Of a DNA stretch of 64,000 nt, positions 1 through 64,000 are shown in pieces (position 1 is the first letter of the stretch; every line of letters starts with the position of its first letter). The stretch is from Clostridia bacterium (GTDB lineage Bacteria; Bacillota; Clostridia; UBA1212). A model generated the notes under the pieces. That model worked only from the letters and a program-made list of their open reading frames with translations. It had not been told where the DNA came from and ran no database searches. The stretch is from the NCBI GenBank assembly GCA_017444825.1, contig JAFSVU010000015.1:413-64412 (forward strand), read 5' to 3'. A program made the translations under genes and the position numbers.

Positions 1-95
1 TAAAAAGCGCACTTACTCGCCACCGCAGGCGGTGATACTGTGCTGAAAAAGAAAATCGAGTATCCATAACTGAAGTCCGTTATGAATACTCGATA

Positions 96-226
96 TGGTG
101 CGGATAGCAGGACTTGAACCTGTATGGAGTCGCCCCCACACGGACCTGATGGTAGCGTCTCCTTGGTGAAAAAGCGACATAGGAAGCCATCAAAGCCACT
201 AATACTTTTCCATATCAGTCCATTAT
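96..226 (-). repeat. att-like repeat copy 1: perfect 54-bp duplicate of the tRNA-Leu 3-prime end (96-149 = 957-1010) followed by a B arm (150-226) homologous to 3484-3571
   Basis: Positions 96-149 are identical to 957-1010 (reverse complement of the tRNA-Leu T-arm, acceptor and variable arm). Blocks tggtagcgtNNccttggtgaaaaa and ccactaatactNttcc..cagtcca are shared with the copy at 3484-3571. The repeat ends at the stop codon of ORF 226..621. Confidence 0.8.
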
Positions 227-956
227 TACTCCTCAAGAACGATATATCTTCCATTAACAAGCACCGAATGATATTTTTTGTAGAACGATAGTCCTGGCAT
301 CGATGAAAAATCTCCAAAATATCTATTCATACACAAGATCACTGACTGCAAAGGAAGTTTCAATTCATTACCATGTTCATTTTTGCATCTATGCCACCAT
401 TTCCAACGCAGCTCATTTGGGCATGATTCGAGATTTTGAGAGATACCAATATTCACATAGTAATCATCCTTCGACCAAGAAGAGCCTTGAACATGAATGC
501 ACAAGTAATAATCTCCCTGAGCTTTGTACCAGTATGACTTTGATTTGGAATAATCGTGTTTTTTAAGGTAAGAGTCTATTTTTTGGATAAATACAATTCT
601 ACTATTATTTTGGTCTGACATATGTTATCAACTCCCCAGTCCATCCTTCGCCAAGAATAGACAAATATCTGTTTAACTGGCTAATTCCTCTACTGACAGC
701 TGCTGGATTATTTGGCTTTAATTCATACAATGACCGATTTTTACTTACCCTAAACTTATCGCTGATTTGTTCTCCTAATCAAATGGATCCCGACAGTCTG
801 GGCTGGTACGGAAAAGTATTAGTGGTACTTCTAATCCTTATGCATACAAAATCCACTGAAATGATACTTCATCTTGAACTCTCAGTCAACCTTGAATTCT
901 TTCTCAATCAATCAAAAAAGCAACAGCCCCGGGACGTTAATCTCGAGGCTGCTTAG
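150..956 (-). mobile_element. remnant tRNA-integrated element (no integrase) bounded by tRNA-Leu and its 54-bp direct repeat; its only cargo is an orphan immunity-like gene
   Basis: Intact tRNA-Leu at 957-1043 and a perfect 54-bp direct repeat of its 3-prime end at 96-149. The enclosed 807 bp are AT-rich and carry a single small ORF. Confidence 0.45.
226..621 (-). CDS. orphan immunity-like protein of a polymorphic-toxin system (small, low-GC; resembles DUF4304-type immunity proteins)
   Basis: 131-aa ORF in an AT-rich patch. Motif ...WYKAQGDYYLCIHVQGSSWSKDDYYVNIGI. It terminates inside the B arm of the att-like repeat, exactly as the RHS immunity gene at 3571..3930 does. No homology to that immunity protein. 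Confidence 0.45.
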   Translation of the reverse strand: MSDQNNSRIVFIQKIDSYLKKHDYSKSKSYWYKAQGDYYLCIHVQGSSWSKDDYYVNIGISQNLESCPNELRWKWWHRCKNEHGNELKLPLQSVILCMNRYFGDFSSMPGLSFYKKYHSVLVNGRYIVLEE

Positions 957-1043
957 TGGTGCGGATAGCAGGACTTGAACCTGTATGGAGTCGCCCCCAC
1001 ACGGACCTGAACCGTGCGCGTCTGCCAATTCCGCCATATCCGC
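957..1043 (-). tRNA. tRNA-Leu (anticodon CAG), class II with long variable arm
   Basis: Reverse complement reads GCGGATA-TG-GCGGAATTGGCAGACGC-G-CACGG-TTCAGGT-CCGTG-TGGGGGCGACTCCATAC-AGGTTCAAGTCCTGC-TATCCGC-ACCA. The 7-bp acceptor stem pairs. Anticodon loop TT-CAG-GT. T-loop TTCAAGT. CCA is encoded. Confidence 0.8.
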
Positions 1044-1074
1044 ATTGGCAACTCGTTTTCAGACGAGCGGGGTT

Positions 1075-1103
1075 ATGGTACTCCTTTTTCTCGCCGTTGT
1101 CAA
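1075..1103 (-). promoter_or_regulatory. putative sigma-A promoter of tRNA-Leu (-35 TTGACA at 1098-1103, -10 TACCAT at 1075-1080, 17-bp spacer)
   Basis: Read on the minus strand. The same TTGACA-18-TAcagT arrangement is conserved upstream of the pseudo-tRNA copy at 10649-10678. Confidence 0.4.
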
Positions 1104-1248
1104 GCTTTATTTGATCCGGGGCGGTAACAAGGTCAACGACAATAAGGCCGAAATACCCCGGCCTCCGTTGTCCGCCTGCATTTTCTTCCGCAAGCTTGCG
1201 TTTAAATTTCCAAAATGTCCGCGGTCCCGCGGGAGCCATTGGCGCTTT

Positions 1249-2586
1249 TTAGTTGTGATATCTGTCATACAGAATTTCACCGCAAAGACTCAGCTTTTCG
1301 CGGAGCGTCAATGCCGTGTCGCTGACGTATTCATCTGCCCACGAGTAAACCTCTTCGGGAATTTTGCCTTCGGTAAGAAGCTTGCCCTCCAGCGTACTTA
1401 TGAGTATACGGCTGCCTTCGAGATAATTGTTTAGCTTTTCCGCGAAAGAGACCATCGAGTCCACCGGCAATGGATCTTTGCCGTTTCGGTCAAAGCTTAC
1501 GGACATACCGTCTGCCGCGTAAAACCCTTCAGTCTCCGAATAGGCGTAGAGCACGAAGGTGTAGTTGGAGATGCCCTGGTTGGTGTAGGGACAGTATTGG
1601 AGTATGCAATACTTGCCGTCAACGGTACAGAGGCTGAAGCTGTTCCATTGTGGATGGTAGCAGCTGAGCGACAGATCAAGTGTCTTTTCACCCGCCCCAG
1701 TGGCTTTCAGAATGAAGACCGGCAGGGAGTCTTCGGTGTCCATCTGCACGATTTCAACATTTTCTGTCTTGCCGTCGCCGTTAAAGTCTTCCGACAGCTG
1801 CTTCAGCGTTTTGTATCGGCGGTGTATACTGTCCTCGATGAGCTTGGCGTTTTCGGAATCGAGCCTGTGGGCAAATTGCCACGGGTTGATGATATGCTCG
1901 AAGTCTCCGGCGGTGCTTGACGTGCAGAACAGATATTCCTGCCCTATTGCCACTGTGCAGTCATCGTCACCGCCAACGCAGATCACCGGCGCCGACCCGT
2001 CGGCTGCAAGGCCTGAAGCTATGAGCAACTCTGCCTGCTCGGTTTCATTGTATCCCTTGAGGCCGCCGATCTTGCATATCTTTGTCTCTTCCGAGACCGT
2101 CCCCTTTCGCCTTTCTCCTACGGTCACCGTGTAGACCGTATGGAGCATGGCGGACGCAGTTCCTTCTTCCGCGGGATCTACCGTTTTCCCTGTTTTAAGG
2201 TCAATAACGGCAAAAGAGATATCCGAAACAACGCCGGTGAAAATATTGGTCGAGGCGTCGATTATCTCCTCCGCGGTTTTGTATACAGGCCAGTCTGCGT
2301 TCACAACGTTGTACAGATAGCCTTCTGACTCCTTTGAGTCGCCGTCCTCAGTCGAAAGATCCTTCGGATAATCTCCGGGGTCCACAGGGTGTTTGCCGCC
2401 AAGGAACCGGATGCCGAGAACCGCGGCGACCGACGCGATCACAAGAACCGCGGCAAGGGAGACCGCCAGCACTTTTACCCGCGCCGCAGTCTTTTCCTCC
2501 TTCGCCTTCTTTTTTTCTATCATTTCACCGTATTCCGGACTGTTGACGATGGAGGACATAGTCTTCCTGAATTCACCGTTTTCCAT
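1249..2586 (-). CDS. anti-sigma-factor-like single-pass membrane protein (short cytoplasmic N-terminus, one TM helix, roughly 390-aa extracytoplasmic domain)
   Basis: 445 aa. A hydrophobic helix VKVLAVSLAAVLVIASVAAVLGI follows a charged N-terminus. The gene overlaps the upstream regulator gene by 14 nt (2573-2586), the usual sigma/anti-sigma arrangement. Confidence 0.55.
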   Translation of the reverse strand: MENGEFRKTMSSIVNSPEYGEMIEKKKAKEEKTAARVKVLAVSLAAVLVIASVAAVLGIRFLGGKHPVDPGDYPKDLSTEDGDSKESEGYLYNVVNADWPVYKTAEEIIDASTNIFTGVVSDISFAVIDLKTGKTVDPAEEGTASAMLHTVYTVTVGERRKGTVSEETKICKIGGLKGYNETEQAELLIASGLAADGSAPVICVGGDDDCTVAIGQEYLFCTSSTAGDFEHIINPWQFAHRLDSENAKLIEDSIHRRYKTLKQLSEDFNGDGKTENVEIVQMDTEDSLPVFILKATGAGEKTLDLSLSCYHPQWNSFSLCTVDGKYCILQYCPYTNQGISNYTFVLYAYSETEGFYAADGMSVSFDRNGKDPLPVDSMVSFAEKLNNYLEGSRILISTLEGKLLTEGKIPEEVYSWADEYVSDTALTLREKLSLCGEILYDRYHN

Positions 2587-3073
2587 TTTTGTGCTCCTTC
2601 AGAAACTGCCTGAGTTTTCTTCTGAGTCTCGAAAGTCTCATCCTGACCGCAGGCTCTGTCATGTTAAGCTCGTTGGCGATAGTCTTGACCGTTTTCATAA
2701 ACGAGTACCGTCCCGTGAAGATCACGTTGTCCTTCGAATTCTGTTTCGACAGAAAATCCCGCAGCGCAGTCTCGAGCTCATGAGCCTCCCTGTTTTCCGA
2801 AGAGACATCAGATGCCATTTCTTCTATTTCGGCATCGATGATCCCGAGCTCCGCATGCGAGGCGTAGGCGTACCCTTTATCGCCAATGATATCGCTTTCA
2901 GCTACTCCGAAGAGCTTCGCCATTCCGGAAACAGAGCAGCCGTCAGGCACACGGGTGCCTGCCTCCCACATTGCCACGAGGGACCGGGACACGAAAAGGC
3001 GGTCCGCAAGATCCTGCTGTGTCAGGCCGTTATCATTTCTCAGTTTGGCGATGATCTCTTGAGTATCCTTCAT
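2573..3073 (-). CDS. two-HTH regulator: N-terminal XRE-family helix-turn-helix fused to a C-terminal sigma-70 region-4 (ECF-type) domain, with no region 2
   Basis: 166 aa. LRNDNGLTQQDLADRLFVSRSLVAMWEAGTRVP is a Cro/C1-type HTH. VIFTGRYSFMKTVKTIANELNMTEPAVRMRLSRLRRKLRQFL matches sigma-70 region 4.2. No sigma region-2 motifs lie between them. Confidence 0.6.
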   Translation of the reverse strand: MKDTQEIIAKLRNDNGLTQQDLADRLFVSRSLVAMWEAGTRVPDGCSVSGMAKLFGVAESDIIGDKGYAYASHAELGIIDAEIEEMASDVSSENREAHELETALRDFLSKQNSKDNVIFTGRYSFMKTVKTIANELNMTEPAVRMRLSRLRRKLRQFLKEHKNGKR

Positions 3074-3430
3074 TCTTTATCCCGTTGTCAAAAGCAATGC
3101 CGACAGTGCCGCAAAAGTATGACCGGTCACTTTTGCCCTTTCATTCTATCACAACCAAGGACGTATGTCTGTCACAAAAGGTAACAGGTCCAAGTTCCCT
3201 GAAACCGCGGGACGAAAGGCCTCATGCCGGGTCAAACCCCTTGCAATACTTCCGCGCGGTTCAGAAAAGCTTCAAGCCGTTTTCTCAGCTTGAGAAGCTT
3301 TATATGCAGATAAAAATCGAGAAAAAAAGCGTCGATAGCCATAAAAATCCGAAGGCAATGGCATCGAATGAGATTGGCTGGATTGATGAAAAAACAACCC
3401 CGAAGCATTGAATTTCGAGGTTGCTTCATG

Positions 3431-3571
3431 TTGCGGAACCGCCGCCTTGAACCTGTATGGAGTCGCCCCCACACGGACCTGATGGTAGCGTGACCTTGGT
3501 GAAAAATGTGTGCCAGCGAATATCTTTCCTGCGCATTATCCACTAATACTATTCCGTACCAGTCCACTATT
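3431..3571 (-). repeat. att-like repeat copy 3 (attP-like: B arm + 29-bp tRNA core + A-prime arm); its 45-bp stretch 3439-3483 is identical to 10540-10584
   Basis: The 29-bp core tgtatggagtcgcccccacacggacctga lies at 3455-3483. The B arm (3484-3571) is homologous to 150-226. The A-prime arm ccgccgccttgaacc is shared with the copy at 10540-10554. The repeat abuts the immunity-gene stop codon. Confidence 0.75.
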
Positions 3572-3930
3572 TAGGATAAATCAAAACTTGTATAACCCAA
3601 TTCAATTATTGCCCTTTCCAAGTCAAGAAATAATCTTACAGCGGATTGCCTTTTAAACAAATGCCATAACAGATTATCTCTCAAGACCACCTTAATTTTG
3701 GGTTTAGAATAAAAAATAAATGATAGACTTGTAATGTCCCTAGTAGCCACGCACAAAGAATTAGTTTTATTCTCAATAGAGTAGTTTTGAGCGCATTCTT
3801 TTAGAGAAATTAAAAGCTTTTTATTTTTGGAATGAAGAATTATACAGTCATTATTAATTTCAAATGAACGAGGACTAAATACATTAATCATTTGAAGATG
3901 TGCCTCCTTTTTATTGTGTAAGAAAAACAT
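3571..3930 (-). CDS. putative cognate immunity protein for the RHS C-terminal toxin
   Basis: 119-aa low-GC ORF immediately downstream of the RHS gene, overlapping it by 20 nt (3911-3930). This is the typical position of toxin-immunity pairs in RHS/WapA loci. Confidence 0.5.
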   Translation of the reverse strand: MFFLHNKKEAHLQMINVFSPRSFEINNDCIILHSKNKKLLISLKECAQNYSIENKTNSLCVATRDITSLSFIFYSKPKIKVVLRDNLLWHLFKRQSAVRLFLDLERAIIELGYTSFDLS

Positions 3931-6900
3931 TAATTATTTCATAGCCAAGCGCTCTTAATGCAGCTATTCTATGATGACCATCTGCGATTTGATACAACCC
4001 TTCTCCTATTTCTGAAACAAAAATTTTCCCGTATCCATCTTGAGGGATAGATTTGATATAATTTTCTATGACACCTTCTGCTGGTCCAACAGTGACAAAA
4101 TCGTCTGATGGATTGTTAACTATTCTATCAAGTTTTACTTTAGTTGGCACTATACCTGATTTTTGCAACAATTTTCTAATCTCGAATATAGCTGCACCGA
4201 TTATAGCACCGCCTGCTGTAGCGACAACTGTACCGCTGTTTCCTTTCTCATTAAACTCCTCTACTGAATTCGAAGTGGAAGCAGCTGACAAAACCGCCAT
4301 GCCATAAACAGCGGCCGAGCCTATAAACGCTCCAGCTGCAATAGTTGACGCTGTTGTAACACCAGCAATTCCAGAGGCAACTAAACCAACAGTAGTTGCT
4401 GCTGCAGCAAATCCTCCACAAGTAATAACAGTCGCAGCAGCACAAGCCACAACAATAGCCGCGCCTATAGCCCAATGCCACCATGCTTTTCCGCTAGGAT
4501 CAATATGGTTTACCGGATCATTCCCGCAATAACAGAACAGGTTCGTTCCAAGCGGTCCGTCCTGCAGATTCAGTTGCGAATCTGGATTTATGAATCTTCC
4601 CATTACAGGATCATAATATCTGCTCTGCAGATAATAAAAGCCGGTCTCTTTATCGTAATAATAGCCGCGGTATCTGATAGGATTGATGTAACCTATGCTC
4701 GTTGTGTCATTCGTGATGTCATTGCCGCTGCCATCTTTAATCGATACGACAGAGCCCCATGTATCGTAGGTATAAACAGCAACGACCGCGCCTGAACTGT
4801 TAATTATGTGAGTTACATCCCCCTGAATATTTCTCACATATCTGTAATGCGATGTCCCCGATCCGTTCTGATAATATGAAAACCCGCATACGCGTCCCGC
4901 TCCGTCGAAATCATAGACGATCTCATAAGAGCCGTCCGTTGCCCACTCTGATCTAAGTCTGTTGCCGATCCAACAGTACTTAATAGTTGTCAAATTTAGA
5001 GTATTGGAAATGTGGGATTTTTGCGTTCTGAGACCGTCAGCGTCATACACGTAATTGTACGGAAATGTGACTCCGTAGCCTTTGGCTGAAGCAAGTCTGT
5101 TCCCCTGCGTCCATGTTAGATCTCTTAGGAAATATTTTGTCGGATTGTATATCGCATCATAGCCGAAATATGTAGAAGTTCCGTAATATGTGGTCAAAAG
5201 ATCGCTGTACGAGTTCAAATACCCGCTGACAGCAAAGGCAACATGCTGAACGCTTGACTCGAGATTTTGTGTTAACACGGTCGGGCTGTACGGAAATGTA
5301 ATCTTTGCGGTTCTGTTTCCTCGATTATCGTAGTAGTATTTGATCGTGTATCCGTTCCCGCTATTCAGCTTTTTGTTGTCTTCACGAATGAGCTGCCCCA
5401 ATGAATCGTATTCAAAGTTGTGGGTTTGAACACCTTTTTCCGAAATCGTCTTGATCTTTCCGTTTTCATAATAGGTGTATGTCAAAGTCGGTACGGATGA
5501 TATTGAACATGTTTCCGAGGAAACAAGAGCAGTCTCATTCGAAACGCTATAGAAATGATCATTGTACAAGACGCTGCTTGTTTTTGTAAGATACGTATAT
5601 GATTTGGTTAACGGAGTGCTTGAATTGCCGTAACTCGATGATGTGATCCTTCCGAAATTATCGAATGTAATAACCTTTTTCGCAAAAGTACCGGTCCCGG
5701 TTATTGTCTTATTGCCTTCGTCAACTGTTGTTATCGACCTGTACTCCAATCCTGTAAAAGCTGTTGTAAAACGTTCGTATTCCGTATTCGTGCCCGTAGA
5801 GTAATGATAGGTCACTTCATTGCCGTCGCTCGAAAGGATATATACAAGTTTTCCTTCCTGATCGTAACTGTATTCTTTTGTGACAGTACCGGCGGAATTC
5901 GACCGGTCGATATATTTAACAACGTTCCCTTTCTGGTCATAAAACCATGCGAAAGTCGCATTGTCCACAGTTGCGTTTGCCGAAAAAGCTATGAATTTAA
6001 GATTTCCCTGAGCATCGTAACTGTAATACTTTGTCTGACCGTTTCCATAATCCAGCCTTGTCAATAAACCGTATACTCCGTATGTGTAGGAGGCCATGTT
6101 TCGAAGCAGGCTTGCATTGCTGTCTAAAATGGAAAATGAAGTCTTTTTACCCTCATTGTTTCTATCAAAACAATAGGAAATAGTATCTCCGGTGACACTT
6201 ATGCTGTCCGCGGAATAGCTCATTCCGAACGAAGCAGTTCCGACGGTTTCCGAAGACAAGCGTCCGTATGAATCGTACGTGTAGTAAGTGACCGTTCCGT
6301 CTCCGTCAGTAACAGACAGGAGATCCTGCGTTGTCAAAGAATAGGAATATGTGATATATCTTCCCGAATCGTCTGTTTCCTTTTCAAGCAAAGATCCGTC
6401 AGACGAATAAATAAAGAACCGGTGAGATGTCTCATTGCCGTTTGTATCCACTTCTATTTCGGTTACGCTTCCGTGCGAGTTATACGCATAATACGTTTGC
6501 GTGCAAATGTCAGAGCTACCTGCGGCGCTCGGAACGAACAATTCGGTGACTGACGTGATCTGTGTCGGAATCAGACTGTTGTACTCATATGTTACCGTTG
6601 TCTCGTTGTTTCTTCGATCATTTGAAACCGTTTCGGTAAGCAGTGAAGGGATATACGGATCATACGAGTATTCGGTCCATATGCCCGAAAAAGTCCTCTC
6701 TTTTTCAATTCGCCCTAACAGATCATAATAGTATAAACTTCTGTCCGAATAGTCGCCTATCTTGTTAACATATTCCACCGTAACACCGCCGAACAGAACG
6801 TCGGTATAGTTGTAGTCATTTACGAGACTGACGGTGACGTAGCCCGAATAGCTTTCTACGGGGATTATTACACTAAAAAACTGCCAGTCCTTCGTCGCAG

Positions 6901-9900
6901 AAGAAAACAGGAATTCTTCATCCGGGACATTTCCGTTGCCAAAATGCAGAACTATTCCGAATCTTCCTGTGGTGACAGCTTTGCCTTTACCGAATCCGCT
7001 GACAACAAGATACGCTCCGGAATATACGGGTGTAGACAGCACCTGGCTGACACTCCTCGTTTGACCTATGTTTCCCGGAACCGATATACTTCTGATACGT
7101 TCGTTTGTGACAACGGTCGGAGTAAACGATCCGCTCACTGTCCATGCGGATAACCCGTTATAGAACCCGCTGTCGGAGATCTGATTTGCCGGTCTTGAAT
7201 TTGCACCCTCAGTGAGCGAAACAAGGTCGAAATATAGATTGCCGCTGAGATTTTTGACGCCAATGAGTATGTATATGCTCCCTGCCGTTGCCGAATCCGG
7301 TATTTCAAATGTGTACTGGGCAGTCGCGTCGAGATCATAATTGAGACAAGGAGAAAGCAATCTTACGTTCGAAGTAGAAGCAGTGTTGTACATTATCCCA
7401 AGGACAACTCCTCCGAATCCGTTTAATGATGCAACATCTACATCGGCAGACAGAGTGTATGTTTTCCCGGGCACTGCGGCCGACACCGGATACTTTGCGT
7501 AGACTTCCGAAGACTGACTCGACGAATACAGTCTGAAACAATCACTTCCGTGTTTTGACGATAAAAAATGACCGCTGGTATCCGCGGAATAAAGACCTCC
7601 TGACCCGGACACGGAATACAAAACCCACGAACTGGTTTTTTCCGAGAAATCTTTTACAAGATTGCTGTCGACCATCAAAGACGAAGTCTTACCGGTAACG
7701 AGATGCATATTCGACAGATCTTCGCCGTCATATTCACTCCCGGAAACGTTTCCGTAGCTGTCAAATACCGAGGATGTCCGTCCGTTTCTGTCAAAATATA
7801 TGTACTCTGTCCAGATAGCGTCAATGGACAGAAAACCATACCTGTAACCATATTCGGTATGGTCTCCATACGTGATATATGCTATCTCACTCATACCATA
7901 AACGCCTTCGTCGTCTGCAGCGTATTTAATGATATATGATACCCGGTTTATTCCGTTAGTTGCGCCCGAGGTGTATCCAAACTGAACATATTGTCTGTCA
8001 TAGGTCTCGGCAGATGTTTTTCTGTACCCGAATCGGGATATGGTTCCGTTTGTGTTGTATGCAAATGTGCTACTTTCCCCAGAAGATGTGTTTATTGCTG
8101 TAAGATAATTGCCGGTATATGAGAAAGAAATACCGCGCAGAGGACAATCCGCGTTTTCGACTGTCGTAAGTCGCGAGCCGCTATAGACAAAATCGATCTC
8201 CAAACCGCTTCCGTCAAAAACACAATTAATTTGAGAAGATGATCCTGAATAACAGATTATATAGCTATCACCGTATTCATTTTCGAATTCGCAAAGATAA
8301 CCGTAAGAATTGAAATATGCCTTACTTCCATCGCTGAATTCGATCATCCTTGCTGCCGGATCGTAGAGATCGAACGGATTTTCTTCGGAGAAATAAAAAT
8401 AGCCCGACCCGGGGACAAAGTAGTGTTTTGCTCCGGTTCCGTCTGTAAGGACATAATAGGTGTATGTGTCGTCGTTGATATCCGTGACTGTCTCTGCCTT
8501 CATCGTCTGCATTATCGAAGGTCTCCAGCCTGTTCCGTAATATGTATCCGTCGCCGTGCCGATAAATGAAGAATTAAACACCAGATCAACGGACACAGGC
8601 AATATCTCACCTTTAGTGGAAATCCCCGGATGAATGAATGTCAAATCACCATTTATGTCTTTGATACATGCCGTTCCTGAACCGTCAATGGAAATTCTGT
8701 GAGTGGACTGATATGAATTAAGTCCTGAGTGATCCGCATAAGTAATTTGAAGTGCAGTAAGGACACTATGTGCAAAAGACGGCATTGTTCCGTAAAGGCA
8801 TTCCGCTCCAAACATGAATCCATTGTTTGCGCCTGAAAAAGTGTGGCGCATTACATTGGTGATATCAAGATCAAAATAGATATTTGCATAAGGTAGGAAA
8901 ATATACTGGTTCCTGCAGGAATCCGTCAGTCCCTCAAAAGCGGAAGGAACCGAAGGCAGTGTTCCTCCCGCCAGGACTGCCTGTGGAGACCACGTATCAC
9001 TGATCATTTCAGACCGAAACGCATAGGTGCCGGTGTAAGTGACCGGGGATGAATTATTGACACTAAATGATGCTACTGCATGCGTGATAACTGCACTGTC
9101 GGGAATTCCGTTTAAAATACAGTCATCAAATTTGATGTAAGAAACCGTGTTTGCGCCCACTGCGATCGTATTCCACCGCGTTGAGCCGTTGACATATACT
9201 GCCTCATAAGCGTAATCATCATCCGGATACGAAATGCTGATCGTAGGATCGATTTTGACGGGAAATTCCCTGTTCTCATCATTTATCCACTCTGCATCGG
9301 CAATGACAGTGATAAGATAACCGTTTTCGGTTTCAACAAGAGTGAGAAAGACTTGATCCGAACATTCGTCCTTGGCGTCTTTCATATACTCTGCGGTCAA
9401 TTTGTAAACTGCGTTTCCGGATTCATCATATATGAAAACACAGTTGTCTTTTAGCAAAGCACTGCTGTTATTTACTGAAAGAATAAACGGGTATACGTAC
9501 TGTTCGAAACCGCCCTCGTTTACGACAATATTTTCTTTTATCTCATAGGGCTTTATCGAATATTCAAGAGAAGCGGAAGGAGAAGTGTCAGAACCTGAAA
9601 ACAAATTATTGTAAACAACAGTCCCGTTCTCACAGGGGTTTTCGGTCAGCAGTTCATCATCGGTGTGAGTAGCCGATTCATACCGTGCCTCAGAAGGTTC
9701 TGCTAAAGAAGTAACGGGAGTAAGAGAAAGAGATACACCGTTGTAATCAAGATCAATTAGTTCATTGGCGTCTTCCGAAGAAGCAGCAAACGAGAGTGTA
9801 TAGGGAGCATCGGTAGTTGAAAGTCGTCCCTCCTGCTCGTGAAGAGTAAGGTTGATCTTCTTCCATACTCCCTCACCGGTTTTGTAATTGACCGGGCTGC

Positions 9901-10357
9901 CGAACACTAAACGTGTATGGTTACCGTTTCTAAGAGCATAATCTCTCGTAAAAGCACTGTTAAGATCCGGTTTCTGATAGCTGACATCGGAGCGTTTGTA
10001 GGGATCAATGTTCTCGACAGTCGCAGGTTGCCCGAGTTTTTCCAGCGCAAGCTGTTCATATTCCGATAATTTGTCAGGATATGATATCTCACCGGGTACA
10101 GGATCACCTTCGGGCGTTTCAGGATATTTGGGCAATGCGGTATAGTCAGGATCAAGAAGCGTTGCGGGTGATTCTTCAGCATAAACATTTGAAAAGATCC
10201 TTGTCGGTATCAACGTGGCAAATATTGCCAAAACAAGGACAATCGCAACAGTTTTGATACCTATGCTGAAATGCCTAATGTTGTTATCCATTATTAACAC
10301 TCCGAAATGAGCCGATGCATACGATGCATACTTTCTTTTTATGCTTTGATTATACAT
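3911..10357 (-). CDS. RHS/YD-repeat polymorphic toxin (WapA-like, secreted) with a C-terminal ParB/Srx-like nuclease toxin domain
   Basis: 2148 aa. An alternative start at 10291 (GGAG ribosome-binding site) gives MDNNIRHF...SNVYA|EE, a signal peptide. There are dozens of YD repeats (YTYDSYGRL, YSYDAQGNL, YSYDQEGKL, YVYDADGLRTQK, YTYDTWGSV). The RHS core ends YYLQSRYYDPVMGRFINPD and is followed by LFCYCGNDPVNHIDPSGK, a DPxG-type autoproteolysis motif. The C-terminal region (about 200 aa) has a Gly/Ala-rich hydrophobic segment followed by KIFVSEIGEGLYQIADGHHRIAALRALG, a ParB-type GxHRxxA box. GC content is lower than the flanks. Confidence 0.85.
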   Translation of the reverse strand: MYNQSIKRKYASYASAHFGVLIMDNNIRHFSIGIKTVAIVLVLAIFATLIPTRIFSNVYAEESPATLLDPDYTALPKYPETPEGDPVPGEISYPDKLSEYEQLALEKLGQPATVENIDPYKRSDVSYQKPDLNSAFTRDYALRNGNHTRLVFGSPVNYKTGEGVWKKINLTLHEQEGRLSTTDAPYTLSFAASSEDANELIDLDYNGVSLSLTPVTSLAEPSEARYESATHTDDELLTENPCENGTVVYNNLFSGSDTSPSASLEYSIKPYEIKENIVVNEGGFEQYVYPFILSVNNSSALLKDNCVFIYDESGNAVYKLTAEYMKDAKDECSDQVFLTLVETENGYLITVIADAEWINDENREFPVKIDPTISISYPDDDYAYEAVYVNGSTRWNTIAVGANTVSYIKFDDCILNGIPDSAVITHAVASFSVNNSSPVTYTGTYAFRSEMISDTWSPQAVLAGGTLPSVPSAFEGLTDSCRNQYIFLPYANIYFDLDITNVMRHTFSGANNGFMFGAECLYGTMPSFAHSVLTALQITYADHSGLNSYQSTHRISIDGSGTACIKDINGDLTFIHPGISTKGEILPVSVDLVFNSSFIGTATDTYYGTGWRPSIMQTMKAETVTDINDDTYTYYVLTDGTGAKHYFVPGSGYFYFSEENPFDLYDPAARMIEFSDGSKAYFNSYGYLCEFENEYGDSYIICYSGSSSQINCVFDGSGLEIDFVYSGSRLTTVENADCPLRGISFSYTGNYLTAINTSSGESSTFAYNTNGTISRFGYRKTSAETYDRQYVQFGYTSGATNGINRVSYIIKYAADDEGVYGMSEIAYITYGDHTEYGYRYGFLSIDAIWTEYIYFDRNGRTSSVFDSYGNVSGSEYDGEDLSNMHLVTGKTSSLMVDSNLVKDFSEKTSSWVLYSVSGSGGLYSADTSGHFLSSKHGSDCFRLYSSSQSSEVYAKYPVSAAVPGKTYTLSADVDVASLNGFGGVVLGIMYNTASTSNVRLLSPCLNYDLDATAQYTFEIPDSATAGSIYILIGVKNLSGNLYFDLVSLTEGANSRPANQISDSGFYNGLSAWTVSGSFTPTVVTNERIRSISVPGNIGQTRSVSQVLSTPVYSGAYLVVSGFGKGKAVTTGRFGIVLHFGNGNVPDEEFLFSSATKDWQFFSVIIPVESYSGYVTVSLVNDYNYTDVLFGGVTVEYVNKIGDYSDRSLYYYDLLGRIEKERTFSGIWTEYSYDPYIPSLLTETVSNDRRNNETTVTYEYNSLIPTQITSVTELFVPSAAGSSDICTQTYYAYNSHGSVTEIEVDTNGNETSHRFFIYSSDGSLLEKETDDSGRYITYSYSLTTQDLLSVTDGDGTVTYYTYDSYGRLSSETVGTASFGMSYSADSISVTGDTISYCFDRNNEGKKTSFSILDSNASLLRNMASYTYGVYGLLTRLDYGNGQTKYYSYDAQGNLKFIAFSANATVDNATFAWFYDQKGNVVKYIDRSNSAGTVTKEYSYDQEGKLVYILSSDGNEVTYHYSTGTNTEYERFTTAFTGLEYRSITTVDEGNKTITGTGTFAKKVITFDNFGRITSSSYGNSSTPLTKSYTYLTKTSSVLYNDHFYSVSNETALVSSETCSISSVPTLTYTYYENGKIKTISEKGVQTHNFEYDSLGQLIREDNKKLNSGNGYTIKYYYDNRGNRTAKITFPYSPTVLTQNLESSVQHVAFAVSGYLNSYSDLLTTYYGTSTYFGYDAIYNPTKYFLRDLTWTQGNRLASAKGYGVTFPYNYVYDADGLRTQKSHISNTLNLTTIKYCWIGNRLRSEWATDGSYEIVYDFDGAGRVCGFSYYQNGSGTSHYRYVRNIQGDVTHIINSSGAVVAVYTYDTWGSVVSIKDGSGNDITNDTTSIGYINPIRYRGYYYDKETGFYYLQSRYYDPVMGRFINPDSQLNLQDGPLGTNLFCYCGNDPVNHIDPSGKAWWHWAIGAAIVVACAAATVITCGGFAAAATTVGLVASGIAGVTTASTIAAGAFIGSAAVYGMAVLSAASTSNSVEEFNEKGNSGTVVATAGGAIIGAAIFEIRKLLQKSGIVPTKVKLDRIVNNPSDDFVTVGPAEGVIENYIKSIPQDGYGKIFVSEIGEGLYQIADGHHRIAALRALGYEIINVFLTQ

Positions 10358-10529
10358 CGTTTCCGACGGTCAAATCAATTGATTTTAAGCAGTTCATCGT
10401 AAGAGCAAGCGTCGCCTTTGGCTTGCCGATAAAGCGCAAGACCTTCGGCAAATGAACGGGCGGAAGCCCTGACCCACTTGCAAAAAACAATACAACCCCG
10501 AGAAAACGGTGATTCCCGAGGTTGTTTAA

Positions 10530-10620
10530 TGGTGCGCGGCCGCCGCCTTGAACCTGTATGGAGTCGCCCCCACACGGACCTGATACCTAAGCGCGTCTGC
10601 CAATTCCGCCATATCCGCAT
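10530..10620 (-). pseudogene. tRNA-Leu-derived pseudo-tRNA (attL-like: authentic 5-prime acceptor and D-arm, 29-bp core, foreign A-prime 3-prime end; anticodon and T stems no longer pair)
   Basis: The reverse complement begins GCGGATATGGCGGAATTGGCAGACGCGC, identical to the intact tRNA through the D-arm. It continues TTAGGTA-TCAGGTCCGTG...GGTTCAAGGCGGCGGCCGCGCACCA, which cannot form the anticodon stem, T stem or acceptor stem. Confidence 0.7.
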
Positions 10621-10648
10621 TGGCAATTCGTTTAAAACGAGCGGGGTC

Positions 10649-10678
10649 ACTGTACTCTTTTTGTCATACCCTTGTCAA
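10649..10678 (-). promoter_or_regulatory. retained tRNA-type promoter (-35 TTGACA at 10673-10678, -10 TACAGT at 10649-10654) upstream of the pseudo-tRNA, co-oriented with the RHS gene
   Basis: It has the same architecture as the promoter of the intact tRNA-Leu (1075-1103), and 55 bp of upstream sequence are conserved between the two loci. Confidence 0.35.
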
Positions 10679-10692
10679 GCACTGTTTGATTC

Positions 10693-10729
10693 GCGGCCGC
10701 CCCTCGGGGGAGAGGCGGCGCATTTTTTA
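10693..10729. terminator. GC-rich hairpin (gcggccgcccctc/gggggagaggcggc) flanked by an A6/T6 tract; terminator-like, orientation ambiguous
   Basis: The hairpin is followed by TTTTTT on the plus strand. The T-run overlaps the stop codon of the minus-strand gene 10727..15910. No U-tract follows the hairpin on the minus strand. Confidence 0.3.
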
Positions 10730-13700
10730 CTCAAACTTCCATTTGTCTTTTTCGTTGATCGTCACCCTGATCCTGTCTGTCAGGCTGAACGCTCCTGTGC
10801 GTGGGTTCCTGATGTACGCGCTCTCCGCCGTAAACGTTCCCTCCACAGCGCCGCGTATCACGTAGGATACCGAGATCTCAAAGCCGTATTCGGGGCAGTC
10901 CTGTCTGAACCAGTTATTCTCGTTTTCGTAGATGCGGTTGTGCAGCGAGACGCCTCCCGTCATATTCTGGCCGCTGCTGTTATAAATGTAAGCGTATGCC
11001 GCCACCGTTCCGGACTCATACCGGGAGGAGGAGCTCGAGTCGATCGAGAGGAATCTGGCACCCGACGGTATCAGATCATAGAGTTCAAAGTACTCGTTTA
11101 CTCTGGTCGATCTTCCGCTGATTCGGAGAGTCACCAGGCAGTTGCCGTGGGAGTCATTGGTCATTGCCTTGGTTATCGAGACACGGCCGTCAGACTTTTG
11201 TCCGTCCAAAAGGGCCTCCTCCATGGTTCCCCTGTAATACACTCCCACCTTTGTGTCTCCTGGCAGACTCGTCTTCAACGAGTCAAGCTCCTGCTTTGAA
11301 AGAGTCAACGTAAAACTGCATCCCGGTTCGATCTTTACCGTCTCGGACGATTCGCCGATAGTATAGGTAAATTCGAGAGCATCAGCGGCTTCCCGGGGCA
11401 GGAAATGCTTGATATACGCGGCAAGTGCTATTCTGTCAGACACCGAATTCGTTCTGTTTTCGGAAAGCCAAAGCGCCAGCTTCGCGGCATCTTCCCGGTC
11501 GATCCTTGCGGCGCTCATGAGGGCAAGGCAGGACAGCTGAACAGTCGTGTCAAAATCACCGGCTTCGAACTTCAGCGAGCCGTATTCGCTGTCTTCAACG
11601 CCAATTTCAGACTTTACAAGAGCATAGACGTCATGTGCCGCGGGGTAGTCGCCGCAGACGGCAAAACCAAGTGCCAGCAGGAGCTTCGCCTCCGGAGAGT
11701 AGTTGCCCGCTTTGTCTGCGATCACGTAAAGTGTATCCAGAACGGGTTCTCCCAGCGCCGCCAGTGACACGACATTCGAGATCAGTTTCTCGGGCGACTC
11801 CTGATCGGTCGAGTTGACCGACGTACTGCAGGCTGATGCTATGTAATTCAAGGTTTGAGTGTCAAACGGCAGCCCGAGAGTCAGTACCAGAGCAGTCAGT
11901 TCGGGATCCGGCTCCGAATAGGGGAATACCCGGAACTGTCCGTCCGAAGCCGAGAAGTTGTCCTTCGTCAGCCTCATGAGCCTTTCCTGCTCCTGATCCG
12001 CCTTGATTCCGTAGAGGGCTTCCCTTGCCGCGGCTGCCGCGTAAAGACCCGCATATTCATCGGTCCTGCCGCTTCCCCTGTCGTTTGACAGCAGGCTTGT
12101 TATCCTTTCGTAGAAAGCGTAGGACGGCGTTCTGTTCGCAAACACAACTTTAACGGGATAGTACACAGGCGTGATGGTCTTGAGTTCGGAAACAGCCAAT
12201 GATCTTCCCACATCCGCGGCAACGGCACTCGTCACGAGGGTGAAGTCCGTTGTCGCAGCATCTTTGTTTTCTCCGCATTCCGCGTACACGGTCACGTGGT
12301 ACTGTCCCGGCTCCGACAGCTCGAATTTCAGCCAGCACCTCTCCTTTGAGTCTGCGCTGCCCGACGTTCTTCCTTTTTCATTGCCGAGAGCATCCGTAAG
12401 CACCGCGGTGTAGTTGACCGTTCCCGTAGCTTCCGATCCGTAGGATCTTGCGCTGAGGGATATTGTATCGCCAACGATATACTGCTCGCATATTCCTACA
12501 TTTACGAAGAAAGGCAGGGTGCAGATCACGTCCGAGACCGATGCGCCGATCTTCAGCTTTCCGTTTTCGGAGCCCGTGCCGCAAAGCGCATATGTCGAGA
12601 TCCTCCATGAAGTGATGTTGTCGGGGACGGTGAAGACCAGTGTCCCGCAGCCGTCACTGTCGAGTTCCACCACGTCATAGACCGGATTGTCCGCGAAATA
12701 CTTTCTTATATACCAGTCCGAGCTGCCGATGCCGCCGTCGCTGAGCCCTTCTGATTCGGGAGCCGCGCCCGGCCTTTCATCTGATAACGACAGAGAGTTA
12801 TCGGAACCGCCCTTTGAGCTCTTGGAGCCATTACTGTATGAAAGATCTCCGTAATCAACGTCCGAGTTTGTAAATGCCGGTTTAAACCTTGCGTTCATGA
12901 GAAACGTCGCTGCGCTCGACCGCTGTTTCGAGAAAATGCTCAAGGGCTCTATCTCCTGATCGCCGAGGGCAAAGCAGGCTTCATCGACGATGCTGACCAC
13001 AGCAACTCCGCCTCCTGCTCCGGGCACCTGAATCTTAATAATGGCTTTGTCCCCGGGCTTGTACGTATCCGAAGACGGGGTGATCACGGGTTTCAGCGTC
13101 GCATTGGCGGTGTCGTACCTGATCTCTTCGCCGGGTATCAGATACTCTCCGGTGGAGGAGTCGAAGACCACGGCGTAGAGATATCCGTCCGCTATCATAC
13201 TGTCGGTAAACGAAAACCGTACTTTTGACCCGTATTCCACCCCATAGATCCCGTTTGATCTTATAACAAACAGCGCTTTCCTCTTCTCCGGCGCAGTCCA
13301 GATCTCCGCCTCCACAGTGTCGCTTACCGAGTAGGTTTCGTCATTGAACAGGATCTCGGCCGTCAGGGATTGGTTGCTGCCGGAATAACCGGTGCCCGTC
13401 TTGCCCGCGGTACCGTTTAACGTATAGGTGTAAGTGTTGTTGCTCGTGTCATCGTAGAATGACACTTCGTAGGTGTAATATCCCTCAAACCCGCTGACCT
13501 CAAGGAGCGGGAACTCCGCAACACCGTTGACAAAGGACTTGACGTCGCTTTCGACCTGACTCTTGCGTACCTCGCAGGTATAATATTTAACGTTTTTCTT
13601 GGTGTATGAGTCGTACCTGGTCTTTTCGGTCCTCACTATGACGTTCTTCCAGAGCGTATAGGAAAGCGCATTTGCGGCTGACAGAGGCTCGCCAACGGTA

Positions 13701-15910
13701 TTCTCCGGGAACACACGCCAAAGCATGTCCTCCGGGGTCTTAAGGCCCGAAGTATCCCTCCGGTTCAAGGTGACGACAGCATTGGTTTTGTCCTGCCTCG
13801 TTGCCACGCAATAGTCGGAATGGAAATAGGGCACGCTATCCTGAACATACAGGTACTGCGTCTCGAAATTTGTGAGCTCGGCCGCAAAATACAGCGTGAC
13901 CGGGTTCGTTCCCCTGACCTCCCGATCGGTAAGATTCCGGGATTTATATACGATCTTCGCCTCGCCTTTTTCATCGGTCCTGACCGTCTGATGAGCATCG
14001 CCAAAGTAAGACAGCATGCAGTAAAACTCAAGGCCCTCCGCGGGGGTTCCGTCAAAGAACGATGCCGTAAGAGTCACTGTTATCTGTTCGCCTCTGCGGT
14101 AGAAAAGCTTGTCGAAGCTTATCGAGGCTGTGTACTGGGGCTTTTGTTCCTCTGTGATCCTGAAGGTGCCTGAAGTCAGGATGCGCCCGCTTTCATCGCT
14201 GAATTTCAGCTGATAATAGCCCTGGGAGCAGCGGGAATACGTGAACGATCCCCGGAAAAATCCGTTCTTGTCCACTTCCACCCTGGTCTTCAGCGTCGAA
14301 AGACCGGTCTCCAGATAAAGATGGTCGGGAACCGTTCCACCGAAGGAAGGCGTGATATATCCGCTGAAGTTGATGGTGTCGTCGGAAAAATAGACTTCTC
14401 TGTCGGTATAGACGTAGCTGAGATAGTAGTCGTATGTGTCTTCGGGTCTCACCGCTGCGCAGACGACGATCCCGTCCGAGCCTTTTTCAGCAATGATCAC
14501 GGCGGAATAAGCTTCGCTGCTGTCAAACTCGGCGATTCCCGATGCGTCTGTTTTTACTTTCTGCTGCTTGCCGACAATTTCAGCGTTCCACCCTTCATTC
14601 CTGCTGAGCAGGCTCACCGTCACGTCGGCACCTTCCACAGGGCCTTCGGCATTGGCTATGCTGTTGATCCAGATGATGGACTTGCCGTTTGACGATACGG
14701 TGTACGGACGGAGATTGGACACCTGGATGATGACCGACTTTGTGTCCTTGAGGGTCTTTCCGAATCCGTAAGAAACGGAAGCTGTGATCTTTGCGACGTA
14801 AACACCCTTGGCAAGACCTGTGCCGAGATCCAGATAACAGTTTGTCGTATACCTGTCTTTTTCCGTTTGAGGGGTAAAGGTCCCTACCTTGGTCAGCCCG
14901 GAAAGATCGGGTCCGGAGCCGGTATCGTCCCCCGCCCGTGTCTCGAAGTCGATTATCGTGTCGGCGGCCTCCTTTGCGGATCCGAAGGAATACAGATCGC
15001 AGGTGACGTTCGGGGTCTCGGTTATACTGGTGTATACAGTAAACCTCATGACTGCGTCCGACCTTGGCGAGAAGATGTTGTCCCATCCGTCGTTGGATGT
15101 CGTCAGTATCCGTATAAACTCTCTGGAGTCTGAGCCGAGTGCGCTTTCGTAGGCTTTTGTGCAGGTTCTGAAGGTCGCCGTTTTACCGCTCTCCAAAGTC
15201 CTGCCCGATATGCCCTTTATCCCACTGTTTACGGTGACGGTATATACGGTGTTGTACAAGAGCTTCGATGACGGGCGGAACAGCACGGTCCTTCCGTTCG
15301 GATAAACGGAAAACTCGCCCTTGACCTCAGGCGACACCGTGAAATACTTCATGCCCGGTTCGGAGACGACGGCCTCGGAAAAAGTCACCTCTATGCCCGT
15401 GTCCACAGGCACGTTCAGCGTCTTGTCTCCGGGGAACATCGAAGTGACCACCATATCGTTCTGAGTCTGGAATGCATACGACGCGGCGGGATTCTCCGGA
15501 TCGCCGAGGGTCAGTCTATATATCTGCCCCGGCACCAGTTTACCCGACGAGGGGACGATCCTGAATTTATTTGAAGACAGCCTGGTAACGGAAGTCGCGA
15601 TGGCCGGCGTCATCGTCAGATAATTCGCAAGGGTCTCCACGTCGGTCTCCCCTGAAGTCTCGACAATAAACGCGCCGTCAACGGGTATCACGCCTGAGCT
15701 GACCCCGTCCGCGGTGATCTTAACGCTTGAAAGCTCCGAGGGAAGCACCGGGCTCTTGCCCGAATAGTCTCCGCCCGTAAAAACAATTGGCTCGGGATCG
15801 GGGAAACCACTCCCTCCCGTATTTCTGCAGCCGCTGAGCAGGCCTCCCATGGGGAGCGCCGAAACAAGCATCACAGCGGCAATGATAATAGAGATAACAC
15901 GTTTTTTCAT
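10727..15910 (-). CDS. giant lipoprotein built of tandem Ig-like/MG-type beta-sandwich domains; possibly alpha-2-macroglobulin family, thioester-less
   Basis: 1727 aa. Lipobox MKKRVISIIIAAVMLVSALPMGGLLSGC. Repetitive beta-rich modules are followed by an alpha-helical domain near residues 1200-1400. No CxEQ thioester motif was found. Confidence 0.55.
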   Translation of the reverse strand: MKKRVISIIIAAVMLVSALPMGGLLSGCRNTGGSGFPDPEPIVFTGGDYSGKSPVLPSELSSVKITADGVSSGVIPVDGAFIVETSGETDVETLANYLTMTPAIATSVTRLSSNKFRIVPSSGKLVPGQIYRLTLGDPENPAASYAFQTQNDMVVTSMFPGDKTLNVPVDTGIEVTFSEAVVSEPGMKYFTVSPEVKGEFSVYPNGRTVLFRPSSKLLYNTVYTVTVNSGIKGISGRTLESGKTATFRTCTKAYESALGSDSREFIRILTTSNDGWDNIFSPRSDAVMRFTVYTSITETPNVTCDLYSFGSAKEAADTIIDFETRAGDDTGSGPDLSGLTKVGTFTPQTEKDRYTTNCYLDLGTGLAKGVYVAKITASVSYGFGKTLKDTKSVIIQVSNLRPYTVSSNGKSIIWINSIANAEGPVEGADVTVSLLSRNEGWNAEIVGKQQKVKTDASGIAEFDSSEAYSAVIIAEKGSDGIVVCAAVRPEDTYDYYLSYVYTDREVYFSDDTINFSGYITPSFGGTVPDHLYLETGLSTLKTRVEVDKNGFFRGSFTYSRCSQGYYQLKFSDESGRILTSGTFRITEEQKPQYTASISFDKLFYRRGEQITVTLTASFFDGTPAEGLEFYCMLSYFGDAHQTVRTDEKGEAKIVYKSRNLTDREVRGTNPVTLYFAAELTNFETQYLYVQDSVPYFHSDYCVATRQDKTNAVVTLNRRDTSGLKTPEDMLWRVFPENTVGEPLSAANALSYTLWKNVIVRTEKTRYDSYTKKNVKYYTCEVRKSQVESDVKSFVNGVAEFPLLEVSGFEGYYTYEVSFYDDTSNNTYTYTLNGTAGKTGTGYSGSNQSLTAEILFNDETYSVSDTVEAEIWTAPEKRKALFVIRSNGIYGVEYGSKVRFSFTDSMIADGYLYAVVFDSSTGEYLIPGEEIRYDTANATLKPVITPSSDTYKPGDKAIIKIQVPGAGGGVAVVSIVDEACFALGDQEIEPLSIFSKQRSSAATFLMNARFKPAFTNSDVDYGDLSYSNGSKSSKGGSDNSLSLSDERPGAAPESEGLSDGGIGSSDWYIRKYFADNPVYDVVELDSDGCGTLVFTVPDNITSWRISTYALCGTGSENGKLKIGASVSDVICTLPFFVNVGICEQYIVGDTISLSARSYGSEATGTVNYTAVLTDALGNEKGRTSGSADSKERCWLKFELSEPGQYHVTVYAECGENKDAATTDFTLVTSAVAADVGRSLAVSELKTITPVYYPVKVVFANRTPSYAFYERITSLLSNDRGSGRTDEYAGLYAAAAAREALYGIKADQEQERLMRLTKDNFSASDGQFRVFPYSEPDPELTALVLTLGLPFDTQTLNYIASACSTSVNSTDQESPEKLISNVVSLAALGEPVLDTLYVIADKAGNYSPEAKLLLALGFAVCGDYPAAHDVYALVKSEIGVEDSEYGSLKFEAGDFDTTVQLSCLALMSAARIDREDAAKLALWLSENRTNSVSDRIALAAYIKHFLPREAADALEFTYTIGESSETVKIEPGCSFTLTLSKQELDSLKTSLPGDTKVGVYYRGTMEEALLDGQKSDGRVSITKAMTNDSHGNCLVTLRISGRSTRVNEYFELYDLIPSGARFLSIDSSSSSRYESGTVAAYAYIYNSSGQNMTGGVSLHNRIYENENNWFRQDCPEYGFEISVSYVIRGAVEGTFTAESAYIRNPRTGAFSLTDRIRVTINEKDKWKFE

Positions 15911-16139
15911 TAAAACCGGCCCCCTTCTCGGTAACTTTGCCTACATTGTAGCACATAGCGGCCTGTTTTTGCTGTTACAATTCTTGTCACATATTTTTTA
16001 AGACGGTTTTCAGCTTTATGTTATGCCTTGAAATGCCGCATTTCCGTGGGGTAAAATATACGTAAAATATACCAGGAAATTTTGCGGTGTGCCCGCGGAC
16101 CCGCTGTCCCGGAGCACTATTCACAACAGGAGCATAAAA

Positions 16140-19100
16140 ATGAAAAGATCTTCGCTATTGATTTTGGGTGTTTTGGCGATCGCATTGGTTTGTACGGTCT
16201 CGGGCTGCAGAACGTCGCCCGGAAAAGTCGATCTCGATCCCTATGCGGTGTACAAGGAGGAAGTGACCGAGTACAAGGACAAATACACCGGCGCCAATGC
16301 GGAAACGGTTTATGCCGCAAGGGACCTTGCCAATGGCGTCAACGTCTATTACCTGAACGGCGAGCGGAACGGCATACGGGTGGCCAACGGGCACCTGCAG
16401 CTAAACTACAATACCGGCAGCGCAAACGGAGCGAAGCAGATCTCATCGATCACCGACCCTTCCGGCAAGGTCTACGTGGAGAACACGGGGGATGCTTTCA
16501 TAGAGCTTTCGGACGGCGCCCTTTACTCGACAGCGGAGGGCATTGAATCGCCGGAGCTTAATTCCTACAGGCACGGCAGTTACTACTACGATACCCACAT
16601 CATAAACAACGGCTTCGGGCGCATCAGCGAGGTGTCCGACATTTACGAGATGCCCATCGTCACCCCCGACATGACCAATATGGTCTCCGGCATCACCGTC
16701 AGCGGCGGCGTTCTTTCCTTCATGATCGACGACCCGGAGGACCCCTACGTGGGCTGGACCGGCCTTGACGTCAACGCGGACAAATACACAGCCCTCCGCA
16801 TAACGATGAAAAATAAAGCCTCCATGCTCTGCGAGGTATATGCCGCGGCGGGCAGCTTCGGTTCCATCAACAGCGACCAGAGGACATCCTTCGCCCTCTC
16901 CCCCGACGGGGAAGAGCACACCTACACCGTCCTGCTGGAGCGGATCATGGGCTACAAGGGCACCCTGAAGCAGCTGCGCATTGATTTTGACAACGCAAAA
17001 GGCGACGCCATAGAGATATCGAAGATCGAATTCCTCGAGAAGGACACCTCCCGCCCGGACGCCCTGGTGGACAGAGCCTTCAGCGTATACACCGATAAGA
17101 TAAATTCCATCGACAGATTCGTTGTGACCGGAAAAACGGAAGACGTGGCGGCGATAGGCCTTCTGACCAACGTCCCCAAGGACCGGGTGGAAAAGCTCAT
17201 CGTGAAGGACAAAAACGGCACCCACAACTCCCTTGACGGGATCGATTGGGACAGCGCAGAGTGCATTGGTTTCGATATCAAAGACACCGGAATTTTCGGA
17301 TATATTTTGCTCACCGGAAAATACTGCGGCACCCTCTCGGTATACGAGGAAGGCGATAACTACGTGATCAGACAACAGTACGAGCCTGAGGACGGTGTCC
17401 TTCGCAAAAAGATCTTTTACGAGGTGGGGCGGCGCATCTACACCGACGGTCAGCACGACTTTGACGGTCTTCTCAGGGAGACCTCCTTTGAGCGCAATCC
17501 TCTCGAAAACGTCACCGTGACGGGCGATCCTTCCCTCGGGCGGTTCCTCGGCTACGATCCCCTCGGCGGCTACTACAAGTTTTCCATCAAAGAGCTGGGC
17601 GGCTTCCACGACGCTTACTACAACAGGCCCGACGACCACACCTCTCTGCCCATCAGCTTCACCGGCGATGATTCAGGCAGGATCGTATACGTGTGCACGG
17701 CTTCGGGCGGCGGCTCTCTTGAGTGCGCGGCTCTGCTGGATGACACCAATGTGATGCTTCCCGTGGAAATGGAGGTCTGCAAAAACTTCGGCGGCGACGA
17801 CAATCCATCCACATTCTACCCGGAGGACACCCCCTTCAGCGAGACATTCTTCCCCCTTGCAGTCGAGGCAGGCAAAGAGACTAAGGTCACCGTCCTCAAC
17901 ATGTTCCAGAATTGGGGCCTATACCCGTTAAAGCAGATCTCCTCGATCCGCTTCTTCACCACCTACTACCACCTGTCGACGGGCTCCACCGAAACCAATT
18001 GCATCGCCCCGGCATTCGTGTACGGCAAGGACTTCTGGACCATCCCGGACTTCCGTCCCATGTCCGCGCCCCTCTGGGCAAGCCAGCCCCAGCACACCAG
18101 CGGAGGCTGCCCCAGGGTACTCCAGTTCACATCCTCCGACAAGGGCTTCTCGGGCCTCGAGTTCACCACCAAGTACCTGGACAGCACCGGCCCGATCTAC
18201 GCCGACGTCCGCATGAACTATCTTTCCGACGACGGACGCATTGCCGCCGCCTACCGGCACGTTGAGATGCCCCAGACCGACGAAAGCCGCGCCTACTACG
18301 ACATCGAATTCACCGTCCTCGAGGACGTGCCCATCGAGAATTTCAAAAACGACTTCACCATCTTCAGCATGGACGGCCGCTTCATATTCTACGAAAACCT
18401 TGGTTATCTCGACGAAAACAACAAGCCCGCCGTTGCAAAAACCAATGCCTCCGGCGACAAAGTGTACTATAAGCTGGGCAGTCAGTGCCCCTACATATCC
18501 ATTTTTGACTGCGACTCCACCGACTACACCAATATGGCCATTGCCGTTGCAAGCAGCGACATCACCATTGGCGGCAGAAAATACACCGGCTCCTTCCTGG
18601 CCTCCGACTACGCCTCATGGAGCCTCAACCGCACAGGCCTCACTCTCGACCTCGGCAAGGTCACCCTCCGGGCAGGCGATAAGATCAAGCTCCGGGTCAT
18701 CATCTTCCCCTTCGGCTCTCAGGATCTCAAGGGCGACGACCGTGTCCGCCTGGTCCGCGAAAACACCTGCCTGAACCCCGTGATCGCCACCTCAGAGACC
18801 GACACAGTCCTTTCCGATGATCTTCTTCCCAAGGTCATGAGCAATGACGGCCGCACCTGCGAATTCACGATCTCCGGCGGAGCCCCCAACGTGCCTGCCC
18901 TCAACGAGGCGTATTACCGCACCTGCGACTATAACGTTGCCGTCCGCGCCTACGGCTTCTCCTCCTTCGGCGTCCCCGAGATATACGAGAAGGTAAACGG
19001 CGAGTGGGTGCCCTATCAGGTGGCATCCGCCAATGGCTACGACGGCTACGCCTGCTACACCGACGACGACAATTCCTTCTCCTACGCCTTCATCGTCACC

Positions 19101-19145
19101 ATGAACGATGCGACGCCAAGGACATTCAAAATAGTCGCCGGATAA
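16140..19145 (+). CDS. large hypothetical lipoprotein (about 1000 aa)
   Basis: ATG at 16140 preceded by AGGAG. Signal peptide plus lipobox MKRSSLLILGVLAIALVCTVSGC. Transcribed divergently from the 1727-aa lipoprotein gene. Confidence 0.7.
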   Translation: MKRSSLLILGVLAIALVCTVSGCRTSPGKVDLDPYAVYKEEVTEYKDKYTGANAETVYAARDLANGVNVYYLNGERNGIRVANGHLQLNYNTGSANGAKQISSITDPSGKVYVENTGDAFIELSDGALYSTAEGIESPELNSYRHGSYYYDTHIINNGFGRISEVSDIYEMPIVTPDMTNMVSGITVSGGVLSFMIDDPEDPYVGWTGLDVNADKYTALRITMKNKASMLCEVYAAAGSFGSINSDQRTSFALSPDGEEHTYTVLLERIMGYKGTLKQLRIDFDNAKGDAIEISKIEFLEKDTSRPDALVDRAFSVYTDKINSIDRFVVTGKTEDVAAIGLLTNVPKDRVEKLIVKDKNGTHNSLDGIDWDSAECIGFDIKDTGIFGYILLTGKYCGTLSVYEEGDNYVIRQQYEPEDGVLRKKIFYEVGRRIYTDGQHDFDGLLRETSFERNPLENVTVTGDPSLGRFLGYDPLGGYYKFSIKELGGFHDAYYNRPDDHTSLPISFTGDDSGRIVYVCTASGGGSLECAALLDDTNVMLPVEMEVCKNFGGDDNPSTFYPEDTPFSETFFPLAVEAGKETKVTVLNMFQNWGLYPLKQISSIRFFTTYYHLSTGSTETNCIAPAFVYGKDFWTIPDFRPMSAPLWASQPQHTSGGCPRVLQFTSSDKGFSGLEFTTKYLDSTGPIYADVRMNYLSDDGRIAAAYRHVEMPQTDESRAYYDIEFTVLEDVPIENFKNDFTIFSMDGRFIFYENLGYLDENNKPAVAKTNASGDKVYYKLGSQCPYISIFDCDSTDYTNMAIAVASSDITIGGRKYTGSFLASDYASWSLNRTGLTLDLGKVTLRAGDKIKLRVIIFPFGSQDLKGDDRVRLVRENTCLNPVIATSETDTVLSDDLLPKVMSNDGRTCEFTISGGAPNVPALNEAYYRTCDYNVAVRAYGFSSFGVPEIYEKVNGEWVPYQVASANGYDGYACYTDDDNSFSYAFIVTMNDATPRTFKIVAG

Positions 19146-19230
19146 TCACGTCTCGCACATTGCATCTCGTCACTTGGCTTCACTTCGTGAAGAATCGTTC
19201 CTCGATGAAATGTGGTCGACGTGGGCCCCT

Positions 19231-19259
19231 ATTACTTCTTACCTGTTACTTATTACTTT
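19231..19259. repeat. heptad TTAC repeat (TTACttcTTACctgTTACttaTTAC); 28-mer identical to 20383-20410
   Basis: Perfect 28-bp direct repeat flanking the HD-domain gene. Four TTAC units at 7-bp spacing. Confidence 0.8.
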
Positions 19260-19340
19260 TCGGCTGCATTTCTGACAATATGTTTGATAGGGCATAGCCG
19301 CGGGAGAAAAAAATAAGACGTTCTTAAGATCTTGGCAGGT

Positions 19341-20309
19341 TCAGATCAGACACACTTTAACTTCCCGCTGGGTGATCTCAAAAGGCGTGCGGCCGTTGAC
19401 CGCCTGCCGGCAGATATCCAGCGTTTTTTGCATTTTTACGACCGTTTTGCAGAGCAGATCGTTGACGACGGGGTCGTTGCCGTCGACCGTGAGAGTGAAC
19501 GCGTCCTTTTCGATCCTGAGTTCCCGCACAGCCCTGTGCATTTTGTGGTGAAGCAGCTGCAAGTCATTCGAAATGGATCCCAGGTCGTAGAGAAGTACGG
19601 GGCTACGCTCGGCAGTCACGTCAATTTCATCCGCCAGGCGTACGAGCGACGCAAGATAGGGCAGACATACCTTTTCACCGTCGGGCATAGCCATAGCCGC
19701 AGGGTAGCTGTTTTCATCCATAAGATCTGTTTTTCTGTGGCCCCTGGAGATCTGAAAGACGGCGTCCAGGTGGGCTTTACTTGGAAACTCGAACAGTTCC
19801 GCGTATTTCCGGACGAACAATCCGGAGTACTCGTTGTGGAAGTCGCGTATCTGTTCAGACATCGACGCGCCGGGATGTTTCTCAAAATAATCGCCAAAGT
19901 CGATCTGCCGCGAGAAAGCCTCAAAGTCTTTTTCGGTGATTCCCATGCCTGTGTCGTGAAAATAACACCCCAGCAGCAATACGTAAAGCTCGTTCCTGTT
20001 GAGACGGCTCAGCTGGTCGCCGATCAGCTTGTTGCAGAACTGTATCACGGTTATGGTATGGAGCTCGGTGTGATCGGTGTATTCGGGGAATATGAGTTTA
20101 TAGTTTGAAAGGATGCGCTGAAGCGCGAAAACACAGTCGGTAAATCTCTTGTGAAGGCCGCCGTCAAGTTCGCGGAGCCTGTATTCGAGAGCAAAGCTGT
20201 TTGAATCGTCCAACACTGTTTTTTCACCCGCCTTAACGACTGATCTTCCCGCGGGAGTGTAGCAGAAAGAAGCCTTATTGTCAATGCGGGAACCCTTCTC
20301 GCAGAGCAC
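19341..20309 (-). CDS. HD-domain phosphohydrolase
   Basis: 322 aa. H..H (HTELHTITV) and HD (YFHDTGM) motifs of the HD superfamily. Confidence 0.7.
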   Translation of the reverse strand: MLCEKGSRIDNKASFCYTPAGRSVVKAGEKTVLDDSNSFALEYRLRELDGGLHKRFTDCVFALQRILSNYKLIFPEYTDHTELHTITVIQFCNKLIGDQLSRLNRNELYVLLLGCYFHDTGMGITEKDFEAFSRQIDFGDYFEKHPGASMSEQIRDFHNEYSGLFVRKYAELFEFPSKAHLDAVFQISRGHRKTDLMDENSYPAAMAMPDGEKVCLPYLASLVRLADEIDVTAERSPVLLYDLGSISNDLQLLHHKMHRAVRELRIEKDAFTLTVDGNDPVVNDLLCKTVVKMQKTLDICRQAVNGRTPFEITQREVKVCLI

Positions 20310-20310
20310 C

Positions 20311-20410
20311 TTTTACTTATTACCTGAGCGGCACTCCTTCACGCAGTGACCTCTTACCTTTTACCTCTTACCTTGGCGCCTGTTACTTCTTACCTGTTAC
20401 TTATTACTTT
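20311..20410. repeat. intergenic heptad-repeat element with 7 or more TTAC units in 7-bp phase plus a GAGCGGCACTCC block; inverted copy at 26433-26515
   Basis: ttttacttattacctgagcggcactcc ... ctcTTACcttTTACctcTTACcttggcgcctgTTACttcTTACctgTTACttaTTACttt. Confidence 0.75.
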
Positions 20411-20422
20411 GGGCGGCACCCC

Positions 20423-22804
20423 TTAAACAGTCCTTTTCCACCCTTCCGGCAGCGACACCCTGACCTCAAGCTCTCCGCCCCTGTCGACCCACGACACCGC
20501 AATGAGCCCTTCCGGGGTCATGACCGAGCCCCTTGCCCAGCGGAGCCCGCAGGGATGAGGGTCGATCTTTACGGTCTTGGTGCGTGCATCCGGGATGCCG
20601 ATGCCCAGGATATCGCGTAGGAGCTGGACCGCCGCAAAGGACGTGAACCCGTGGCAATAGCTGGTGCACCTGATGTCGGGGTTTTCCCAGAGGGTGCCCG
20701 GGCCCTCGCGGAGCTGGGCGCCGTAGAAAGTGTTCAGCTCACGGAAAAGAGTGTCGTATTCGCCCAGCTTTGCCAGCATGTCGAACCTGTACTGGAGTCC
20801 GATAAAGAGGCCCGCACGGCCCACCCTCGGATGGGGGTTGAACTCCGGGCAGGGACCCATGGCCCTCACTATGTTGAACAGCGTGAGGGGGGCATTGGTT
20901 TTATCTATTATGCCGGACCAGACCGTAAGGTAGGCGCAGCTTTCCGTGAACCGCTCCTTGGGCACAAGCCTGCCGTCCGCAATGTTAAACGCGTCGGGGA
21001 TGAAGGCCGGGCCCTTGCCGGGCGTGCCGCCCCGGAGGATCGCTTCCCTGAGTATCAGGCACATATTATCGCCAAGCTCCTTCCAGTCATCGCGGCCGTA
21101 AAGCTCACCTAAGTTCCTCATCATTTTTGAGGCGAGGGCATTGGCGGCGGTCGAGACAGGTGTCAAATATTCGCCCTCGTTTGAAAGTGACCAGTCGATA
21201 AAGCACCAAGGCAGGTTCTCCAGGAGACCCGTGGGGCCTATAAGCGTTTTGAAGCCGTCGACGAAGGCCTCTATCCTTTGGCGGTGTTTTTCGGCAAATT
21301 CAATGTCATTGGTTTCTTTTGCGTACTCGCAGAGCTCCAGCATGAGCCAGAAGGACCAGGTGGTGATGCCGGCGCACTCACTAAAGCTGCTCTTGTTTGA
21401 GGGGTAGCACTCCGGGAAGAAGCCCCGCCACATCATTGACGCGTCGGTCAGAAGGAAGTTTTCGATGAAGTCCCGCTCGACCTTGTGTCCGCCCGGGATC
21501 ATTCTTTCAGCGCGGCCGGTCCAGTAAGAGTCGCAGAGCCAGCCTCCACGTTCGCGCTCGGGGCAGTCCATAAATATGTCGAGGGTGTTGAGCCTGAAGG
21601 TCAGGGCCGCCGCTTCGAAGAGACGGTTGACGTTGTCGTCGCTTGTAAGGAAACCGCAGGTTCGAGTTTCCGGCGTGGTGTACTGCCTCACGGCCAGCTT
21701 CAGCAGCTTTGCGGATGCGCAGCCACGGAAAATAACCTTGAAATAGCGGCCGATCATGGGCTCCATTGACGTGAAGGATATCCTGCCGCCCTGAACACGG
21801 ATCCTGGTGACGGGATTGGCGCCGCCTGAGATCTCGTCCTTTCCGCAGTAGACGTACTGCGACTCGAGATGGATGATATCAACCGTGCAGGGGTCCGAAG
21901 TCTCGAGAGTGACGTCGATAAACCCCACCTCCTGGGTGCCCAGGTCGTATTCGAAATAAAATGATGCGGGCTCGCCGTCTTCAGCGGAGAAAGAAGCCGC
22001 GCCATTTTCGGTAAACGAGAACCTGTCGCCGGGTCTCAGGGGCTGTTCCACCGTTCTGACGTAGTCGCGAAGAGGCCTTTCGGCGAGGTCCTTGTAAAAA
22101 CCAATGGACCGCTCGAACCAGTTGTCCTCAAAAGGCACGTTGTCGTCGATCTCCGCCCTTCCCGCGGTGACAAAACGGGTGATCTTTTTCCGTTTAAGCG
22201 TCGGAAGAGGCGACCCCCTGCCTATGAGAACAGATCCGTCAGGGACAGCCGCGACCTTATCTGCGCAAAGAGACCTGTCTGTCCGCCAGGCTGTGTATGC
22301 ATCGTCAAGGTCGTATATCTCGGTCATGGCCCTGCAGTGTGATATCCGCTCGGCGTACTGCACCCGCTGGGTGAGCCTGATACCCGCGAAGGTCGCAGGC
22401 GAGGAAAGCACCTCTTTTTCTCCGGATATTATTGCGGCACGGAGAAGCCCCGGTCCCAGGACGGTGTCATTGGCGTATCCGCCGAAAGGATTCCCATAGG
22501 ACGTGACCTCGAAAGCAAACACGTTCGGGCCCTCTTTGACATACTTTGTCACGTCGATATCGTCAATGCGCAAATATCCCGATGCGGCCCTCGCAGGTCC
22601 GTGAGCACAGAGGCGGCCGTTTACGTAAAGCCGGTAGAAGCTGCGGGCGGCGACGAGCACATTGGTTTTGGGGTGTGGAAGCGCAAGATCCTCCTTCGCA
22701 AGGGTCAGTTCGCATATAAAGCCTGCCTGCACATTGGTGTCGTTTTCAAGTCCCTCAAGGAATATCGACTGCGCGTTTTCCAGTATTTTTACGTTATTTT
22801 TCAC
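20423..22804 (-). CDS. alpha-L-rhamnosidase, glycoside hydrolase family 78 (cytoplasmic)
   Basis: 793 aa. MDCPERERGGWLCDSYW matches the GH78 DCPxRER signature. No signal peptide. Confidence 0.75.
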   Translation of the reverse strand: MKNNVKILENAQSIFLEGLENDTNVQAGFICELTLAKEDLALPHPKTNVLVAARSFYRLYVNGRLCAHGPARAASGYLRIDDIDVTKYVKEGPNVFAFEVTSYGNPFGGYANDTVLGPGLLRAAIISGEKEVLSSPATFAGIRLTQRVQYAERISHCRAMTEIYDLDDAYTAWRTDRSLCADKVAAVPDGSVLIGRGSPLPTLKRKKITRFVTAGRAEIDDNVPFEDNWFERSIGFYKDLAERPLRDYVRTVEQPLRPGDRFSFTENGAASFSAEDGEPASFYFEYDLGTQEVGFIDVTLETSDPCTVDIIHLESQYVYCGKDEISGGANPVTRIRVQGGRISFTSMEPMIGRYFKVIFRGCASAKLLKLAVRQYTTPETRTCGFLTSDDNVNRLFEAAALTFRLNTLDIFMDCPERERGGWLCDSYWTGRAERMIPGGHKVERDFIENFLLTDASMMWRGFFPECYPSNKSSFSECAGITTWSFWLMLELCEYAKETNDIEFAEKHRQRIEAFVDGFKTLIGPTGLLENLPWCFIDWSLSNEGEYLTPVSTAANALASKMMRNLGELYGRDDWKELGDNMCLILREAILRGGTPGKGPAFIPDAFNIADGRLVPKERFTESCAYLTVWSGIIDKTNAPLTLFNIVRAMGPCPEFNPHPRVGRAGLFIGLQYRFDMLAKLGEYDTLFRELNTFYGAQLREGPGTLWENPDIRCTSYCHGFTSFAAVQLLRDILGIGIPDARTKTVKIDPHPCGLRWARGSVMTPEGLIAVSWVDRGGELEVRVSLPEGWKRTV

Positions 22805-25800
22805 TTAGTTTCCTCCGTAAACCGATAATTCGTAGATCGAGCACCAGCCTGCAGTCTCAGGGACGGATACCCTTATGAACCTTGCATTCGCTTTTATGTC
22901 GATCCTGTCGAGATCCCAATCCAGCATGTCCGTTTCAAGAACCGTTGTCCAGGTGACCCCGGAAGGTATGTTTTTCGTGCCGGGTTTGCCCTTCTCCTCA
23001 GGGTCGTCGGCGGATATCTCAACTTTGTAACTGTATGCCGAATTTGACTCCCAGAGTATGGTGATGTCGCTGACGTTTCTGACCTCGCCAAGGTCAACCA
23101 CCACCCATTTTTCGCCGGAAGTGCCCGCCGCGCTCCAGCGGGTCGTTTTCTCGCCGTCCACCATGTTCTTCGATACGTGGCCGCCTTCGACGCCGTTGCA
23201 GTAGGTGTCGCAATCCTTGGCAATATTCGTCCTCGTCTCCTCGTATGGTGCGATCTGCCCGGGTTCGATAACGTCAACGTCCTTGCCCGGATTCAGCTTC
23301 TCTTCGACCTGCCTTGTGGTCTTTGTCTCCGTGACCGCCACTTTTGAAGACGCTCTCACGTCGGAAGACGACGCAGCGGCCATAAACTCATATTCTCCGG
23401 AAATTACCTTCCAGGACATGTCGGAGGTAAAGAAGGACTCCAGCTCGTAATTTGTGACTATGGCGCTTATCGTCGCGCGCTCCCCGGGCTTCAGCGTCGC
23501 AGTTTTATCGAAACCGCAAAGCTCTTTTTTAAGGCTCAGCAGTTCCTCCGAATCCGGCTTTGTCACGTAGAACTGCACCACCTCACGGCCCTCTCTGTCG
23601 CCTGTGTTTTTAACTGTTACGCTGAGGGTGCAGCTGCCGTCGGCATTGGCGTGTGCGGTGAAATCCGAGTATTCGAACCTGGTATACGTAAAGCCGTGGC
23701 CGAAGGGATAGGCCACGTTTACCCCGAATTTTTCGTAAAATCTGTAGCCGACGTAAACGTCGTCCCTGTACCGGGTCACGGATCCGGTGCCGGGGAAATC
23801 GTAATAGTACGGCGTGCTTTCATAGGTCTCCGGCCAGGTGCAGGTAAGTTTTCCCGACGGTGCGGTCTTTCCGGAAATGATATTCGCAAGAGCGGTGCCG
23901 AAGGACTCCCCGGGGTAGCCTGTCCAGAGGATCGCGTCAACGCTGTCCCTCCAGGAGACTGTCTCCACCGGATCTCCGGTATTTAAGAGAACGATTACTT
24001 TTTTCCCTTTTTCATGGAAAACTTCGGACACCCTCCCGATCATTGCTTTTTCGTTCTCGTCCAGCAGGAAGCCGCCCTCGCCCGATGGATTGTCTTCACC
24101 TTCGGAGGATCTTCTTGAGATTGCGATCACCGCCGCCTCGCAGGTCTCGGCCCAGTTCGGAGCCTCTTCGTCAAATTCCTTGCGGATCTTGTTGGAGTAT
24201 GCAAACCACAGGGCCGCCTTGGTTTCGATGAAATATCCCGCTTCCAGAAGCCCCGTCTCGATGCTCTTGCTGCATGACGTAGAGACCCCTCCGGAGCCGG
24301 CCCCGCCGTAAACGGGATCATACGCGGCCATGCCTATAAGCGCAAGTTTTGACTGTTCTTTAACGGGGAGCGCATTTCCTTCGTTTTTCAGAAGCACCAT
24401 TCCACTCTCCGCGGCCTCAAGGGCAGCCTCACGGCTCTTTTCAAAATCGGGCTCTTCGGACGTTCTCTTTTTGCCTCCCAGCATCTTCTCATAAGCCTTC
24501 GACCGCGCAACCACCGAGAGTATCCTTTTGCAGCACTCGATGCATTCAGCCTTCGTTTCCGTCGACGTCTTCATGGCTGCAAGTATTTCGCTGTACTGGT
24601 CTGCAGTGCCCGGTTCGGTGAGGTCGTTTCCGGCATTCACCTTATCTGTCACGGCCCCGCCGGAGCCCCAGTCGGACATTACAAGGCCTCTAAAGCCAAA
24701 CTCGTTTCGCAGCACGTTCAGCAGCGGCCTGTTCACCGATGTATAAGTGCCGTTCAGTCTGTTGTAGGAAGACATTATGGTGAGCGGATCCGCTTTTCTC
24801 ACAAGATAGCCAAAGCCCCTGAGATATATCTCCCGGACGGCTCTCTCGTTGATCCTGGCGGAGACTACTCCTCTGGCTGACTCTTGATTGTTTGCGGCAT
24901 AGTGTTTTCCGGAAACGCCAATGCCCTCCGACTGTACGCCCGAGGCGTAAGCCGCCGCCGCTATTCCCGTAAGGTAGGGGTCTTCCGAATAGTATTCGAA
25001 GTTTCTTCCGCCCAGCACCACTCTCTGGATGTTCATGCCGGGTCCCAGAATGACGTCCGCACCCATGGCGTCACAGTCGCGGCCGATAGCCTTTCCCACG
25101 TTGTATATATTCTGGCGGTCCCATGAGGAGGCAATGTTCGCACCGCAGGGATACCAGACGGTAGGTGTCGCAAGCCGCACGCCCTGAGGACCGTCCGCCA
25201 ATGAAACAAGAGGTATCCCAAGCCTTGCTATCGGCGTTGTCGCTCCCGCAGAGCCGGGGACCGGATTTTCGCCGTAATAACCCACCACCAGCGAGGCCAT
25301 TTCTTCGTCGGTCATTTCCTCAAGCACCTTGCCGATGCCCATCTCCGTTAAGAGCACCACTCCGTCCCTTATGAGCAACGTGCTTTCACCCACGGTCCCG
25401 GACGTTTTGTCCCTCACGGATATCGTTACCATGCGGGTCTTTCCGTCCGCCGCAGCGCCATTCTCGACGTGAAAACTGTGGCCCTTTGCGGGGATCTCGA
25501 TATTTTCGGTCTTTTTACCCTGCAGCTTTGTCTTGCCCGTATAGCAGATCACATCGCCCGCGTCCCTGTACTCCGCCTCTTCAAGAAGCTCGGTCTTTAA
25601 GGTAACGGTCGCATTGGTTATTTTATCGTTCGTAATGTCCACCGCCAGCGTCACGTCGTCCGAATCCACGGTAAACATTGCCAGGCTCAGCTCGATTTCC
25701 GATCTCTTTACCGAATCCACTTCGATCTTCTCCTCATACTTTTCGTCAATTTTCTTATTCCCGCAACCGCCGAGGACCGCCCCGCAAAGAACGGCCGCAA

Positions 25801-25843
25801 GCGTCAATGAAACCACCGCAGCAAGTCCTAAATTTTTCAACAT
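22805..25843 (-). CDS. GH3 beta-glucosidase/beta-xylosidase-type lipoprotein with a C-terminal F5/8 type C (discoidin) domain
   Basis: Start at 25843 (MLKNLGLAAVVSLTLAAVLCGAVLGGC, lipobox) with a GGAGGG ribosome-binding site. GH3 N-terminal domain motifs: GPGMNIQRVVLGGRNFEYYSEDPYL, KHYAANNQE, VMSDWG. C-terminal WSAAGTSGEKWVVVDLGE is discoidin-like. Confidence 0.75.
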   Translation of the reverse strand: MLKNLGLAAVVSLTLAAVLCGAVLGGCGNKKIDEKYEEKIEVDSVKRSEIELSLAMFTVDSDDVTLAVDITNDKITNATVTLKTELLEEAEYRDAGDVICYTGKTKLQGKKTENIEIPAKGHSFHVENGAAADGKTRMVTISVRDKTSGTVGESTLLIRDGVVLLTEMGIGKVLEEMTDEEMASLVVGYYGENPVPGSAGATTPIARLGIPLVSLADGPQGVRLATPTVWYPCGANIASSWDRQNIYNVGKAIGRDCDAMGADVILGPGMNIQRVVLGGRNFEYYSEDPYLTGIAAAAYASGVQSEGIGVSGKHYAANNQESARGVVSARINERAVREIYLRGFGYLVRKADPLTIMSSYNRLNGTYTSVNRPLLNVLRNEFGFRGLVMSDWGSGGAVTDKVNAGNDLTEPGTADQYSEILAAMKTSTETKAECIECCKRILSVVARSKAYEKMLGGKKRTSEEPDFEKSREAALEAAESGMVLLKNEGNALPVKEQSKLALIGMAAYDPVYGGAGSGGVSTSCSKSIETGLLEAGYFIETKAALWFAYSNKIRKEFDEEAPNWAETCEAAVIAISRRSSEGEDNPSGEGGFLLDENEKAMIGRVSEVFHEKGKKVIVLLNTGDPVETVSWRDSVDAILWTGYPGESFGTALANIISGKTAPSGKLTCTWPETYESTPYYYDFPGTGSVTRYRDDVYVGYRFYEKFGVNVAYPFGHGFTYTRFEYSDFTAHANADGSCTLSVTVKNTGDREGREVVQFYVTKPDSEELLSLKKELCGFDKTATLKPGERATISAIVTNYELESFFTSDMSWKVISGEYEFMAAASSSDVRASSKVAVTETKTTRQVEEKLNPGKDVDVIEPGQIAPYEETRTNIAKDCDTYCNGVEGGHVSKNMVDGEKTTRWSAAGTSGEKWVVVDLGEVRNVSDITILWESNSAYSYKVEISADDPEEKGKPGTKNIPSGVTWTTVLETDMLDWDLDRIDIKANARFIRVSVPETAGWCSIYELSVYGGN

Positions 25844-25909
25844 GGCGTCCCTCCGGATCGGCAATAAAAGTCACTTCATTATACCATTTTACAGATTATA
25901 TTCAATCTG

Positions 25910-25937
25910 TTGACATGTTCCGCAGGTGTGATATAAT
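25910..25937 (+). promoter_or_regulatory. sigma-A promoter of the fur/zur-like gene (-35 TTGACA at 25910-25915; extended -10 TGaTATAAT at 25929-25937)
   Basis: Consensus hexamers with a 16-bp spacer. Confidence 0.55.
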
Positions 25938-25944
25938 GAGTCCT

Positions 25945-25967
25945 AATTTGCGATGGATTCGCAAATT
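25945..25967. promoter_or_regulatory. perfect 9-5-9 palindrome AATTTGCGA-TGGAT-TCGCAAATT; putative Fur/Zur-family operator (autoregulation)
   Basis: It lies between the -10 element and the fur-family start codon. AT-rich inverted repeat typical of Fur-family boxes. Confidence 0.5.
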
Positions 25968-26021
25968 CGCCAATGTCATGCATGGCCAAAACCAGTATTC
26001 CCGTTCCGAAAGGACTTAAAA

Positions 26022-26417
26022 ATGAGCACATATGCCACAAAACAACGAAAAATATTGACGGACTACCTTGAGGCCCATCCGGATACGATGGTCACCGCCG
26101 ACGAGATCGGAGACGCCCTCGAGAGCTTCGGCATCAGCAGGAGCGCCATCTACCGCAACCTGGCGGAGCTGGAGTCGGAGGGCAGGATAAGGCGGTCTGT
26201 GCGCGAGGGAACCAGGAAGGTGTTCTTCCAGTACGTGGACGCGGAGCATTGCCGCGGAGAGCTTCACCTTTCCTGCAAAAAATGCGGAAGAACGATCCAT
26301 ATGGACCACGAGGCTGCGGAGGCGCTGGTGGCCGACATAGCCGGGAAGCAGGCCTTTGAGATCGACAAGGCGGAGACAGTGCTGTTCGGGGTCTGCGGGG
26401 ACTGCCGGAATAAATAG
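26022..26417 (+). CDS. Fur-family metalloregulator (Zur-like, given the adjacent ZnuC/ZnuB-type transporter genes)
   Basis: 131 aa from the ATG at 26022. C-terminal CxxC...CxxC motifs (CKKCGRTIHMDH ... CGDC), Fur-like. Confidence 0.7.
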   Translation: MSTYATKQRKILTDYLEAHPDTMVTADEIGDALESFGISRSAIYRNLAELESEGRIRRSVREGTRKVFFQYVDAEHCRGELHLSCKKCGRTIHMDHEAAEALVADIAGKQAFEIDKAETVLFGVCGDCRNK

Positions 26418-26432
26418 AAGCGGTGCCGGACA

Positions 26433-26515
26433 AAGTAATAGTTAAAGGGAGTGCCGCTCAAGTAGTAAGTAAAAGGTAAGAAGTAAGAGTTACCAGGTAG
26501 GAAGTAATAGGTGCG
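26433..26515. repeat. inverted copy of the heptad TTAC/GTAA repeat element
   Basis: The reverse complement reads cacctatTACttccTACctggTAACtcTTACttcTTACcttTTACttacTACttgagcggcactccc, matching 20311-20410. Confidence 0.7.
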
Positions 26516-26520
26516 ATGAA

Positions 26521-27267
26521 ATGGAATTGATTTCGTGTGTAAATCTCTCGGTGGGTTACGAGGGACGGAGGCTGGTTTCCGGGATAAGCTTCAGGGTGTG
26601 CGAGGGGGATTACCTCTGCATTCTCGGGCCCAACGGGGCAGGCAAAACAACTTTGATGAAGACCATACTGGGGCTTCTGCCGCCGGTAGCGGGGCTGGTG
26701 TCCTATGGCGACGGGTTCAGCGCAAGGCAGATCGGGTATTTGCCCCAGCAGAGCCTTGTGCAGCGTGACTTTCCCGCCTCGGTCAGGGAGATAGTTCTCT
26801 CGGGCTGCACCGGAAGGATGGGCTTCAGGATATTTTACGGAAAAGAAGAGAAAAAGAGAGCTGACTCGGCAATGAACGCCCTCGGCATAGCATCTCTCAA
26901 AGACCGGTGCTACAGGGAGCTGTCGGGCGGTCAGCAGCAGAGAGTCCTCATCGCCAGGGCCCTTTGCGCCACCGAAAAGGTGATCCTTCTGGACGAGCCT
27001 GCGGCGGGTCTTGACCCCCAGGCCACGGACGAGCTTTATAAGACATTGGCGGCGCTGAACCGGGAACAGGGGACGGCCATCATCATGATCTCCCACGACA
27101 TCGGGGCGGCCAAGAGGTACGCCTCCCACGTGCTTTACGTCGGGGACAATCCCTTCTTCGGGAGCGCGGCGGAGTATGCGGCGCTTGAGTCATTGTCGGC
27201 GGGACCGGGACTTCAGACGGCGGGGTCTGCTTCCTCTGCACACAAGGGGGTGAAGCGGAATGCGTGA
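26521..27267 (+). CDS. znuC: metal (zinc/manganese-type) ABC transporter ATP-binding protein
   Basis: Walker A GPNGAGKTT. ABC signature LSGGQQQRVLIARAL. Overlaps the downstream permease gene. Confidence 0.7.
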   Translation: MELISCVNLSVGYEGRRLVSGISFRVCEGDYLCILGPNGAGKTTLMKTILGLLPPVAGLVSYGDGFSARQIGYLPQQSLVQRDFPASVREIVLSGCTGRMGFRIFYGKEEKKRADSAMNALGIASLKDRCYRELSGGQQQRVLIARALCATEKVILLDEPAAGLDPQATDELYKTLAALNREQGTAIIMISHDIGAAKRYASHVLYVGDNPFFGSAAEYAALESLSAGPGLQTAGSASSAHKGVKRNA

Positions 27268-28105
27268 CATACTGGCTCTTCTTGCGGATTTTTTCTCCTA
27301 CCCATTCGTCATTTATGCGCTGATCTGCGAGACATTGGTGTCGCTGTGCGCATCGCTGCTGGGGACCACATTGGTTTTAAAGAGGTTCTCGTTCATCGGG
27401 GACGGTCTCTCCCACGTGGCCTTCGGGGCGCTTGCCATTGCCACCGTTCTCAAAGTCACATCCAGCCTGCCTGTGGTGCTCCCTATAACCGCCGTGTGCG
27501 CGATACTGCTTCTGAGGCTCGGCCAAAATACCAAGGTCAAGGGGGACGCCGCCATCGCGATGATCTCCGTTACGGCCCTCGCCTTCGGGTATCTGCTTCT
27601 CAACAAGTTTCCCGCGACGAATAACATTGCCGGGGACGTGTGCTCGGCCCTTTTCGGATCGACTCTCATCATAACCCTTTCGCCCGCAGATGTAATAATC
27701 TCGCTGGTGATGTGCGCGGTTACGGTCGCGTTTTTCGTGGTGTTTTACAACAGAATTTTCGCTGTGACCTTCGACGAGAACTTTGCCGCCGCCACAGGAA
27801 CCAATGTGAAACTCATCAATACCGCCATGGCTGTCATCATTGCCGTGGTCATAGTGCTTGCCATGAATCTCGTGGGGTCGCTGCTGATCTCCGCATTGGT
27901 GGTGTTTCCCGCCCTCTCGGCAATGCGTGTGTGCAAAAGCTTCAGGGGCGTCACCCTCTGCTCCGCGGGTATTGCCGTCTCCACATCGGTCTTCGGCATA
28001 CTGCTTTCCATCGTGATCGACACTCCCGTCGGCGCCACCATCGTCGGGGTGCAGGCATTGGTGTTTGCGGTCTTCTTCGTCATCGGGAAGCTCGCAAAAA
28101 GATAG
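27260..28105 (+). CDS. znuB: metal ABC transporter permease (ZnuB/MntB family)
   Basis: 281 aa, about 8 TM helices, translationally coupled to the ATPase gene. Confidence 0.65.
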   Translation: MRDILALLADFFSYPFVIYALICETLVSLCASLLGTTLVLKRFSFIGDGLSHVAFGALAIATVLKVTSSLPVVLPITAVCAILLLRLGQNTKVKGDAAIAMISVTALAFGYLLLNKFPATNNIAGDVCSALFGSTLIITLSPADVIISLVMCAVTVAFFVVFYNRIFAVTFDENFAAATGTNVKLINTAMAVIIAVVIVLAMNLVGSLLISALVVFPALSAMRVCKSFRGVTLCSAGIAVSTSVFGILLSIVIDTPVGATIVGVQALVFAVFFVIGKLAKR

Positions 28106-28190
28106 ACACTTGTTTATTATTTAAAAATATCGTAGAATATTTGTGATTTTCGTATTTTGAGGTTCCGGTTTGCCGGCAGTGAGGAAAAGG

Positions 28191-28658
28191 ATGAGCATGA
28201 ATATTTCGACGCCAATACCCGAAGAAGCTCCGCAGACTGTCAAAGTAACTGCCATCGAGCTCACCGAGAGAAATACCGAAAAGAACAGATTTTCGTGCAT
28301 CAGGCTGGCCTTCGACGCCTGGCTCACAAGAACGGGGGCGCTTACCTCGAGAGTGACCTACACCAGAAGGTATGACCTCGACGCCGAATTCGATTCCGTA
28401 AGCAACTATTTCCAAATCTCGGATACGGTGGTGAGCGGGTGCAGAAATTTTATTGAAAAATACCGGCTGCTCGAAGATTTTCCGGCGAAGAAGCCGGGGA
28501 AAAAGCCGGGCACGTATTCGGAGATAAAAGTGTTCTCCGGTAGAAAAGTCGTTTCGCGGGTGTTCAAAAAAGGGCCCGTTTCACAGGATGCCCCCGGCGG
28601 AACGGTGGATGAGATGTTTGTCGAGCTGTCCCGTCTTCTTCAGAGAAGCCTGGGGTGA
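28191..28658 (+). CDS. hypothetical protein
   Basis: ATG at 28191 with a GAGGAAAAGG ribosome-binding site. No recognisable motifs. Confidence 0.45.
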   Translation: MSMNISTPIPEEAPQTVKVTAIELTERNTEKNRFSCIRLAFDAWLTRTGALTSRVTYTRRYDLDAEFDSVSNYFQISDTVVSGCRNFIEKYRLLEDFPAKKPGKKPGTYSEIKVFSGRKVVSRVFKKGPVSQDAPGGTVDEMFVELSRLLQRSLG

Positions 28659-28761
28659 CGCAATCAAAAGCAGTTTCTTAAAAGCGATTTTACAATTGTT
28701 TTTACGTCCCGTCAGTTGATTACTGTTACACGAAAAACGGGACGCGATAAGGAGGTTAAAA

Positions 28762-30186
28762 ATGTTGAAAAACCGCAGATTTTTTTTGTACTTGATCTTT
28801 GCAGTGATGGTTCTCGCCATGCTGGCGGGGTGCGTTCCTGCCGAACCGGCAGACCCGAAGCCCACTGAGAATGCAGCAACCGACACAAGCGCTCCCGAGG
28901 ACGGCACCGGTTCTCCCGATGCAACACCCGGTGAAGATGCAACCGCGGCTCCCACTCTTGCCCCCGGCGAGACGGCCACTCCCACTCCGGCACCGACCGA
29001 TACACCTACGCCGGAACCCACGGACACGCCGACCCCCACACCCACACCCACTCCGGAGCCTACCGATACGCCTACGCCAGAGCCCACAGATACTCCGACT
29101 CCCACGCCGACCGCGACTCCTACCGCTGAAGCTACGCCTACACCGACGCCCACTCCGGCACCTCAGGGCGCAACGTCAGCGTTTCAGTTCCCCGCAAGCA
29201 ACACGACCTATGACAACAACTTTGCGAAGGAAGTTATAAAGCTTAACAACTCCCAGGCAAAGGCCGACACAAAGGCCGCTCTTGAGGCCATTGGTTTCAA
29301 CGTCCTGCCCAGGAACCAATACAACTACGAGAAGGCGGCAGACGACAAGTCCCACACGTCCGCGTTCACCATCGGAACTGCGAAGGTGAGTTATAACGGC
29401 GCCGTTCGCGACGCGGCCATCGTAGTCATCAGAGGAACCTCAGGCGGCGAGTGGTATTCGAACTTTGATTTTGTTCCTTCCCACGATAACAACGCACAGT
29501 ACGCCGAGAACTTCCTGGCTGCTTCCCAGCAGATCATCTCGAAGCTCACGTCGGCCATTTCTTACATGGACAACCCGCTGGTGCTCTTCACGGGCCACAG
29601 CCGCGGTGCCGCCTGCGCAGATCTTTGCGGCCTGCTCTACAACAACTCCGTAGGTGCTGCAAGCTGCTTCGTTTACTCATTTGCAACGCCGACCTGTATC
29701 CGAAGTGAGGCTGTAAACCAAAACTCAGCAAATATCTTTAATATCATCAATAAAGCTGACTTTGTCACCTGGTTACCTCCCGCCGAGCTTGGTTTCTTCA
29801 GGCCGGGGACAGACATTTTGCTCCCTGATACGAACAATCTCGTGCCTACGCTGACCAATATTTACTCGCCTATCAAGGGCCTTCTCACGGGAATGACTAT
29901 TCAGCAATATTATGAGGAAAAACACTCACTCACAGGTCCAGGACTTGATCCGGTTAACGGCAAGTCAGTAAACGAAGTGTTTACCGGTGTCGCTCTCGCT
30001 GCTGCAGGAACCGGTAATATAAACTCTGTTCTCGGCACTCTTAGCGAAATTGACTCAAAATCGGATCTCTATCCGATTTCCACCTTTGCGGTGAGAGCTA
30101 TGATGAACTATAACAAGCTGACCAAGATACAGCAGCAGCACGAGGTGGCGACCTACACGCAGCTCCTCGCGGCATATAACGGATAA
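28762..30186 (+). CDS. lipoprotein with Pro/Thr-rich linker and a class-3 lipase / alpha-beta hydrolase domain
   Basis: AAGGAGG ribosome-binding site. Lipobox LAMLAGC. (TPTPEPTD)n linker. Nucleophile elbow TGHSRGAA. Confidence 0.65.
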   Translation: MLKNRRFFLYLIFAVMVLAMLAGCVPAEPADPKPTENAATDTSAPEDGTGSPDATPGEDATAAPTLAPGETATPTPAPTDTPTPEPTDTPTPTPTPTPEPTDTPTPEPTDTPTPTPTATPTAEATPTPTPTPAPQGATSAFQFPASNTTYDNNFAKEVIKLNNSQAKADTKAALEAIGFNVLPRNQYNYEKAADDKSHTSAFTIGTAKVSYNGAVRDAAIVVIRGTSGGEWYSNFDFVPSHDNNAQYAENFLAASQQIISKLTSAISYMDNPLVLFTGHSRGAACADLCGLLYNNSVGAASCFVYSFATPTCIRSEAVNQNSANIFNIINKADFVTWLPPAELGFFRPGTDILLPDTNNLVPTLTNIYSPIKGLLTGMTIQQYYEEKHSLTGPGLDPVNGKSVNEVFTGVALAAAGTGNINSVLGTLSEIDSKSDLYPISTFAVRAMMNYNKLTKIQQQHEVATYTQLLAAYNG

Positions 30187-30338
30187 TACATTGCTCAAAA
30201 GCTGACACAAAGGCGCGGGTCACGGATCGGCTGCCGGGGAAGCCGCCTGGTTTCCGCCGAAGGCCAAAGGTGATTCGCGCCGAGTGTTTTAACAGCGTTT
30301 AATAACGTCAAACAAAACAATACGAAAGGCATTCGCTC

Positions 30339-31112
30339 ATGAGCCCGGAAAAAGAAAACCAGTACTCAAAGTATTTTACGTTGAGCTTTGACGATGGCAT
30401 CACCCAGGACCTCCGCATGATCGGGATCCTGAAAAAATACGGCGTGTCCTGCACGTTCAACCTCAACACCGGCCTCTTTGGCGCCAATTGGACCTGGGTC
30501 GCAGACGCAGTCGGAAAGCCCGGCCTCTCCCACCTCCGCTTTACAGAGGAGGAGATCCGCACAGGCATATACGACGGCTTTGACGTGGAAGTTCACACAC
30601 TCTGCCACCCTTCCCTCGCGGGAAACTACGGGGACAACAAGGAGCAGATAATCAGGGAGGTCGCGGAAGACGCCAAAAACATCGAGGCGCTCACAGGCAT
30701 CGCTCCGGTGGGCATGGCCTACCCCGGCGGCAGGGAGTGCGACACCTCGCCCTTCATTATAAAGACCATCGTGGAGAACACGCCCGTCAGGTTCGCAAGG
30801 CTTGCCGTCTCCCAGGAGCACCCCGAGGAGTTTCCTCTCCCGGACTGTTTCATGAAATGGTACCCGTCCCTGCACGTTAACGACGTGGCAAAGTGGCGGG
30901 AGCTGGGGGCGAAGTTCATTGGCGCCAAACCCAAGGAAAGAGACCTTCTTTTCTACGTCTGGGGACACAGCTACGACCTTGACAGCGCGGATACCTGGAA
31001 TGAGTTTGAGGAGCTGGTTAAAATGATGGCCGAAGCACCGGACGTTAAATTCGTGACCAATGCCGAATTCTACCACATATTCAAAGACCGGATACCGCCG
31101 GTTAATTTCTGA
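30339..31112 (+). CDS. polysaccharide deacetylase (NodB/CE4 family), cytoplasmic paralogue
   Basis: FTLSFDDGITQD NodB motif. 60% identical in the core to the next gene. Confidence 0.7.
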   Translation: MSPEKENQYSKYFTLSFDDGITQDLRMIGILKKYGVSCTFNLNTGLFGANWTWVADAVGKPGLSHLRFTEEEIRTGIYDGFDVEVHTLCHPSLAGNYGDNKEQIIREVAEDAKNIEALTGIAPVGMAYPGGRECDTSPFIIKTIVENTPVRFARLAVSQEHPEEFPLPDCFMKWYPSLHVNDVAKWRELGAKFIGAKPKERDLLFYVWGHSYDLDSADTWNEFEELVKMMAEAPDVKFVTNAEFYHIFKDRIPPVNF

Positions 31113-31128
31113 TACAAAGGTGACCGAA

Positions 31129-32052
31129 ATGAAGTTTAAAAGATTTTTTGTTTTCATTCTTATCCCGGTGATACTCATTGGCGTCCTGTTTTCCGGATGC
31201 ACAAACGACCCGGGTGCAAAGCCGACCTCTGCTCCCACTGCGGAGCCTACCCCCACCCCCACGGAGGCGCCTCCCACGCCGGAACCCACGCCCCGTCCGC
31301 CCATGAAATATTTCACCATGAGCTTCGACGATGGCATCACCCAGGACGAGAGGATAATCGAGATCCTGAAAAAATACAACATGCCCTGCACGTTTAACAT
31401 AAACACCGGGCTCTACGGCGTTCGCTGGGACTGGGTCGCTGAGGCTGTGGGAAAGCCGGGGCTCCTTCACCAGAGATTTACAAAGGCTCAGATGGAGTCG
31501 GGAATCTACGACGGGTTTGACGTGGAGGTCCACACACTGAACCATCCGTCACTGGCGGGAAACTACGGAAACGACAAGAGCTCCATCATCAGAGAGGTGG
31601 GCGACGACGCGAAGAACATCGAAGCTCTCACAGGCGTTCAGCCCTGCGGCATGGCATACCCGGGCGGACTTGAAAGCGACACCTCCGACTACGTCATCAA
31701 AACCATACTTGAAAACACACCGGTGAGGTTCGCGAGACTTGCCGTAAGCCACAAAAAGGCTTCGCAGTTCCTCCTCCCCGAGTACTGGATGATGTGGTAT
31801 CCGACCTGCAACATTTGCAACATCGCCACCGCCAAGCTTTTCCTCAAGAAATTCATCAAGGCTGAGGTCACCGACCGCGACCTGCTCTTCTACGGCTGGG
31901 GCCACGGCTACGAGCTGGACCAGACAGATTCCTGGGATGAATTCGAGGAACTGATCAAGATGATCTCCGAGGCTGACGACATCGTGTGCGTAACCAATGC
32001 CGAATTTTACAACATATTCAAGGACCGGATCCCTTCGTGGAAAGACGACTGA
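31129..32052 (+). CDS. polysaccharide deacetylase (NodB/CE4) lipoprotein paralogue with Pro/Thr linker
   Basis: Lipobox LFSGC. PT linker. FTMSFDDGITQDE. Confidence 0.7.
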   Translation: MKFKRFFVFILIPVILIGVLFSGCTNDPGAKPTSAPTAEPTPTPTEAPPTPEPTPRPPMKYFTMSFDDGITQDERIIEILKKYNMPCTFNINTGLYGVRWDWVAEAVGKPGLLHQRFTKAQMESGIYDGFDVEVHTLNHPSLAGNYGNDKSSIIREVGDDAKNIEALTGVQPCGMAYPGGLESDTSDYVIKTILENTPVRFARLAVSHKKASQFLLPEYWMMWYPTCNICNIATAKLFLKKFIKAEVTDRDLLFYGWGHGYELDQTDSWDEFEELIKMISEADDIVCVTNAEFYNIFKDRIPSWKDD

Positions 32053-32084
32053 AAAAAACTGATTCGAAATAGAAAGGCTGAAAA

Positions 32085-33689
32085 GTGAAAGCAGGAACAA
32101 GATTCGCAGCGGTAATTGTTTTTATCCTGGCGGCCGCACTTACCATGTCCGGCTGCATTGGCGTTTTTGTGGATCCGCCGGAGCACACCGTCGCCCCGCC
32201 GCCCGCAAACACTGAAGGCGCAGAGGAGACTGCACCCGCTGAGAAAACTGCGCAGGGCAACGACCCGTCAGAAACACCTGACTCCGAAACGTCGGCGACG
32301 CCGGGAGGAGCTTCCGCAACTGCCGGAAATGCGACCGAAGGCGCTACCGGAGCGACCTCCGGTATAGGCGGAGAAAACACCCCGGACACGGAGACCGCCT
32401 CGCAGGATCCCGGCCAGTCGCCATCTCCCAAGGAGGGCGAGGATACGGCATCCCCTGCCCAAAGCGCAGATCCCACTGCGGGGAACCCCGGCACAAGCCC
32501 CTCCCCCACGGCCACAGCTTCATCGGGAGCGACGAACACCGCGACACCTACGCCCACACCCACACCAACTCCTACGCCGACACCCGTATCCTACACGGCC
32601 TATGAGCCCGGTTACGGTTCGACTCCGGTCAGGATAAACAAGTCGGCCACGCCCCAATATCACTACTTATCAAAGCTCACGGATTCAAGACAGATCAGCT
32701 TCTACCACAATCTGGAGGCCATGGCCGCGGAGTTCGGCAACGTCATCCACCCGAACACGAACATCACCCCTAACGATGCGTTCCTGGTCTACAAGCTTTT
32801 CATGCTGGACCACCCCGAGGTGTTCTGGCTGGGTCAGACCATCAGCGGCGAGACCGAGGGCGACGTACTCACAACGATATCCATCGAGAGGACCTACACC
32901 GTCGACCAGGCAAGGTCGATGATGGCCGAGATCGACGCGGTGGCGGCCCAGGTCATAGCTTCGATACCAAGCAATTCCATTGATTTCGACGCGGAGCTGG
33001 CAATATTCAAGTGGCTCGCCGCCAATATCAGCTACGTGGACGACGGGCGCGACTGCTATACTCTTTACGGGGCATTGGTCAAGAAGGCCTGCGTGTGCGA
33101 GGGCTACGCCGAAGCTTTCCAGTATCTTTGCGGAAAAGTAGGTATTTTCGCCACGTCTGTCTCAGGCAGTGCGAACAACGGCAGAACCACTGCGGCTCAC
33201 AAATGGAATCTTGCTCTCATTGGCGGCAAGTGGTACCAGGTGGAACCCACATGGGCAAACCTGTCCACAAACCACTACGTGCTCTATTTCAACAACAACG
33301 CGTATATCACGCCCACCCACTTTGTCGATTCCGAATTTGCCGGATTCCTGCCGGATCTGACAGCGACGGACGCGGACTACCTCCATTACTACGGTCTCTG
33401 CGTCGATCCCTCGGCGCCTGATGACGGGACGTTCTCCCTGAAGAACGTGCTCCAGAGGGCCCTTGTGCATTTTAAAGGATCTCTCACGAATGAAAGATCC
33501 TACAACATCGGTTTTATTTACGCGCCAAGCGCCTCCGCTGCGTCAAGCGCCTCCTCCACCATAAAGAGCAAGCCCCAGTGGGTGAGGGACGTGGCCGCCT
33601 CGGCATCCCTTGGCGACGGTTACACCTACGACATTTACGATTCGAGTGTCGATACGAACCTGTTCGTAACCTTCTCGTTCCACAGATAA
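32085..33689 (+). CDS. lipoprotein with a transglutaminase-like cysteine-protease domain
   Basis: GTG start with ribosome-binding site. Lipobox LTMSGC. Long Ser/Thr/Pro/Ala low-complexity linker. CVCEGYAEAFQYLCGKVGI...AAHKWNLALIGGKWYQVEPT matches the transglutaminase-core C/H/D arrangement. Confidence 0.6.
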   Translation: MKAGTRFAAVIVFILAAALTMSGCIGVFVDPPEHTVAPPPANTEGAEETAPAEKTAQGNDPSETPDSETSATPGGASATAGNATEGATGATSGIGGENTPDTETASQDPGQSPSPKEGEDTASPAQSADPTAGNPGTSPSPTATASSGATNTATPTPTPTPTPTPTPVSYTAYEPGYGSTPVRINKSATPQYHYLSKLTDSRQISFYHNLEAMAAEFGNVIHPNTNITPNDAFLVYKLFMLDHPEVFWLGQTISGETEGDVLTTISIERTYTVDQARSMMAEIDAVAAQVIASIPSNSIDFDAELAIFKWLAANISYVDDGRDCYTLYGALVKKACVCEGYAEAFQYLCGKVGIFATSVSGSANNGRTTAAHKWNLALIGGKWYQVEPTWANLSTNHYVLYFNNNAYITPTHFVDSEFAGFLPDLTATDADYLHYYGLCVDPSAPDDGTFSLKNVLQRALVHFKGSLTNERSYNIGFIYAPSASAASSASSTIKSKPQWVRDVAASASLGDGYTYDIYDSSVDTNLFVTFSFHR

Positions 33690-33692
33690 CAG

Positions 33693-33725
33693 GCATGCCC
33701 GGGTTTCGGAATTCGGGCCCGTGGT
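33693..33725. terminator. hairpin GCCCGGGTTTCGGAATTCGGGC between convergent genes (bidirectional terminator candidate)
   Basis: Inverted repeat followed by a T-rich tract. Confidence 0.35.
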
Positions 33726-33729
33726 TTAT

Positions 33730-34218
33730 TCAAACTTCGGCTTCTTTTATGACGTTATCGGTCCCGTTTAAGACCGCCTCCAGGAGGTTTCCCCGGCTGT
33801 CGTATACCAGCTTCAGCGTAAAGAAGTTGCAGCCGTTTTCGATCCTGCGGAGAAATATGCGGTCCCCGGCCCAGAGGTCGAGGCCGTAAAGCTCCGTCTT
33901 GGGCACCCACTCGAGCACGCCCTCATCGCAATCCGAAAGCGTCCCCTCAAAATCAAAGCTCTTAAAGAGGAACATCTGCTCCGTCTCGGCCCCCTCGCAA
34001 ACGAAGGTGACCACGGAAAGAAGCTTCGGATCCTTAAGGACCAGGCCCGTCTCCTCAAGAGCCTCCCGGCGCACGCAGTCCTCCGGCGACTCATCGTCAA
34101 GGAACCCGCCTCCCACGCCGATCCACTTGTCTTTATTTATATCTTTTTCCTTCTTAACGCGGTGCATCATCAGATAGCACCCGTCTTTTTCTATGTAGCA
34201 AAGGGTCGAATTTCTCAT
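33730..34218 (-). CDS. NUDIX hydrolase
   Basis: ATG at 34218 with an AAGGAG ribosome-binding site. Nudix box GGGFLDDESPEDCVRREALEETGL. Confidence 0.75.
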   Translation of the reverse strand: MRNSTLCYIEKDGCYLMMHRVKKEKDINKDKWIGVGGGFLDDESPEDCVRREALEETGLVLKDPKLLSVVTFVCEGAETEQMFLFKSFDFEGTLSDCDEGVLEWVPKTELYGLDLWAGDRIFLRRIENGCNFFTLKLVYDSRGNLLEAVLNGTDNVIKEAEV

Positions 34219-34402
34219 AAAGATCTCCTTGCGGGCCGTGGCTTTTCCGCGGGGCAGCGGTTTTTCAGCGCCGGGCACCGTCTTAAAACGCTGAACGCAG
34301 AATACCATTTTTGCGCCTGTTTTTCAATTTGAGTTTTTCCTTCCCCGGTTGTATAATTTCTCCCGCAAAGCCGCAAAAGCGGATCAAAATTTCGGAGGTC
34401 CT

Positions 34403-35578
34403 ATGCCATACCGGGTCGTACTCAAAAAAAACGAAGAAAAACGGATCTATCAGGGGCATCCCTGGGTATACGCCAATGAAGTCCTCGAGATAACAGGGGA
34501 AGGCAAAAACGGCGACCTGGCGGAGGTATTCACCTGCGAAGGCGCTTTTGTGGGAAAAGGCTACGTCAACCACCTTTCCAAGATACTTGTGAGGATATTC
34601 ATCCGGGACGACAGCGTTCCCGACATTGGTTATTACGTGAAAAAGATCACCGCCTCGGACGAGCGCAGGCGGAGGCTTGGTTATACTGCGGAAGGCGGCT
34701 ACAGGGCGGTTTTCGGCGAGAGCGACGGCATTCCGGGACTCATTGTGGACAGATACGGTGACCTGCTCTGCGTTCAGCTGCTGACCCTGGGCATCGACAA
34801 ACACCGGGACGTCATCGTTGAGGCACTGAAAAAAGTGTACAGCCCCCGGGGGATATACGCGAGAAACGACGCGGCGGTGCGGGAGAAGGAAGGTCTCAAA
34901 CTGACCAAGGAGCCCCTCTTCGGAGAGTTCAGCCCCGTTACAACTATCACCGAGAACGGCCTCAAAATGCGTGTGGACCTGGAAAACGGCCAGAAGACAG
35001 GCTATTTCCTTGACCAGAAGGAGAACCGGCTGGCGATAAGGCGCTACGCAAAAGGCTCCGTGCTCGACTGTTTTTCCAACGTGGGTGGCTTTTCCGTCAA
35101 TGCGGCTTTCGCGGGAGCGGAGGACGTGACGGCTGTGGACATTTCCCGGAGAGCCCTTGACGAGGTGAACCTCAACGCGGAGTTGAACGGCCTTGGCGAT
35201 AAAGTCGGCACCCTTTGCGGCGACGTTTTCGACGTTCTCAGAAATTACCGTAAAGAAGGCAGATCCTTCGATCTTGTGATCCTGGACCCGCCCGCTTTCT
35301 GCAAGAGCAGGGAGGATGTGAAAAACGCTCTTCGGGGCTACAGAGACATCAATGCCGCAGGGCTGAGGCTCGTAAAGGCCGGCGGATACCTTGTGACTTC
35401 GTCCTGCTCCCATTTTGTTTCCTTCGACATGTTCGAGAACATGCTTCGCGAGGCTGCGGCAATGACCGGAAGACCGGTGAGAGTCGTTGAGACCAGGACC
35501 CAGGCTCCTGACCACGGAGCCCTTCTTGCGGGAGACGAGAGCACCTACCTCAAGTTTTTCGTGCTGGCGGTGGATTGA
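34403..35578 (+). CDS. class I SAM-dependent rRNA methyltransferase with N-terminal PUA-like domain (RlmI/RlmK-like)
   Basis: GGAGG ribosome-binding site. N-terminus KRIYQGHPWVYANEV (PUA-like). Methyltransferase motifs LDCFSNVGGFS, DPP. Confidence 0.65.
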   Translation: MPYRVVLKKNEEKRIYQGHPWVYANEVLEITGEGKNGDLAEVFTCEGAFVGKGYVNHLSKILVRIFIRDDSVPDIGYYVKKITASDERRRRLGYTAEGGYRAVFGESDGIPGLIVDRYGDLLCVQLLTLGIDKHRDVIVEALKKVYSPRGIYARNDAAVREKEGLKLTKEPLFGEFSPVTTITENGLKMRVDLENGQKTGYFLDQKENRLAIRRYAKGSVLDCFSNVGGFSVNAAFAGAEDVTAVDISRRALDEVNLNAELNGLGDKVGTLCGDVFDVLRNYRKEGRSFDLVILDPPAFCKSREDVKNALRGYRDINAAGLRLVKAGGYLVTSSCSHFVSFDMFENMLREAAAMTGRPVRVVETRTQAPDHGALLAGDESTYLKFFVLAVD

Positions 35579-35595
35579 CGCCAATTTCAGGTAAA

Positions 35596-36891
35596 ATGAG
35601 CAAAAGACCGGGACAGACCATAAAAGAACGCTTTGCCTCCATAGGGAAGCCTTACTTCGCATTCCTTCGCATGGACACCTGCATCCTTGCGATCGTGGCA
35701 TTGCTGTCAATATTTATCAACTCGTTCATTCTCAGGGCGGCGGACGGTGCCGGAAACGGCGTCGACACGGCCCTCATTTACAATATGGTCACCTACGGGT
35801 CCCAGCCCTTTTTCATGGTGTTCGCGGTGCTGGTAGTGAGGAAGGTGTCCCCCGGGCACTCGCAGCGCATTGGTTTTTTGTTCTTCGCGCTCCTCTTTTT
35901 ATTCATCATTATCACGGGGGAGAAGGCCGCTACGGATTATTTCATCGTGCCCGCGCTCTTAAGATCCGCCGGGGCAGGCTTTTACTACGTCACCTACAGT
36001 TTTCAGATCATTGAATATACTACGGACGAGAACCGGGACGCGGCGTCGGGCATCAGCGGCACCATCAGCTCGGTGATCGCATTGCTGTTTCCTTTTCTGG
36101 CGGGGCTGTTTTTGTCCTCCTTTGAGGGAAGCTTCACGGGCTACCGCATATTCTTCGGCTTCCTGCTGGGAATAACCCTTCTCGCCTTCATATTCAGCCT
36201 CAAGCTGACGCCCCTTTCAAAGGTGATCGACAAATGCGACAAAAAAACACATCTTGCCGGCGCTTTCAAGGGCCTCATGAAGGAAAAGGCGGGCAGGTCA
36301 ATTCTGCTCATGACCTTCTTTAAAGGCGTGCGCTCCGGCGCCATGGCTTTCTTCATCGAGCTGCTCATATTCAACGCCATCAAGGACGAGGCGATAGTGG
36401 GCTTAAATTCCACCACCGGAAAGATCGCAGCCATAGTCGGGGCGATCCTCTACGGATTTATCGTGACTCCCCGCAGGAGGGCCAAGTCCGTGGCAGTCGC
36501 CTCTTCGCTTATCATTGCCGCTGCGGTCGTGCTTTTCTTCAGGGCAGACTGGATATTCCTCATCATTTTCAGCGTTTTTAACAGCGGCCTCAACATATTC
36601 ATCACAGACCCTGAGCTGACGCTTTATTTCACGGTCATCGATTCCATTGGCGAGCTCAAGGGAAAAGCGGGAGAGGTGCACACGGTGAACGAGGTGTTCC
36701 TGGCATCCGGGGAGGTCATCGGCATCGGTCTTACACTGGCCGCAAACCTGCTGTTTCCGGGGAACAGTATCGCCGCAACGGCAGCAGTCATCCTTCTCAC
36801 CGGGTCCCAGTTTTTCTGCGCAGGGCTCATATCAAAAATAACCAAAGCGCTCGCCTCCGACTCAAGCTCATCGCCCTCCTCAGAGGCCTGA
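35596..36891 (+). CDS. polytopic membrane protein, MFS-like transporter (tentative)
   Basis: About 12 predicted TM helices over 430 aa. Confidence 0.45.
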   Translation: MSKRPGQTIKERFASIGKPYFAFLRMDTCILAIVALLSIFINSFILRAADGAGNGVDTALIYNMVTYGSQPFFMVFAVLVVRKVSPGHSQRIGFLFFALLFLFIIITGEKAATDYFIVPALLRSAGAGFYYVTYSFQIIEYTTDENRDAASGISGTISSVIALLFPFLAGLFLSSFEGSFTGYRIFFGFLLGITLLAFIFSLKLTPLSKVIDKCDKKTHLAGAFKGLMKEKAGRSILLMTFFKGVRSGAMAFFIELLIFNAIKDEAIVGLNSTTGKIAAIVGAILYGFIVTPRRRAKSVAVASSLIIAAAVVLFFRADWIFLIIFSVFNSGLNIFITDPELTLYFTVIDSIGELKGKAGEVHTVNEVFLASGEVIGIGLTLAANLLFPGNSIAATAAVILLTGSQFFCAGLISKITKALASDSSSSPSSEA

Positions 36892-37017
36892 GACTCATGT
36901 ATGGCAGGCCTGAGCCGGGGTCCGAGCTCAATTGACTTTTCGGCCCTCCGGGCCTATAATTATCGGGCAGACAAACGAATAAAAACAGGTCATTTTTCAA
37001 AAAAAGAGGTTTTTCAC

Positions 37018-39531
37018 ATGCTGGAGATCAGACAGATATCTATAGACGGTCAGGATCTGTATTCACCCGTTATCACAGACAACCCCGCGCCGGTTTTCCG
37101 CTGGAAGCTGGCTTCTGACGCGGAGAGCGATTCCCAGCGCGCGTATAAGGTGCTGGTGACTGACGGCTCCAAAGTCTACTGGGATTCGGGTCTGGTAAAG
37201 ACCGGGGACCAGTTCGCGGTGTATAAAGGCGATCCGCTGCCGGAGCTGGAGCAGCTGTCCGCAGAGCTTTTCGTGTATTCAACGTCCGGCGGGTATGCCT
37301 GGGACGAGTGCAGCTTTTCCTGCTATCTTTCGGGACTTAAGAGCCCCTGGATCACATCCGGCAATACGATCCCCCGCAGGGTCGTGAGATTCGTAAAGGA
37401 CATTGCCGTGGACCAGTCAAAAGAGGTGGCCTCGGCGTTTGTAATATATTGCGGTCTTGGTTATTGCAGCCTGTTTGTGAACAGAGAACGGACCAACCCC
37501 GACATCGAGCTGGACCCCGCCTTCTCGGACTACTCAAAGACCGCCTATTTCGTGATCGACGACATATATGAAAAGGCCACGGGCAGCAAGGTTCTGAAGC
37601 TGGCTTTTGAGGTGGCGGACGGCTGGAGATGCTTTGACAGCCCCTTCCTGAAATCAATGGGCGTCAGAGAGCCCTCCTTTGCAGGACCCAACGTTCTCTC
37701 CGCCAGGATCATCATAAAGTATTCCGACGGAACGGTCTCCGAGACCGAAACGGGGCCCGACTGGCAGTGGACCTACTCCAACACGGTCACATCCAGCATA
37801 TACGACGGCACCGTTTTCGACGCGGGACTCACCCGCTTTACCAGAAAGCCGGTGAAGCTCGCCAATGCCCCCTGCGACAACGTTCGCCTCATGACCATAC
37901 CGCCTGTGATGCGCCGTGAAAAATATGCGCCGGTCGACATATTCAGAGCGGAAAACGGGGATTATATCGTAGATTTCGGGAAAAACATTGCCGGCGTCAT
38001 CCAGCTGGAGATACCCGACGAGCAGGAGCCCGGCAGCGTCATTACCATTGGTTATGCGGAGGAGCTTTCGGAGGACGGAACCATATTCACCGACACCTTG
38101 AGAAGCGCCAAGGCCACCGATCAGTACATCTGCGGCGAGCCTGCGGGCATGCCCGTGTTCTGGACCCCGTCTTACACTTACCACGGCTTCCGCTACATTT
38201 CGGTGAAAGGCTACGCCAGCCCTCTCTCCGAAACCAACGTCCTCGCCATCGCCCTCTACACCGCCCTTGCGGAAACAGGCGATTTTTACTGCGGCAGCCC
38301 CGTCCTCAACGCCATCCACGAGGCCTGCGTTGCCACCGAAAGGTCGAACATACACTCCATATTGACTGACTGCCCCCAGCGTGACGAGCGCATGGGCTGG
38401 ATGAACGATGCCACCGTAAGGTTCGGCGCGTTCCCGTACAATTTTGACATTTCCCGCATTTTCCCGAAAATAGTGCAGGACATCAGGGACGTTCAGACCC
38501 CCGACGGCGCCATCACGTGCACCGCCCCCTTCCTCATCGGAGGACGGCCTGCGGATCCGGTCTGCTCCTCGTATCTCGTGGCGGGCTACGAATACTATAT
38601 GCAGAGCGGCGACCGGGATTTCCTCAAAAGAACGTTTGACGGTTTCGCGGCCTGGGAGGAATGTCTCCTCGCACACTCCGAAAACTATATCGTAACCTAT
38701 TCCTACTACGGAGACTGGGCAGGGCCTAAGGATGCCTGCATGAGCCCCGAGGACGCCCGTTCAAAGGTGACCCCCGGAGAGTTTATGTCGACGGGCTTCT
38801 CATATTACAACTGTAAGCTGCTGTCCTTCTTTGCGGAGGAGACCGGAAACAAAAAAGCCGCCGCGGAATACGCCGAAAAGGCCGCGAAGATAAGAGCCGC
38901 ATTCCTGAAAAAATGGTTCGATAAGGACTCTTTGACTGTCGCGGGAAACTCCCAGGGTGCTTTTGCCTTCGCCCTCTATCTCGGCATACTTCCCGAAGAA
39001 TGCGAGGCGGCCGCGGCGGAAAAGCTCTGCGCCACCGTGAGAGAAAACGGCCACAAGATCACTACCGGAAACATCACCACCAGGTACCTTCTCGAGGTCC
39101 TCACCAGGTTCGGCTACGTGGACGACGTGTATAAGATCATGACCTCCGAGACGTACCCGGGCTACGGCTACATGCTTCAGAACGAGGCCACCACCATCTG
39201 GGAGCGCTTCGAGCTCAAGAAGGACCCCTCCATGAACTCCCACAACCACCCAATGTTCGGCGCCTGTGACATATGGTTCTACAAATATCTGCTGGGTATC
39301 TCGCCCCTGACTCCGGGGTGGAAAAAATGCGCCGTCACCCCCTACCTTCCGACAGACCTTCTCTCGGCAAGGGGCTCCCTCGACACGCCCTTCGGAAAAC
39401 TTTACGTAAGATGGTCCAAGCGCTACGGCAAGAGACTTCTGATGATAACCGTGCCCTTCGGCATGGAGTGCGAAGTAAACTTTGAAGGAATCAAAAAAAC
39501 TGTAACGGGAAGCTGCGTATTAGAGGTTTGA
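37018..39531 (+). CDS. alpha-L-rhamnosidase, GH78 (RhaB-type)
   Basis: ATG at 37018 with ribosome-binding site. LTDCPQRDERMGWMNDA GH78 signature. Confidence 0.8.
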   Translation: MLEIRQISIDGQDLYSPVITDNPAPVFRWKLASDAESDSQRAYKVLVTDGSKVYWDSGLVKTGDQFAVYKGDPLPELEQLSAELFVYSTSGGYAWDECSFSCYLSGLKSPWITSGNTIPRRVVRFVKDIAVDQSKEVASAFVIYCGLGYCSLFVNRERTNPDIELDPAFSDYSKTAYFVIDDIYEKATGSKVLKLAFEVADGWRCFDSPFLKSMGVREPSFAGPNVLSARIIIKYSDGTVSETETGPDWQWTYSNTVTSSIYDGTVFDAGLTRFTRKPVKLANAPCDNVRLMTIPPVMRREKYAPVDIFRAENGDYIVDFGKNIAGVIQLEIPDEQEPGSVITIGYAEELSEDGTIFTDTLRSAKATDQYICGEPAGMPVFWTPSYTYHGFRYISVKGYASPLSETNVLAIALYTALAETGDFYCGSPVLNAIHEACVATERSNIHSILTDCPQRDERMGWMNDATVRFGAFPYNFDISRIFPKIVQDIRDVQTPDGAITCTAPFLIGGRPADPVCSSYLVAGYEYYMQSGDRDFLKRTFDGFAAWEECLLAHSENYIVTYSYYGDWAGPKDACMSPEDARSKVTPGEFMSTGFSYYNCKLLSFFAEETGNKKAAAEYAEKAAKIRAAFLKKWFDKDSLTVAGNSQGAFAFALYLGILPEECEAAAAEKLCATVRENGHKITTGNITTRYLLEVLTRFGYVDDVYKIMTSETYPGYGYMLQNEATTIWERFELKKDPSMNSHNHPMFGACDIWFYKYLLGISPLTPGWKKCAVTPYLPTDLLSARGSLDTPFGKLYVRWSKRYGKRLLMITVPFGMECEVNFEGIKKTVTGSCVLEV

Positions 39532-40173
39532 CTCAATTTCAAACGCCAATGCCTCCCCCGTCACGGGATGAGAAAATGAAAGCTTTACGGCGCAAAGACC
39601 GAGCTCAGACGAGCCGTCTCTTGCGCCGTATTTTTTGTCGCCGCAAAGAGGAAACCCCCTTGACGCAAACTGGACCCTTATCTGGTGAGTCCTGCCGGTG
39701 ATAAGTCTGATCCGAAGGAGCGAGGTATCTTCCCGCTCCTCTTTTACGTTATAAACAAGCCTCGCCTCCCGGACGCCCTTTCTCATCCTGTCTACCACGT
39801 AGACCTTGTTCTTTGAGCTGTCCTTGAAAAGAAGGTCGCAAAGCTCCCGCCCGCCTTCATCGCAGCCGGGATGTCCGTTCACGAGGGCCTCGTATTCCTT
39901 AACAAGCCTGCCGTTTGCGGCATCTTCGGAAAGAGCCGCTGCCGCCCTCTTCGACCGGGCAAATACCATCAGGCCCCTTGTGCCCGTGTCAAGACGGTGT
40001 ACGGGAAAAATGTCCGTATTTTCGCTTTTTTCGGAAAAATATCTTGACAAGGCAGACGGCAGCGAAGGGACATTTCCGTCCCCGCAAGCCTCGGAGATGA
40101 CCCCCGCAGGTTTTACCGCAACGACTACGTCCCTGTCCTCATATATTATCTCAAGCACAAAAGCTTCAGCCAA
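39520..40173 (-). CDS. RluA-family pseudouridine synthase
   Basis: HRLDTGTRGLMVFA and GRTHQIRVQFA motifs. Confidence 0.7.
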   Translation of the reverse strand: MAEAFVLEIIYEDRDVVVAVKPAGVISEACGDGNVPSLPSALSRYFSEKSENTDIFPVHRLDTGTRGLMVFARSKRAAAALSEDAANGRLVKEYEALVNGHPGCDEGGRELCDLLFKDSSKNKVYVVDRMRKGVREARLVYNVKEEREDTSLLRIRLITGRTHQIRVQFASRGFPLCGDKKYGARDGSSELGLCAVKLSFSHPVTGEALAFEIESNL

Positions 40174-41263
40174 GACTTCTCTCCTCCGCCGCGGCGTTAA
40201 ACATATCGATTATCTTTTCGTAGAGATCACCGTCGAGGGCATTGGTCCAAAGCCCCCTGTCAAGGTGCTCCCTCATGTATTCCGACCTTTCCGAGGCCGT
40301 CGGCGACGTCTCATTGAACCACACCTCAAAGGCTTTGTTGAACTCCTCCACGTAATCCAGGGCCTCATCCGAAAAATCCACGTAGTTGTGACCTCTGTCG
40401 TCAAACTTTACAAAAGCAAATCTTCCGTCGCCCGAAAACTCCTCTTCCAGCTTCCCGAGCCCCGCGCCAATGGGAACCGTTTCATCATCCGAGCTGTGCG
40501 CCACAAGCACCCTGCAGGAGGACTTTTTCAGCCCCGCTATAGCCCCCTCGGTGGCACTGAGGCCGAATTTGATCTTCTCAAAAAGCTTCACATAGGGAAG
40601 AAGCAAAAGGCTTACGGGTCCTGCCTTTTCCATTCCCTCCCGGACTATCATATCCGAGCTGTCGCAAAACCCCGAAAGCACCGCCACCGCAGCTACGTCA
40701 TCCCGCAGGTTCAGCACATTTAAGACGGAAAAGCCTCCCATACTGTGGCCGAAAAGCATGACCGGAAGATCCTTCAGCCTCCCGTCCTCCTTCACGTAAC
40801 CAATGGCCGCATCAAGGTCAAGTGTATACTGGGGAATGCCCTCCGTGCCGCTGCCCTCAGAAAGATCGTTTCCCGCGGCGTCAAACATGAAAACGTAATA
40901 CCCGTTCCTGGCGAACATATATGCGGAGTCCATGTACTGGTTCGCGCCGCCTCCTCCGAAGCCGTGGCATACGACCACCACGCCTTTGGGCATATCCGCC
41001 TCGTCTACGCTGTAAAGATACCCCTGAAGGCTTCTGCCGCAGCTTTTAAAAGTTAAACGTTCCTCCTTCAGTCCCTCAAACTCGGACACGTCGTAGCGCA
41101 GATAGTCCGCAGTCTCAAACCGCCCCGTAAAAACAGCCGAATACACGATCCCGGACACGCAAAAAGGCACCGCAGTCAGCAGCAGCACCGCCGCTACGGC
41201 AATGAGAACGATCCTCCGTATTATTGTCTTTTTCGGGATTTGGCGGCTTTTCATATTGGTCAA
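40166..41263 (-). CDS. membrane-anchored alpha/beta hydrolase
   Basis: N-terminal TM helix. GHSMGG nucleophile elbow. Confidence 0.6.
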   Translation of the reverse strand: MTNMKSRQIPKKTIIRRIVLIAVAAVLLLTAVPFCVSGIVYSAVFTGRFETADYLRYDVSEFEGLKEERLTFKSCGRSLQGYLYSVDEADMPKGVVVVCHGFGGGGANQYMDSAYMFARNGYYVFMFDAAGNDLSEGSGTEGIPQYTLDLDAAIGYVKEDGRLKDLPVMLFGHSMGGFSVLNVLNLRDDVAAVAVLSGFCDSSDMIVREGMEKAGPVSLLLLPYVKLFEKIKFGLSATEGAIAGLKKSSCRVLVAHSSDDETVPIGAGLGKLEEEFSGDGRFAFVKFDDRGHNYVDFSDEALDYVEEFNKAFEVWFNETSPTASERSEYMREHLDRGLWTNALDGDLYEKIIDMFNAAAEERSLG

Positions 41264-41272
41264 TGTGACGGT

Positions 41273-42031
41273 TTATTTAAATATCCAGGCCAGGACCTCC
41301 TGAATGTATTTGTCCCAGAAGCCCCAGTCGTGGGTCCCTTCGGACTCCATGTACGTAAAATCGTAATCGAATTTCCCGATCTCCTCCTTGAGCCGCTGAC
41401 ATTCGCCGTAGAGGGCGTCACTGTAACCAATGGCCATGAACATTCTGGGCTTCACCGCATCATTTGCCTTCATTTTTACGAGCTTGAACAGGTCGTCCGT
41501 CTCCTTCACGACTCTCTCGGGGCCGAAAACAGGCTCAAAAAAGCCCTGGTCCACCCATGCCTTTATGTCGGTAAGAGGCGAAAGCCCCGCGCAGGCGGCG
41601 AATCTGTCGCTTTCCCGGAGGCCTATTTTAAGCGCGCCGTAGCCGCCCATCGAGAGTCCCGCAACGAAATTGTCCTCTCTTTTCGACGAAACGTTGAACG
41701 TGTCCTGGATCCTGGCGGGAAGCTCCTTGGCTACGTAGGTGTAAAAATCCGAGCCGTAGCGCATATCGGTGTAAAAACTTTTCTCGCCAAAGGGCATGAC
41801 CACGGCAATACCGTACTGATCTGCATAACGCTCTATGGAGGTCCTGCGCATCCAGATGGTGTGATCGTCGCTGAGCCCGTGAAGCAGATAAAGGCATTTA
41901 AACTTGCCCTGAGCCACCTCGCCTCCTGCGTCGCCGATCCTGCCGGCAGTCCCCCGCTGAGGGATCAAAACATTGGCCTCGGTGTGCATACCCAAGGCCT
42001 CGCTGAAAAAATCAATTTTGCAAAAAATCAT
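41273..42031 (-). CDS. esterase (esterase D / putative esterase family, PF00756-like)
   Basis: Real start at 42031 (GGAGGTGG ribosome-binding site; MIFCKIDFF...). HGLSDDHTIWM and GLSMGGYGAL. The 118-aa N-terminal extension in the six-frame track looks like translated intergenic DNA. Confidence 0.65.
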   Translation of the reverse strand: MIFCKIDFFSEALGMHTEANVLIPQRGTAGRIGDAGGEVAQGKFKCLYLLHGLSDDHTIWMRRTSIERYADQYGIAVVMPFGEKSFYTDMRYGSDFYTYVAKELPARIQDTFNVSSKREDNFVAGLSMGGYGALKIGLRESDRFAACAGLSPLTDIKAWVDQGFFEPVFGPERVVKETDDLFKLVKMKANDAVKPRMFMAIGYSDALYGECQRLKEEIGKFDYDFTYMESEGTHDWGFWDKYIQEVLAWIFK

Positions 42032-42179
42032 TCCGCCACCTCCGTACCGGTTTGCCTGTATTATATTCTTTCGGGTGTCTCTTTTCAATTGCGGAAGGAG
42101 TGCAAAAATGGTAGAATAAAAACCTGACCGGCACAAAGCGGTAAACATATAAATATAAATAAAAGGAAGTTCAGGCAAT

Positions 42180-43037
42180 ATGAAAAAGGGTTTTTGTTTG
42201 GTTCTGACTGTATTGATCATTGCGGTGCTTGCGGGCTGCACCCCGAAGTATCTGCCGCAGATCTGCGGTATTACGGGCACGGAAAGCTCTATGACCGCGG
42301 AGGTTGAGTTCGACAGATGGATCTCGGTCCCGCTGATCCTTGAGACCCAGGAGAAAACGAAAACCGTTGATTTTGACGGAAACACCTATGAGTGCGCTTA
42401 TAAGGAGTCTTCGTATATGCGCTTCACCCCCTCTCTCAAACACACCTACAACGCGGAGACGGGAGAGGAATTCGGCATCGATTCGGCAGGGAAGCTGATC
42501 TATTTCGTAAGCCCGGAGACTCTTGTAAAGCCCGAGGAGCCCATTGCAGAGGATGCCGCCATCGCAAAGGCCAAAGAGACCATAAAAGCCCACTACCCGG
42601 ACATCGATCTTTCGGCGTATAAAGAGTCTATCTATTTCTCGGAGGCCGACGGCTCATACTCGTTTTCATACATCAAGTATCTTGGCGAGCAGATAACCTT
42701 CGACCACTTTGAGATGAGGATCTCGGGGACGGGCAAGGTCGTGATTTTCGCGGCGTATCTCATTGGCAAGGTCCGGACAGAGATGGCAGACACGATAAAT
42801 CTTCAGAACGTCAAAAAGAGGCTTTACGCAAAGTGCGACGCCCTCACCTCAAAATCAAAAAAGAGTTACGATAAGGTCTATTACGACGACTATTCCTACA
42901 TTCTGACCGTGGACGAGGACGGAAACCCGGCTATGGTCGTGCTCACCACGATGGTTTTTCAGAACACCTTCGACCAGCTGGCGTCGACCCACGAGGTGGA
43001 TATTCAGTTCTACTTCACCGGCGAAGGGGTGAAATAA
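42180..43037 (+). CDS. hypothetical lipoprotein
   Basis: AAAGGAAG ribosome-binding site. Lipobox LAGC. Confidence 0.55.
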   Translation: MKKGFCLVLTVLIIAVLAGCTPKYLPQICGITGTESSMTAEVEFDRWISVPLILETQEKTKTVDFDGNTYECAYKESSYMRFTPSLKHTYNAETGEEFGIDSAGKLIYFVSPETLVKPEEPIAEDAAIAKAKETIKAHYPDIDLSAYKESIYFSEADGSYSFSYIKYLGEQITFDHFEMRISGTGKVVIFAAYLIGKVRTEMADTINLQNVKKRLYAKCDALTSKSKKSYDKVYYDDYSYILTVDEDGNPAMVVLTTMVFQNTFDQLASTHEVDIQFYFTGEGVK

Positions 43038-43075
43038 AGCCCTGCGATGCACTCGCCAATGTTTGACACATAATT

Positions 43076-44653
43076 ATGACTGAGCTTTCAAAAAAACTGT
43101 TTGTCAGGATAGCGGGATTGCTCCTTGCCGTGATGCTTTTTGCGGCGGTCACCCCCTTCCGTTCTTATGCGGCCGAAGTGCCCTCAAGAAAGCAGGTTGA
43201 AGCGTCCGGTCTTCCGGTTCTTGACATCACCCTTGACGGGTACGGCGAGGACGACATCCACCGCAGCGCCTGGCAGCCGGCGTACTGCAGACTGGACATG
43301 AACGGGGAGGTGCTGGAGACCGGGGCACAGATCAAAGGCCGAGGGAATTACACCTGGGCGCAGGAAAAAAGGCCCTATGCGATAAAGCTCGACGTTAAGC
43401 AGAAGTGGTTCGGTTTCAGCGGCGCCAGAGACTGGGTGCTCCTTGCAGATTACACCGACGAGACCCATCTCAGGAACTATTTTGCGTTCACATTGGCGTC
43501 CGGTTTCAGGTTTTCTTTCACGCCGAAGGTTCAGCACGCCCACGTCTATATCAACGGGGAATACAAGGGCCTCTACCTCATCGCAGAGAAGGTGGAGATC
43601 GACGCTAAGAGGGTCGACATTGACGTGACAAGGGGCGACCTCCTTCTGGAGTTGGACAATAACTACGGATACAGCGAGCCGGAGCAGATATCAACGCCAA
43701 TGGGGAACCTTCTTGTGGTGAAGGATCCGGACTCCGAGGAATACCGCAGGAAGGCAGAAGAGGCAGGCTCAAAGCTGTCCTTTGCCGCCGCCAAGCGCTT
43801 CGTCAAAAAATGCATATCCGCGTTTGAGAACGGGCTCCTTGAAAACGCGCCCCTTGATGAGCTTGGCAATTACATCGATCTTACGTCCCTCGTGGACTGG
43901 TATATTTTCAACGAGATCATGAAGAACGATGACTCGGTGTTCAATTCCAGCATATACCTCTACAGCCGCTTTGACGATAAGCTCTATATGGGGCCTGTCT
44001 GGGACTACGACATTTCGCTGGCGGGAATAGACCGCTACACGAACCTTAACCCCACGGGACTTCAGTATCTCGACAACCCCTGGGAGCGGCAGGGAAACTG
44101 GTTTTTGTATCTTTTAAACAGAGACGACTTCGTTAGCATGGTCAAGGCCCGCTGGACGGAGCTCTACGGCAGCACTCTTTTTTCGGACAGCCTGAAAAAG
44201 CTCAACGACACCGCAAGTGCCATCAGAAAGGACGTGTCCTACGATTATGCGCTCTACGACAACCGGGGCGTATTCGTTAACATGGCGGACTATAGCGAAG
44301 CCTGCAATTATCTCATGAATTATATAACGGAGCGCATCACCTGGCTGAACTCCGAATGGGGAGACGGATCATCGGGAGAGCTTCATTACGAAACGCCAAA
44401 GCCTGAGGAGACCCAAGAGCCTGAACCCACACCCGGTGAACCCGAAATCACGGAAGCTCCAAAGAACCAAACGCCGGGCCCCGAAGTCACAGCCGAGCCC
44501 TTCCCTCAAAACGAAGACGCCCCCACGTGGCCTGCGCTCATCATCGCCTCCGTTGTTTCGTTTGCCTTAGGCGCAGGAGCGGCTGTTCTCGTAATGATCA
44601 TCGTTAAAAAACAGCGCACAAAGAAAGAAAACAGTCCGGAGGACAAAGCATGA
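43076..44653 (+). CDS. CotH kinase-family protein with C-terminal TM anchor
   Basis: IKGRGNYTWAQEKRPYAIKLD matches the CotH (RGNS..PKKSYK) motif. Signal peptide. C-terminal PT-rich segment followed by TM and a basic tail. Confidence 0.65.
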   Translation: MTELSKKLFVRIAGLLLAVMLFAAVTPFRSYAAEVPSRKQVEASGLPVLDITLDGYGEDDIHRSAWQPAYCRLDMNGEVLETGAQIKGRGNYTWAQEKRPYAIKLDVKQKWFGFSGARDWVLLADYTDETHLRNYFAFTLASGFRFSFTPKVQHAHVYINGEYKGLYLIAEKVEIDAKRVDIDVTRGDLLLELDNNYGYSEPEQISTPMGNLLVVKDPDSEEYRRKAEEAGSKLSFAAAKRFVKKCISAFENGLLENAPLDELGNYIDLTSLVDWYIFNEIMKNDDSVFNSSIYLYSRFDDKLYMGPVWDYDISLAGIDRYTNLNPTGLQYLDNPWERQGNWFLYLLNRDDFVSMVKARWTELYGSTLFSDSLKKLNDTASAIRKDVSYDYALYDNRGVFVNMADYSEACNYLMNYITERITWLNSEWGDGSSGELHYETPKPEETQEPEPTPGEPEITEAPKNQTPGPEVTAEPFPQNEDAPTWPALIIASVVSFALGAGAAVLVMIIVKKQRTKKENSPEDKA

Positions 44654-45843
44654 CAGGATCATTCAGCGGCCTTCCGCTCACGGAAAAAATATATGAAACA
44701 GAGGGCCTCACCCTCACCTTTGACGCCAACGTCCTTTCCTGCGAGCCCTATAATGGCGGCTTCGGCGTCGTACTTGACAGGACAGCGTTCTTTCCGGGAG
44801 GCGGCGGTCAGGAATTCGACACAGGCTCCATAGGAAAAGCCTCAGTGACGCTCGTTGAGGATATCGACGGGGTCGTGGTCCACGTGACCGACGGGCCCAT
44901 TGGCGTGGGAGAGGCCGTGACCTGCCGGGTGGAAGAAAAAGAGCGTATGCGAAGGATGGAGCACCACACCGCAGAGCACATATTCTCGGGAACGGTGCAC
45001 AAGTATTTCGGGCTTGAGAACGTGGGATTTCACCTGGGCTCCGAATTCGTGACGATAGATACGAGCGGGCCCCTTACGCCGGAGCAGCTGGCCGAGGCCG
45101 AAAGGCTCGCAAACGAAGCGGTGAGGAAGAACGACAGGATCGAGATCCTTTTCCCCACCGAGGAGGAGCTTAAAGACATCGAGTACAGAAGCAAAAAGGA
45201 GCTCTCCGGAAAGATCAGGATCGTAAAAATAGGCGAAACAGACACCTGCGCCTGCTGCGCGCCCCACCTTGAAAGGACGGGGCAGGTGGGCGCCATAACC
45301 ATCATCTCGGCAATGCCCTACAAAGGCGGAATGAGACTCTCCATGCTGGCGGGAGATGAGGCGATAAAGGAGCTTCGCAGGCGCCAGAACTCCCTCAAAG
45401 CCTGCGGCGAGATGCTGTCCGTAAAGCCTAACGAGGTCCCGGAGGCGCTTAGAAAGGTCCTTGAAGGCCGCGAGGAAGCCGCCAGGGAAAAAATCGCACT
45501 CATAACAGAGCTCTGCGAGATGAAGCTGAAGGAAGACAAAGATCAGGGCAGGGACTTCAGCCTCCTCGTTTATGAAAAAGCGGATCAGCGGATCGCAAAC
45601 CGTCTGGGCGACACATACATGAAGGGCGTGCTCTTCTTCCTGGCCATCACGGGCGGAGAAGGTTCATTAAGATACATAATGAAGTCAGAAAAGCTGGACC
45701 TTCGCGCCGCTGCCCCCGTTGTAAACGGGATCTTGAAAGGCCGGGGCGGCGGAAAAAGCGGCGAGATCAGCGGCTCCTGCGGCGTCACCCTTTCAGACAT
45801 TGAAGCCTGCGCTTCCGAATTATACGAAAAGCTGAAACCTTGA
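44650..45843 (+). CDS. AlaX-type alanyl-tRNA editing protein (AlaRS second additional domain)
   Basis: HxxxH (HTAEHIF) and CxxxH (CCAPH) zinc motifs. About 400 aa. Confidence 0.6.
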   Translation: MTGSFSGLPLTEKIYETEGLTLTFDANVLSCEPYNGGFGVVLDRTAFFPGGGGQEFDTGSIGKASVTLVEDIDGVVVHVTDGPIGVGEAVTCRVEEKERMRRMEHHTAEHIFSGTVHKYFGLENVGFHLGSEFVTIDTSGPLTPEQLAEAERLANEAVRKNDRIEILFPTEEELKDIEYRSKKELSGKIRIVKIGETDTCACCAPHLERTGQVGAITIISAMPYKGGMRLSMLAGDEAIKELRRRQNSLKACGEMLSVKPNEVPEALRKVLEGREEAAREKIALITELCEMKLKEDKDQGRDFSLLVYEKADQRIANRLGDTYMKGVLFFLAITGGEGSLRYIMKSEKLDLRAAAPVVNGILKGRGGGKSGEISGSCGVTLSDIEACASELYEKLKP

Positions 45844-45870
45844 GGGGCTTCAGCTTTTCGTGTTTGTAAT
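45826..45870 (+). terminator. rho-independent terminator (stem GAAAAGCTGAA/TTCAGCTTTTC followed by a T-rich tail)
   Basis: 11-bp perfect inverted repeat spanning the alaX-like stop codon, followed by GTGTTTGTAATT. Confidence 0.5.
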
Positions 45871-45888
45871 TACATTGGCGATGTTATA

Positions 45889-46833
45889 TCAGTTCGCGTC
45901 CTCCGGAGTCTTCTCCGTCTCCACTCTTATGGTCGTTCCGTCGCTGTAGAAAACAACTGTTCCGTGGATGTCATTGCGGTAGACCTCAGCCCCGGTGTTC
46001 TCAAGCCTTTTTATAGTCGATTTGTCGGGGTAACCGAGCTTGTTCTCCGTTCCCACCTGAACACAGATGTAGCTGGGAGCGACCGCCTCCAGGAATTTCT
46101 TTATGTTTCCCGCCGAACTTGCGTGGTGGTCCGCCTTGAACACGTCAGCCTTCAGGTCTACGCCTTCAGCTTTCAGAAGCTGGGACTCAACGGGCTGCTG
46201 GGAATCGCCCAGGAGCAGGAATGTCTTTTCGCCGTAAGTGAACTTAATCCCGATGGAGTTGTTGTTAAGGTTCGATTTGTCTTCTTTAAGAGGAGTCATG
46301 ATCCGGAAGGAACCGCCGCCAAGGGTATACACCGCCCCAAGCTCCGGATTCACAGGCTGAATGCCTTTCTCTTCAATGATCGCCAACAGGTTCTTGTAGG
46401 GCTCCTCGGTGCAGAGCTGCTCCACGTTTATGAACATGGTCTCGAAGGGGAAGGCCTCGATTATCTCAGGCATGCCGCCCACGTGGTCTGCGTGTCCGTG
46501 GGTAACCATCAGGTATTTCAACTTTTCGACGCCTTTACTCTTAACGTAATTGACCATTGTCTCGCCGCGGCCTACATTGCCGGAATCTATGATCATGGCC
46601 TCGCCGTCACAAATGATAAGCATGCCGTCGCCGGTCCCGATATCGATGAAGTGGAGCTCAAAGCCCTTCGGCTCAGGTGTGGGCTCGGGAGTGGGCTCTT
46701 CCGTGGGCTCAGCTGTGACCGGTTCCTCCGTGGGTTCCGTTTTTCCCGGTTCGTTTGAAACGCAGCCCGCCGCAAACGCGAGGAACATCAAAACAGCCGT
46801 TATCAGTGTTGCGATCCTGAGATATTTTTTCAT
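45889..46833 (-). CDS. MBL-fold metallo-hydrolase lipoprotein (ComEC C-terminal-like)
   Basis: GGAGG ribosome-binding site. Lipobox AFAAGC. PT linker. HGHADHVGG. Confidence 0.65.
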   Translation of the reverse strand: MKKYLRIATLITAVLMFLAFAAGCVSNEPGKTEPTEEPVTAEPTEEPTPEPTPEPKGFELHFIDIGTGDGMLIICDGEAMIIDSGNVGRGETMVNYVKSKGVEKLKYLMVTHGHADHVGGMPEIIEAFPFETMFINVEQLCTEEPYKNLLAIIEEKGIQPVNPELGAVYTLGGGSFRIMTPLKEDKSNLNNNSIGIKFTYGEKTFLLLGDSQQPVESQLLKAEGVDLKADVFKADHHASSAGNIKKFLEAVAPSYICVQVGTENKLGYPDKSTIKRLENTGAEVYRNDIHGTVVFYSDGTTIRVETEKTPEDAN

Positions 46834-46993
46834 TTCATAACCTCCGCCCGGACATTCCCCCGGGTCTTTTGTTGAAATCACGTGCCCCCATTATACACTC
46901 TTCTCTAAAATGAGTCAAAAGTATCCCTTGCCGCTTCTCCGTATTTTGTGCTATCATTCACTGTACTATAAAGAGGCGAACGGACACTTGCCA

Positions 46994-49420
46994 ATGACTC
47001 CCGAAGAAATTCTTAACCAAATGACTCCGGAGGAAAAAGTCCTCCTGGTTACGGGCACGAAGTTTATGTACACAAACTCCCTGCCCCGTCTTTCTGTGCC
47101 CTCCCTCCGTTTTTCCGACGGCCCCCACGGCCTCAGGGTCCAGAAAAGACCCGATCAGCCGGAAAACGGCGTGGCGGGAGACCTGCCCGCCACTGCATTC
47201 CCCACGGCGGTGACAGTGGCGTCCTCCTGGGATCCGGAAAACGCCCGCCTTGTGGGCGACGCCATCGCAAAGGAAGCCCTTTACTACGGCATCAACGTGG
47301 TCCTGGGTCCCGGCGCCAACATAAAGAGGAACCCCCGCTGCGGCAGGAATTTCGAGTATTTTTCCGAGGACCCGCTACTTTCGGGAAAAATGGCGGCTGC
47401 GGAGATACGGGGTCTGGAAGAAAATAACGTTGGCGCGTGCGTTAAGCATTTTGCCATGAACAATGCCGAAAATTTCCGGTTTATAGGCGATTCCATCGTG
47501 GATAAGCGGGCTGCCCGGGAGATATATCTCAAGTCTTTTGAAATTGCCGTGAAGGAGGGCAGGCCCCGCACGGTCATGAGCGCATATAACAAAGTCGACG
47601 GCCGGTTCTGTGCGGAAAACAGCTGGCTTCTTCGTGACGTTCTCAGAAAAGAGTGGGGCTTTGACGGCATCGTGATGACCGACTGGGGCGGAATCTCCGA
47701 CAAGGTGGAGGCGATAAAAGCCGGCAACGACATCGATATGCCGGGTGATGCGGTCATATGCCGCAGGCACCTTTACGACGCGGTGAAAAACGGAGCTCTC
47801 AGCGAGGATATCCTCGACGGGGCTGTCCTCAGGATACTTAAGACCATCGGTTCATTTGAAAACACTGTCCCCGCGGAGGATCCATGCTTCAAGGACCACA
47901 ACGCCCTTGCGGCGGATATTGCCGCGGACTCTGCGGTGCTTCTTAAAAACAGCGGCGCCCTGCCCCTTGAAAAAGGAAAGCCTTTGATGGTGGTGGGGGA
48001 CCTTTTCAGGAACATGCGCTACCAGGGCTCCGGAAGCTCCATGATAACGCCCGCCTTTCTCGTCACACCGGAGGATGCGTTTAAGGCAAAGGGCATTGGT
48101 TATGACTTTGCGCCGGGGTATAACGAGTACGAGGAAAACCCGAACGAGGACGACATCGCCTTTGCGCTTAAGAAAGCGGAGCCTTACGAGAGGGTGCTGG
48201 TCTTTGCAGGGCTCACAGACTACGTTGAAGGTGAGGCGGGAGACCGGGAGCATCTTCTCCTGCCGGAAAACCAATTGGCGATGATCGCGGCACTTATCAA
48301 TGCGGGGAAAAAGATAGACCTTGTGCTTTTCTGCGGCTCACCGGTGGAGCTTCCATTCATCGAAAGCATCGACTCCCTTCTACTGATGTACCTTCCGGGG
48401 CAAAGCGGCGGTGAAGCGGTGTGCAGGCTGCTCTTTGGCGATGTGTCACCCTGCGGGCGTCTTGCGGAGACTTGGCCGCTAAGCTATGAAGACGTCCCCT
48501 ATGCATTCGATTATTCCAGCTCAGGTATCGAGGTTTACAAGGAAAGCATATTCGTGGGCTACAGGTACTATTCCACCTTCGGAAAAAAGACCCTGTTCCC
48601 ATTCGGCTACGGCCTCTCCTACTCGAAGTTCAGGTATGATAACATTGGTTTGTCCGAAAAAGAAGGCAAATTGTGCGTGTCCTGCGAGGTGAGCAACATT
48701 GGCGATTGCGGCGCAAAAGAAGTGGTGGAAATTTACGTCTCCGGGCCCTCCTCAGACGTTTTCAAGCCCCTTCGGGAACTCAAAGCATTCGCCAAGGTGT
48801 TTATCGCCCCGGGGGAGACCGTGACTGTCGCAAAGGAGATCCCCCTTGATGATCTCAAATTTTTTGACCCTGCGGAGGACCGCTTCGTACTTGAGGGCGG
48901 CACATACAGGGTGGAGATCTGCCAGGACTCCGAGACCCCTCTACTTTCGGCGCCCATCGACATAAAAGGGGAGACTTACAGGTCCCCCTACAACGAAAAA
49001 GCCCACGAAGTGTACGGCCGAGGCATCTTCCGGCACGTCTCCGATGAGCTTTATGAAGAAATATTCGGCATCAAGCTGCCCGAGCCCCCGCCGACCCTGC
49101 CTCTTACCATCGAGAGCAGGCTGTGCGATTTCAGGAAAACGTTTTTCGGGCGTATGATCGTCCGGTGCGCCATGATCTACTTGAACGGAGAGATCAAAAA
49201 GGCCCGCAGAACGAAGGATCCGGCGGAACGGAGCAGCAGGCTCAAGGGCGCCCTTTTCATCCGCATGATGTTTGAAACAAATTCTCTCCGCTCCCTCTCC
49301 ATGTCCTCATCGGGGAAGCTCCCGCTTAACGCGGCGGAGGGCATTGTCCATATCGCCAACGGCCACATATTTAAAGGCCTTCGCGAAATATTCAGAAAGA
49401 TCAAAGACCCGTCCCGGTGA
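46994..49420 (+). CDS. glycoside hydrolase family 3 (beta-glucosidase-like), cytoplasmic
   Basis: VLGPGANIKRNPRCGRNFEYFSEDPLL, KHFAMNNAE, VMTDWGG. Confidence 0.75.
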   Translation: MTPEEILNQMTPEEKVLLVTGTKFMYTNSLPRLSVPSLRFSDGPHGLRVQKRPDQPENGVAGDLPATAFPTAVTVASSWDPENARLVGDAIAKEALYYGINVVLGPGANIKRNPRCGRNFEYFSEDPLLSGKMAAAEIRGLEENNVGACVKHFAMNNAENFRFIGDSIVDKRAAREIYLKSFEIAVKEGRPRTVMSAYNKVDGRFCAENSWLLRDVLRKEWGFDGIVMTDWGGISDKVEAIKAGNDIDMPGDAVICRRHLYDAVKNGALSEDILDGAVLRILKTIGSFENTVPAEDPCFKDHNALAADIAADSAVLLKNSGALPLEKGKPLMVVGDLFRNMRYQGSGSSMITPAFLVTPEDAFKAKGIGYDFAPGYNEYEENPNEDDIAFALKKAEPYERVLVFAGLTDYVEGEAGDREHLLLPENQLAMIAALINAGKKIDLVLFCGSPVELPFIESIDSLLLMYLPGQSGGEAVCRLLFGDVSPCGRLAETWPLSYEDVPYAFDYSSSGIEVYKESIFVGYRYYSTFGKKTLFPFGYGLSYSKFRYDNIGLSEKEGKLCVSCEVSNIGDCGAKEVVEIYVSGPSSDVFKPLRELKAFAKVFIAPGETVTVAKEIPLDDLKFFDPAEDRFVLEGGTYRVEICQDSETPLLSAPIDIKGETYRSPYNEKAHEVYGRGIFRHVSDELYEEIFGIKLPEPPPTLPLTIESRLCDFRKTFFGRMIVRCAMIYLNGEIKKARRTKDPAERSSRLKGALFIRMMFETNSLRSLSMSSSGKLPLNAAEGIVHIANGHIFKGLREIFRKIKDPSR

Positions 49421-49622
49421 TTTTTACCTTCTTAACACGCCAATGGCGGTCCACCTGATTTTATCACTTTGGCGACGGTTTTGTAACCCTGGAATCTGCA
49501 ACTTACCACCGTTTTTCTACCACTTACCTTCGCGGGATTGACAATCCCCTGCGAGTCTTTTACAATCATCCTGCAGGCAGCCGAAAACCTGCCCCGCAAA
49601 CTGATAACGGAGGTGCAAAAAA

Positions 49623-50120
49623 GTGGAAGACGCGACCGGAAACGGAACGACAAAGAGAATAAAGATCGAAGTCGATCCCGAAGGGCCCGAGGAAGTGATC
49701 ATCCGCTGCAAAAAGCTTACCCCCGACATTCTTAAACTGCAGGAACTGCTTGAGACAGGGACCGCCGAAAGGACCGTTCGTAAACTGGCGCTTAACATTG
49801 GCGATGAAGAGCATCTCATCGAGCTTCGCAAAATACTGTTCTTTGAGAGCACCGGCGGGAGCATCGCGGCCCACACCGACAAGAGGATCTACTACTCCGA
49901 TCTGAAGCTCTACGAGCTGGAGGAGATCCTGCCGAAAAGCTTTATGCGTGTCTCAAAAACGTGCATCCTTAACCTGGAAGCCGTAAGCTGGCTCAAAAGG
50001 GAATTGACGGGCCTCTGCCGCGTGGGCTTTGGCGTGTCACCGAAACAGGTCTACATCTCAAGAATGTACTACAAACCGTTCCGCGAAAAACTTGAAGAAA
50101 TGAGGATGATCCTAAAATGA
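49623..50120 (+). CDS. LytTR-family DNA-binding protein (stand-alone)
   Basis: GTG start with GGAGG ribosome-binding site. FMRVSKTCILNL LytTR motif. Confidence 0.6.
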   Translation: MEDATGNGTTKRIKIEVDPEGPEEVIIRCKKLTPDILKLQELLETGTAERTVRKLALNIGDEEHLIELRKILFFESTGGSIAAHTDKRIYYSDLKLYELEEILPKSFMRVSKTCILNLEAVSWLKRELTGLCRVGFGVSPKQVYISRMYYKPFREKLEEMRMILK

Positions 50121-50863
50121 AAAAGAACAGTGCAATAATCTTTGGAATACTTGTTTTGATCGCAGGCGTAGGCCTTCTGTTATACGCATTCATGCCGGGC
50201 CTGGCGGTGTTCACCATACCGCTCTGGAAATGGTTCCTGGCTGCCGCCATTGTCTATTGGCTCGTCAAAAAGATCATATTCAGCAAAACTCTCGCAAACC
50301 GCCTCAGCGTTTTTATCCCCCTGGGCCTCGCCTTCATACTCTTTGAATCTGAGATCGGCAATGCCATTGGCAAGGGTCCCGATTTCGTGAACAACTGGTA
50401 TATTATCCTGGCGGCTGCGCTCCTTGACGGCGCTGTCTGGCTCATTTTCCGGCCAAAAATGAAGAAATTCTTTTCGGGAAGCGACTGCGGCGGCAGCAAG
50501 ACCATAACCTACGGCACCGGGGACTCAAACGGCGATCCTGTAAAGTTTAAGCTGGGCGAACACGTCTACTACATCGACGCATCGGCACAAACCAATGCCG
50601 ACCTCATCAACCAGCTGGGCGAGCTGAACGTTTACTATCAAAACACCGACACCGGCGACACGGAGACACCGCTCCACCTGAACCTTGTAAACCAGATGGG
50701 CGAAACGAGAGTACACATTCCCCGCAGCTGGCACGTAGACCTCAGCACAGACGTGTCAATGGGTGAAGTGCATTGCCGTCAGGAAGCCGAAGTCACCACG
50801 CGCACCATATACGTTCGGGTGAAAAACACCATGGGCGAGGTCAGCATTGTTTCGGACGACTAA
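50117..50863 (+). CDS. membrane protein partner of the LytTR regulator (LRS-type inhibitor candidate)
   Basis: Translationally coupled (ATGA overlap). 3-4 N-terminal TM helices plus a beta-rich C-terminus. Confidence 0.5.
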   Translation: MKKNSAIIFGILVLIAGVGLLLYAFMPGLAVFTIPLWKWFLAAAIVYWLVKKIIFSKTLANRLSVFIPLGLAFILFESEIGNAIGKGPDFVNNWYIILAAALLDGAVWLIFRPKMKKFFSGSDCGGSKTITYGTGDSNGDPVKFKLGEHVYYIDASAQTNADLINQLGELNVYYQNTDTGDTETPLHLNLVNQMGETRVHIPRSWHVDLSTDVSMGEVHCRQEAEVTTRTIYVRVKNTMGEVSIVSDD

Positions 50864-50911
50864 ATTTGTGAAGCAGCAGCGCGCCTGCCATGAAGCCAAC
50901 GAAAATGAAAG

Positions 50912-51050
50912 TTCACGTGAACACCGTCACCGGGTAAAGCTTGGGCTCTTTCGTAGGTTTGGGCGACTCGCTCTGATCGCAGGCCGCAAAAATGAAAATG
51001 CACGCCAATATCGCCAATACAGCCATCATCTTGATTATAGTTTTCTTCAT
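50912..51050 (-). CDS. small lipoprotein (45 aa), below the length cutoff of the six-frame ORF track
   Basis: Translates as MKKTIIKMMAVLAILACIFIFAAC|DQSESPKPTKEPKLYPVTVFT. GGAG ribosome-binding site 9 nt upstream. At the edge of the low-GC islet. Confidence 0.3.
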
Positions 51051-51275
51051 GTAGGGCCATCTCCAATTCATGGTATTTAGACTTTTCAGTGACTACAGAT
51101 AGATAAAATAAGGGGAGAATTGTCAAGTGTTTTTGCGGCAGGCAGGTTTGGCCCGAGGTGTGAGTTTGTTTGGTGCCAGTTTGGCACCTTATTGCAGTAT
51201 TTCTCGTGCCATTTTGGCATTAAAGCAGTTGATTTTATGGTGCCAAAACTGTACAATATTGGCGAGGTGATAAAA

Positions 51276-51746
51276 ATGTCTGTACGACAGCTACGCGAAT
51301 CAAAAGGATTGACGCAGATTCAATGCGCTGAATACCTGCAGATCCCCATCCGGACATACAGGCGATATGAATCCGACGAGAACAAGATCAACCGGATCAA
51401 ATATCAGTACATTATCGATCGACTTAATGCATACGGCCTGATTGATGAAACACACGGAAAGCTGACGATTGACCGGATCAAGGAAGTCTGCAGCCAAATT
51501 TTTCCTTCATATTCAGTGGAGTATTGTTTCCTGTTCGGTTCCTACGCCAAGGGGACAGCGACGGAGACCAGCGACGTTGACCTGCTTGTTTCCGTACCGG
51601 TCAACGGGCTGAAGTTTTTTGAATTGATAGAGCTGCTTCGTGAAAACCTGAAGAAAAAAGTGGATCTTCTGGATGTGGCACAGCTAAACAACAATCCAAC
51701 GCTGGTGCAGGAAATACTAAGAGATGGGGTCAAAATATATGGATAG
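51276..51746 (+). CDS. mnt: MNT-type nucleotidyltransferase antitoxin with N-terminal XRE helix-turn-helix
   Basis: GGCGAGGTG ribosome-binding site. HTH LRESKGLTQIQCAEYLQIPIRTYRRYE. Nucleotidyltransferase motif LFGSYAKGTATETSDVDLLV. Confidence 0.7.
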   Translation: MSVRQLRESKGLTQIQCAEYLQIPIRTYRRYESDENKINRIKYQYIIDRLNAYGLIDETHGKLTIDRIKEVCSQIFPSYSVEYCFLFGSYAKGTATETSDVDLLVSVPVNGLKFFELIELLRENLKKKVDLLDVAQLNNNPTLVQEILRDGVKIYG

Positions 51747-52077
51747 CGCAAAGAATGATGAATACTATGTTGAAAAGATAAAATCCGACTTGAAGTTTGT
51801 GATCGATCACACTGCCGGAAAATCGAGAGAAAAAATCGAATCCGACGAGCTACTCGTTGATTCTATCATGTTCCGTATTATTCAAATTTCAGAGAATAAC
51901 GGAAACCTCACAGAGGATTTCAAAGCCGCACACACCAATGTCCCTTGGATTGCCATCAAGGGCATGCGCAACAAAATCGTACACAATTACGGTCATGTTG
52001 ACTTTGCCATTGTATACGACACAGTTATTCGCGGAATACCTGAGATGCTAAAACAACTAGAAACACTGTCTGATTGA
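51739..52077 (+). CDS. hepT: HepT (DUF86) RNase toxin
   Basis: 8-bp overlap with mnt. Rx4HxY motif MRNKIVHNY. Confidence 0.7.
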   Translation: MDSAKNDEYYVEKIKSDLKFVIDHTAGKSREKIESDELLVDSIMFRIIQISENNGNLTEDFKAAHTNVPWIAIKGMRNKIVHNYGHVDFAIVYDTVIRGIPEMLKQLETLSD

Positions 52078-52111
52078 GTGAAACCCTGTGTGTAAGGGAT
52101 GGCCGTTCCGG

Positions 52112-52936
52112 TCATTTTGCAACTACATAGAATTTAATATATAACATAATCAAAACAAGAAACACATTGCTCAAAACAACTATAATCGGGGTAAGCAGCA
52201 TTGGCTTGACCTTTTTAGCGCTGGCCTTTTGATTCCTTCTAAAACCGTCAAGTCTAAACAATACCGAGGAAAACAGCGCCGAATTCGCAACAATCAGTAT
52301 ACATATGTATCCCAAAATCGACCACTTATCTTCAGGAACGATCAGCAAATAATAAATCAATGCCATAGCGGGAACAGAAAAATAGACACCCCATTTTGCT
52401 ATGAATTTATTATACTTTGCATTCCTGTCATTGCGTTTTCTGGTTTTTTCATCTTCGTTATTCCAATTGGAACTTGCTTCATCCTCAACGCCGTTTAAAT
52501 AATTGTTGAATACCGAACCGCTCAGAAGTTCATTTACAGCGTCCTCAAAATACGTCCGTCTGTATGGATAAAACGATTGGACGTGTCCCAACTGCATGTG
52601 CAGACCATCGTCTAGTTTCGCTTTTTCGTTCAAAAAAACAACTATGCATCTTTTATTTTTACTCTGTGCAAAAGTAACCTCTCCCTTGCTGAGGCTTGAC
52701 TCAACAAAATCTTTTGAAATGAAAAAAATAACGAGTGCGCTGTTCTTCAGTCGTTCAGCCTTAACCGCCACTGTTTCAGACGTCGGCTCACCTTCAGTCT
52801 CGTCGAACCAATTATTGATCAGGCGCTCATTCATGGCTTGAGCGTATTTTCTTATCACATCTATATCTTTTGAATTAAAGCTCAGATAAACATATCTCTC
52901 GGCACTTAACGCTTCCGCCTGTTCGTTTTCCATCAT
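52112..52936 (-). CDS. TIR-like domain protein fused to 3 C-terminal transmembrane helices
   Basis: GGAGGAG ribosome-binding site. N-terminus YVYLSFNSKDIDVIRKYAQAM ... ALVIFFISKDFVESSLSKGE has TIR-like spacing. C-terminal hydrophobic helices WGVYFSVPAMALIYYLLIV, WSILGYICILIVANSALFSSVLF, LLTPIIVVLSNVFLVLIMLYIKF. Confidence 0.5.
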   Translation of the reverse strand: MMENEQAEALSAERYVYLSFNSKDIDVIRKYAQAMNERLINNWFDETEGEPTSETVAVKAERLKNSALVIFFISKDFVESSLSKGEVTFAQSKNKRCIVVFLNEKAKLDDGLHMQLGHVQSFYPYRRTYFEDAVNELLSGSVFNNYLNGVEDEASSNWNNEDEKTRKRNDRNAKYNKFIAKWGVYFSVPAMALIYYLLIVPEDKWSILGYICILIVANSALFSSVLFRLDGFRRNQKASAKKVKPMLLTPIIVVLSNVFLVLIMLYIKFYVVAK

Positions 52937-52968
52937 ACTCCTCCGTGGTCCATCCTGTTCTTTCAGCC

Positions 52969-53748
52969 TTATACTGCAAGCTTGATCATAAAAAGAATTC
53001 CCGTTATTAAAGCTATCGCTATAGTCATAATGATAAGCGCAGCCATAATTGATTTTGTCAAGGTATACCCTTTTTTCGTTCTTCTCAGGAATCTATCAGT
53101 GTAATAAAATATGCCTGCGCCAAGCAGCGGGTATCCGGGTATTGCCAAAATCCAATAGAGAGGCCCCCAGTCACCTCTGAAAATCCTGAAATACTCGGCA
53201 GCTAAGATCGGAACTAAGCTCGGTACAATTCCAAACCTCATTAAGTACTTTAAAAATTTTGGTTTTATGGTCAGATCCTGTGTGGTGTCTGCGTAATCAA
53301 AACTGCCGTCAGTACAGTCACTGAGCGCCTCGATCTTGCAAATACGTTCTACAATGTGATCCGGGTCGCTGTCCTGCCACGCTAGGATAGTGTTTTCCTC
53401 TCTTTGATCAAGTTCAATATCATCCGGAATGACTACATCCTCTTCAAGAAATACATTGACCGTCTCCACTCCGTAACCAATGCTCTCCACAACCTCGCGC
53501 TTGCAGTTGTGAGATTTTACATACTCTTTTGTGATGAAGAATATCGCCGCAGCGCACCTTTTTATGTGCACTCCAATTCTGGCAGGCCATTCGGTTCCAA
53601 CCTCGATCCCTGCATCGAACCAGATCCTGAATCCCTTTTCCTGCAGCTTCGAAAGTATCTGCAACACAATATCCGTGTCCCGGTGACTGTAACTGATAAA
53701 CACGAACGGTTCGTTGCCTCTATAAACACTGATATTCTGCCCTGCCAT
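52969..53748 (-). CDS. TIR-domain protein fused to 2-3 C-terminal transmembrane helices
   Basis: GGAAG ribosome-binding site. Canonical bacterial TIR start PFVFISYSHRDTDIV..., W.D, AAIFFITKEYVKSHNCKREVVES (a Glu at the position of the catalytic Glu of TIR NADases). TM helices LYWILAIPGYPLLGAGIFYY and IMAALIIMTIAIALITGILFMIKLAV. Confidence 0.65.
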   Translation of the reverse strand: MAGQNISVYRGNEPFVFISYSHRDTDIVLQILSKLQEKGFRIWFDAGIEVGTEWPARIGVHIKRCAAAIFFITKEYVKSHNCKREVVESIGYGVETVNVFLEEDVVIPDDIELDQREENTILAWQDSDPDHIVERICKIEALSDCTDGSFDYADTTQDLTIKPKFLKYLMRFGIVPSLVPILAAEYFRIFRGDWGPLYWILAIPGYPLLGAGIFYYTDRFLRRTKKGYTLTKSIMAALIIMTIAIALITGILFMIKLAV

Positions 53749-54141
53749 TTTAAAGCTTCCTTTGATCCATGCTAACCGGTATCACCGCTATTATTGTAAT
53801 GCGAAACACTCACTCTTTCCGCTTTTTTTCAGCAATAAACGTAATGAATACAACTCCGGCGCAAAGCACCGCCAGAGCCTGCCACAGCAGAACACCTGCT
53901 CTGTCCCCGGTGGGCGGGTTAGAGGCACGGACAGTGAGGGTGACTATGTTGCTTGAGTGAAGTATAGCATATGCCGGAGCGGCTGACAACATTGGCTTTT
54001 TTATTTATTTAACGTAGATGGAAAACCGTTTGGTAATGTGATATAATATTCCCCGATCAATAAAGAATGAACAACTGCGGGATGATGCACTGCTCGCGTG
54101 TGAATGCGGGATGCGTCACTTTAACTTGAGGAGGCTTGAGG

Positions 54142-57100
54142 ATGGATCCCACAGAGAGGTTTTGTTTTGATAAAAAGACGCAAGAGATCCTGGAACACCT
54201 GACGATCCCTTTTGCGGTCTATCAATACATCGATAACCGTATCGTTACAATTGCGCTCTCCCGGGGGTTCTGCGACGAATTCGGATTTAAAAAGCTCGAG
54301 GACGCCTACGCGGTCATGGACAATGACATGTACCGGGCCACCCATCCGGATGACAAGACCCGTGTGGCTGACGCATCGTACCGGTTCGCCGCCTTTGACG
54401 TTCCCTACGACATCGTTTACCGCACCCGCACGCTGAAGGACCCGGACTATATCATCCTTCACGCTTACGGCAGGAGCCTCTACCCGAAACCGGGGGTGCG
54501 CCTCTGCCTGACCTGGTATGCCCACGAGGGCCATTTTTCAGAGGAACAGGGGACTTATGAGAGCGTTCTTAACCAGACACTGAGCCGCTTCCTTACGGAG
54601 GAGAGCAGGTATCTCGGCACGTATTACGACTACATGACCGGCCTTCCCAATATGGCCTATTTCTACGAGCTTGCCGAAGCAGGCTGTAAAAAGATGCAGG
54701 AGCAGAATATCGATTCCGCGATCCTCTTCTTCGACCTTACGGGGTTTAAACGCTTCAACCGGAAATACGGCTTTGAGGAAGGAAACCGTCTGATCCGTGC
54801 CGTCGCGGCTATATTGGCCAGACATTTCAGCAACGAAAACTGTGCCCGTTTCGCTCAGGACCAGTTCGCCGCATTTGCCCCGGAAGAGGGCCTGAAGGAG
54901 CGCCTTGACGCGGTGATCGCGGAGTGTGCCGACGCCAATGACGGAAAAACGCTTCCTCTTCGAATAGGCGTCTACCCGAACCGGATCGAGCCGGTGCAGA
55001 TCGGCACCGCCTGTGACCGTGCCAAGCTGGCGGGAAATATACGGAGAAAACTCAACGTATCCCACTACTCATATTTCGACACGGAAAGGATGGCCGAAGA
55101 GAAAAACCGCCAGGAGATCATCGATAATCTTGACAAGGCTATCGAGGAGGAATGGATACAGGTGTATTACCAGCCCATAGTCCGCACCACCAACGGCAAG
55201 GTCTGCAGCCTTGAGGCCCTGGCCCGCTGGAACGATCCCGTGCGGGGACTGCTGCCGCCTTCGGCTTTTATTCCGGTCCTGGAGGAGTCCATGCTCATTC
55301 ACAAGCTGGATATGTGCGTGGTCCGTCAGGTTCTGAAAACTCTGAAAACCAATGAGGCCGCAGGAAATCAGAACCTGCCCGTCTCGATCAATTTTTCCAG
55401 GGCGGACTTTGACGCCTGCGACCTGGTGGAGGAGATCAGCAGGCTGGTGGATGAGGCACAGGTCAACAGAAGACTTATCAACATAGAGATCACGGAAAGC
55501 CTGGTGGGCAGCGACTTCAATTATATGAAGGATCAGATCGAGCGTTTCCGGGCCCACGGTTTTCAGGTATGGATGGACGATTTCGGCAGCGGGTATTCCT
55601 CTCTGGATGTCCTTCAAAGCATTAAGTTCGACCTGATCAAGTTCGACATGGGCTTTATGCGGCGGCTTGATGAGGGGAACGCCGGAAAGATCATCCTTCA
55701 GGAGATGATGAAAATGGCCACTGCTCTCGGGATCGATACGATCTGCGAGGGCGTGGAGACAGCGAGCCAGGTCCGTTTCCTTCAGGAGATCGCCTGCTCA
55801 AAGCTTCAGGGATACTATTTCATGAAGCCGGTGCCCCTTGAGCAGATACTGGAAAAGTATAGTGTGGAAATAAAGGACGGCTTCGAAGACCCGAACCAGT
55901 CCGCTTATTATGACGTTCTGGGATCCGTTAACCTCTATGATCTTTCATTCATTGCGACCCGGGACAAAGACGTCATAAAGAACACCTTCGACACTGTGCC
56001 CATTGGCGTTATTGAATTCAACGGCAAGGGCGACAAAGTAAAGTACGTACGCACCAATCACTCCTTCCGCGTGTTTATGAGGCGCACTTTCGGATTTGAT
56101 CTTATCGATCCCGAAAAAGAGTATACCTTCCCGAAGGAGGGGCCGGGCTCTTCATTTGCGAAAGCAGTCGAGCAGTGCAGGAACAACGGCAGCAGGGCTT
56201 TTGTGGATGAGATGCTGGAGAACGGCTCTATCGTGCGCTCTTTTGTGAGGTTGATCGCAGGGAACCGGGTCACAGGTGCGGAAGCGGTCGCTGTTGCGGT
56301 ACTTTACGTCACGGATCCTGATGAAAGCACCACTTATGCGGACATAGCCATGGCGCTTGCGGCCGACTACTACAATCTGTTTGTGATCGATATGGATACA
56401 AACGACTATACGGAGTACTCTTCCCGGGTAGGAAACGAGGAGTTGTCAACTGTGCGCCAGGGCAGAGATTTCTTCGAATCCGCCAAGCGAGACACGCTGA
56501 CACGAATCTATGAAGCCGACCGCGAGCCCTTCCTGAAGCTGTTCACAAAGGAAAACGTCATCGCCGATCTGGACACTCAGGGGGTCTTTACGACCACGTA
56601 CCGGCTTATAGACACCGGAACGCCCGTATACGTTAACATGAAGGTCACGAGGCTCCGGGGCGGCAACCGCATCATCCTGGGTGTAAGCGTCATTGATTCT
56701 CACATGAAACAGAAGGAGGAATATGAGGCGCTGCAAAGAGAGCGTGAGACATTGGTTAGAGTTATGGCCCTCTCCGACGGGTATCTCTCCCTGTTCACGG
56801 TCGACCCAAAGACGGAAAAATACGTGGAATACAGTTCCACGGAGGATTTTGACAGCCTTGGCGTGGATAAGAGCGGCGACGATTTCTTCTCTAAGTCTCA
56901 GGCGGACGCAGCCATATGTTTCCACAAGGAGGATATCAAAAGATTTCAGGAGCAGTTCACAAAGGAGAACGTTCTGCAGGTGATCAGAGAGAAGGGGAAA
57001 TTCAGCATCGACTACCGCCTCATGATAAGGGGCGAACCCAGACCGGTCACCCTGAAAGCGGCTCTGTTCAAAGACAAAAACGAGGACAAGCTGGTCGTGG

Positions 57101-57159
57101 GGGTAAGAGCCTGGAAGGACAGCCGTAAACCCGACGAAAGAAACAGGACCTGGTCATAA
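54142..57159 (+). CDS. PAS - degenerate GGDEF - EAL c-di-GMP phosphodiesterase with about 450-aa C-terminal PAS/sensor-like extension
   Basis: ATG at 54142 with GAGGAGG ribosome-binding site. N-terminal PAS. GGDEF region carries RFAQDQFAAF instead of GGDEF. EAL motifs EALARW, DDFGSGYSSL. Two repeated about 200-aa modules follow the EAL domain. Confidence 0.7.
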   Translation: MDPTERFCFDKKTQEILEHLTIPFAVYQYIDNRIVTIALSRGFCDEFGFKKLEDAYAVMDNDMYRATHPDDKTRVADASYRFAAFDVPYDIVYRTRTLKDPDYIILHAYGRSLYPKPGVRLCLTWYAHEGHFSEEQGTYESVLNQTLSRFLTEESRYLGTYYDYMTGLPNMAYFYELAEAGCKKMQEQNIDSAILFFDLTGFKRFNRKYGFEEGNRLIRAVAAILARHFSNENCARFAQDQFAAFAPEEGLKERLDAVIAECADANDGKTLPLRIGVYPNRIEPVQIGTACDRAKLAGNIRRKLNVSHYSYFDTERMAEEKNRQEIIDNLDKAIEEEWIQVYYQPIVRTTNGKVCSLEALARWNDPVRGLLPPSAFIPVLEESMLIHKLDMCVVRQVLKTLKTNEAAGNQNLPVSINFSRADFDACDLVEEISRLVDEAQVNRRLINIEITESLVGSDFNYMKDQIERFRAHGFQVWMDDFGSGYSSLDVLQSIKFDLIKFDMGFMRRLDEGNAGKIILQEMMKMATALGIDTICEGVETASQVRFLQEIACSKLQGYYFMKPVPLEQILEKYSVEIKDGFEDPNQSAYYDVLGSVNLYDLSFIATRDKDVIKNTFDTVPIGVIEFNGKGDKVKYVRTNHSFRVFMRRTFGFDLIDPEKEYTFPKEGPGSSFAKAVEQCRNNGSRAFVDEMLENGSIVRSFVRLIAGNRVTGAEAVAVAVLYVTDPDESTTYADIAMALAADYYNLFVIDMDTNDYTEYSSRVGNEELSTVRQGRDFFESAKRDTLTRIYEADREPFLKLFTKENVIADLDTQGVFTTTYRLIDTGTPVYVNMKVTRLRGGNRIILGVSVIDSHMKQKEEYEALQRERETLVRVMALSDGYLSLFTVDPKTEKYVEYSSTEDFDSLGVDKSGDDFFSKSQADAAICFHKEDIKRFQEQFTKENVLQVIREKGKFSIDYRLMIRGEPRPVTLKAALFKDKNEDKLVVGVRAWKDSRKPDERNRTWS

Positions 57160-57237
57160 GAGGAAAACTCATATACAAAAAACAATGCGGCATTATATAA
57201 CATGCCTGAGCCTAAAAGACGCTATAGGAAGGTAAAA

Positions 57238-59397
57238 ATGTATCAGAAGAAAAAAACGCACACTGCCACACGGATCACATTGCTGTTTCTCTCTGTTTTG
57301 ACAGTATTGACAATGGCAGCCATCGCTGGACCGGTTCCCTCCGTTGCACAGGAGACCGGCGAGACTATTCGTGTCGGCTGGCACGAAGAACCGTATTTCA
57401 TTACAGACGAGTACGGACGGCGCTCGGGCTACTCCTACGAGTATCAGTGCAAGCTGGCCGCTTATACAGGCTGGAACTATGAGTACGTGAAAGGCACCTG
57501 GTCCGAGCTTCTTCAGATGCTTAAAGACGGCGAGATCGACATGATGAGCAACGTCTCCTATTCGGAAGCGCGCACAAAAGACATGCTGTTTTCGTCAATG
57601 GCCATGGGTACGGAGTCATATTATATCTTTGTCTCCCCCGAGAATACGGAGATCACCACCGACGATTATTCCTCTCTGGAAGGGAAAAAAGTGGGCGTCA
57701 CAAGGGGCTCCATACAAGGCGATCTCTTTAAAAAATGGGCCAAGATGCATAACATCACCGTGCTGCTTTACGAGATGTCCATCCCCGAGGAGGAGGCTCG
57801 AAAACTGATAGGCTCGAAGCTTGATGCTTTTGTCACGGTCGACGTGTACGGCGACTCGAATACCGCCGTCCCCCTCTGCAAGATCGGCTCCTCCGATTAC
57901 TATTTTGCCGTAAGTAAAAACAGACCCGATCTGCTGCCGGTCCTCGATGCCGCCATGAACAGCATTCAGGATGAGAACAAGTATTACAACGAGCAGCTGT
58001 CTGCAAAATATCTCGACAACCTTGACGCCGAACATTATCTCACCGCAAAAGAAAAGCAGTGGCTTTTGGAGCACGGGACCATTCGCGTTGGCTACCAGGA
58101 CAATTACCTGGCATTCTGCGCCTCGGATCCCGAAACGGGAGAACTGACCGGCGCTCTTAAGACCTATCTGGAATACGCCGCCGACGCCCTCAAAAACGCG
58201 CACATCTCCTTTAAAGCGATCGCATATCCTACAGCCTCCGCCGCGATAGCGGCGATGAAAAACGGAGAGGTGGACTGTGTCTTCCCCGCCAATCTGACTG
58301 ATTACGCCAGTGAGGAGATCAACGTCGTGACGACGACGCCATTGATGCGTACGGAAATGGACGCCGTAGTAAAAGCCTCTGAAAAGAAGGAGTTTATCGT
58401 AAAAGAGGACGTTACCGTCGCAGTTAACGAGGGCAACACAAACTACGACATGTGGCTGTCCGACAATTTCCCGACCTGGGCCCGTACATACTACGAAGAC
58501 ACCTCTGCCTGTCTGGAGGCGGTTGCCGCCGGTAAAGCGGACTGCGTAATCATCAGCAGCTACCGTTACAGCAATATTTCAAAGCAGTGCGAAAAGCTTC
58601 ATCTGTCGTCAGTCTACACAGGCGTAGACATGGATTACAGCTTTGCCCTTCGCAAGGGCGATACGATGCTCTACACCATTATAACCAAGGTCAACAACGC
58701 AGTGCCCGGCGCTCTGATCCACACGGCCCTGACCTACTATTCCACAGAGGACGTTAAGACCACCTTTGCCGATTTTATCAAGGACAACCTGTTTATCGTG
58801 CTTACAATCATTGCCGCGATACTGGTCGTGATCCTTTTGCTTCTGCTTCACAGTATCCGGGCGGAAAGAAAGCTGCTCAAGGAGGAGCGCCTGGTCAAGT
58901 CTCTTAACAAACGTGTTTTCGTTGACCCTCTCACATCCGTGCGTAACAAAGGTGCTTTTTATGACTACATAGAGTCTCTCCAGGAGCGGATCAATCAGGA
59001 GGAAAAGTTCGACTTTGCCATTGGCGTTTTCGACTGCAATAACCTTAAACAGATCAACGACCGTTACGGCCACGACAGAGGCGACGAATACATTAAGGGC
59101 ACAAGCCGGCTGATCTGCCAGACTTTCCAGCACAGTCCCGTTTTCAGGATCGGAGGCGACGAGTTTGCAGTCATTCTGGAGAATGACGATTTCAAAAAAC
59201 GGGATGAGATCGTGCAAAAATTTGAAGAAAGGCAGCATGAGACCTGCGCCTCGGAAGAGAACCCGTGGGACCAGGTTCAGGTGGCAATGGGACTTGCAGT
59301 TTACGACCCGAACCACGACCGTACCGTGAACGAAACGGCCCGCCGCGCAGACAAGATCATGTACGAGAACAAGCGACTCGGGAAAGCAATACATTAA
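57238..59397 (+). CDS. diguanylate cyclase with a tandem periplasmic solute-binding (SBP_bac_3-like) sensor, TM helix and GGDEF domain
   Basis: ATG at 57238 with ribosome-binding site. Signal/TM. Two about 230-aa amino-acid-SBP-like repeats. TM helix IVLTIIAAILVVILLLLL. RIGGDEFAV. Confidence 0.7.
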   Translation: MYQKKKTHTATRITLLFLSVLTVLTMAAIAGPVPSVAQETGETIRVGWHEEPYFITDEYGRRSGYSYEYQCKLAAYTGWNYEYVKGTWSELLQMLKDGEIDMMSNVSYSEARTKDMLFSSMAMGTESYYIFVSPENTEITTDDYSSLEGKKVGVTRGSIQGDLFKKWAKMHNITVLLYEMSIPEEEARKLIGSKLDAFVTVDVYGDSNTAVPLCKIGSSDYYFAVSKNRPDLLPVLDAAMNSIQDENKYYNEQLSAKYLDNLDAEHYLTAKEKQWLLEHGTIRVGYQDNYLAFCASDPETGELTGALKTYLEYAADALKNAHISFKAIAYPTASAAIAAMKNGEVDCVFPANLTDYASEEINVVTTTPLMRTEMDAVVKASEKKEFIVKEDVTVAVNEGNTNYDMWLSDNFPTWARTYYEDTSACLEAVAAGKADCVIISSYRYSNISKQCEKLHLSSVYTGVDMDYSFALRKGDTMLYTIITKVNNAVPGALIHTALTYYSTEDVKTTFADFIKDNLFIVLTIIAAILVVILLLLLHSIRAERKLLKEERLVKSLNKRVFVDPLTSVRNKGAFYDYIESLQERINQEEKFDFAIGVFDCNNLKQINDRYGHDRGDEYIKGTSRLICQTFQHSPVFRIGGDEFAVILENDDFKKRDEIVQKFEERQHETCASEENPWDQVQVAMGLAVYDPNHDRTVNETARRADKIMYENKRLGKAIH

Positions 59398-59537
59398 AGA
59401 TCATAACCAATGCCGAAGGCCGCGTCAGAGGTTCACCCAATGACGCGGCCTTTTCTTTGTGTGCCGGGCACGGCACACTGAACCAAAATGCCGGCTGATT
59501 TTTACGTTCAGCCGGCATTATATCATTGTTGCCCGTT

Positions 59538-61319
59538 TCAATCTTTTTTCTTCCTGAAAGACATCGAAAGCATCGCGGCAGCGCCGGTTGCGATGACCGC
59601 GATTGTCGATAAGGCGGTCCCGCCGCAGCCTTTTTTGTTCCCGGAAGGAGCGTCCGTCGGGTCTTCGTTCGTATTCTCTGCCGTAGGCTGCTCCGTAGCT
59701 TCTGCCGTGGCTGCAGGCTCCTCAGTGGGGTCCTCAGCAGGAGGCTCGGTCGGGTCGGGCGAGGATGAGGGTTCCTCTGTTTCGGAGACCTCACTTGTCT
59801 CCAAGAGCTCGCCGTACTCGATAAAGATGTCGTCGAACAGGACCTCGCTTCCCGTGCCCTCGAGGTCGAAACGCAGAGCGCTGATACCGCTGAAGGTCTC
59901 CGGGTAAAGCGACATGCTGTCCTGCAGCATCTTGCCGTCAAGGAAGATCACGTAGTTCTGCGTATCCATAAAGAAAGCAGCTCCGATGGTGACCGTTTTA
60001 TCCTTTTCAAACGTGCCGACATGCTGGCGGGCGGCGTTCATCACCGTTATCTTGCCGTCCTGACCGGGTTCGAGCCTGATCACCATGCCGCCCCTGTCCG
60101 TGCTGTCGGTGGAGGTTTCCCCCTCGGTTCTGTTTGTGACGCAGAGGTCAAAGCACCCCGCAAGGTCCTTAACTTTTACCGTAAAATAGACAAAAACATC
60201 TGCTTCTGTATCAAGGGGCGGAATGATCATCCAGAATCTCATGTCCAGAAAATCCTTGGCGGCAAGAGCCACGCCGTCGAAGTCCCCGTCGGAATCCGTG
60301 GGCATCACGTAAGAGAAAGAATTGACGAAGGGAGTTCCGGAGGATTTCAGGAACGGAAGCTCGCTGTTGTAGGAGAAAATCTCCGACTCCTGGTTCGGCT
60401 GCTCATATTCGCTTTGCGCAAGCACGTTCTCGAAATCATCATAGAAGCAGTAGTCCTCACTCCTGAATCTGTACGTTTTACCGGTCTGTTCCGAAGCCTG
60501 TCCCATTGGCGTCGCAGCGAGTCTGATATCGTCAAAATATATCTCGTTGACGTGGGAGCTGCCCTTCTGCGAGCGCGAAATGTCGTTCTCCTCAGCCCAG
60601 TCGTGGCAGTCAAATCTGATGGCCGTGACGTTCGTCATTTTCCCGATGTACTTGAAATCGCCAATGCGCTCACCGTTGACAAAAATAACGAATTCGTCGC
60701 TGCACTTCGTAAAAACAGCCTCTACGGTGTACTCGGTGTCCGGATGAAGGTCGTCCGTCACCACAAGCGTTCCGCCCTCTGGGTTCACAACGTAGAGCAC
60801 ATCCTTTCCGGTCGCGTCGTCGGTCCCCGATGAGAAAATGTTCCTGACCCCTCCGCCGTAGTCCTCAACGTGGGTGGACTCCGGAATGCCTGCCAGGAGC
60901 ACGGAAAAGCCGTAATTTCCCAGCGTTTTGTACATAAACTTAAATGAGAAAGATATCTTGGAGCCATCGCCAAGAGACCCGAGACCGAGCCCCGTTATAC
61001 GCATGTCGGCCACTCCGCCGTCGTAACGCATGAATCTCAGCGACTTCGTTCCGCCGATCCTGTTTGCACTTACGAGCGCGCCGCTCCTTTCACCGTCTCC
61101 GATGAACTCGCTGAAGCCTGCGGGCTTGTTTCCTTTGGCGTCGTTGAAAACGAACTCCTCTGTCTCGCCTGCAGATGCCTCAAACCCTTCAAAGTTTTGG
61201 GAGTAGAACGTTTTCTCCTCCGCTCCGTCTCCTTCCGCAAAAGCGCCGAAGCCGGAAAAAGAAAAAGCCGTCAGAATGGCGATAAGAATAGCCGCAAAAG
61301 CGGAAAAGCTTTTCTTCAT
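59538..61319 (-). CDS. secreted/cell-surface hypothetical protein with C-terminal Pro/Thr/Glu linker and TM anchor
   Basis: Start at 61319 (MKKSFSAF... signal peptide). C-terminus PT-rich followed by GCGGTALSTIAVIATGAAAMLSMSF-RKKKD. Confidence 0.6.
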   Translation of the reverse strand: MKKSFSAFAAILIAILTAFSFSGFGAFAEGDGAEEKTFYSQNFEGFEASAGETEEFVFNDAKGNKPAGFSEFIGDGERSGALVSANRIGGTKSLRFMRYDGGVADMRITGLGLGSLGDGSKISFSFKFMYKTLGNYGFSVLLAGIPESTHVEDYGGGVRNIFSSGTDDATGKDVLYVVNPEGGTLVVTDDLHPDTEYTVEAVFTKCSDEFVIFVNGERIGDFKYIGKMTNVTAIRFDCHDWAEENDISRSQKGSSHVNEIYFDDIRLAATPMGQASEQTGKTYRFRSEDYCFYDDFENVLAQSEYEQPNQESEIFSYNSELPFLKSSGTPFVNSFSYVMPTDSDGDFDGVALAAKDFLDMRFWMIIPPLDTEADVFVYFTVKVKDLAGCFDLCVTNRTEGETSTDSTDRGGMVIRLEPGQDGKITVMNAARQHVGTFEKDKTVTIGAAFFMDTQNYVIFLDGKMLQDSMSLYPETFSGISALRFDLEGTGSEVLFDDIFIEYGELLETSEVSETEEPSSSPDPTEPPAEDPTEEPAATAEATEQPTAENTNEDPTDAPSGNKKGCGGTALSTIAVIATGAAAMLSMSFRKKKD

Positions 61320-61558
61320 GATAAAAATCTCTCCTTTTTTATAAAGCACGCCCCGAGTCGGGGATGCACTGCTGAAAGTCTTCGTTTATCATACCAAAAT
61401 TATCAGCCGTTTTCAATTACTTCGTGTTTGCAGGCTCCCGGGGTACGGGCCACGCCAATGTAACCCCTTGACGCATTTATCAAAAACGCATATAATGTGT
61501 GTGGGCAAATCGGCAGTAAATCAAAAAAACTGCCGAAATACCAGAAGGCAGGGTACGC

Positions 61559-62299
61559 ATGGCAGATACATCGGTTATTTTGAACAGAATTGGCAATAGG
61601 CGTCCTTTTGCACGTTATGACCTGCAGAAGGTCATGACAGAATGCGGTTATCAAACCAATGGAAGCATCACAAACCACATGATCACAAGAATGCTTTCTG
61701 CAGGAGAGATCGTAAAGATCGGGCGTAACAAATACTGCGTATCGGATTCCCTGAAGGCATATCGCTTTTCACACTCTGAACTTGCGGTCTCATTGGCAAA
61801 TGAGATCATTGGCGCTCATCCGTATCTGGATTTTCGCATATTTGAACTTATTCAACTTAACGAGTTTGTTAATCACCAGATAGCGCAAAACATAGTCTTT
61901 GTGTCTGTGGAAGCTCCGCTGGAGGAAGATGTTTTTAATACCCTTTGGGAAAAGCATAAAGGCTCGGTTCTGATCAAGCCGGATGCTGACGAGCTGTTCC
62001 GTTACATGAATGATGAAATGATCGTGATAGCTAAGCTTCCGACCGAAAGTCCGAAAGGGATAAATGTTTTCTGGGATACACGGATAGAGAAATGGCTTGT
62101 AGACATTGCTGTCGATAAACTTATCAGTAAAGTCGTTTATTCGGGAGAGTACCCGGCCATATATCAGGATGCGTTCGCCAAGTACGCCATTGACAAAAAC
62201 ACTATGTTCAGATATGCAAAGCGAAAAGGTGCATCAAACAAGTATATGGATTTTCTTGTGAACGACGCCGGGATAAATCGGGAGGACCTCAACATATGA
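61559..62299 (+). CDS. abiEi: AbiEi-family type IV antitoxin / transcriptional regulator
   Basis: N-terminal winged-HTH-like segment ending in the KIGRNKYCV (RGxY-type) motif. 4-bp overlap with the downstream nucleotidyltransferase gene. Confidence 0.55.
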   Translation: MADTSVILNRIGNRRPFARYDLQKVMTECGYQTNGSITNHMITRMLSAGEIVKIGRNKYCVSDSLKAYRFSHSELAVSLANEIIGAHPYLDFRIFELIQLNEFVNHQIAQNIVFVSVEAPLEEDVFNTLWEKHKGSVLIKPDADELFRYMNDEMIVIAKLPTESPKGINVFWDTRIEKWLVDIAVDKLISKVVYSGEYPAIYQDAFAKYAIDKNTMFRYAKRKGASNKYMDFLVNDAGINREDLNI

Positions 62300-63345
62300 T
62301 AATCAGGGAAAACTTTGGCGAAGAGCACATCCGGGAATTGCAAGGCAAAAGCAGGATGGATCCACAGCTTATAGAGCGTGCTTTGTATGCTCTGGGGTTG
62401 CTGGAGGCATTGGCGCAAACAGGCATGAGTTTTATTTTTAAGGGCGGAAGTTGCCTGATGCTCCTGCTCCCGCATATTATGCGATTGTCCACAGATATTG
62501 ATATTATTGTTCGTCCCGGAACAGATGTTAAAGACTATATCAAAAAGGCTGCTGAAATCTTTCCGTTCGTTTCCTTTGAGGAACAGGTACGTGTCGGAAA
62601 GAACAAAATCGAAAAAAGACACTTCAAATTTACATATTATTCTCCGGTCAGACACGGTACGTTTTATATCCTGCTTGACATTCTTTACGAAGAGGATCAT
62701 TATGCGGCTCTGGTTGAGAAAGAGATTCAAAATGAGTTGCTGCTTACAGAAGGTGCCAACCTTTCCGTCAGTGTTCCGTCTATAGATTGTATCCTTGGCG
62801 ACAAGTTTACTGCGTTTGCGCCTTACACTACCGGAATTCCGCTGCGAGCCAAAAAGGATCTTGAAGTAATGAAACAGTTTTACGACATCGGAACTCTGAT
62901 CGATGGACACAGAAACTTCAGAAATGTGATGGAAACATATAAAGAAATCGTTCTGTCTGAAATCAGTTATCGTGGACTAAATATCACTGCCAGGGACGTG
63001 CTTGAGGATACGATATCTGCTGCCATAGTGATCGCTTCCCGCGGCAAGGTTGGAAAAGAAGACTACCCGCTTTATGTTGAAGGAATACGGAGTCTCGGAA
63101 CCCATGTGTTTGGAGAGCGTTTCTCCGGTGAAATTGCTTCTTACCGGGCGGCTAACCTGATCTACATGGCAGCTTGCCTGATGACAGAGACGCCGTATGG
63201 ATCTGTAAGCAGTTATGAAGAATACGCCAATGAGCCGCTGACGCAGGCGGATCTGAGAGTGCTTTCAAAAATGAGAAAAGCTCAGCCCATACAGTATGCA
63301 TATCTGGTAAAAGCTGACAGACTGCTAAGCGAATTCCGAGAGTAA
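62296..63345 (+). CDS. abiEii: AbiEii/AbiGii-family nucleotidyltransferase toxin (DUF1814)
   Basis: GGGAGG ribosome-binding site. FKGGSCLMLLLPHIMRLSTDIDIIV matches the KGGTAL...RfSeDiD signature. Confidence 0.6.
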   Translation: MIIRENFGEEHIRELQGKSRMDPQLIERALYALGLLEALAQTGMSFIFKGGSCLMLLLPHIMRLSTDIDIIVRPGTDVKDYIKKAAEIFPFVSFEEQVRVGKNKIEKRHFKFTYYSPVRHGTFYILLDILYEEDHYAALVEKEIQNELLLTEGANLSVSVPSIDCILGDKFTAFAPYTTGIPLRAKKDLEVMKQFYDIGTLIDGHRNFRNVMETYKEIVLSEISYRGLNITARDVLEDTISAAIVIASRGKVGKEDYPLYVEGIRSLGTHVFGERFSGEIASYRAANLIYMAACLMTETPYGSVSSYEEYANEPLTQADLRVLSKMRKAQPIQYAYLVKADRLLSEFRE

Positions 63346-63505
63346 TGGCCTCAATATTCAAGGATTTTCATTGATATATTGGTGTTGTCTTCCGTTTGGA
63401 ACAGAAATTGTCTGAACGTATTTTTGCCATCATTTCAAAGCATGTAATGATTCGTTAAGGGGTTATCGAGGGATTATCAGGAGGTTATAAAGTCTTTTCC
63501 CGAGG

Positions 63506-64000
63506 TCAAGGCAGCTCTATTTCCGAGATCTCAATACGGGTTTTGTACACTTCTTCCATCCACCCGTCATGGTAAACAAAATCATACACGTCAAAGGAAT
63601 CGCCGTTTATCGCAAATCTGTACATATCAGTTTCGGCGTCCGGGTCATTCGGAAAGATCTCTGAGTCGCGCCACACCTTTTCCATGGACGGGAGCGCATA
63701 GATCACGGTTTCCGAACTTCGGATGCCCTGATGGCCGTAGTAATACTCAACGGCAAGGTATTGCTTTTCATCGCGCTCAATGATCTTGTGTGGCCAAGCT
63801 GTCCCTTTAAAAAGCGGAGTGCCCGAGAAGACGTCGGACGTCAAAGCATAGTTTTCATCAAACACGCCAAATCTGAACTCCCCTTTTTCTCCGGTCGTCT
63901 GAATAAAAGCGCAAACGTTAAAATCGTCGCTCTGATAAATAATGGTTTTGCCGGTCACCGCAGGGTAGTAGGCGTAAAACCACTCCTCCGGAACGAAGAA
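63506..64000 (-). CDS. hypothetical protein, 5-prime end truncated by the window edge
   Basis: The open frame continues to position 64000. The track start is a GTG. Confidence 0.4.
   Translation of the reverse strand, partial: FFVPEEWFYAYYPAVTGKTIIYQSDDFNVCAFIQTTGEKGEFRFGVFDENYALTSDVFSGTPLFKGTAWPHKIIERDEKQYLAVEYYYGHQGIRSSETVIYALPSMEKVWRDSEIFPNDPDAETDMYRFAINGDSFDVYDFVYHDGWMEEVYKTRIEISEIELP

Follow-up and report, generated by a model that had tools for sequence, protein, structure and literature searches.

A mosaic heptanucleotide repeat that varies between strains at gene ends in uncultured ruminant-gut Clostridia

What are the runs of TTAC, repeated every 7 bp at three intergenic sites of a Clostridia genome? 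The initial annotation of the 64-kb stretch of DNA analysed here (the window) had assigned these sites to one repeat family, and scanning of the whole window bore this out. The pattern TTACNNNTTACNNNTTAC gave six matches, all of them within 19232-19256 (plus strand), 20354-20407 (plus strand) and 26469-26486 (minus strand), i.e., solely at the three named sites (hereafter sites 1, 2 and 3). None was expected and none was present in any of 100 shuffled controls, so that the head-to-tail three-unit copies exceeded chance, as in heptanucleotide simple-sequence repeats. Tandem Repeats Finder reported periods of 7 and 14 at the same sites. A relaxed period-7 TAC scan of the 64 kb revealed no further convincing array, with one weak 3/4 match at 49504-49527. 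The 12-mer block GAGCGGCACTCC was exact at 20326-20337 (plus) and 26448-26459 (minus), where 0.01 occurrences were expected; the shared block that had been described for all three sites was thus confirmed for sites 2 and 3, while site 1 lacked a clean copy. The perfect 28-mer TTACTTCTTACCTGTTACTTATTACTTT was found, as described, on either side of the HD-CE gene (19232-19259 and 20383-20410). The family is not a CRISPR array, as had been stated: its units are 7 nt long and its blocks 12 nt, and it contains no spacers, whereas CRISPR repeats of 23-50 nt alternate with unique spacers of similar length. The view that the sites do not resemble classical operators was also upheld, the arrays being intercistronic or at gene 3′ ends, all their units being direct and the HD-CE promoter lying downstream of site 2.

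The unit and the limits of the element had to be revised. TTAC is only a part of the repeated unit, which on the sense strand of the upstream gene reads N-A-R-G-T-A-A (TTACYTN on the opposite strand). Positions 2-7 were A-R-G-T-A-A in 44 of 44 units from three genomes, and position 1 alone was free. The arrays are not pure tracts of near-identical units, as position 1 is free, position 3 is either A or G, and 12-nt blocks interrupt the runs. All the heptads are direct and none is inverted. Within sub-arrays of two to four perfect units the 7-bp register is strict, but the three sub-arrays of site 2 are offset by +1 and −1 nt. Site 3 contains seven units in register, within the four to seven originally counted, but only four of them carry TTAC, the rest being CTAC (twice) and one GTAAC. 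The element also extends further than had been proposed, since the segment at 19149-19228 is a conserved hairpin module (module M) of the same family. The overall grammar comprises a GC-rich quasi-palindromic block (GGRGTGCCGCYY), two to five heptads and a short GC-rich end block containing a mini-hairpin; this composite unit is repeated, sometimes with the approximately 85-nt module M. Variant blocks are located at 20411-20422 and 26420-26431. The coordinates of all the features are listed in Table 1.

Table 1. Features of the three repeat sites and of the HD-CE cassette in the window (heptads and blocks given on the sense strand)
Feature	Position	Strand	Remarks
Module M, ~80-85-nt imperfect palindrome	19149-19228	−	Separates site 1 from the 1018-aa gene, which stops at 19145
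Site 1, four heptads (AAAGTAA TAAGTAA CAGGTAA GAAGTAA), then TAGG into module M	19232-19259	−	Exact 28-mer copy of 20383-20410
Allele-specific spacer, HD-CE cassette to site 1	19260-19295	−	L147 has two blocks and more heptads instead
HD-CE gene cassette core	19296-20293	−	Gene 19341-20216, own promoter 20284-20256, short hairpin and U7 after the stop
Site 2, end block of last unit, AAGGTGCTCTGCGAGAAGG	20294-20312	−	Related GTGCTGCGCGAG and GTGCGAGACGCGAG types close arrays in L135, L136 and L158
Site 2, two heptads (AGGTAA TAAGTAA)	20313-20325	−	Sequence reading
Site 2, block B, GGAGTGCCGCTC	20326-20337	−	Exact repeat of 26448-26459
Site 2, end block with mini-hairpin, GAGGTCACTGCGTGAA	20338-20353	−	L135 counterpart GAGGGCGCTGCGCGA
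Site 2, three heptads (AAGGTAA GAGGTAA AAGGTAA)	20354-20374	−	Sequence reading
Site 2, 8-nt spacer, CAGGCGCC	20375-20382	−	Register shift +1
Site 2, four heptads, 28-mer duplicate of site 1	20383-20410	−	Exact match
Site 2, block A, GGGGTGCCGCCC	20411-20425	−	Immediately follows the rhamnosidase-like gene, whose TAA stop is at 20423-20425
Site 3, block A′, GCGGTGCCGGAC	26420-26431	+	2 nt past the TAG stop of the Fur-family gene (26415-26417)
Site 3, junction units AAAGTAA TAGTTAAAG	26432-26447	+	Junction GTAATAGTTnnAGGGAGTGCCGC recurs in L135, L136 and L159
Site 3, block B, GGAGTGCCGCTC	26448-26459	+	Exact copy of the site 2 block
Site 3, seven heptads in register (CAAGTAG TAAGTAA AAGGTAA GAAGTAA GAGTTAC CAGGTAG GAAGTAA), then TAGGTG	26460-26513	+

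The element is closely tied to the ends of the neighbouring genes. It either overlaps the upstream stop codon or starts 0-6 nt after it, and its purine strand (64-76% purines) coincided with the sense strand at all four independent loci (site 3, sites 1 and 2 together, and the loci L135 and L136 of other genomes). Since each heptad carries TAA, three units stop all three frames; the element places TAA in each of them, with 1-12 stop codons per frame on the sense strand and 0-4 on the antisense strand. At site 2, the junction GTTTAAGGGGTGCCGC of block A is itself a family motif, identical in L135, and block B (GGAGTGCCGCTC) is also present in L135, L136, L147 and L159. The rhamnosidase-like gene ends in PEGWKRTV* in the window versus PEGWNS* in the L159 strain allele; the last codons and the stop are therefore supplied by the element. 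At site 3, which separates the Fur-family gene from the ABC ATPase gene, block A′ has near-identical counterparts (GTGCCGGAC) in L136, and AGGTG at 26509-26513 reads as the Shine-Dalgarno sequence of the ABC ATPase gene, which starts with ATG at 26521. The promoter of the Fur operon (25910-25937) is situated away from this array. Module M, beside site 1, was 90% identical over 80 nt to L136 positions 4174-4253 and also adjoins arrays in L147 and L159. Its predicted fold is a long hairpin (−32.5 kcal/mol, z −3.3), of which the L136 copy keeps the apical hairpin alone, with one compensatory U-A to G-C change.

The comparison of strains revealed pronounced variability. Site 3 was represented by at least five alleles in strains with a 99.5-100% identical ABC gene (0-4 differences in 747 nt), and the number of units was thus polymorphic between close strains. 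The alleles differed by 14-nt steps (including 14-nt duplications) and by block swaps; in one of them block A′ was replaced by AGTTAAAGGGGTGCCGCT, changing the Fur ORF from 131 to 136 aa. At least three flank architectures (those of the window, L159 and L147/L148) surrounded HD-CE genes with 4-6 differences in 876 nt. Six of 10 strain contigs started inside an array, as expected if the sequence is repeated or heterogeneous. The arrangement of the window recurred in independent assemblies from ENA, NCBI and Logan.

The HD-CE gene (Pfam PF24391, E 7.7e-36), which a promoter scan furnished with a sigma-70-like promoter at 20284-20256, belongs to a separate cassette. The cassette ends were 100% identical to those of L147/L148 (BLAST; window 20293-20216 and 19340-19296), with a difference of 6/876 nt in the gene itself, and the outer flanks differed. 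No counterpart of the cassette was present at the syntenic site in the relatives L006 and L009. We considered the arrays as a part of a mobile HD-CE cassette and rejected this, because HD-CE homologs of 70-78% identity are free of arrays in seven other contexts. The cassette is cargo embedded in the repeat region, not a part of the repeat. An allele with an empty site, lacking the cassette, was sought by looking up the 1018-aa protein, which returned only the same arrangement.

The same grammar was identified in two further metagenome-assembled genomes from goat gut, an Oscillospiraceae genome from goat omasum (L135) and a genome from goat rumen (L136), and the modular composition at gene ends, of the kind seen in REP/BIME or BOX elements, is common to the window, L135, L136, L147 and L159. 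The flanking genes are unrelated to those of the window (IclR-type and Laminin_G_3 genes in L135, PepF in L136). These were the two foreign contigs with the element among 185,579 species representatives, compared with two loci in the window, and the genomes sharing the blocks and module M differ by up to 11 points of GC. The syntenic relatives L006, L009 and L012 (ABC ATPase 77-86% identical) contained neither arrays nor the HD-CE gene, their syntenic spacers being 33-55 bp long or holding a terminator hairpin. No transposase or recombinase/integrase was found near the arrays among the 28 larger ORFs, up to about 51 kb, that were scanned with Pfam. The 381-nt L136 element had no BLAST match in plasmids and phages, and JGI metagenome contigs gave zero matches to the composite pattern or the M 21-mer. 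IMG/VR viral contigs, scanned for the block-heptad composite, a 20-mer sub-array and the M 21-mer, gave nothing except two chance coding matches. Concatenated antisense 'spurious ORF' translations, used as a protein query for copies called as genes, retrieved nothing at E≤1.

The initial annotation had further suggested a structured small RNA, and this was not supported. On both strands the arrays folded no better than shuffled sequences (z −1.7 to +1.1), and their structure differed between near-identical strains. The Rfam search that had been proposed for the element returned no match at the gathering score in the whole window, and none even at E≤1 in 19050-20500, L135 and L136.

The element is best placed among the known bacterial simple-sequence or mosaic repeats rather than with operators, CRISPR arrays or structured small RNAs. 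On balance, we favour the interpretation that the three sites represent a hypermutable mosaic repeat of heptanucleotide units, which has spread through slippage and recombination and may have a contingency-like effect on its neighbours. The allele comparison suggests that replication slippage lengthens and shortens the heptad runs two units (14 nt) at a time, and that whole blocks are swapped by recombination or gene conversion between copies. Such block exchange would explain both the 28-mer on the two sides of the HD-CE cassette and the position of this cassette within an array that already followed the rhamnosidase-like gene. At gene ends, the sense orientation may be tolerated because the TAA of the heptads stops the frames and the final unit can double as a Shine-Dalgarno sequence. 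A dedicated sequence-specific function would not be required. The expected consequences would be variable C-terminal tails and recombination hotspots, and the variable intercistronic spacing in the Fur-ABC (Zn/Mn-type) operon may tune expression in the manner of a contingency locus.

Related repeats are known from other bacteria. Cyanobacterial STRR heptamers (CCCCAGT and similar) are a repeat of related type, and BIME/REP in enterobacteria and BOX in Streptococcus pneumoniae are mosaic intergenic repeats. Like BIME/REP and BOX, the element draws on a small vocabulary of modules in variable number and order, placed after stops or between cistrons, and is polymorphic between strains. It differs in that the module that varies is a microsatellite of 7 nt, as against units of 35-45 nt; palindromic REP units headed by GTAG and homology to boxA/B/C are both lacking (BLAST and Rfam returned no match), and no RAYT-type transposase was seen nearby within the window. 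Heptanucleotide units are cited as the commonest long simple-sequence repeats in prokaryotes (Mrazek 2007, as cited in PMC4679880), and intergenic heptamer arrays next to start codons have been documented (MacGregor 2015, PMC4679880). The TAACTGA intergenic heptamers occur in Beggiatoaceae, Cyanobacteria and Bacteroidetes, with 169 sets in a Beggiatoaceae genome (PMC4679880). The likeness to them is extensive: head-to-tail 7-nt units in short arrays of two to six, an intergenic position often directly upstream of a start codon, stops in the forward orientation with the reverse open, no predicted RNA structure, and a patchy phylogeny suggesting horizontal spread with no evident vehicle. However, the unit described here is NARGTAA with a free position instead of a fixed TAACTGA or CCCCAGT, and its heptads are set in a mosaic of GC-rich blocks and the 85-nt hairpin module; the strain-level hypervariability is shown here, and the host is a rumen Clostridia lineage. 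In Haemophilus influenzae, a hypervariable heptamer, (ATCTTTC)n, in the upstream 5′-UTR controls hmw1A (PMC12721329; PMC8262952). It resembles our element in being a non-coding heptanucleotide repeat beside a gene, with a unit number that varies between otherwise identical strains. The hmw repeat is a perfect single-unit tract forming an arm of an RNase III-processed hairpin in one gene family, whereas the units here are imperfect, the arrays unfolded and the neighbouring genes unrelated. Judged from these sequence comparisons, the element appears to be an undescribed non-coding mosaic, so far found only in uncultured ruminant-gut Clostridia and Oscillospiraceae.

Slippage alone leaves two features of the element unexplained. 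The invariant heptad positions 2-7 next to a free position 1 are not predicted by neutral slippage and decay; this invariant core suggests recognition by something, or a very recent common origin plus conversion. In addition, conservation of the blocks and module M extends across genomes, but the ORFs scanned included neither a transposase nor a recombinase, and the hypermutable repeat therefore does not account for the route of spread. Finally, the sense orientation at four of four loci and the sense-specific G.U pairing would also fit a role at the RNA level.

Such an RNA-level cis element, which we regard as an unlikely but serious alternative, would consist of an unstructured heptad platform (ARGUAA at a 7-nt period; (AAGGUAAGAAGUAAC)n RNA) between G.U-paired blocks. 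It could be read by an oligomeric protein with HutP- or TRAP-like logic, or by ribosomes meeting the three-frame stops and the AGGU Shine-Dalgarno-like cores, and would affect translational coupling or re-initiation, or mRNA 3′-end stability, as tuned by the number of units. The invariance of A-R-G-U-A-A is in line with this proposal. Sites 1-2 are on the opposite strand from site 3, at a distance of 6 kb, and each follows local transcription and not the direction of replication; selection against antisense insertions at gene ends could, however, equally produce the observed orientation. The element begins at the stop codon, as described above, and ends in a Shine-Dalgarno sequence and ATG (site 3, L135) or just before a strong terminator hairpin with a U-run (L136; −27.4 kcal/mol, z −4.5), but site 1 lies beyond the hairpin and U7 of the HD-CE gene and thus may not be transcribed in the sense direction. 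An intramolecular hairpin is impossible for the blocks (GCGG-TG-CCGC), and the predicted block-block RNA duplexes were stronger on the sense strand (−12 to −22 versus −7 to −16 kcal/mol on the antisense strand), G.U pairing being sense-specific; nevertheless, the structure is hypervariable between near-identical strains, which lose whole blocks. A post-transcriptional role has been proposed for the TAACTGA repeats (PMC4679880), and HutP reads XAG triplets at a 7-nt period, in two sets of three with 4-nt spacers that flank a terminator stem upstream of the hut genes (PMC2425495). The element shares with the HutP sites the 7-nt period on single-stranded RNA, many of its units being AAG or NAG followed by 4 nt. 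In contrast to those sites, its XAG register is inconstant (AAG in constant register in just 27/44 heptads) and its context is a Fur-ABC operon and glycosidase genes; neither hutP nor another candidate gene was seen among the large ORFs scanned, which cover part of the window. We hold it still more doubtful that the element acts as a portable contingency switch, i.e., a sense-strand RNA module whose ARGUAA heptads, between blocks paired only through G.U, are read at a 7-nt period by an oligomeric RNA-binding protein or the ribosome, which would set the translation or stability of the flanking cistrons. Its inherent hypermutability would make such a module a mobile switch, and it could land at any gene's 3′ end because it would bring its own stop codons and Shine-Dalgarno sequence.

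The 7-bp period, which does not match helical phasing, had been taken to point away from the recognition of double-stranded DNA. This argument is not supported, given omega (ParB of pSM19035), whose binding involves 7-10 contiguous 7-bp repeats and requires a minimum of four in a row (PMC9499535); with omega heptads known in Firmicutes, the 7-bp register is compatible with double-stranded DNA binding. The heptads would then be iterons bound cooperatively by a small dimeric protein, e.g., of the ribbon-helix-helix omega/ParB-pSM19035 type, with the quasi-palindromic block GCGGTGCCGC as a second protein site and a role in repression, partition or nucleoid organisation. We judge this improbable. 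The units are contiguous and gapless, exactly four perfect ones stand in a row in the 28-mers of sites 1 and 2, as many as omega needs, and the combination of a constant hexamer and a single free position looks like the logo of a protein-recognition site. However, omega sites follow 5′-WATCACW-3′, mix direct with inverted units and overlap promoters (PMC9499535), whereas the heptads follow TTACYTN, are all direct and lie away from the promoters of both the Fur operon and the HD-CE gene. Their number and contiguity vary freely between strains, their orientation follows transcription, and neither a ribbon-helix-helix nor a ParA/partition gene was detected among the 28 larger ORFs scanned. Numerous heptad arrays with a GTAA core, in some cases accompanied by inverted CATCACC heptads, were present in viral contigs, which would suit iterons. 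A crude test of their orientation gave 25 versus 26, without bias; a greedy-ORF test gave 15 sense versus 4 antisense arrays between co-directional genes (p 0.02) in a heterogeneous set, in which 18 arrays lay in long antisense frames and are maybe coding.

It is very improbable that the arrays are attC- or att-like sites of site-specific recombination for cassettes such as HD-CE, with the 28-mer as a duplicated core. The HD-CE cassette does lie between direct-orientation arrays sharing the perfect 28-mer, is missing at the syntenic site of relatives and has homologs in many unrelated neighbourhoods. Nevertheless, the L159 allele has the same cassette in the same place without duplication of the 28-mer, the homologs of 70-78% identity are array-free, and the arrays of site 3, L135 and L136 hold no cargo; the cassette boundaries (TTCCCGC... 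and ...CCCGCGGCT) are outside the heptads, and no integrase or recombinase was found among the ORFs scanned nearby. A local duplication or assembly artefact without wider existence is hardly credible: the restriction to three sites within 7 kb of the window and the absence of arrays from the homologous intergenic regions of close relatives, which had been named in advance as one mark of such an artefact, are outweighed by the recurrence of the arrangement in the independent assemblies and by the homologous mosaics beside unrelated genes in two other genomes. IS608-type TTAC target sites, Kid/MazF cleavage sites (UUACU), CsrA GGA sites, Hfq ARN repeats, the sigma-54 −24 GGCAC element and integron attC sites were also considered and dropped for apparent misfits in spacing, strand or context.

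If the hypermutable mosaic repeat is the correct explanation, the element would add a further family to the selfish or neutral simple-sequence mosaics. Should there be a reader protein, it would provide a rare natural case of recognition in a 7-nt register outside HutP and omega. The arrays break short-read assemblies of rumen genomes, as seen from the strain contigs that begin in an array, and the element rewrites the last codons of neighbouring genes. It also varies the spacer of a metal-uptake operon between otherwise identical strains and therefore marks rapid, possibly adaptive variation in uncultured gut Clostridia.

Six matches to TTACNNNTTACNNNTTAC were found in the 64-kb window, all confined to three intergenic sites, compared with 0 in 100 dinucleotide-preserving shuffles of the window. 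Tandem Repeats Finder reported periods of 7 and 14 at these sites, and a relaxed period-7 TAC scan returned no further convincing array in the window, with one weak 3-of-4 match at 49504-49527. Together with the exact 28-mer on both sides of the HD-CE gene and the exact GAGCGGCACTCC block, these results establish that the 7-bp-spaced TTAC arrays of the initial annotation are present and non-random. The strict 7-bp register described there holds inside sub-arrays but is lost across site 2, where three sub-arrays are mutually offset by +1 and −1 nt, and the common block is exact in sites 2 and 3 only. The element also reaches to 19149, further than previously indicated.

Positions of the heptad arrays, repeated motifs and neighbouring genes
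Feature	Position	Strand	Remark
Gene for 1018-aa protein	16089-19145	+	no Pfam match
Site 1	19232-19259		
TTACNNNTTACNNNTTAC matches, site 1	19232-19256	+	
Exact 28-mer pair	19232-19259; 20383-20410		
HD-CE domain gene	19341-20216	−	own sigma-70-like promoter at 20284-20256
Site 2	20294-20425		
Exact GAGCGGCACTCC block, site 2	20326-20337	+	
TTACNNNTTACNNNTTAC matches, site 2	20354-20407	+	
Variant blocks	20411-20422; 26420-26431		
Rhamnosidase-like gene	20423-22804	−	
GH3 gene	22805-25864	−	
Fur-family gene	ends 26417	+	consensus promoter 25910-25937
Site 3	26420-26513		
Exact GAGCGGCACTCC block, site 3	26448-26459	−	
TTACNNNTTACNNNTTAC matches, site 3	26469-26486	−	
ABC ATPase gene	26521-27267	+	
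ABC-3 permease gene	27260-28105	+	

A set of 44 units was compiled from the window, two foreign contigs (L135 and L136) and strain contig L147, selected solely for a GTAA with another one 7 nt away. Position 2 was A and position 3 was A or G (27 A, 17 G) in all 44 units, and position 1 was free (A 12, T 15, C 7, G 10). TTAC does repeat at 7 bp, but the conserved part comprises six bases rather than four. Neutral microsatellite decay would not be expected to leave an invariant ARGTAA core beside one free position. On the sense strand of the upstream gene the units are purine-rich and of identical type at all three sites (e.g., AAAGTAA, TAAGTAA, CAGGTAA, GAAGTAA); purines make up 64-76% of the elements and C 6-18%. 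Stop codons numbered 1-12 per frame per element on the sense strand, in all three frames, versus 0-4 on the antisense strand.

Site 2 starts immediately 3' of the TAA stop of the rhamnosidase-like gene, and site 3 starts 2 nt past the TAG stop of the Fur-family gene and is closed by AGGTG, 7 nt 5' of the ABC ATPase ATG. An in-frame-looking ATG at 26516 (ATGAAATGG) is not conserved, site 3 alleles B-D having ATAGAATGG at window 26516-26523; the ABC ATPase start was therefore placed at the downstream ATG. Sites 1-2 and site 3, 6 kb apart, lie on opposite strands and each matches the local gene direction, thus orientation tracks transcription, not replication. In L136, L135, site 2 and site 3 allele B, a family motif (GTTTGA, GTTTAA or AGTTAA, then GGGGTGCCGC) includes the upstream gene's stop codon, so that the element overlaps the last codons of that gene. 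No transposase, recombinase, ribbon-helix-helix, ParA or HutP-like gene was detected among the larger window ORFs scanned. Elsewhere in the window, two giant (−) ORFs occupy 3911-15910, one of 2148 aa containing RHS repeats and one of 1727 aa containing Big_5 and an alpha-2-macroglobulin bait region; GC is lower here (0.44-0.48 across 1-12 kb) than elsewhere (about 0.55). A 66-bp tandem repeat at 28976-29105 (2 copies, 82% matches), inside the Lipase_3 ORF 28762-30186, and ACACCC-type hexamers at 32542-32585, at the start of ORF 32085-33689, probably encode Pro/Thr-rich linkers.

When 185,579 species-representative genomes were scanned for the block followed by a gap of at most 30 nt and two heptads, two contigs matched. 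L135 belongs to an Oscillospiraceae genome from goat omasum, and L136 (JAFTDR010000063.1) to a goat-rumen genome labelled Desulfovibrionaceae; the binning of L136 looks doubtful, that label standing against 45% GC, PepF, a TIR_2-domain gene and the Clostridia-type repeat element. Both contigs consist, over the element, of repeats of a unit that joins a GGRGTGCCGCYY block, 2-5 heptads and a GC-rich GTGCTGCGCGAG- or GTGCGAGACGCGAG-type end block, and the junction GTAATAGTTnnAGGGAGTGCCGC is found in the window genome, L135 and L136 alike. An 80-nt stretch of L136 is 90% identical to window 19149-19228, hence the ~85-nt module beside site 1 belongs to the repeat family. In the window this module forms a long hairpin (−32.5 kcal/mol, z −3.3); in L136 only the apical hairpin is kept, with one compensatory pair change; for any of the RNA pairings, covariation support comes from very few sequences. 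The flanking genes are unrelated (IclR-type and Laminin_G_3 in L135; PepF in L136). The element fills the entire spacer from stop codon to next ATG in L135, and in L136 it extends from 3' of the PepF stop up to a strong hairpin with a U-run (−27.4 kcal/mol, z −4.5); both elements have their purine strand in sense orientation. At the sequence level the element is thus a mosaic present in genomes with unrelated flanking genes, the foreign sample being two contigs. No homolog was found in plasmid and phage collections, and neither the composite pattern nor the hairpin module in IMG/VR viral and JGI metagenome contigs.

The window belongs to an uncultured 'Clostridia bacterium' recovered from ruminant metagenomes. 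Absence from the homologous spacers of close relatives had been named beforehand as one of the marks of a local duplication artefact. The arrays are indeed absent from relatives with 77-86% identical ABC ATPases, which keep the gene order and lack the HD-CE gene; however, the same mosaic grammar in L135 and L136 speaks against such an artefact. Their convergent spacer contains a GC hairpin, and 33-55 bp separate Fur from ABC, versus 103 bp in the window. In relatives L009 (7882-9384), L010 and L011 a HipA_C/DUF6788 gene (500 aa, toxin-kinase-like), absent there in the window, lies between the GH3 and Fur-family genes. Among strain contigs with 0-4 differences in the 747-nt ABC gene, site 3 has at least five structurally different alleles: A is the window's version, B has AGTTAAAGGGGTGCCGCT in place of the first block (Fur ORF 131 to 136 aa), C and D each gain 14 nt (two units), and E has a different end block. 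Six of 10 strain contigs start inside the site 3 array. At least three flank architectures surround HD genes differing at 4-6 of 876 nt. Strain contig L159 has a single unit at site 2 and no duplicate of the 28-mer, and its rhamnosidase-like protein ends in PEGWNS where that of the window ends in PEGWKRTV; L147 and L148 have extra blocks and another module around the same cassette core (19296-20293).

The neighbourhoods of HD-CE homologs at 70-78% identity are unrelated and free of arrays; hence the arrays do not belong to this gene as such. More than 100 homologs of the HD-CE (PF24391) gene (60-78% identity, L137-L146) occur in rumen Clostridia, each standing alone in an unrelated neighbourhood and equipped with a promoter and a terminator of its own. 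PADLOC gave only a weak match (E 4.5e-11), to the HD region of RT_UG24, a defence reverse transcriptase; the HD-CE gene may be mobile, with a stand-alone role in defence or as a nuclease.

A CRISPR array was excluded, as the initial annotation had proposed. Its suggestion of a structured small RNA was not borne out: no Rfam family matched the element or the window, and the arrays folded no better than shuffles on either strand (z −0.15, −0.59, +1.07, +0.70, −1.67).

Among the long simple-sequence repeats of prokaryotes, those with heptanucleotide units are reported to be the most abundant, and intergenic TAACTGA arrays adjoin start codons, carry stops in forward orientation and have a patchy, apparently horizontal distribution (PMC4679880); for hmw1A, a hypervariable heptamer tract of the 5'-UTR has been proven to act as a contingency switch (PMC12721329). 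The present family shares their logic but differs in unit sequence and host, and adds GC-rich blocks and a hairpin module in a BIME- or BOX-like mosaic. GTAA-core arrays (NRRGTAA) are also widespread in IMG/VR viral contigs (L013-L132; >120 loci among the matches listed), for example L072 337-364, L104 4184-4211, L110, and L124 3203-3230 and 4325-4359. Several span the whole intercistronic spacer, the upstream ORF stopping at the first TAA and a Shine-Dalgarno sequence and ATG directly following the last unit; others stand 5' of a hairpin terminator (L032, L055/L105, L114). About 18 fall within long open frames on the antisense strand and could be coding; orientation statistics are unreliable because the set mixes intergenic and probably coding arrays. 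Related phage contigs (L026, L071, L082, L101, L102, L121-L123) carry a conserved TAGGTAA/AAGGTAA array of 4-7 units followed by GGGTACCAGCAGGGCTTGT; the arrangement resembles a conserved regulatory or origin-like site of phages. In L037, L041 and L120 (GC 0.66), four GTAATGA/GTAATGG heptads are followed ~10 nt on by four CATCACC in the opposite sense, resembling omega-type WATCACW direct and inverted heptads.

The invariant core with one free position, the sense orientation in 4/4 independent loci and G.U-mediated block-block RNA pairing (−12 to −22 kcal/mol in sense versus a poor −7 to −16 in antisense) keep an RNA-level platform under consideration, as a rather unlikely reading; it would act in ribosome retention or re-initiation, or be recognised by a protein that, like HutP (PMC2425495), reads a 7-nt register. 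Double-stranded DNA binding of the omega type, whose heptad repeats show a 7-bp register to be compatible with duplex binding (PMC9499535), is improbable, since orientation, position and consensus do not fit. That the arrays are cassette attachment sites is very improbable, being contradicted by L159 and by cargo-free copies of the element.

Comparison of the sequences demonstrates the mosaic grammar, insertion relative to close relatives, occurrence in unrelated genomes, constant sense orientation, stop-codon overlap and extreme strain-level structural variation. The account that we consider most likely, with slightly better than even confidence, is a hypermutable mosaic simple-sequence element without a dedicated reader. 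Replication slippage would change the heptad runs, the 14-nt allele differences fitting a 14-nt super-period, and recombination or gene conversion between copies may exchange blocks. Such exchange would account for the allele-specific perfect 28-mer flanking the HD-CE cassette, as well as for how this cassette came to lie within an older array 3' of the rhamnosidase-like gene. The sense orientation would be the one tolerated at gene ends, because three units stop any frame and the last unit can give a Shine-Dalgarno sequence. Contingency-like effects on the Fur-ABC operon are plausible as a side effect of the element.

Follow-up and report, generated by a model that had tools for sequence, protein, structure and literature searches.

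A diverged pair of predicted membrane-tethered TIR proteins on a strain-variable clostridial islet, and the large TIR_2 subfamily to which they are assigned

TIR domains are central to animal, plant and bacterial immunity, and two adjacent genes in the genome of a Clostridia bacterium, lying within the 64,000-nucleotide stretch of DNA analyzed here (the window), raise the question of what such a domain might do when it is carried on the same chain as a set of membrane helices. An initial annotation had regarded this combination as falling outside the known architectures and had proposed that signaling and effector functions are united in a single polypeptide. The two genes, called A and B below, are as follows.

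52969–53748, minus strand: gene A, 259 aa, a TIR domain followed by three transmembrane (TM) helices, from the ORF call, Pfam, AF2, Foldseek and conserved columns
52112–52936, minus strand: gene B, 274 aa, more likely 273 aa with ATG 52933 as its start, a diverged TIR-3TM paralogue

The genes lie on the same strand, separated by a gap of 32 nt, and each is preceded by a ribosome-binding site when the sequence is read. The start of B is most likely the second ATG, at 52933, which is where database gene callers put it and which gives a protein of 273 aa. The two proteins align with 22% identity across 260 aa (E=1e-15), and the alignment takes in the hydrophobic tail, so that A and B are, judged by this comparison, full-length paralogues, in agreement with the initial description of two diverged copies. 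Co-transcription as a two-gene operon is the best explanation of the predicted layout. The best sigma-70-like match upstream of the pair sits within a decayed ORF and is listed as a candidate.

53961–53989, minus strand: candidate promoter of the A–B operon, sigma-70-like TTGTCA-17-TATACT with an extended TG, called by consensus match alone

The identity of the N-terminal domains, a point on which the initial annotation could have failed, was borne out by both profile and structure searches.

53308–53709, minus strand: TIR domain of A, aa 14–147, with the E85 codon at 53494–53496
52496–52903, minus strand: TIR domain of B, aa 12–147, with the E86 codon at 52679–52681 and a degenerate BB-loop motif

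The Pfam TIR_2 profile (PF13676), which has a curated cutoff of 28 bits, matches A at 66 bits (5.7e-18, aa 16–108) and B at 41.3 bits (2.6e-10, aa 16–137). The AF2 models of both proteins have a pLDDT above 90 in the TIR domain, at about 95 for aa 11–140, and 49 of the 50 PDB matches listed by Foldseek for each model are TIR domains at a probability of 1.00, among them SARM1, AbTir, SPARTA, RPP1, TLR15 and SpbK; the one other match of each model, at rank 39 in one listing and rank 48 in the other, is to a nucleoside 2'-deoxyribosyltransferase-type enzyme. Both proteins thus model as the flavodoxin-like TIR fold. A search of solved structures by sequence returned marginal TIR matches alone (Cat1 and BtTir).

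The putative catalytic glutamate that had been singled out in NCKREVVE is E85 of A, within the βC-αC motif NCKREV, and its counterpart in B is E86, within SKGEV. When A is aligned to Cat1, E85 falls on the glutamate of the WCWDEL motif. Besides being present in A and B, the residue is kept in all of the relatives in two alignments (21/21 and 80/80). Scaffold-only TIR domains usually lack the catalytic glutamate, and its invariance, which extends to B, argues that these proteins are enzymes and against a pure adaptor role. What counts against a catalytic reading is that the tryptophan of the motif that we take to be the common one, S-x-W-C-x-x-E, is replaced here by asparagine. Among the 34 conserved columns of the TIR subfamily described below, A retains 26 and B retains 16, making A by this measure the canonical copy and B the diverged one. 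In the same conserved-column test, A has kept the BB-loop motif and lost the G..MQL...Q motif, whereas B has kept the G..MQL...Q motif and lost the BB-loop and NC residues, and this complementary decay supports the possibility that A and B form a heteromer.

The C-terminal membrane helices that had been noted on both proteins number three in each.

52978–53232, minus strand: predicted three-helix membrane anchor of A, aa 173–257, from Kyte-Doolittle hydropathy, AF2 and the K/R pattern
52127–52393, minus strand: predicted three-helix membrane anchor of B, aa 182–270, from the same three sources

All three helices of B exceed a Kyte-Doolittle value of 1.6. In the case of A, one helix is strong (2.79) and the first two are borderline (1.46 and about 1.5), and these borderline helices line up with TM1 and TM2 of B. 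AF2 places the tail helices of A at 174–191, 206–223 and 230–258, with a confidence of 50–75 across the TM part. Basic residues precede TM1 (+4 in A, +8 in B) and occupy loop 2 (+6 in A, +7 in B), and loop 1 of both proteins is short and non-basic. These positive-inside signals predict an N-in topology, with a cytoplasmic TIR domain and a C-terminus that ends outside the cell practically without an ectodomain.

The membrane part is also where the idea of a combined signal and effector must be judged, according to which an NAD-derived signal made by the TIR domain would gate the C-terminal helices of the same protein into a pore or disruptor. Known effectors do execute through TM helices, as in the Macro-TM protein ThsA of Thoeris II, the three-TM DUF2270 protein ThsF of type V, and SLATT (10.64898/2025.12.03.692087), and a separate effector gene is absent at the locus. 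However, no ligand-binding domain was found between the TIR domain and the TM helices of A or B, where AF2 predicts a poorly ordered, low-confidence linker of 25–45 aa, and the tails could be assigned to no effector family: when just the C-terminal 105 and 115 aa were scanned, with E up to 10, no family came out above threshold (the sub-threshold matches were HisKA_7TM, MASE1 and TRIQK), and membrane-effector profiles of the DUF2270/ThsF, SLATT and Cap15-like types had no match in the TM regions. Moreover, many relatives have a single TM helix with a leucine-rich repeat (LRR) or Sel1 ectodomain, or have no TM helix at all, and a membrane part that varies or is absent after a shared TIR domain is connector-like, the helices of such relatives evidently serving to link the TIR domain to the LRR or Sel1 domains outside. 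Self-gating of this kind, and with it the initial proposal, we consider quite unlikely.

The genomic setting bears on a different group of explanations, in which the TIR proteins would act with a partner. The pair lies in an islet whose AT shift was confirmed, at 43.1% GC compared with 52.2% in the remainder of the window, and which also proved to be strain-variable.

50890–54100: AT-rich, strain-variable islet with the A–B pair, bounded by strain comparison on the left and by GC on the right
51120–51746, plus strand: HTH_3-MntA nucleotidyltransferase antitoxin, likely true start ATG 51276, a module separate from the TIR unit
51724–52077, plus strand: HepT RNase toxin, overlapping mntA by 23 nt and convergent with gene B

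A 99%-identical strain carries other cargo from position 50890 on, which sets the left edge. The right edge, at about 54100, was drawn from GC content and stays approximate, as an exact-protein look-up of the GGDEF-EAL neighbor gave no record. Repeat and inverted-repeat scans of 50000–55000 revealed neither att-like nor terminal repeats at the edges of the islet, for which recent acquisition as mobile DNA is the best explanation. The neighbors of A and B are the HTH-MntA/HepT pair, a LytTR and LiaF-like pair, and the GGDEF-EAL protein. As the initial annotation had stated, no known partner is adjacent, since Pfam, PADLOC and NCBIfam revealed no cyclase, SIR2, SLOG, Macro or ThsA-type effector gene in the islet or window neighborhood, and the pair was not found embedded in a known system. 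Elsewhere in the window, a third TIR-like match at 40169–41272 was discarded as spurious, the protein being an alpha/beta hydrolase.

One neighbor deserves separate consideration, because the MntA nucleotidyltransferase might be read as the cyclase of a CBASS- or Pycsar-like system with the TIR-TM proteins as its effectors. It has weak matches to PADLOC cyclase profiles (best E=6.6e-6) and to the NCBIfam CBASS_cyclase_b model (E=1.4e-3), but these span about 37–50 residues of the generic nucleotidyltransferase core only, and MntA, Polbeta and NTP_transf_2 fit far better (the two Pfam families at 1e-13 to 1e-15). A nucleotidyltransferase gene overlapping a HepT gene is the classic layout of a type VII toxin-antitoxin, and here the 23-nt overlap is with a bona fide HepT (HepT-like at 2.2e-17), and both genes run convergently toward the TIR pair. 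A nucleotide-sensing domain is absent from the TIR proteins themselves, and no relative has such a neighbor. The MntA-as-cyclase assignment was rejected on these grounds, and the reading as a whole is exceedingly improbable. By profile match, the neighbor pair is a type VII MntA/HepT toxin-antitoxin unrelated to the TIR genes, whose NCBIfam equivalog scores of 52.8 and 27.2, under the cutoff of 60, mark its members as divergent. It accompanies none of 77 related loci and is, in this comparison, a coincidental passenger of the islet.

Whether A and B are a one-off was not apparent from simple searches. Word-index searches with A and with B returned TIR-only matches and, beyond these, just identical proteins, all of which belong to a single "Clostridia bacterium" species, and a search with alignment A3 had no TIR-3TM relatives among the 8000 candidates scored. 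An exhaustive search with an A+B profile was required to reveal the family, giving 16065 matches. A genome pattern matched more than 600 times, with 564 of the matches encoding relatives, and the 79 loci retained are from gut or rumen Clostridia nearly throughout. The family signature consists of Y.G..PYIFISYSHKD ... WFD.GIE.GSEWPE ... S.NC..E at the N-terminus followed by one or more TM helices, and both A and B carry it with the column counts given above. By sequence, A and B can be placed, as minimal members, in a clostridial TIR_2 subfamily that is very large and uncharacterized.

In almost every ORF called at these loci, the TIR domain begins no later than about residue 50; in the others it lies deeper in the protein. 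TM helices follow it in about half of the best 150 representatives, at least three of them in 28, and the architecture of the pair is not unique, contrary to what was first supposed. Full-length matches of A and B include the TIR-3/4TM proteins P0009, P0094, P0097, P0132 and P0143, of which P0009, with the arrangement TIR-TIR-3TM, is the closest relative among the top representatives (E=7.6e-100). The C-termini of relatives carry LRR_8 (17), LRR_5 (13), LRR_4 (10) and Sel1 (7) domains, and also TPR and MORN; other tails are BspA-type LRRs or bare multi-TM segments, and a check of domain order confirmed TIR-TM-LRR, Butyrivibrio sp. VCD2006 being one example. At least two TIR domains occur in 66 of the 149 top representatives, the arrangement TIR-TIR-multiTM occurs in seven, and proteins with two to seven TIR domains are common. 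Tandem TIR genes are also found, adjacent and co-oriented at five loci (L010, with three genes, L012, L025, L065 and L072) and adjacent but divergent or convergent at three (L013, L067 and L081). Multiplicity of TIR domains per protein or per locus is, on these counts, a trait of the family. The best reading of the architectures is that the N-terminal TIR would serve as the output module, which stays constant, while the anchor or input, in the membrane or C-terminal part, varies.

The loci of the relatives also bear on whether A and B could be ThsB-like sensors of a split Thoeris-type system, supplying a signal derived from cADPR or ADPR to an effector whose gene lies elsewhere in the genome. 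The proteins have partial ThsB matches in PADLOC, which are weak (E=1.7e-4 to 2e-2), and an NCBIfam ThcB4 match of 19.6 bits, the cutoff of that model being 220. Pfam ThsB_TIR is found in 29 of 80 relatives, Thoeris loci typically have several thsB genes, and gut TIRs are able to make v-cADPR isomers (PMC9092222). The linkage of TIR and effector that defines Thoeris, however, is missing at the loci examined: neither here nor in the 77 related loci does a ThsA-type or other recurrent gene adjoin the TIR genes. Among 123 flanking genes at those loci there was no recurrent partner family, and PADLOC matches were singletons alone. A split system of this type is distinctly improbable.

The same loci were searched for conservation in defense islands, and they gave no family-wide association with defense. 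The relatives' neighbors are housekeeping genes (gyrA, yajC, trkA and GH43), the GC content equals that of the flanks, and no defense genes or defense enrichment were found in the flanks of the 77 loci, which weakens the case for a dedicated anti-phage role of the family. Searches of mobile elements gave one weak match in viral contigs, two weak matches in INPHARED phages, six TIR-core matches in PLSDB plasmids and one weak match in JGI metagenomes, and lend no support to a phage- or plasmid-borne origin of the pair.

These settings, together with the presence of several family copies per genome, favor a non-defense explanation in which the family would consist of lineage-specific, Toll-like receptor (TLR)-like envelope or surface sensors, with A and B as ectodomain-less co-receptors or adaptors acting through TIR-TIR contacts. 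Such sensors would serve everyday physiology, the sensing of host or community, or NAD signaling on a local scale. BspA-type LRRs and Sel1 are ectodomains characteristic of surface-interaction proteins, and many of the conserved TIR positions are missing from B. On the other side stand the catalytic glutamate, invariant family-wide with B included, and the location of the A–B pair, which shares its AT-rich and strain-variable islet with a toxin-antitoxin, as is typical of accessory conflict genes. A non-defense role is possible, if doubtful.

The explanation that we put forward, with evenly balanced confidence, is that A and B are membrane-tethered TIR enzymes, most likely NAD+ glycohydrolases or ADPR-cyclases, with the TIR domain as output and the membrane part as anchor or input, in a stress or abortive-infection response. 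A stimulus on the membrane part, which might be a perturbation of the envelope or membrane, or else a membrane protein of phage or other foreign origin, would cluster A and B in the plane of the membrane; clustering would drive TIR-TIR oligomerization and cleavage of NAD+ at the inner membrane face, and depletion of NAD+ would arrest growth. A and B probably would work as a hetero-oligomer, and an anti-phage role of this islet copy is plausible. A more specific version, which we consider rather unlikely, is that the pair is a heteromeric membrane TIR NADase that senses membrane events directly, such as phage genome injection, holins or other foreign membrane proteins, or depolarization, and that it is a pared-down form within an unrecognized class of bacterial transmembrane TIR receptors, whose larger members, TIR-TM-LRR and TIR-TM-Sel1, would perceive cues outside the cell and relay them inward by NAD+ cleavage.

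If a membrane-integrated TIR of the catalytic type is correct, it would represent a new wiring, in which transmembrane sensing is coupled to NAD+ cleavage. Clostridia of the gut and rumen carry this family in great abundance, many of its members have LRR or Sel1 ectodomains, and under the receptor version it would be the functional equivalent, in prokaryotes, of Toll-like receptors, working outside classical defense islands. There is a possible bearing on gut NAD metabolism, as products of microbial TIR NADases have been detected in the gut (PMC9092222). The pair is small, self-contained, present as two diverged copies and located on a mobile islet, and thus offers a convenient minimal entry point for tests.

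Among known systems, the nearest in parts are the stand-alone TIR defense proteins, in which a TIR domain with a catalytic glutamate is likewise the sole enzymatic module, with no linked effector, and which likewise occur on variable or mobile DNA (PMC11350192, PMC12847820). Such proteins protect E. coli, TM segments being part of one of these systems (PMC11350192); trigger-induced oligomerization and NAD+ loss are thought to mark their activation (PMC11350192, PMC12847820). As a class they are soluble, whereas A and B are predicted to be anchored by three TM helices and form a diverged pair, and the sequence likeness is confined to the generic TIR core; in the case of SpbK, it is a fold match alone, at rank 27. 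NADase activity has been measured for some gut bacterial TIRs, and 124 of 152 were inactive in an in vitro screen (PMC9092222).

Thoeris shares with A and B the presence of TIR domains and three-helix membrane modules and of several TIR genes per locus. In Thoeris, however, the TIR protein and the membrane effector are separate but linked, with a ligand pocket in the latter, whereas A and B each combine both parts in one chain that has no ligand-binding domain and no DUF2270 or Macro match, with no effector gene adjacent. To our knowledge, every characterized bacterial TIR system is either soluble or leaves membrane action to a separate effector. The CBASS and Pycsar effectors TIR-SAVED, TIR-STING, PycTIR and PycTM also have outputs in common with the parts found here, TIR NADase activity and TM disruption being the two commonest outputs in those systems, but they contain a nucleotide-sensing domain and are encoded beside a cyclase, and the A–B locus has neither: Pfam and PADLOC found no SAVED, STING or cNMP-binding domain fused to the TIR domains, and the best PADLOC match, SAVED_TIR, covers TIR positions 12–94 only.

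A last comparison is with membrane-tethered eukaryotic TIR proteins, for which common descent with A and B is unsupported beyond the TIR fold. In Toll-like receptors and in Dictyostelium TirC, as is predicted here, a TM segment sets a cytoplasmic TIR domain at the membrane, and the LRR ectodomains that relatives of A and B would place across the membrane complete a TLR-like parts list. The order is inverted, with the TIR domain N-terminal and the ectodomain C-terminal, and A and B themselves, unlike Toll-like receptors, have no ectodomain. The TIR domains of Toll-like receptors are scaffolds, whereas the A/B family keeps the catalytic glutamate, and in TirC it is a TIR NADase that the TM tether restrains (PMC13142454).

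A and B, the adjacent genes of the AT-rich islet, lie on the same strand 32 nt apart, and each encodes a TIR domain followed by three predicted membrane helices, so that the pair of co-oriented TIR-membrane genes described by the initial annotation is real.

53748..52969, minus strand: ORF A, TIR-3TM protein of 259 aa (ORF call)
53494-53496, minus strand: codon of the catalytic glutamate of A, E85 in NCKREV (sequence and alignments)
52936..52112, minus strand: ORF B, TIR-3TM protein of 274 aa (ORF call)
52679-52681, minus strand: codon of the catalytic glutamate of B, E86 in SKGEV (sequence and alignments)

In database gene calls, B begins at the second ATG and has 273 aa. Profile searches, which the initial annotation had proposed as a check, give both proteins TIR_2 scores above the Pfam gathering cutoff of 28 bits, with 66 bits (E=5.7e-18) for A and 41.3 bits (E=2.6e-10) for B. 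AlphaFold2 models have a mean pLDDT of 79-80 (about 95 in the TIR domain, 50-75 in the tail), and the solved structures that best match them are almost all TIR domains, including those of TLR15, SARM1, RPP1, RPS4, SPARTA TIR-APAZ, AbTir, SpbK, and ThsB. The catalytic glutamate position is without variation in all alignments built, and every testable feature of the TIR superfamily is present in A and B. The two align with 22% identity over 260 residues (E=1e-15), a region that includes the hydrophobic tail, and on this comparison they are full-length paralogues. Measured against a Kyte-Doolittle threshold of 1.6, three helices in the tail of B score higher; in A one helix is strong (2.79) and two are borderline (1.46 and about 1.5), these two aligning with the first two helices of B, and AlphaFold2 places helices at 174-191, 206-223, and 230-258. 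Lysine and arginine residues number +4 (A) and +8 (B) before the first helix and +6 (A) and +7 (B) in loop 2, while loop 1 is short and non-basic, a charge pattern that obeys the positive-inside rule and predicts a three-pass, N-in/C-out topology.

The paralogues differ in which conserved residues they have kept. Across 34 reference columns, each at least 80% conserved in 80 independent relatives, A retains 26 and B 16, and what one has lost the other has in part kept: the BB-loop signature (G47, I48, G51, W54) and the N81-C82 pair persist in A and are gone from B, whereas the G..MQL...Q motif (G110, Q119), K94, and A89 persist in B and are gone from A. Active TIR assemblies, as in the SARM1, AbTir, and SPARTA structures, are built by contacts between the BB-loop and a neighboring subunit, and the pattern thus fits subfunctionalization, by which we infer that A and B may have become partners in a heteromer. 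Single-anchor TIR-TIR fusions, frequent in the family, would agree with such a picture.

The surroundings of the pair are summarized by the following features, which include one from L085, a contig of a 99%-identical strain (SRR14586339).

50913-51071, minus strand: ORF of 52 aa at the islet's left edge, encoding a lipoprotein-type signal peptide (…IFAAC)
51120/51276-51746, plus strand: HTH_3-MntA nucleotidyltransferase antitoxin
51724-52077, plus strand: HepT RNase, convergent with B
53810-53992, minus strand: 60-aa ORF with only a C-terminal NPXTG/LPXTG sorting signal (PPTGD, hydrophobic stretch, KKRKE)
L085:2646-3779, minus strand: 377-aa gene fragment at the same site in L085, without a Pfam match
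45889-46881, minus strand: metallo-beta-lactamase-fold protein (Pfam Lactamase_B, Lactamase_B_2)
61559-63345, plus strand: DUF6577 protein, then AbiEii nucleotidyltransferase toxin (domain matches)

Between about 50750 and 54250 the GC content is 38-46%, down from 52-57%, and the islet (50890-54100) has 43.1% GC compared with 52.2% in the remaining window, in keeping with the AT-shifted patch of about 3 kb noted initially. L085 matches the window through 50889, just beyond the stop codon of a LiaF-like gene, and then carries entirely different cargo, which makes the islet strain-variable and fixes its left edge to the base; the different gene at that site, whose product we would guess from its motifs to be an AAA-ATPase/DUF234-like protein, indicates that the site behaves as an integration hotspot. 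The 50913-51071 ORF is called by gene predictors as a 45-aa gene and may be a fragment. In our reading, the sorting-signal ORF is a decayed remnant, the 3' end of a gene for a wall-anchored protein that was cut short at the islet's right side. Of the promoter-like sites for the A-B operon, the best (53989-53961) falls within this ORF. MntA and HepT, the neighbors named in the initial annotation, are a type VII toxin-antitoxin pair. The MntA ORF, with its HTH_3 domain fused N-terminally, begins as listed at a TTG (51120), and the more likely start is the ATG at 51276 (156 aa), which is preceded by a GAGGTG ribosome-binding site and a promoter-like site at 51229-51257. MntA was considered as a signal cyclase for A and B and rejected, its gene overlapping that of HepT by 23 nt. 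Beyond the islet are a LytTR regulator with the LiaF-like membrane protein, and a PAS-GGDEF-EAL protein. About 8 kb from the islet is another low-GC patch (about 44%, 61250-62000) with the DUF6577/AbiEii genes, whose layout in our reading resembles an AbiE/type IV toxin-antitoxin pair. The metallo-beta-lactamase-fold protein has a weak Anti-Pycsar Apyc1 match in precomputed Pfam results that is absent from a fresh Pfam scan. As first noted, no cyclase, SIR2, SLOG, or Macro domain, and likewise no SAVED, STING, or cNMP-binding domain, was found within 4 kb on either side of the pair or in the further window ORFs scanned. That A and B, like ThsB, make a signal for an effector encoded elsewhere is a reading to which we give little credence.

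Word-index searches with A and B recover the two proteins in one "Clostridia bacterium" species only, and an exhaustive HMMER search with an A+B profile (E≤1e-3) returns 16065 representatives. Among the best 149 of these, 28 have at least three transmembrane helices after the TIR domain, so that the architecture is not, as had been proposed, unlike known ones; 33 have one helix and then a long tail, and 66 carry 2-7 TIR domains per chain. The closest relative, P0009, is a TIR-TIR-3TM protein (E=7.6e-100) that shares tail motifs with A, such as EY.RIF.G.W and, close to the C terminus, an IK pair. Several representatives (P0015, P0016, P0030, P0047, and others) reach 1500-2300 aa with 5-7 tandem TIR domains of the same subtype, in several followed by a transmembrane segment. 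Scanning one genome per GTDB species gave >600 pattern matches and at least 564 confirmed relatives. The best 79 of these loci are nearly all from gut or rumen Clostridia (Oscillospiraceae, Lachnospiraceae, Acutalibacteraceae, and others), with a few from Coriobacteriia and Erysipelotrichales, and nearly all of them have the start of the TIR domain in the first 50 or so residues of the ORF as called. Several MAGs hold multiple copies, and tandem TIR genes are adjacent and co-oriented at L010 (three genes), L012, L025, L065, and L072, and divergent or convergent at L013, L067, and L081. Pfam finds TIR_2 in 80/80 related proteins, LRR_8 in 17, BspA-type LRR_5 in 13, LRR_4 in 10, and Sel1 in 7, besides TPR, MORN, FtsK, and TM2. 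In about 30 of the 80, including those at L037, L059, and L070, an N-terminal catalytic-type TIR domain is followed by one transmembrane helix and then C-terminal LRRs, an order that puts the repeats across the membrane from the TIR domain. Such proteins are frequent in gut and rumen Clostridia and occur in at least one cultured strain:

L037:7001-9136 (NZ_KE384106.1): Butyrivibrio sp. VCD2006 relative, TIR 11-115, TM 191-209, LRR 350-491

Conservation in defense islands, a further check proposed at the outset, did not emerge: the 123 immediate flanking genes of relatives contain no recurrent family (maximum three, peptidase M20; others are YicC, DJ-1, HAD, GH43, AraC, and similar), and PADLOC matches among them are singletons. 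For the closest relatives of TIR-3TM type the contexts are housekeeping ones, with P0009 (L087:8001-9308) 48 nt after gyrA in the origin-proximal dnaA-dnaN-recF-remA-gyrB-gyrA cluster and 13 nt before a gene whose 462-aa product has a faint WG_beta_rep match, P0094 after trkA-yajC, P0143 flanked by rubredoxin/MFS genes on one side and a GH43 gene on the other, and P0132 adjoining an AAA+ ATPase and unannotated genes. The position next to gyrA is an odd site for a presumed suicide enzyme. TIR genes match their flanks in GC (median difference -0.008, 67 loci), and viral contigs, phage records, and plasmids contain next to no members of the family; together with the housekeeping contexts, this identifies its members as resident stand-alone membrane proteins. 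The family is not defense-island cargo, and the A+B pair is exceptional within it because it is carried on an AT-rich variable islet. A receptor or adaptor role outside defense, for the pair and the family alike, is unlikely, if worth keeping in view.

The best-supported reading, on which as a whole explanation we are evenly divided, is that A, B, and their family are TIR enzymes tethered to the membrane. Output would come from the N-terminal TIR domain, which is constant, and the part that varies, membrane or C-terminal, would serve as anchor or input; the tethered proteins would be brought together by a stimulus, clustering would drive TIR oligomerization, and the oligomers would cleave NAD+ at the inner membrane face. 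Support comes from single-gene TIR defense systems in Escherichia coli, where one TIR system has transmembrane segments (PMC11350192), from the stand-alone TIR NADase SpbK (PMC12847820), and from Dictyostelium TirC, a bacterial-derived TIR NADase restrained by a transmembrane tether (PMC13142454). In an in vitro screen of gut bacterial TIR proteins, 28/152 were active NADases (PMC9092222). The initial proposal, in which a TIR-made signal acts on the C-terminal helices of the same chain as effector, is weak and in our judgment improbable: no module for ligand binding separates the TIR domain from the tail in A or B, the tail matches no effector family in profile scans, and across the family the membrane part is a variable connector. 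The initial observation was therefore real, and its interpretation partly right.

Proteins of this family already carry the generic annotation "TIR domain-containing," and in the literature searched, with incomplete coverage, no paper describing a clostridial TIR-TM(-LRR) family was found; stand-alone TIR proteins were explicitly excluded from the systematic survey of Thoeris. The TIR-effector linkage that defines Thoeris is lacking in A and B, as is the linkage that defines CBASS/Pycsar. Toll-like receptors have the same parts list as the TIR-TM-LRR relatives, in which the order is inverted. For A and B themselves, the likeliest working parallel would be the stand-alone TIR NADase defense proteins, to which they would add a membrane tether.
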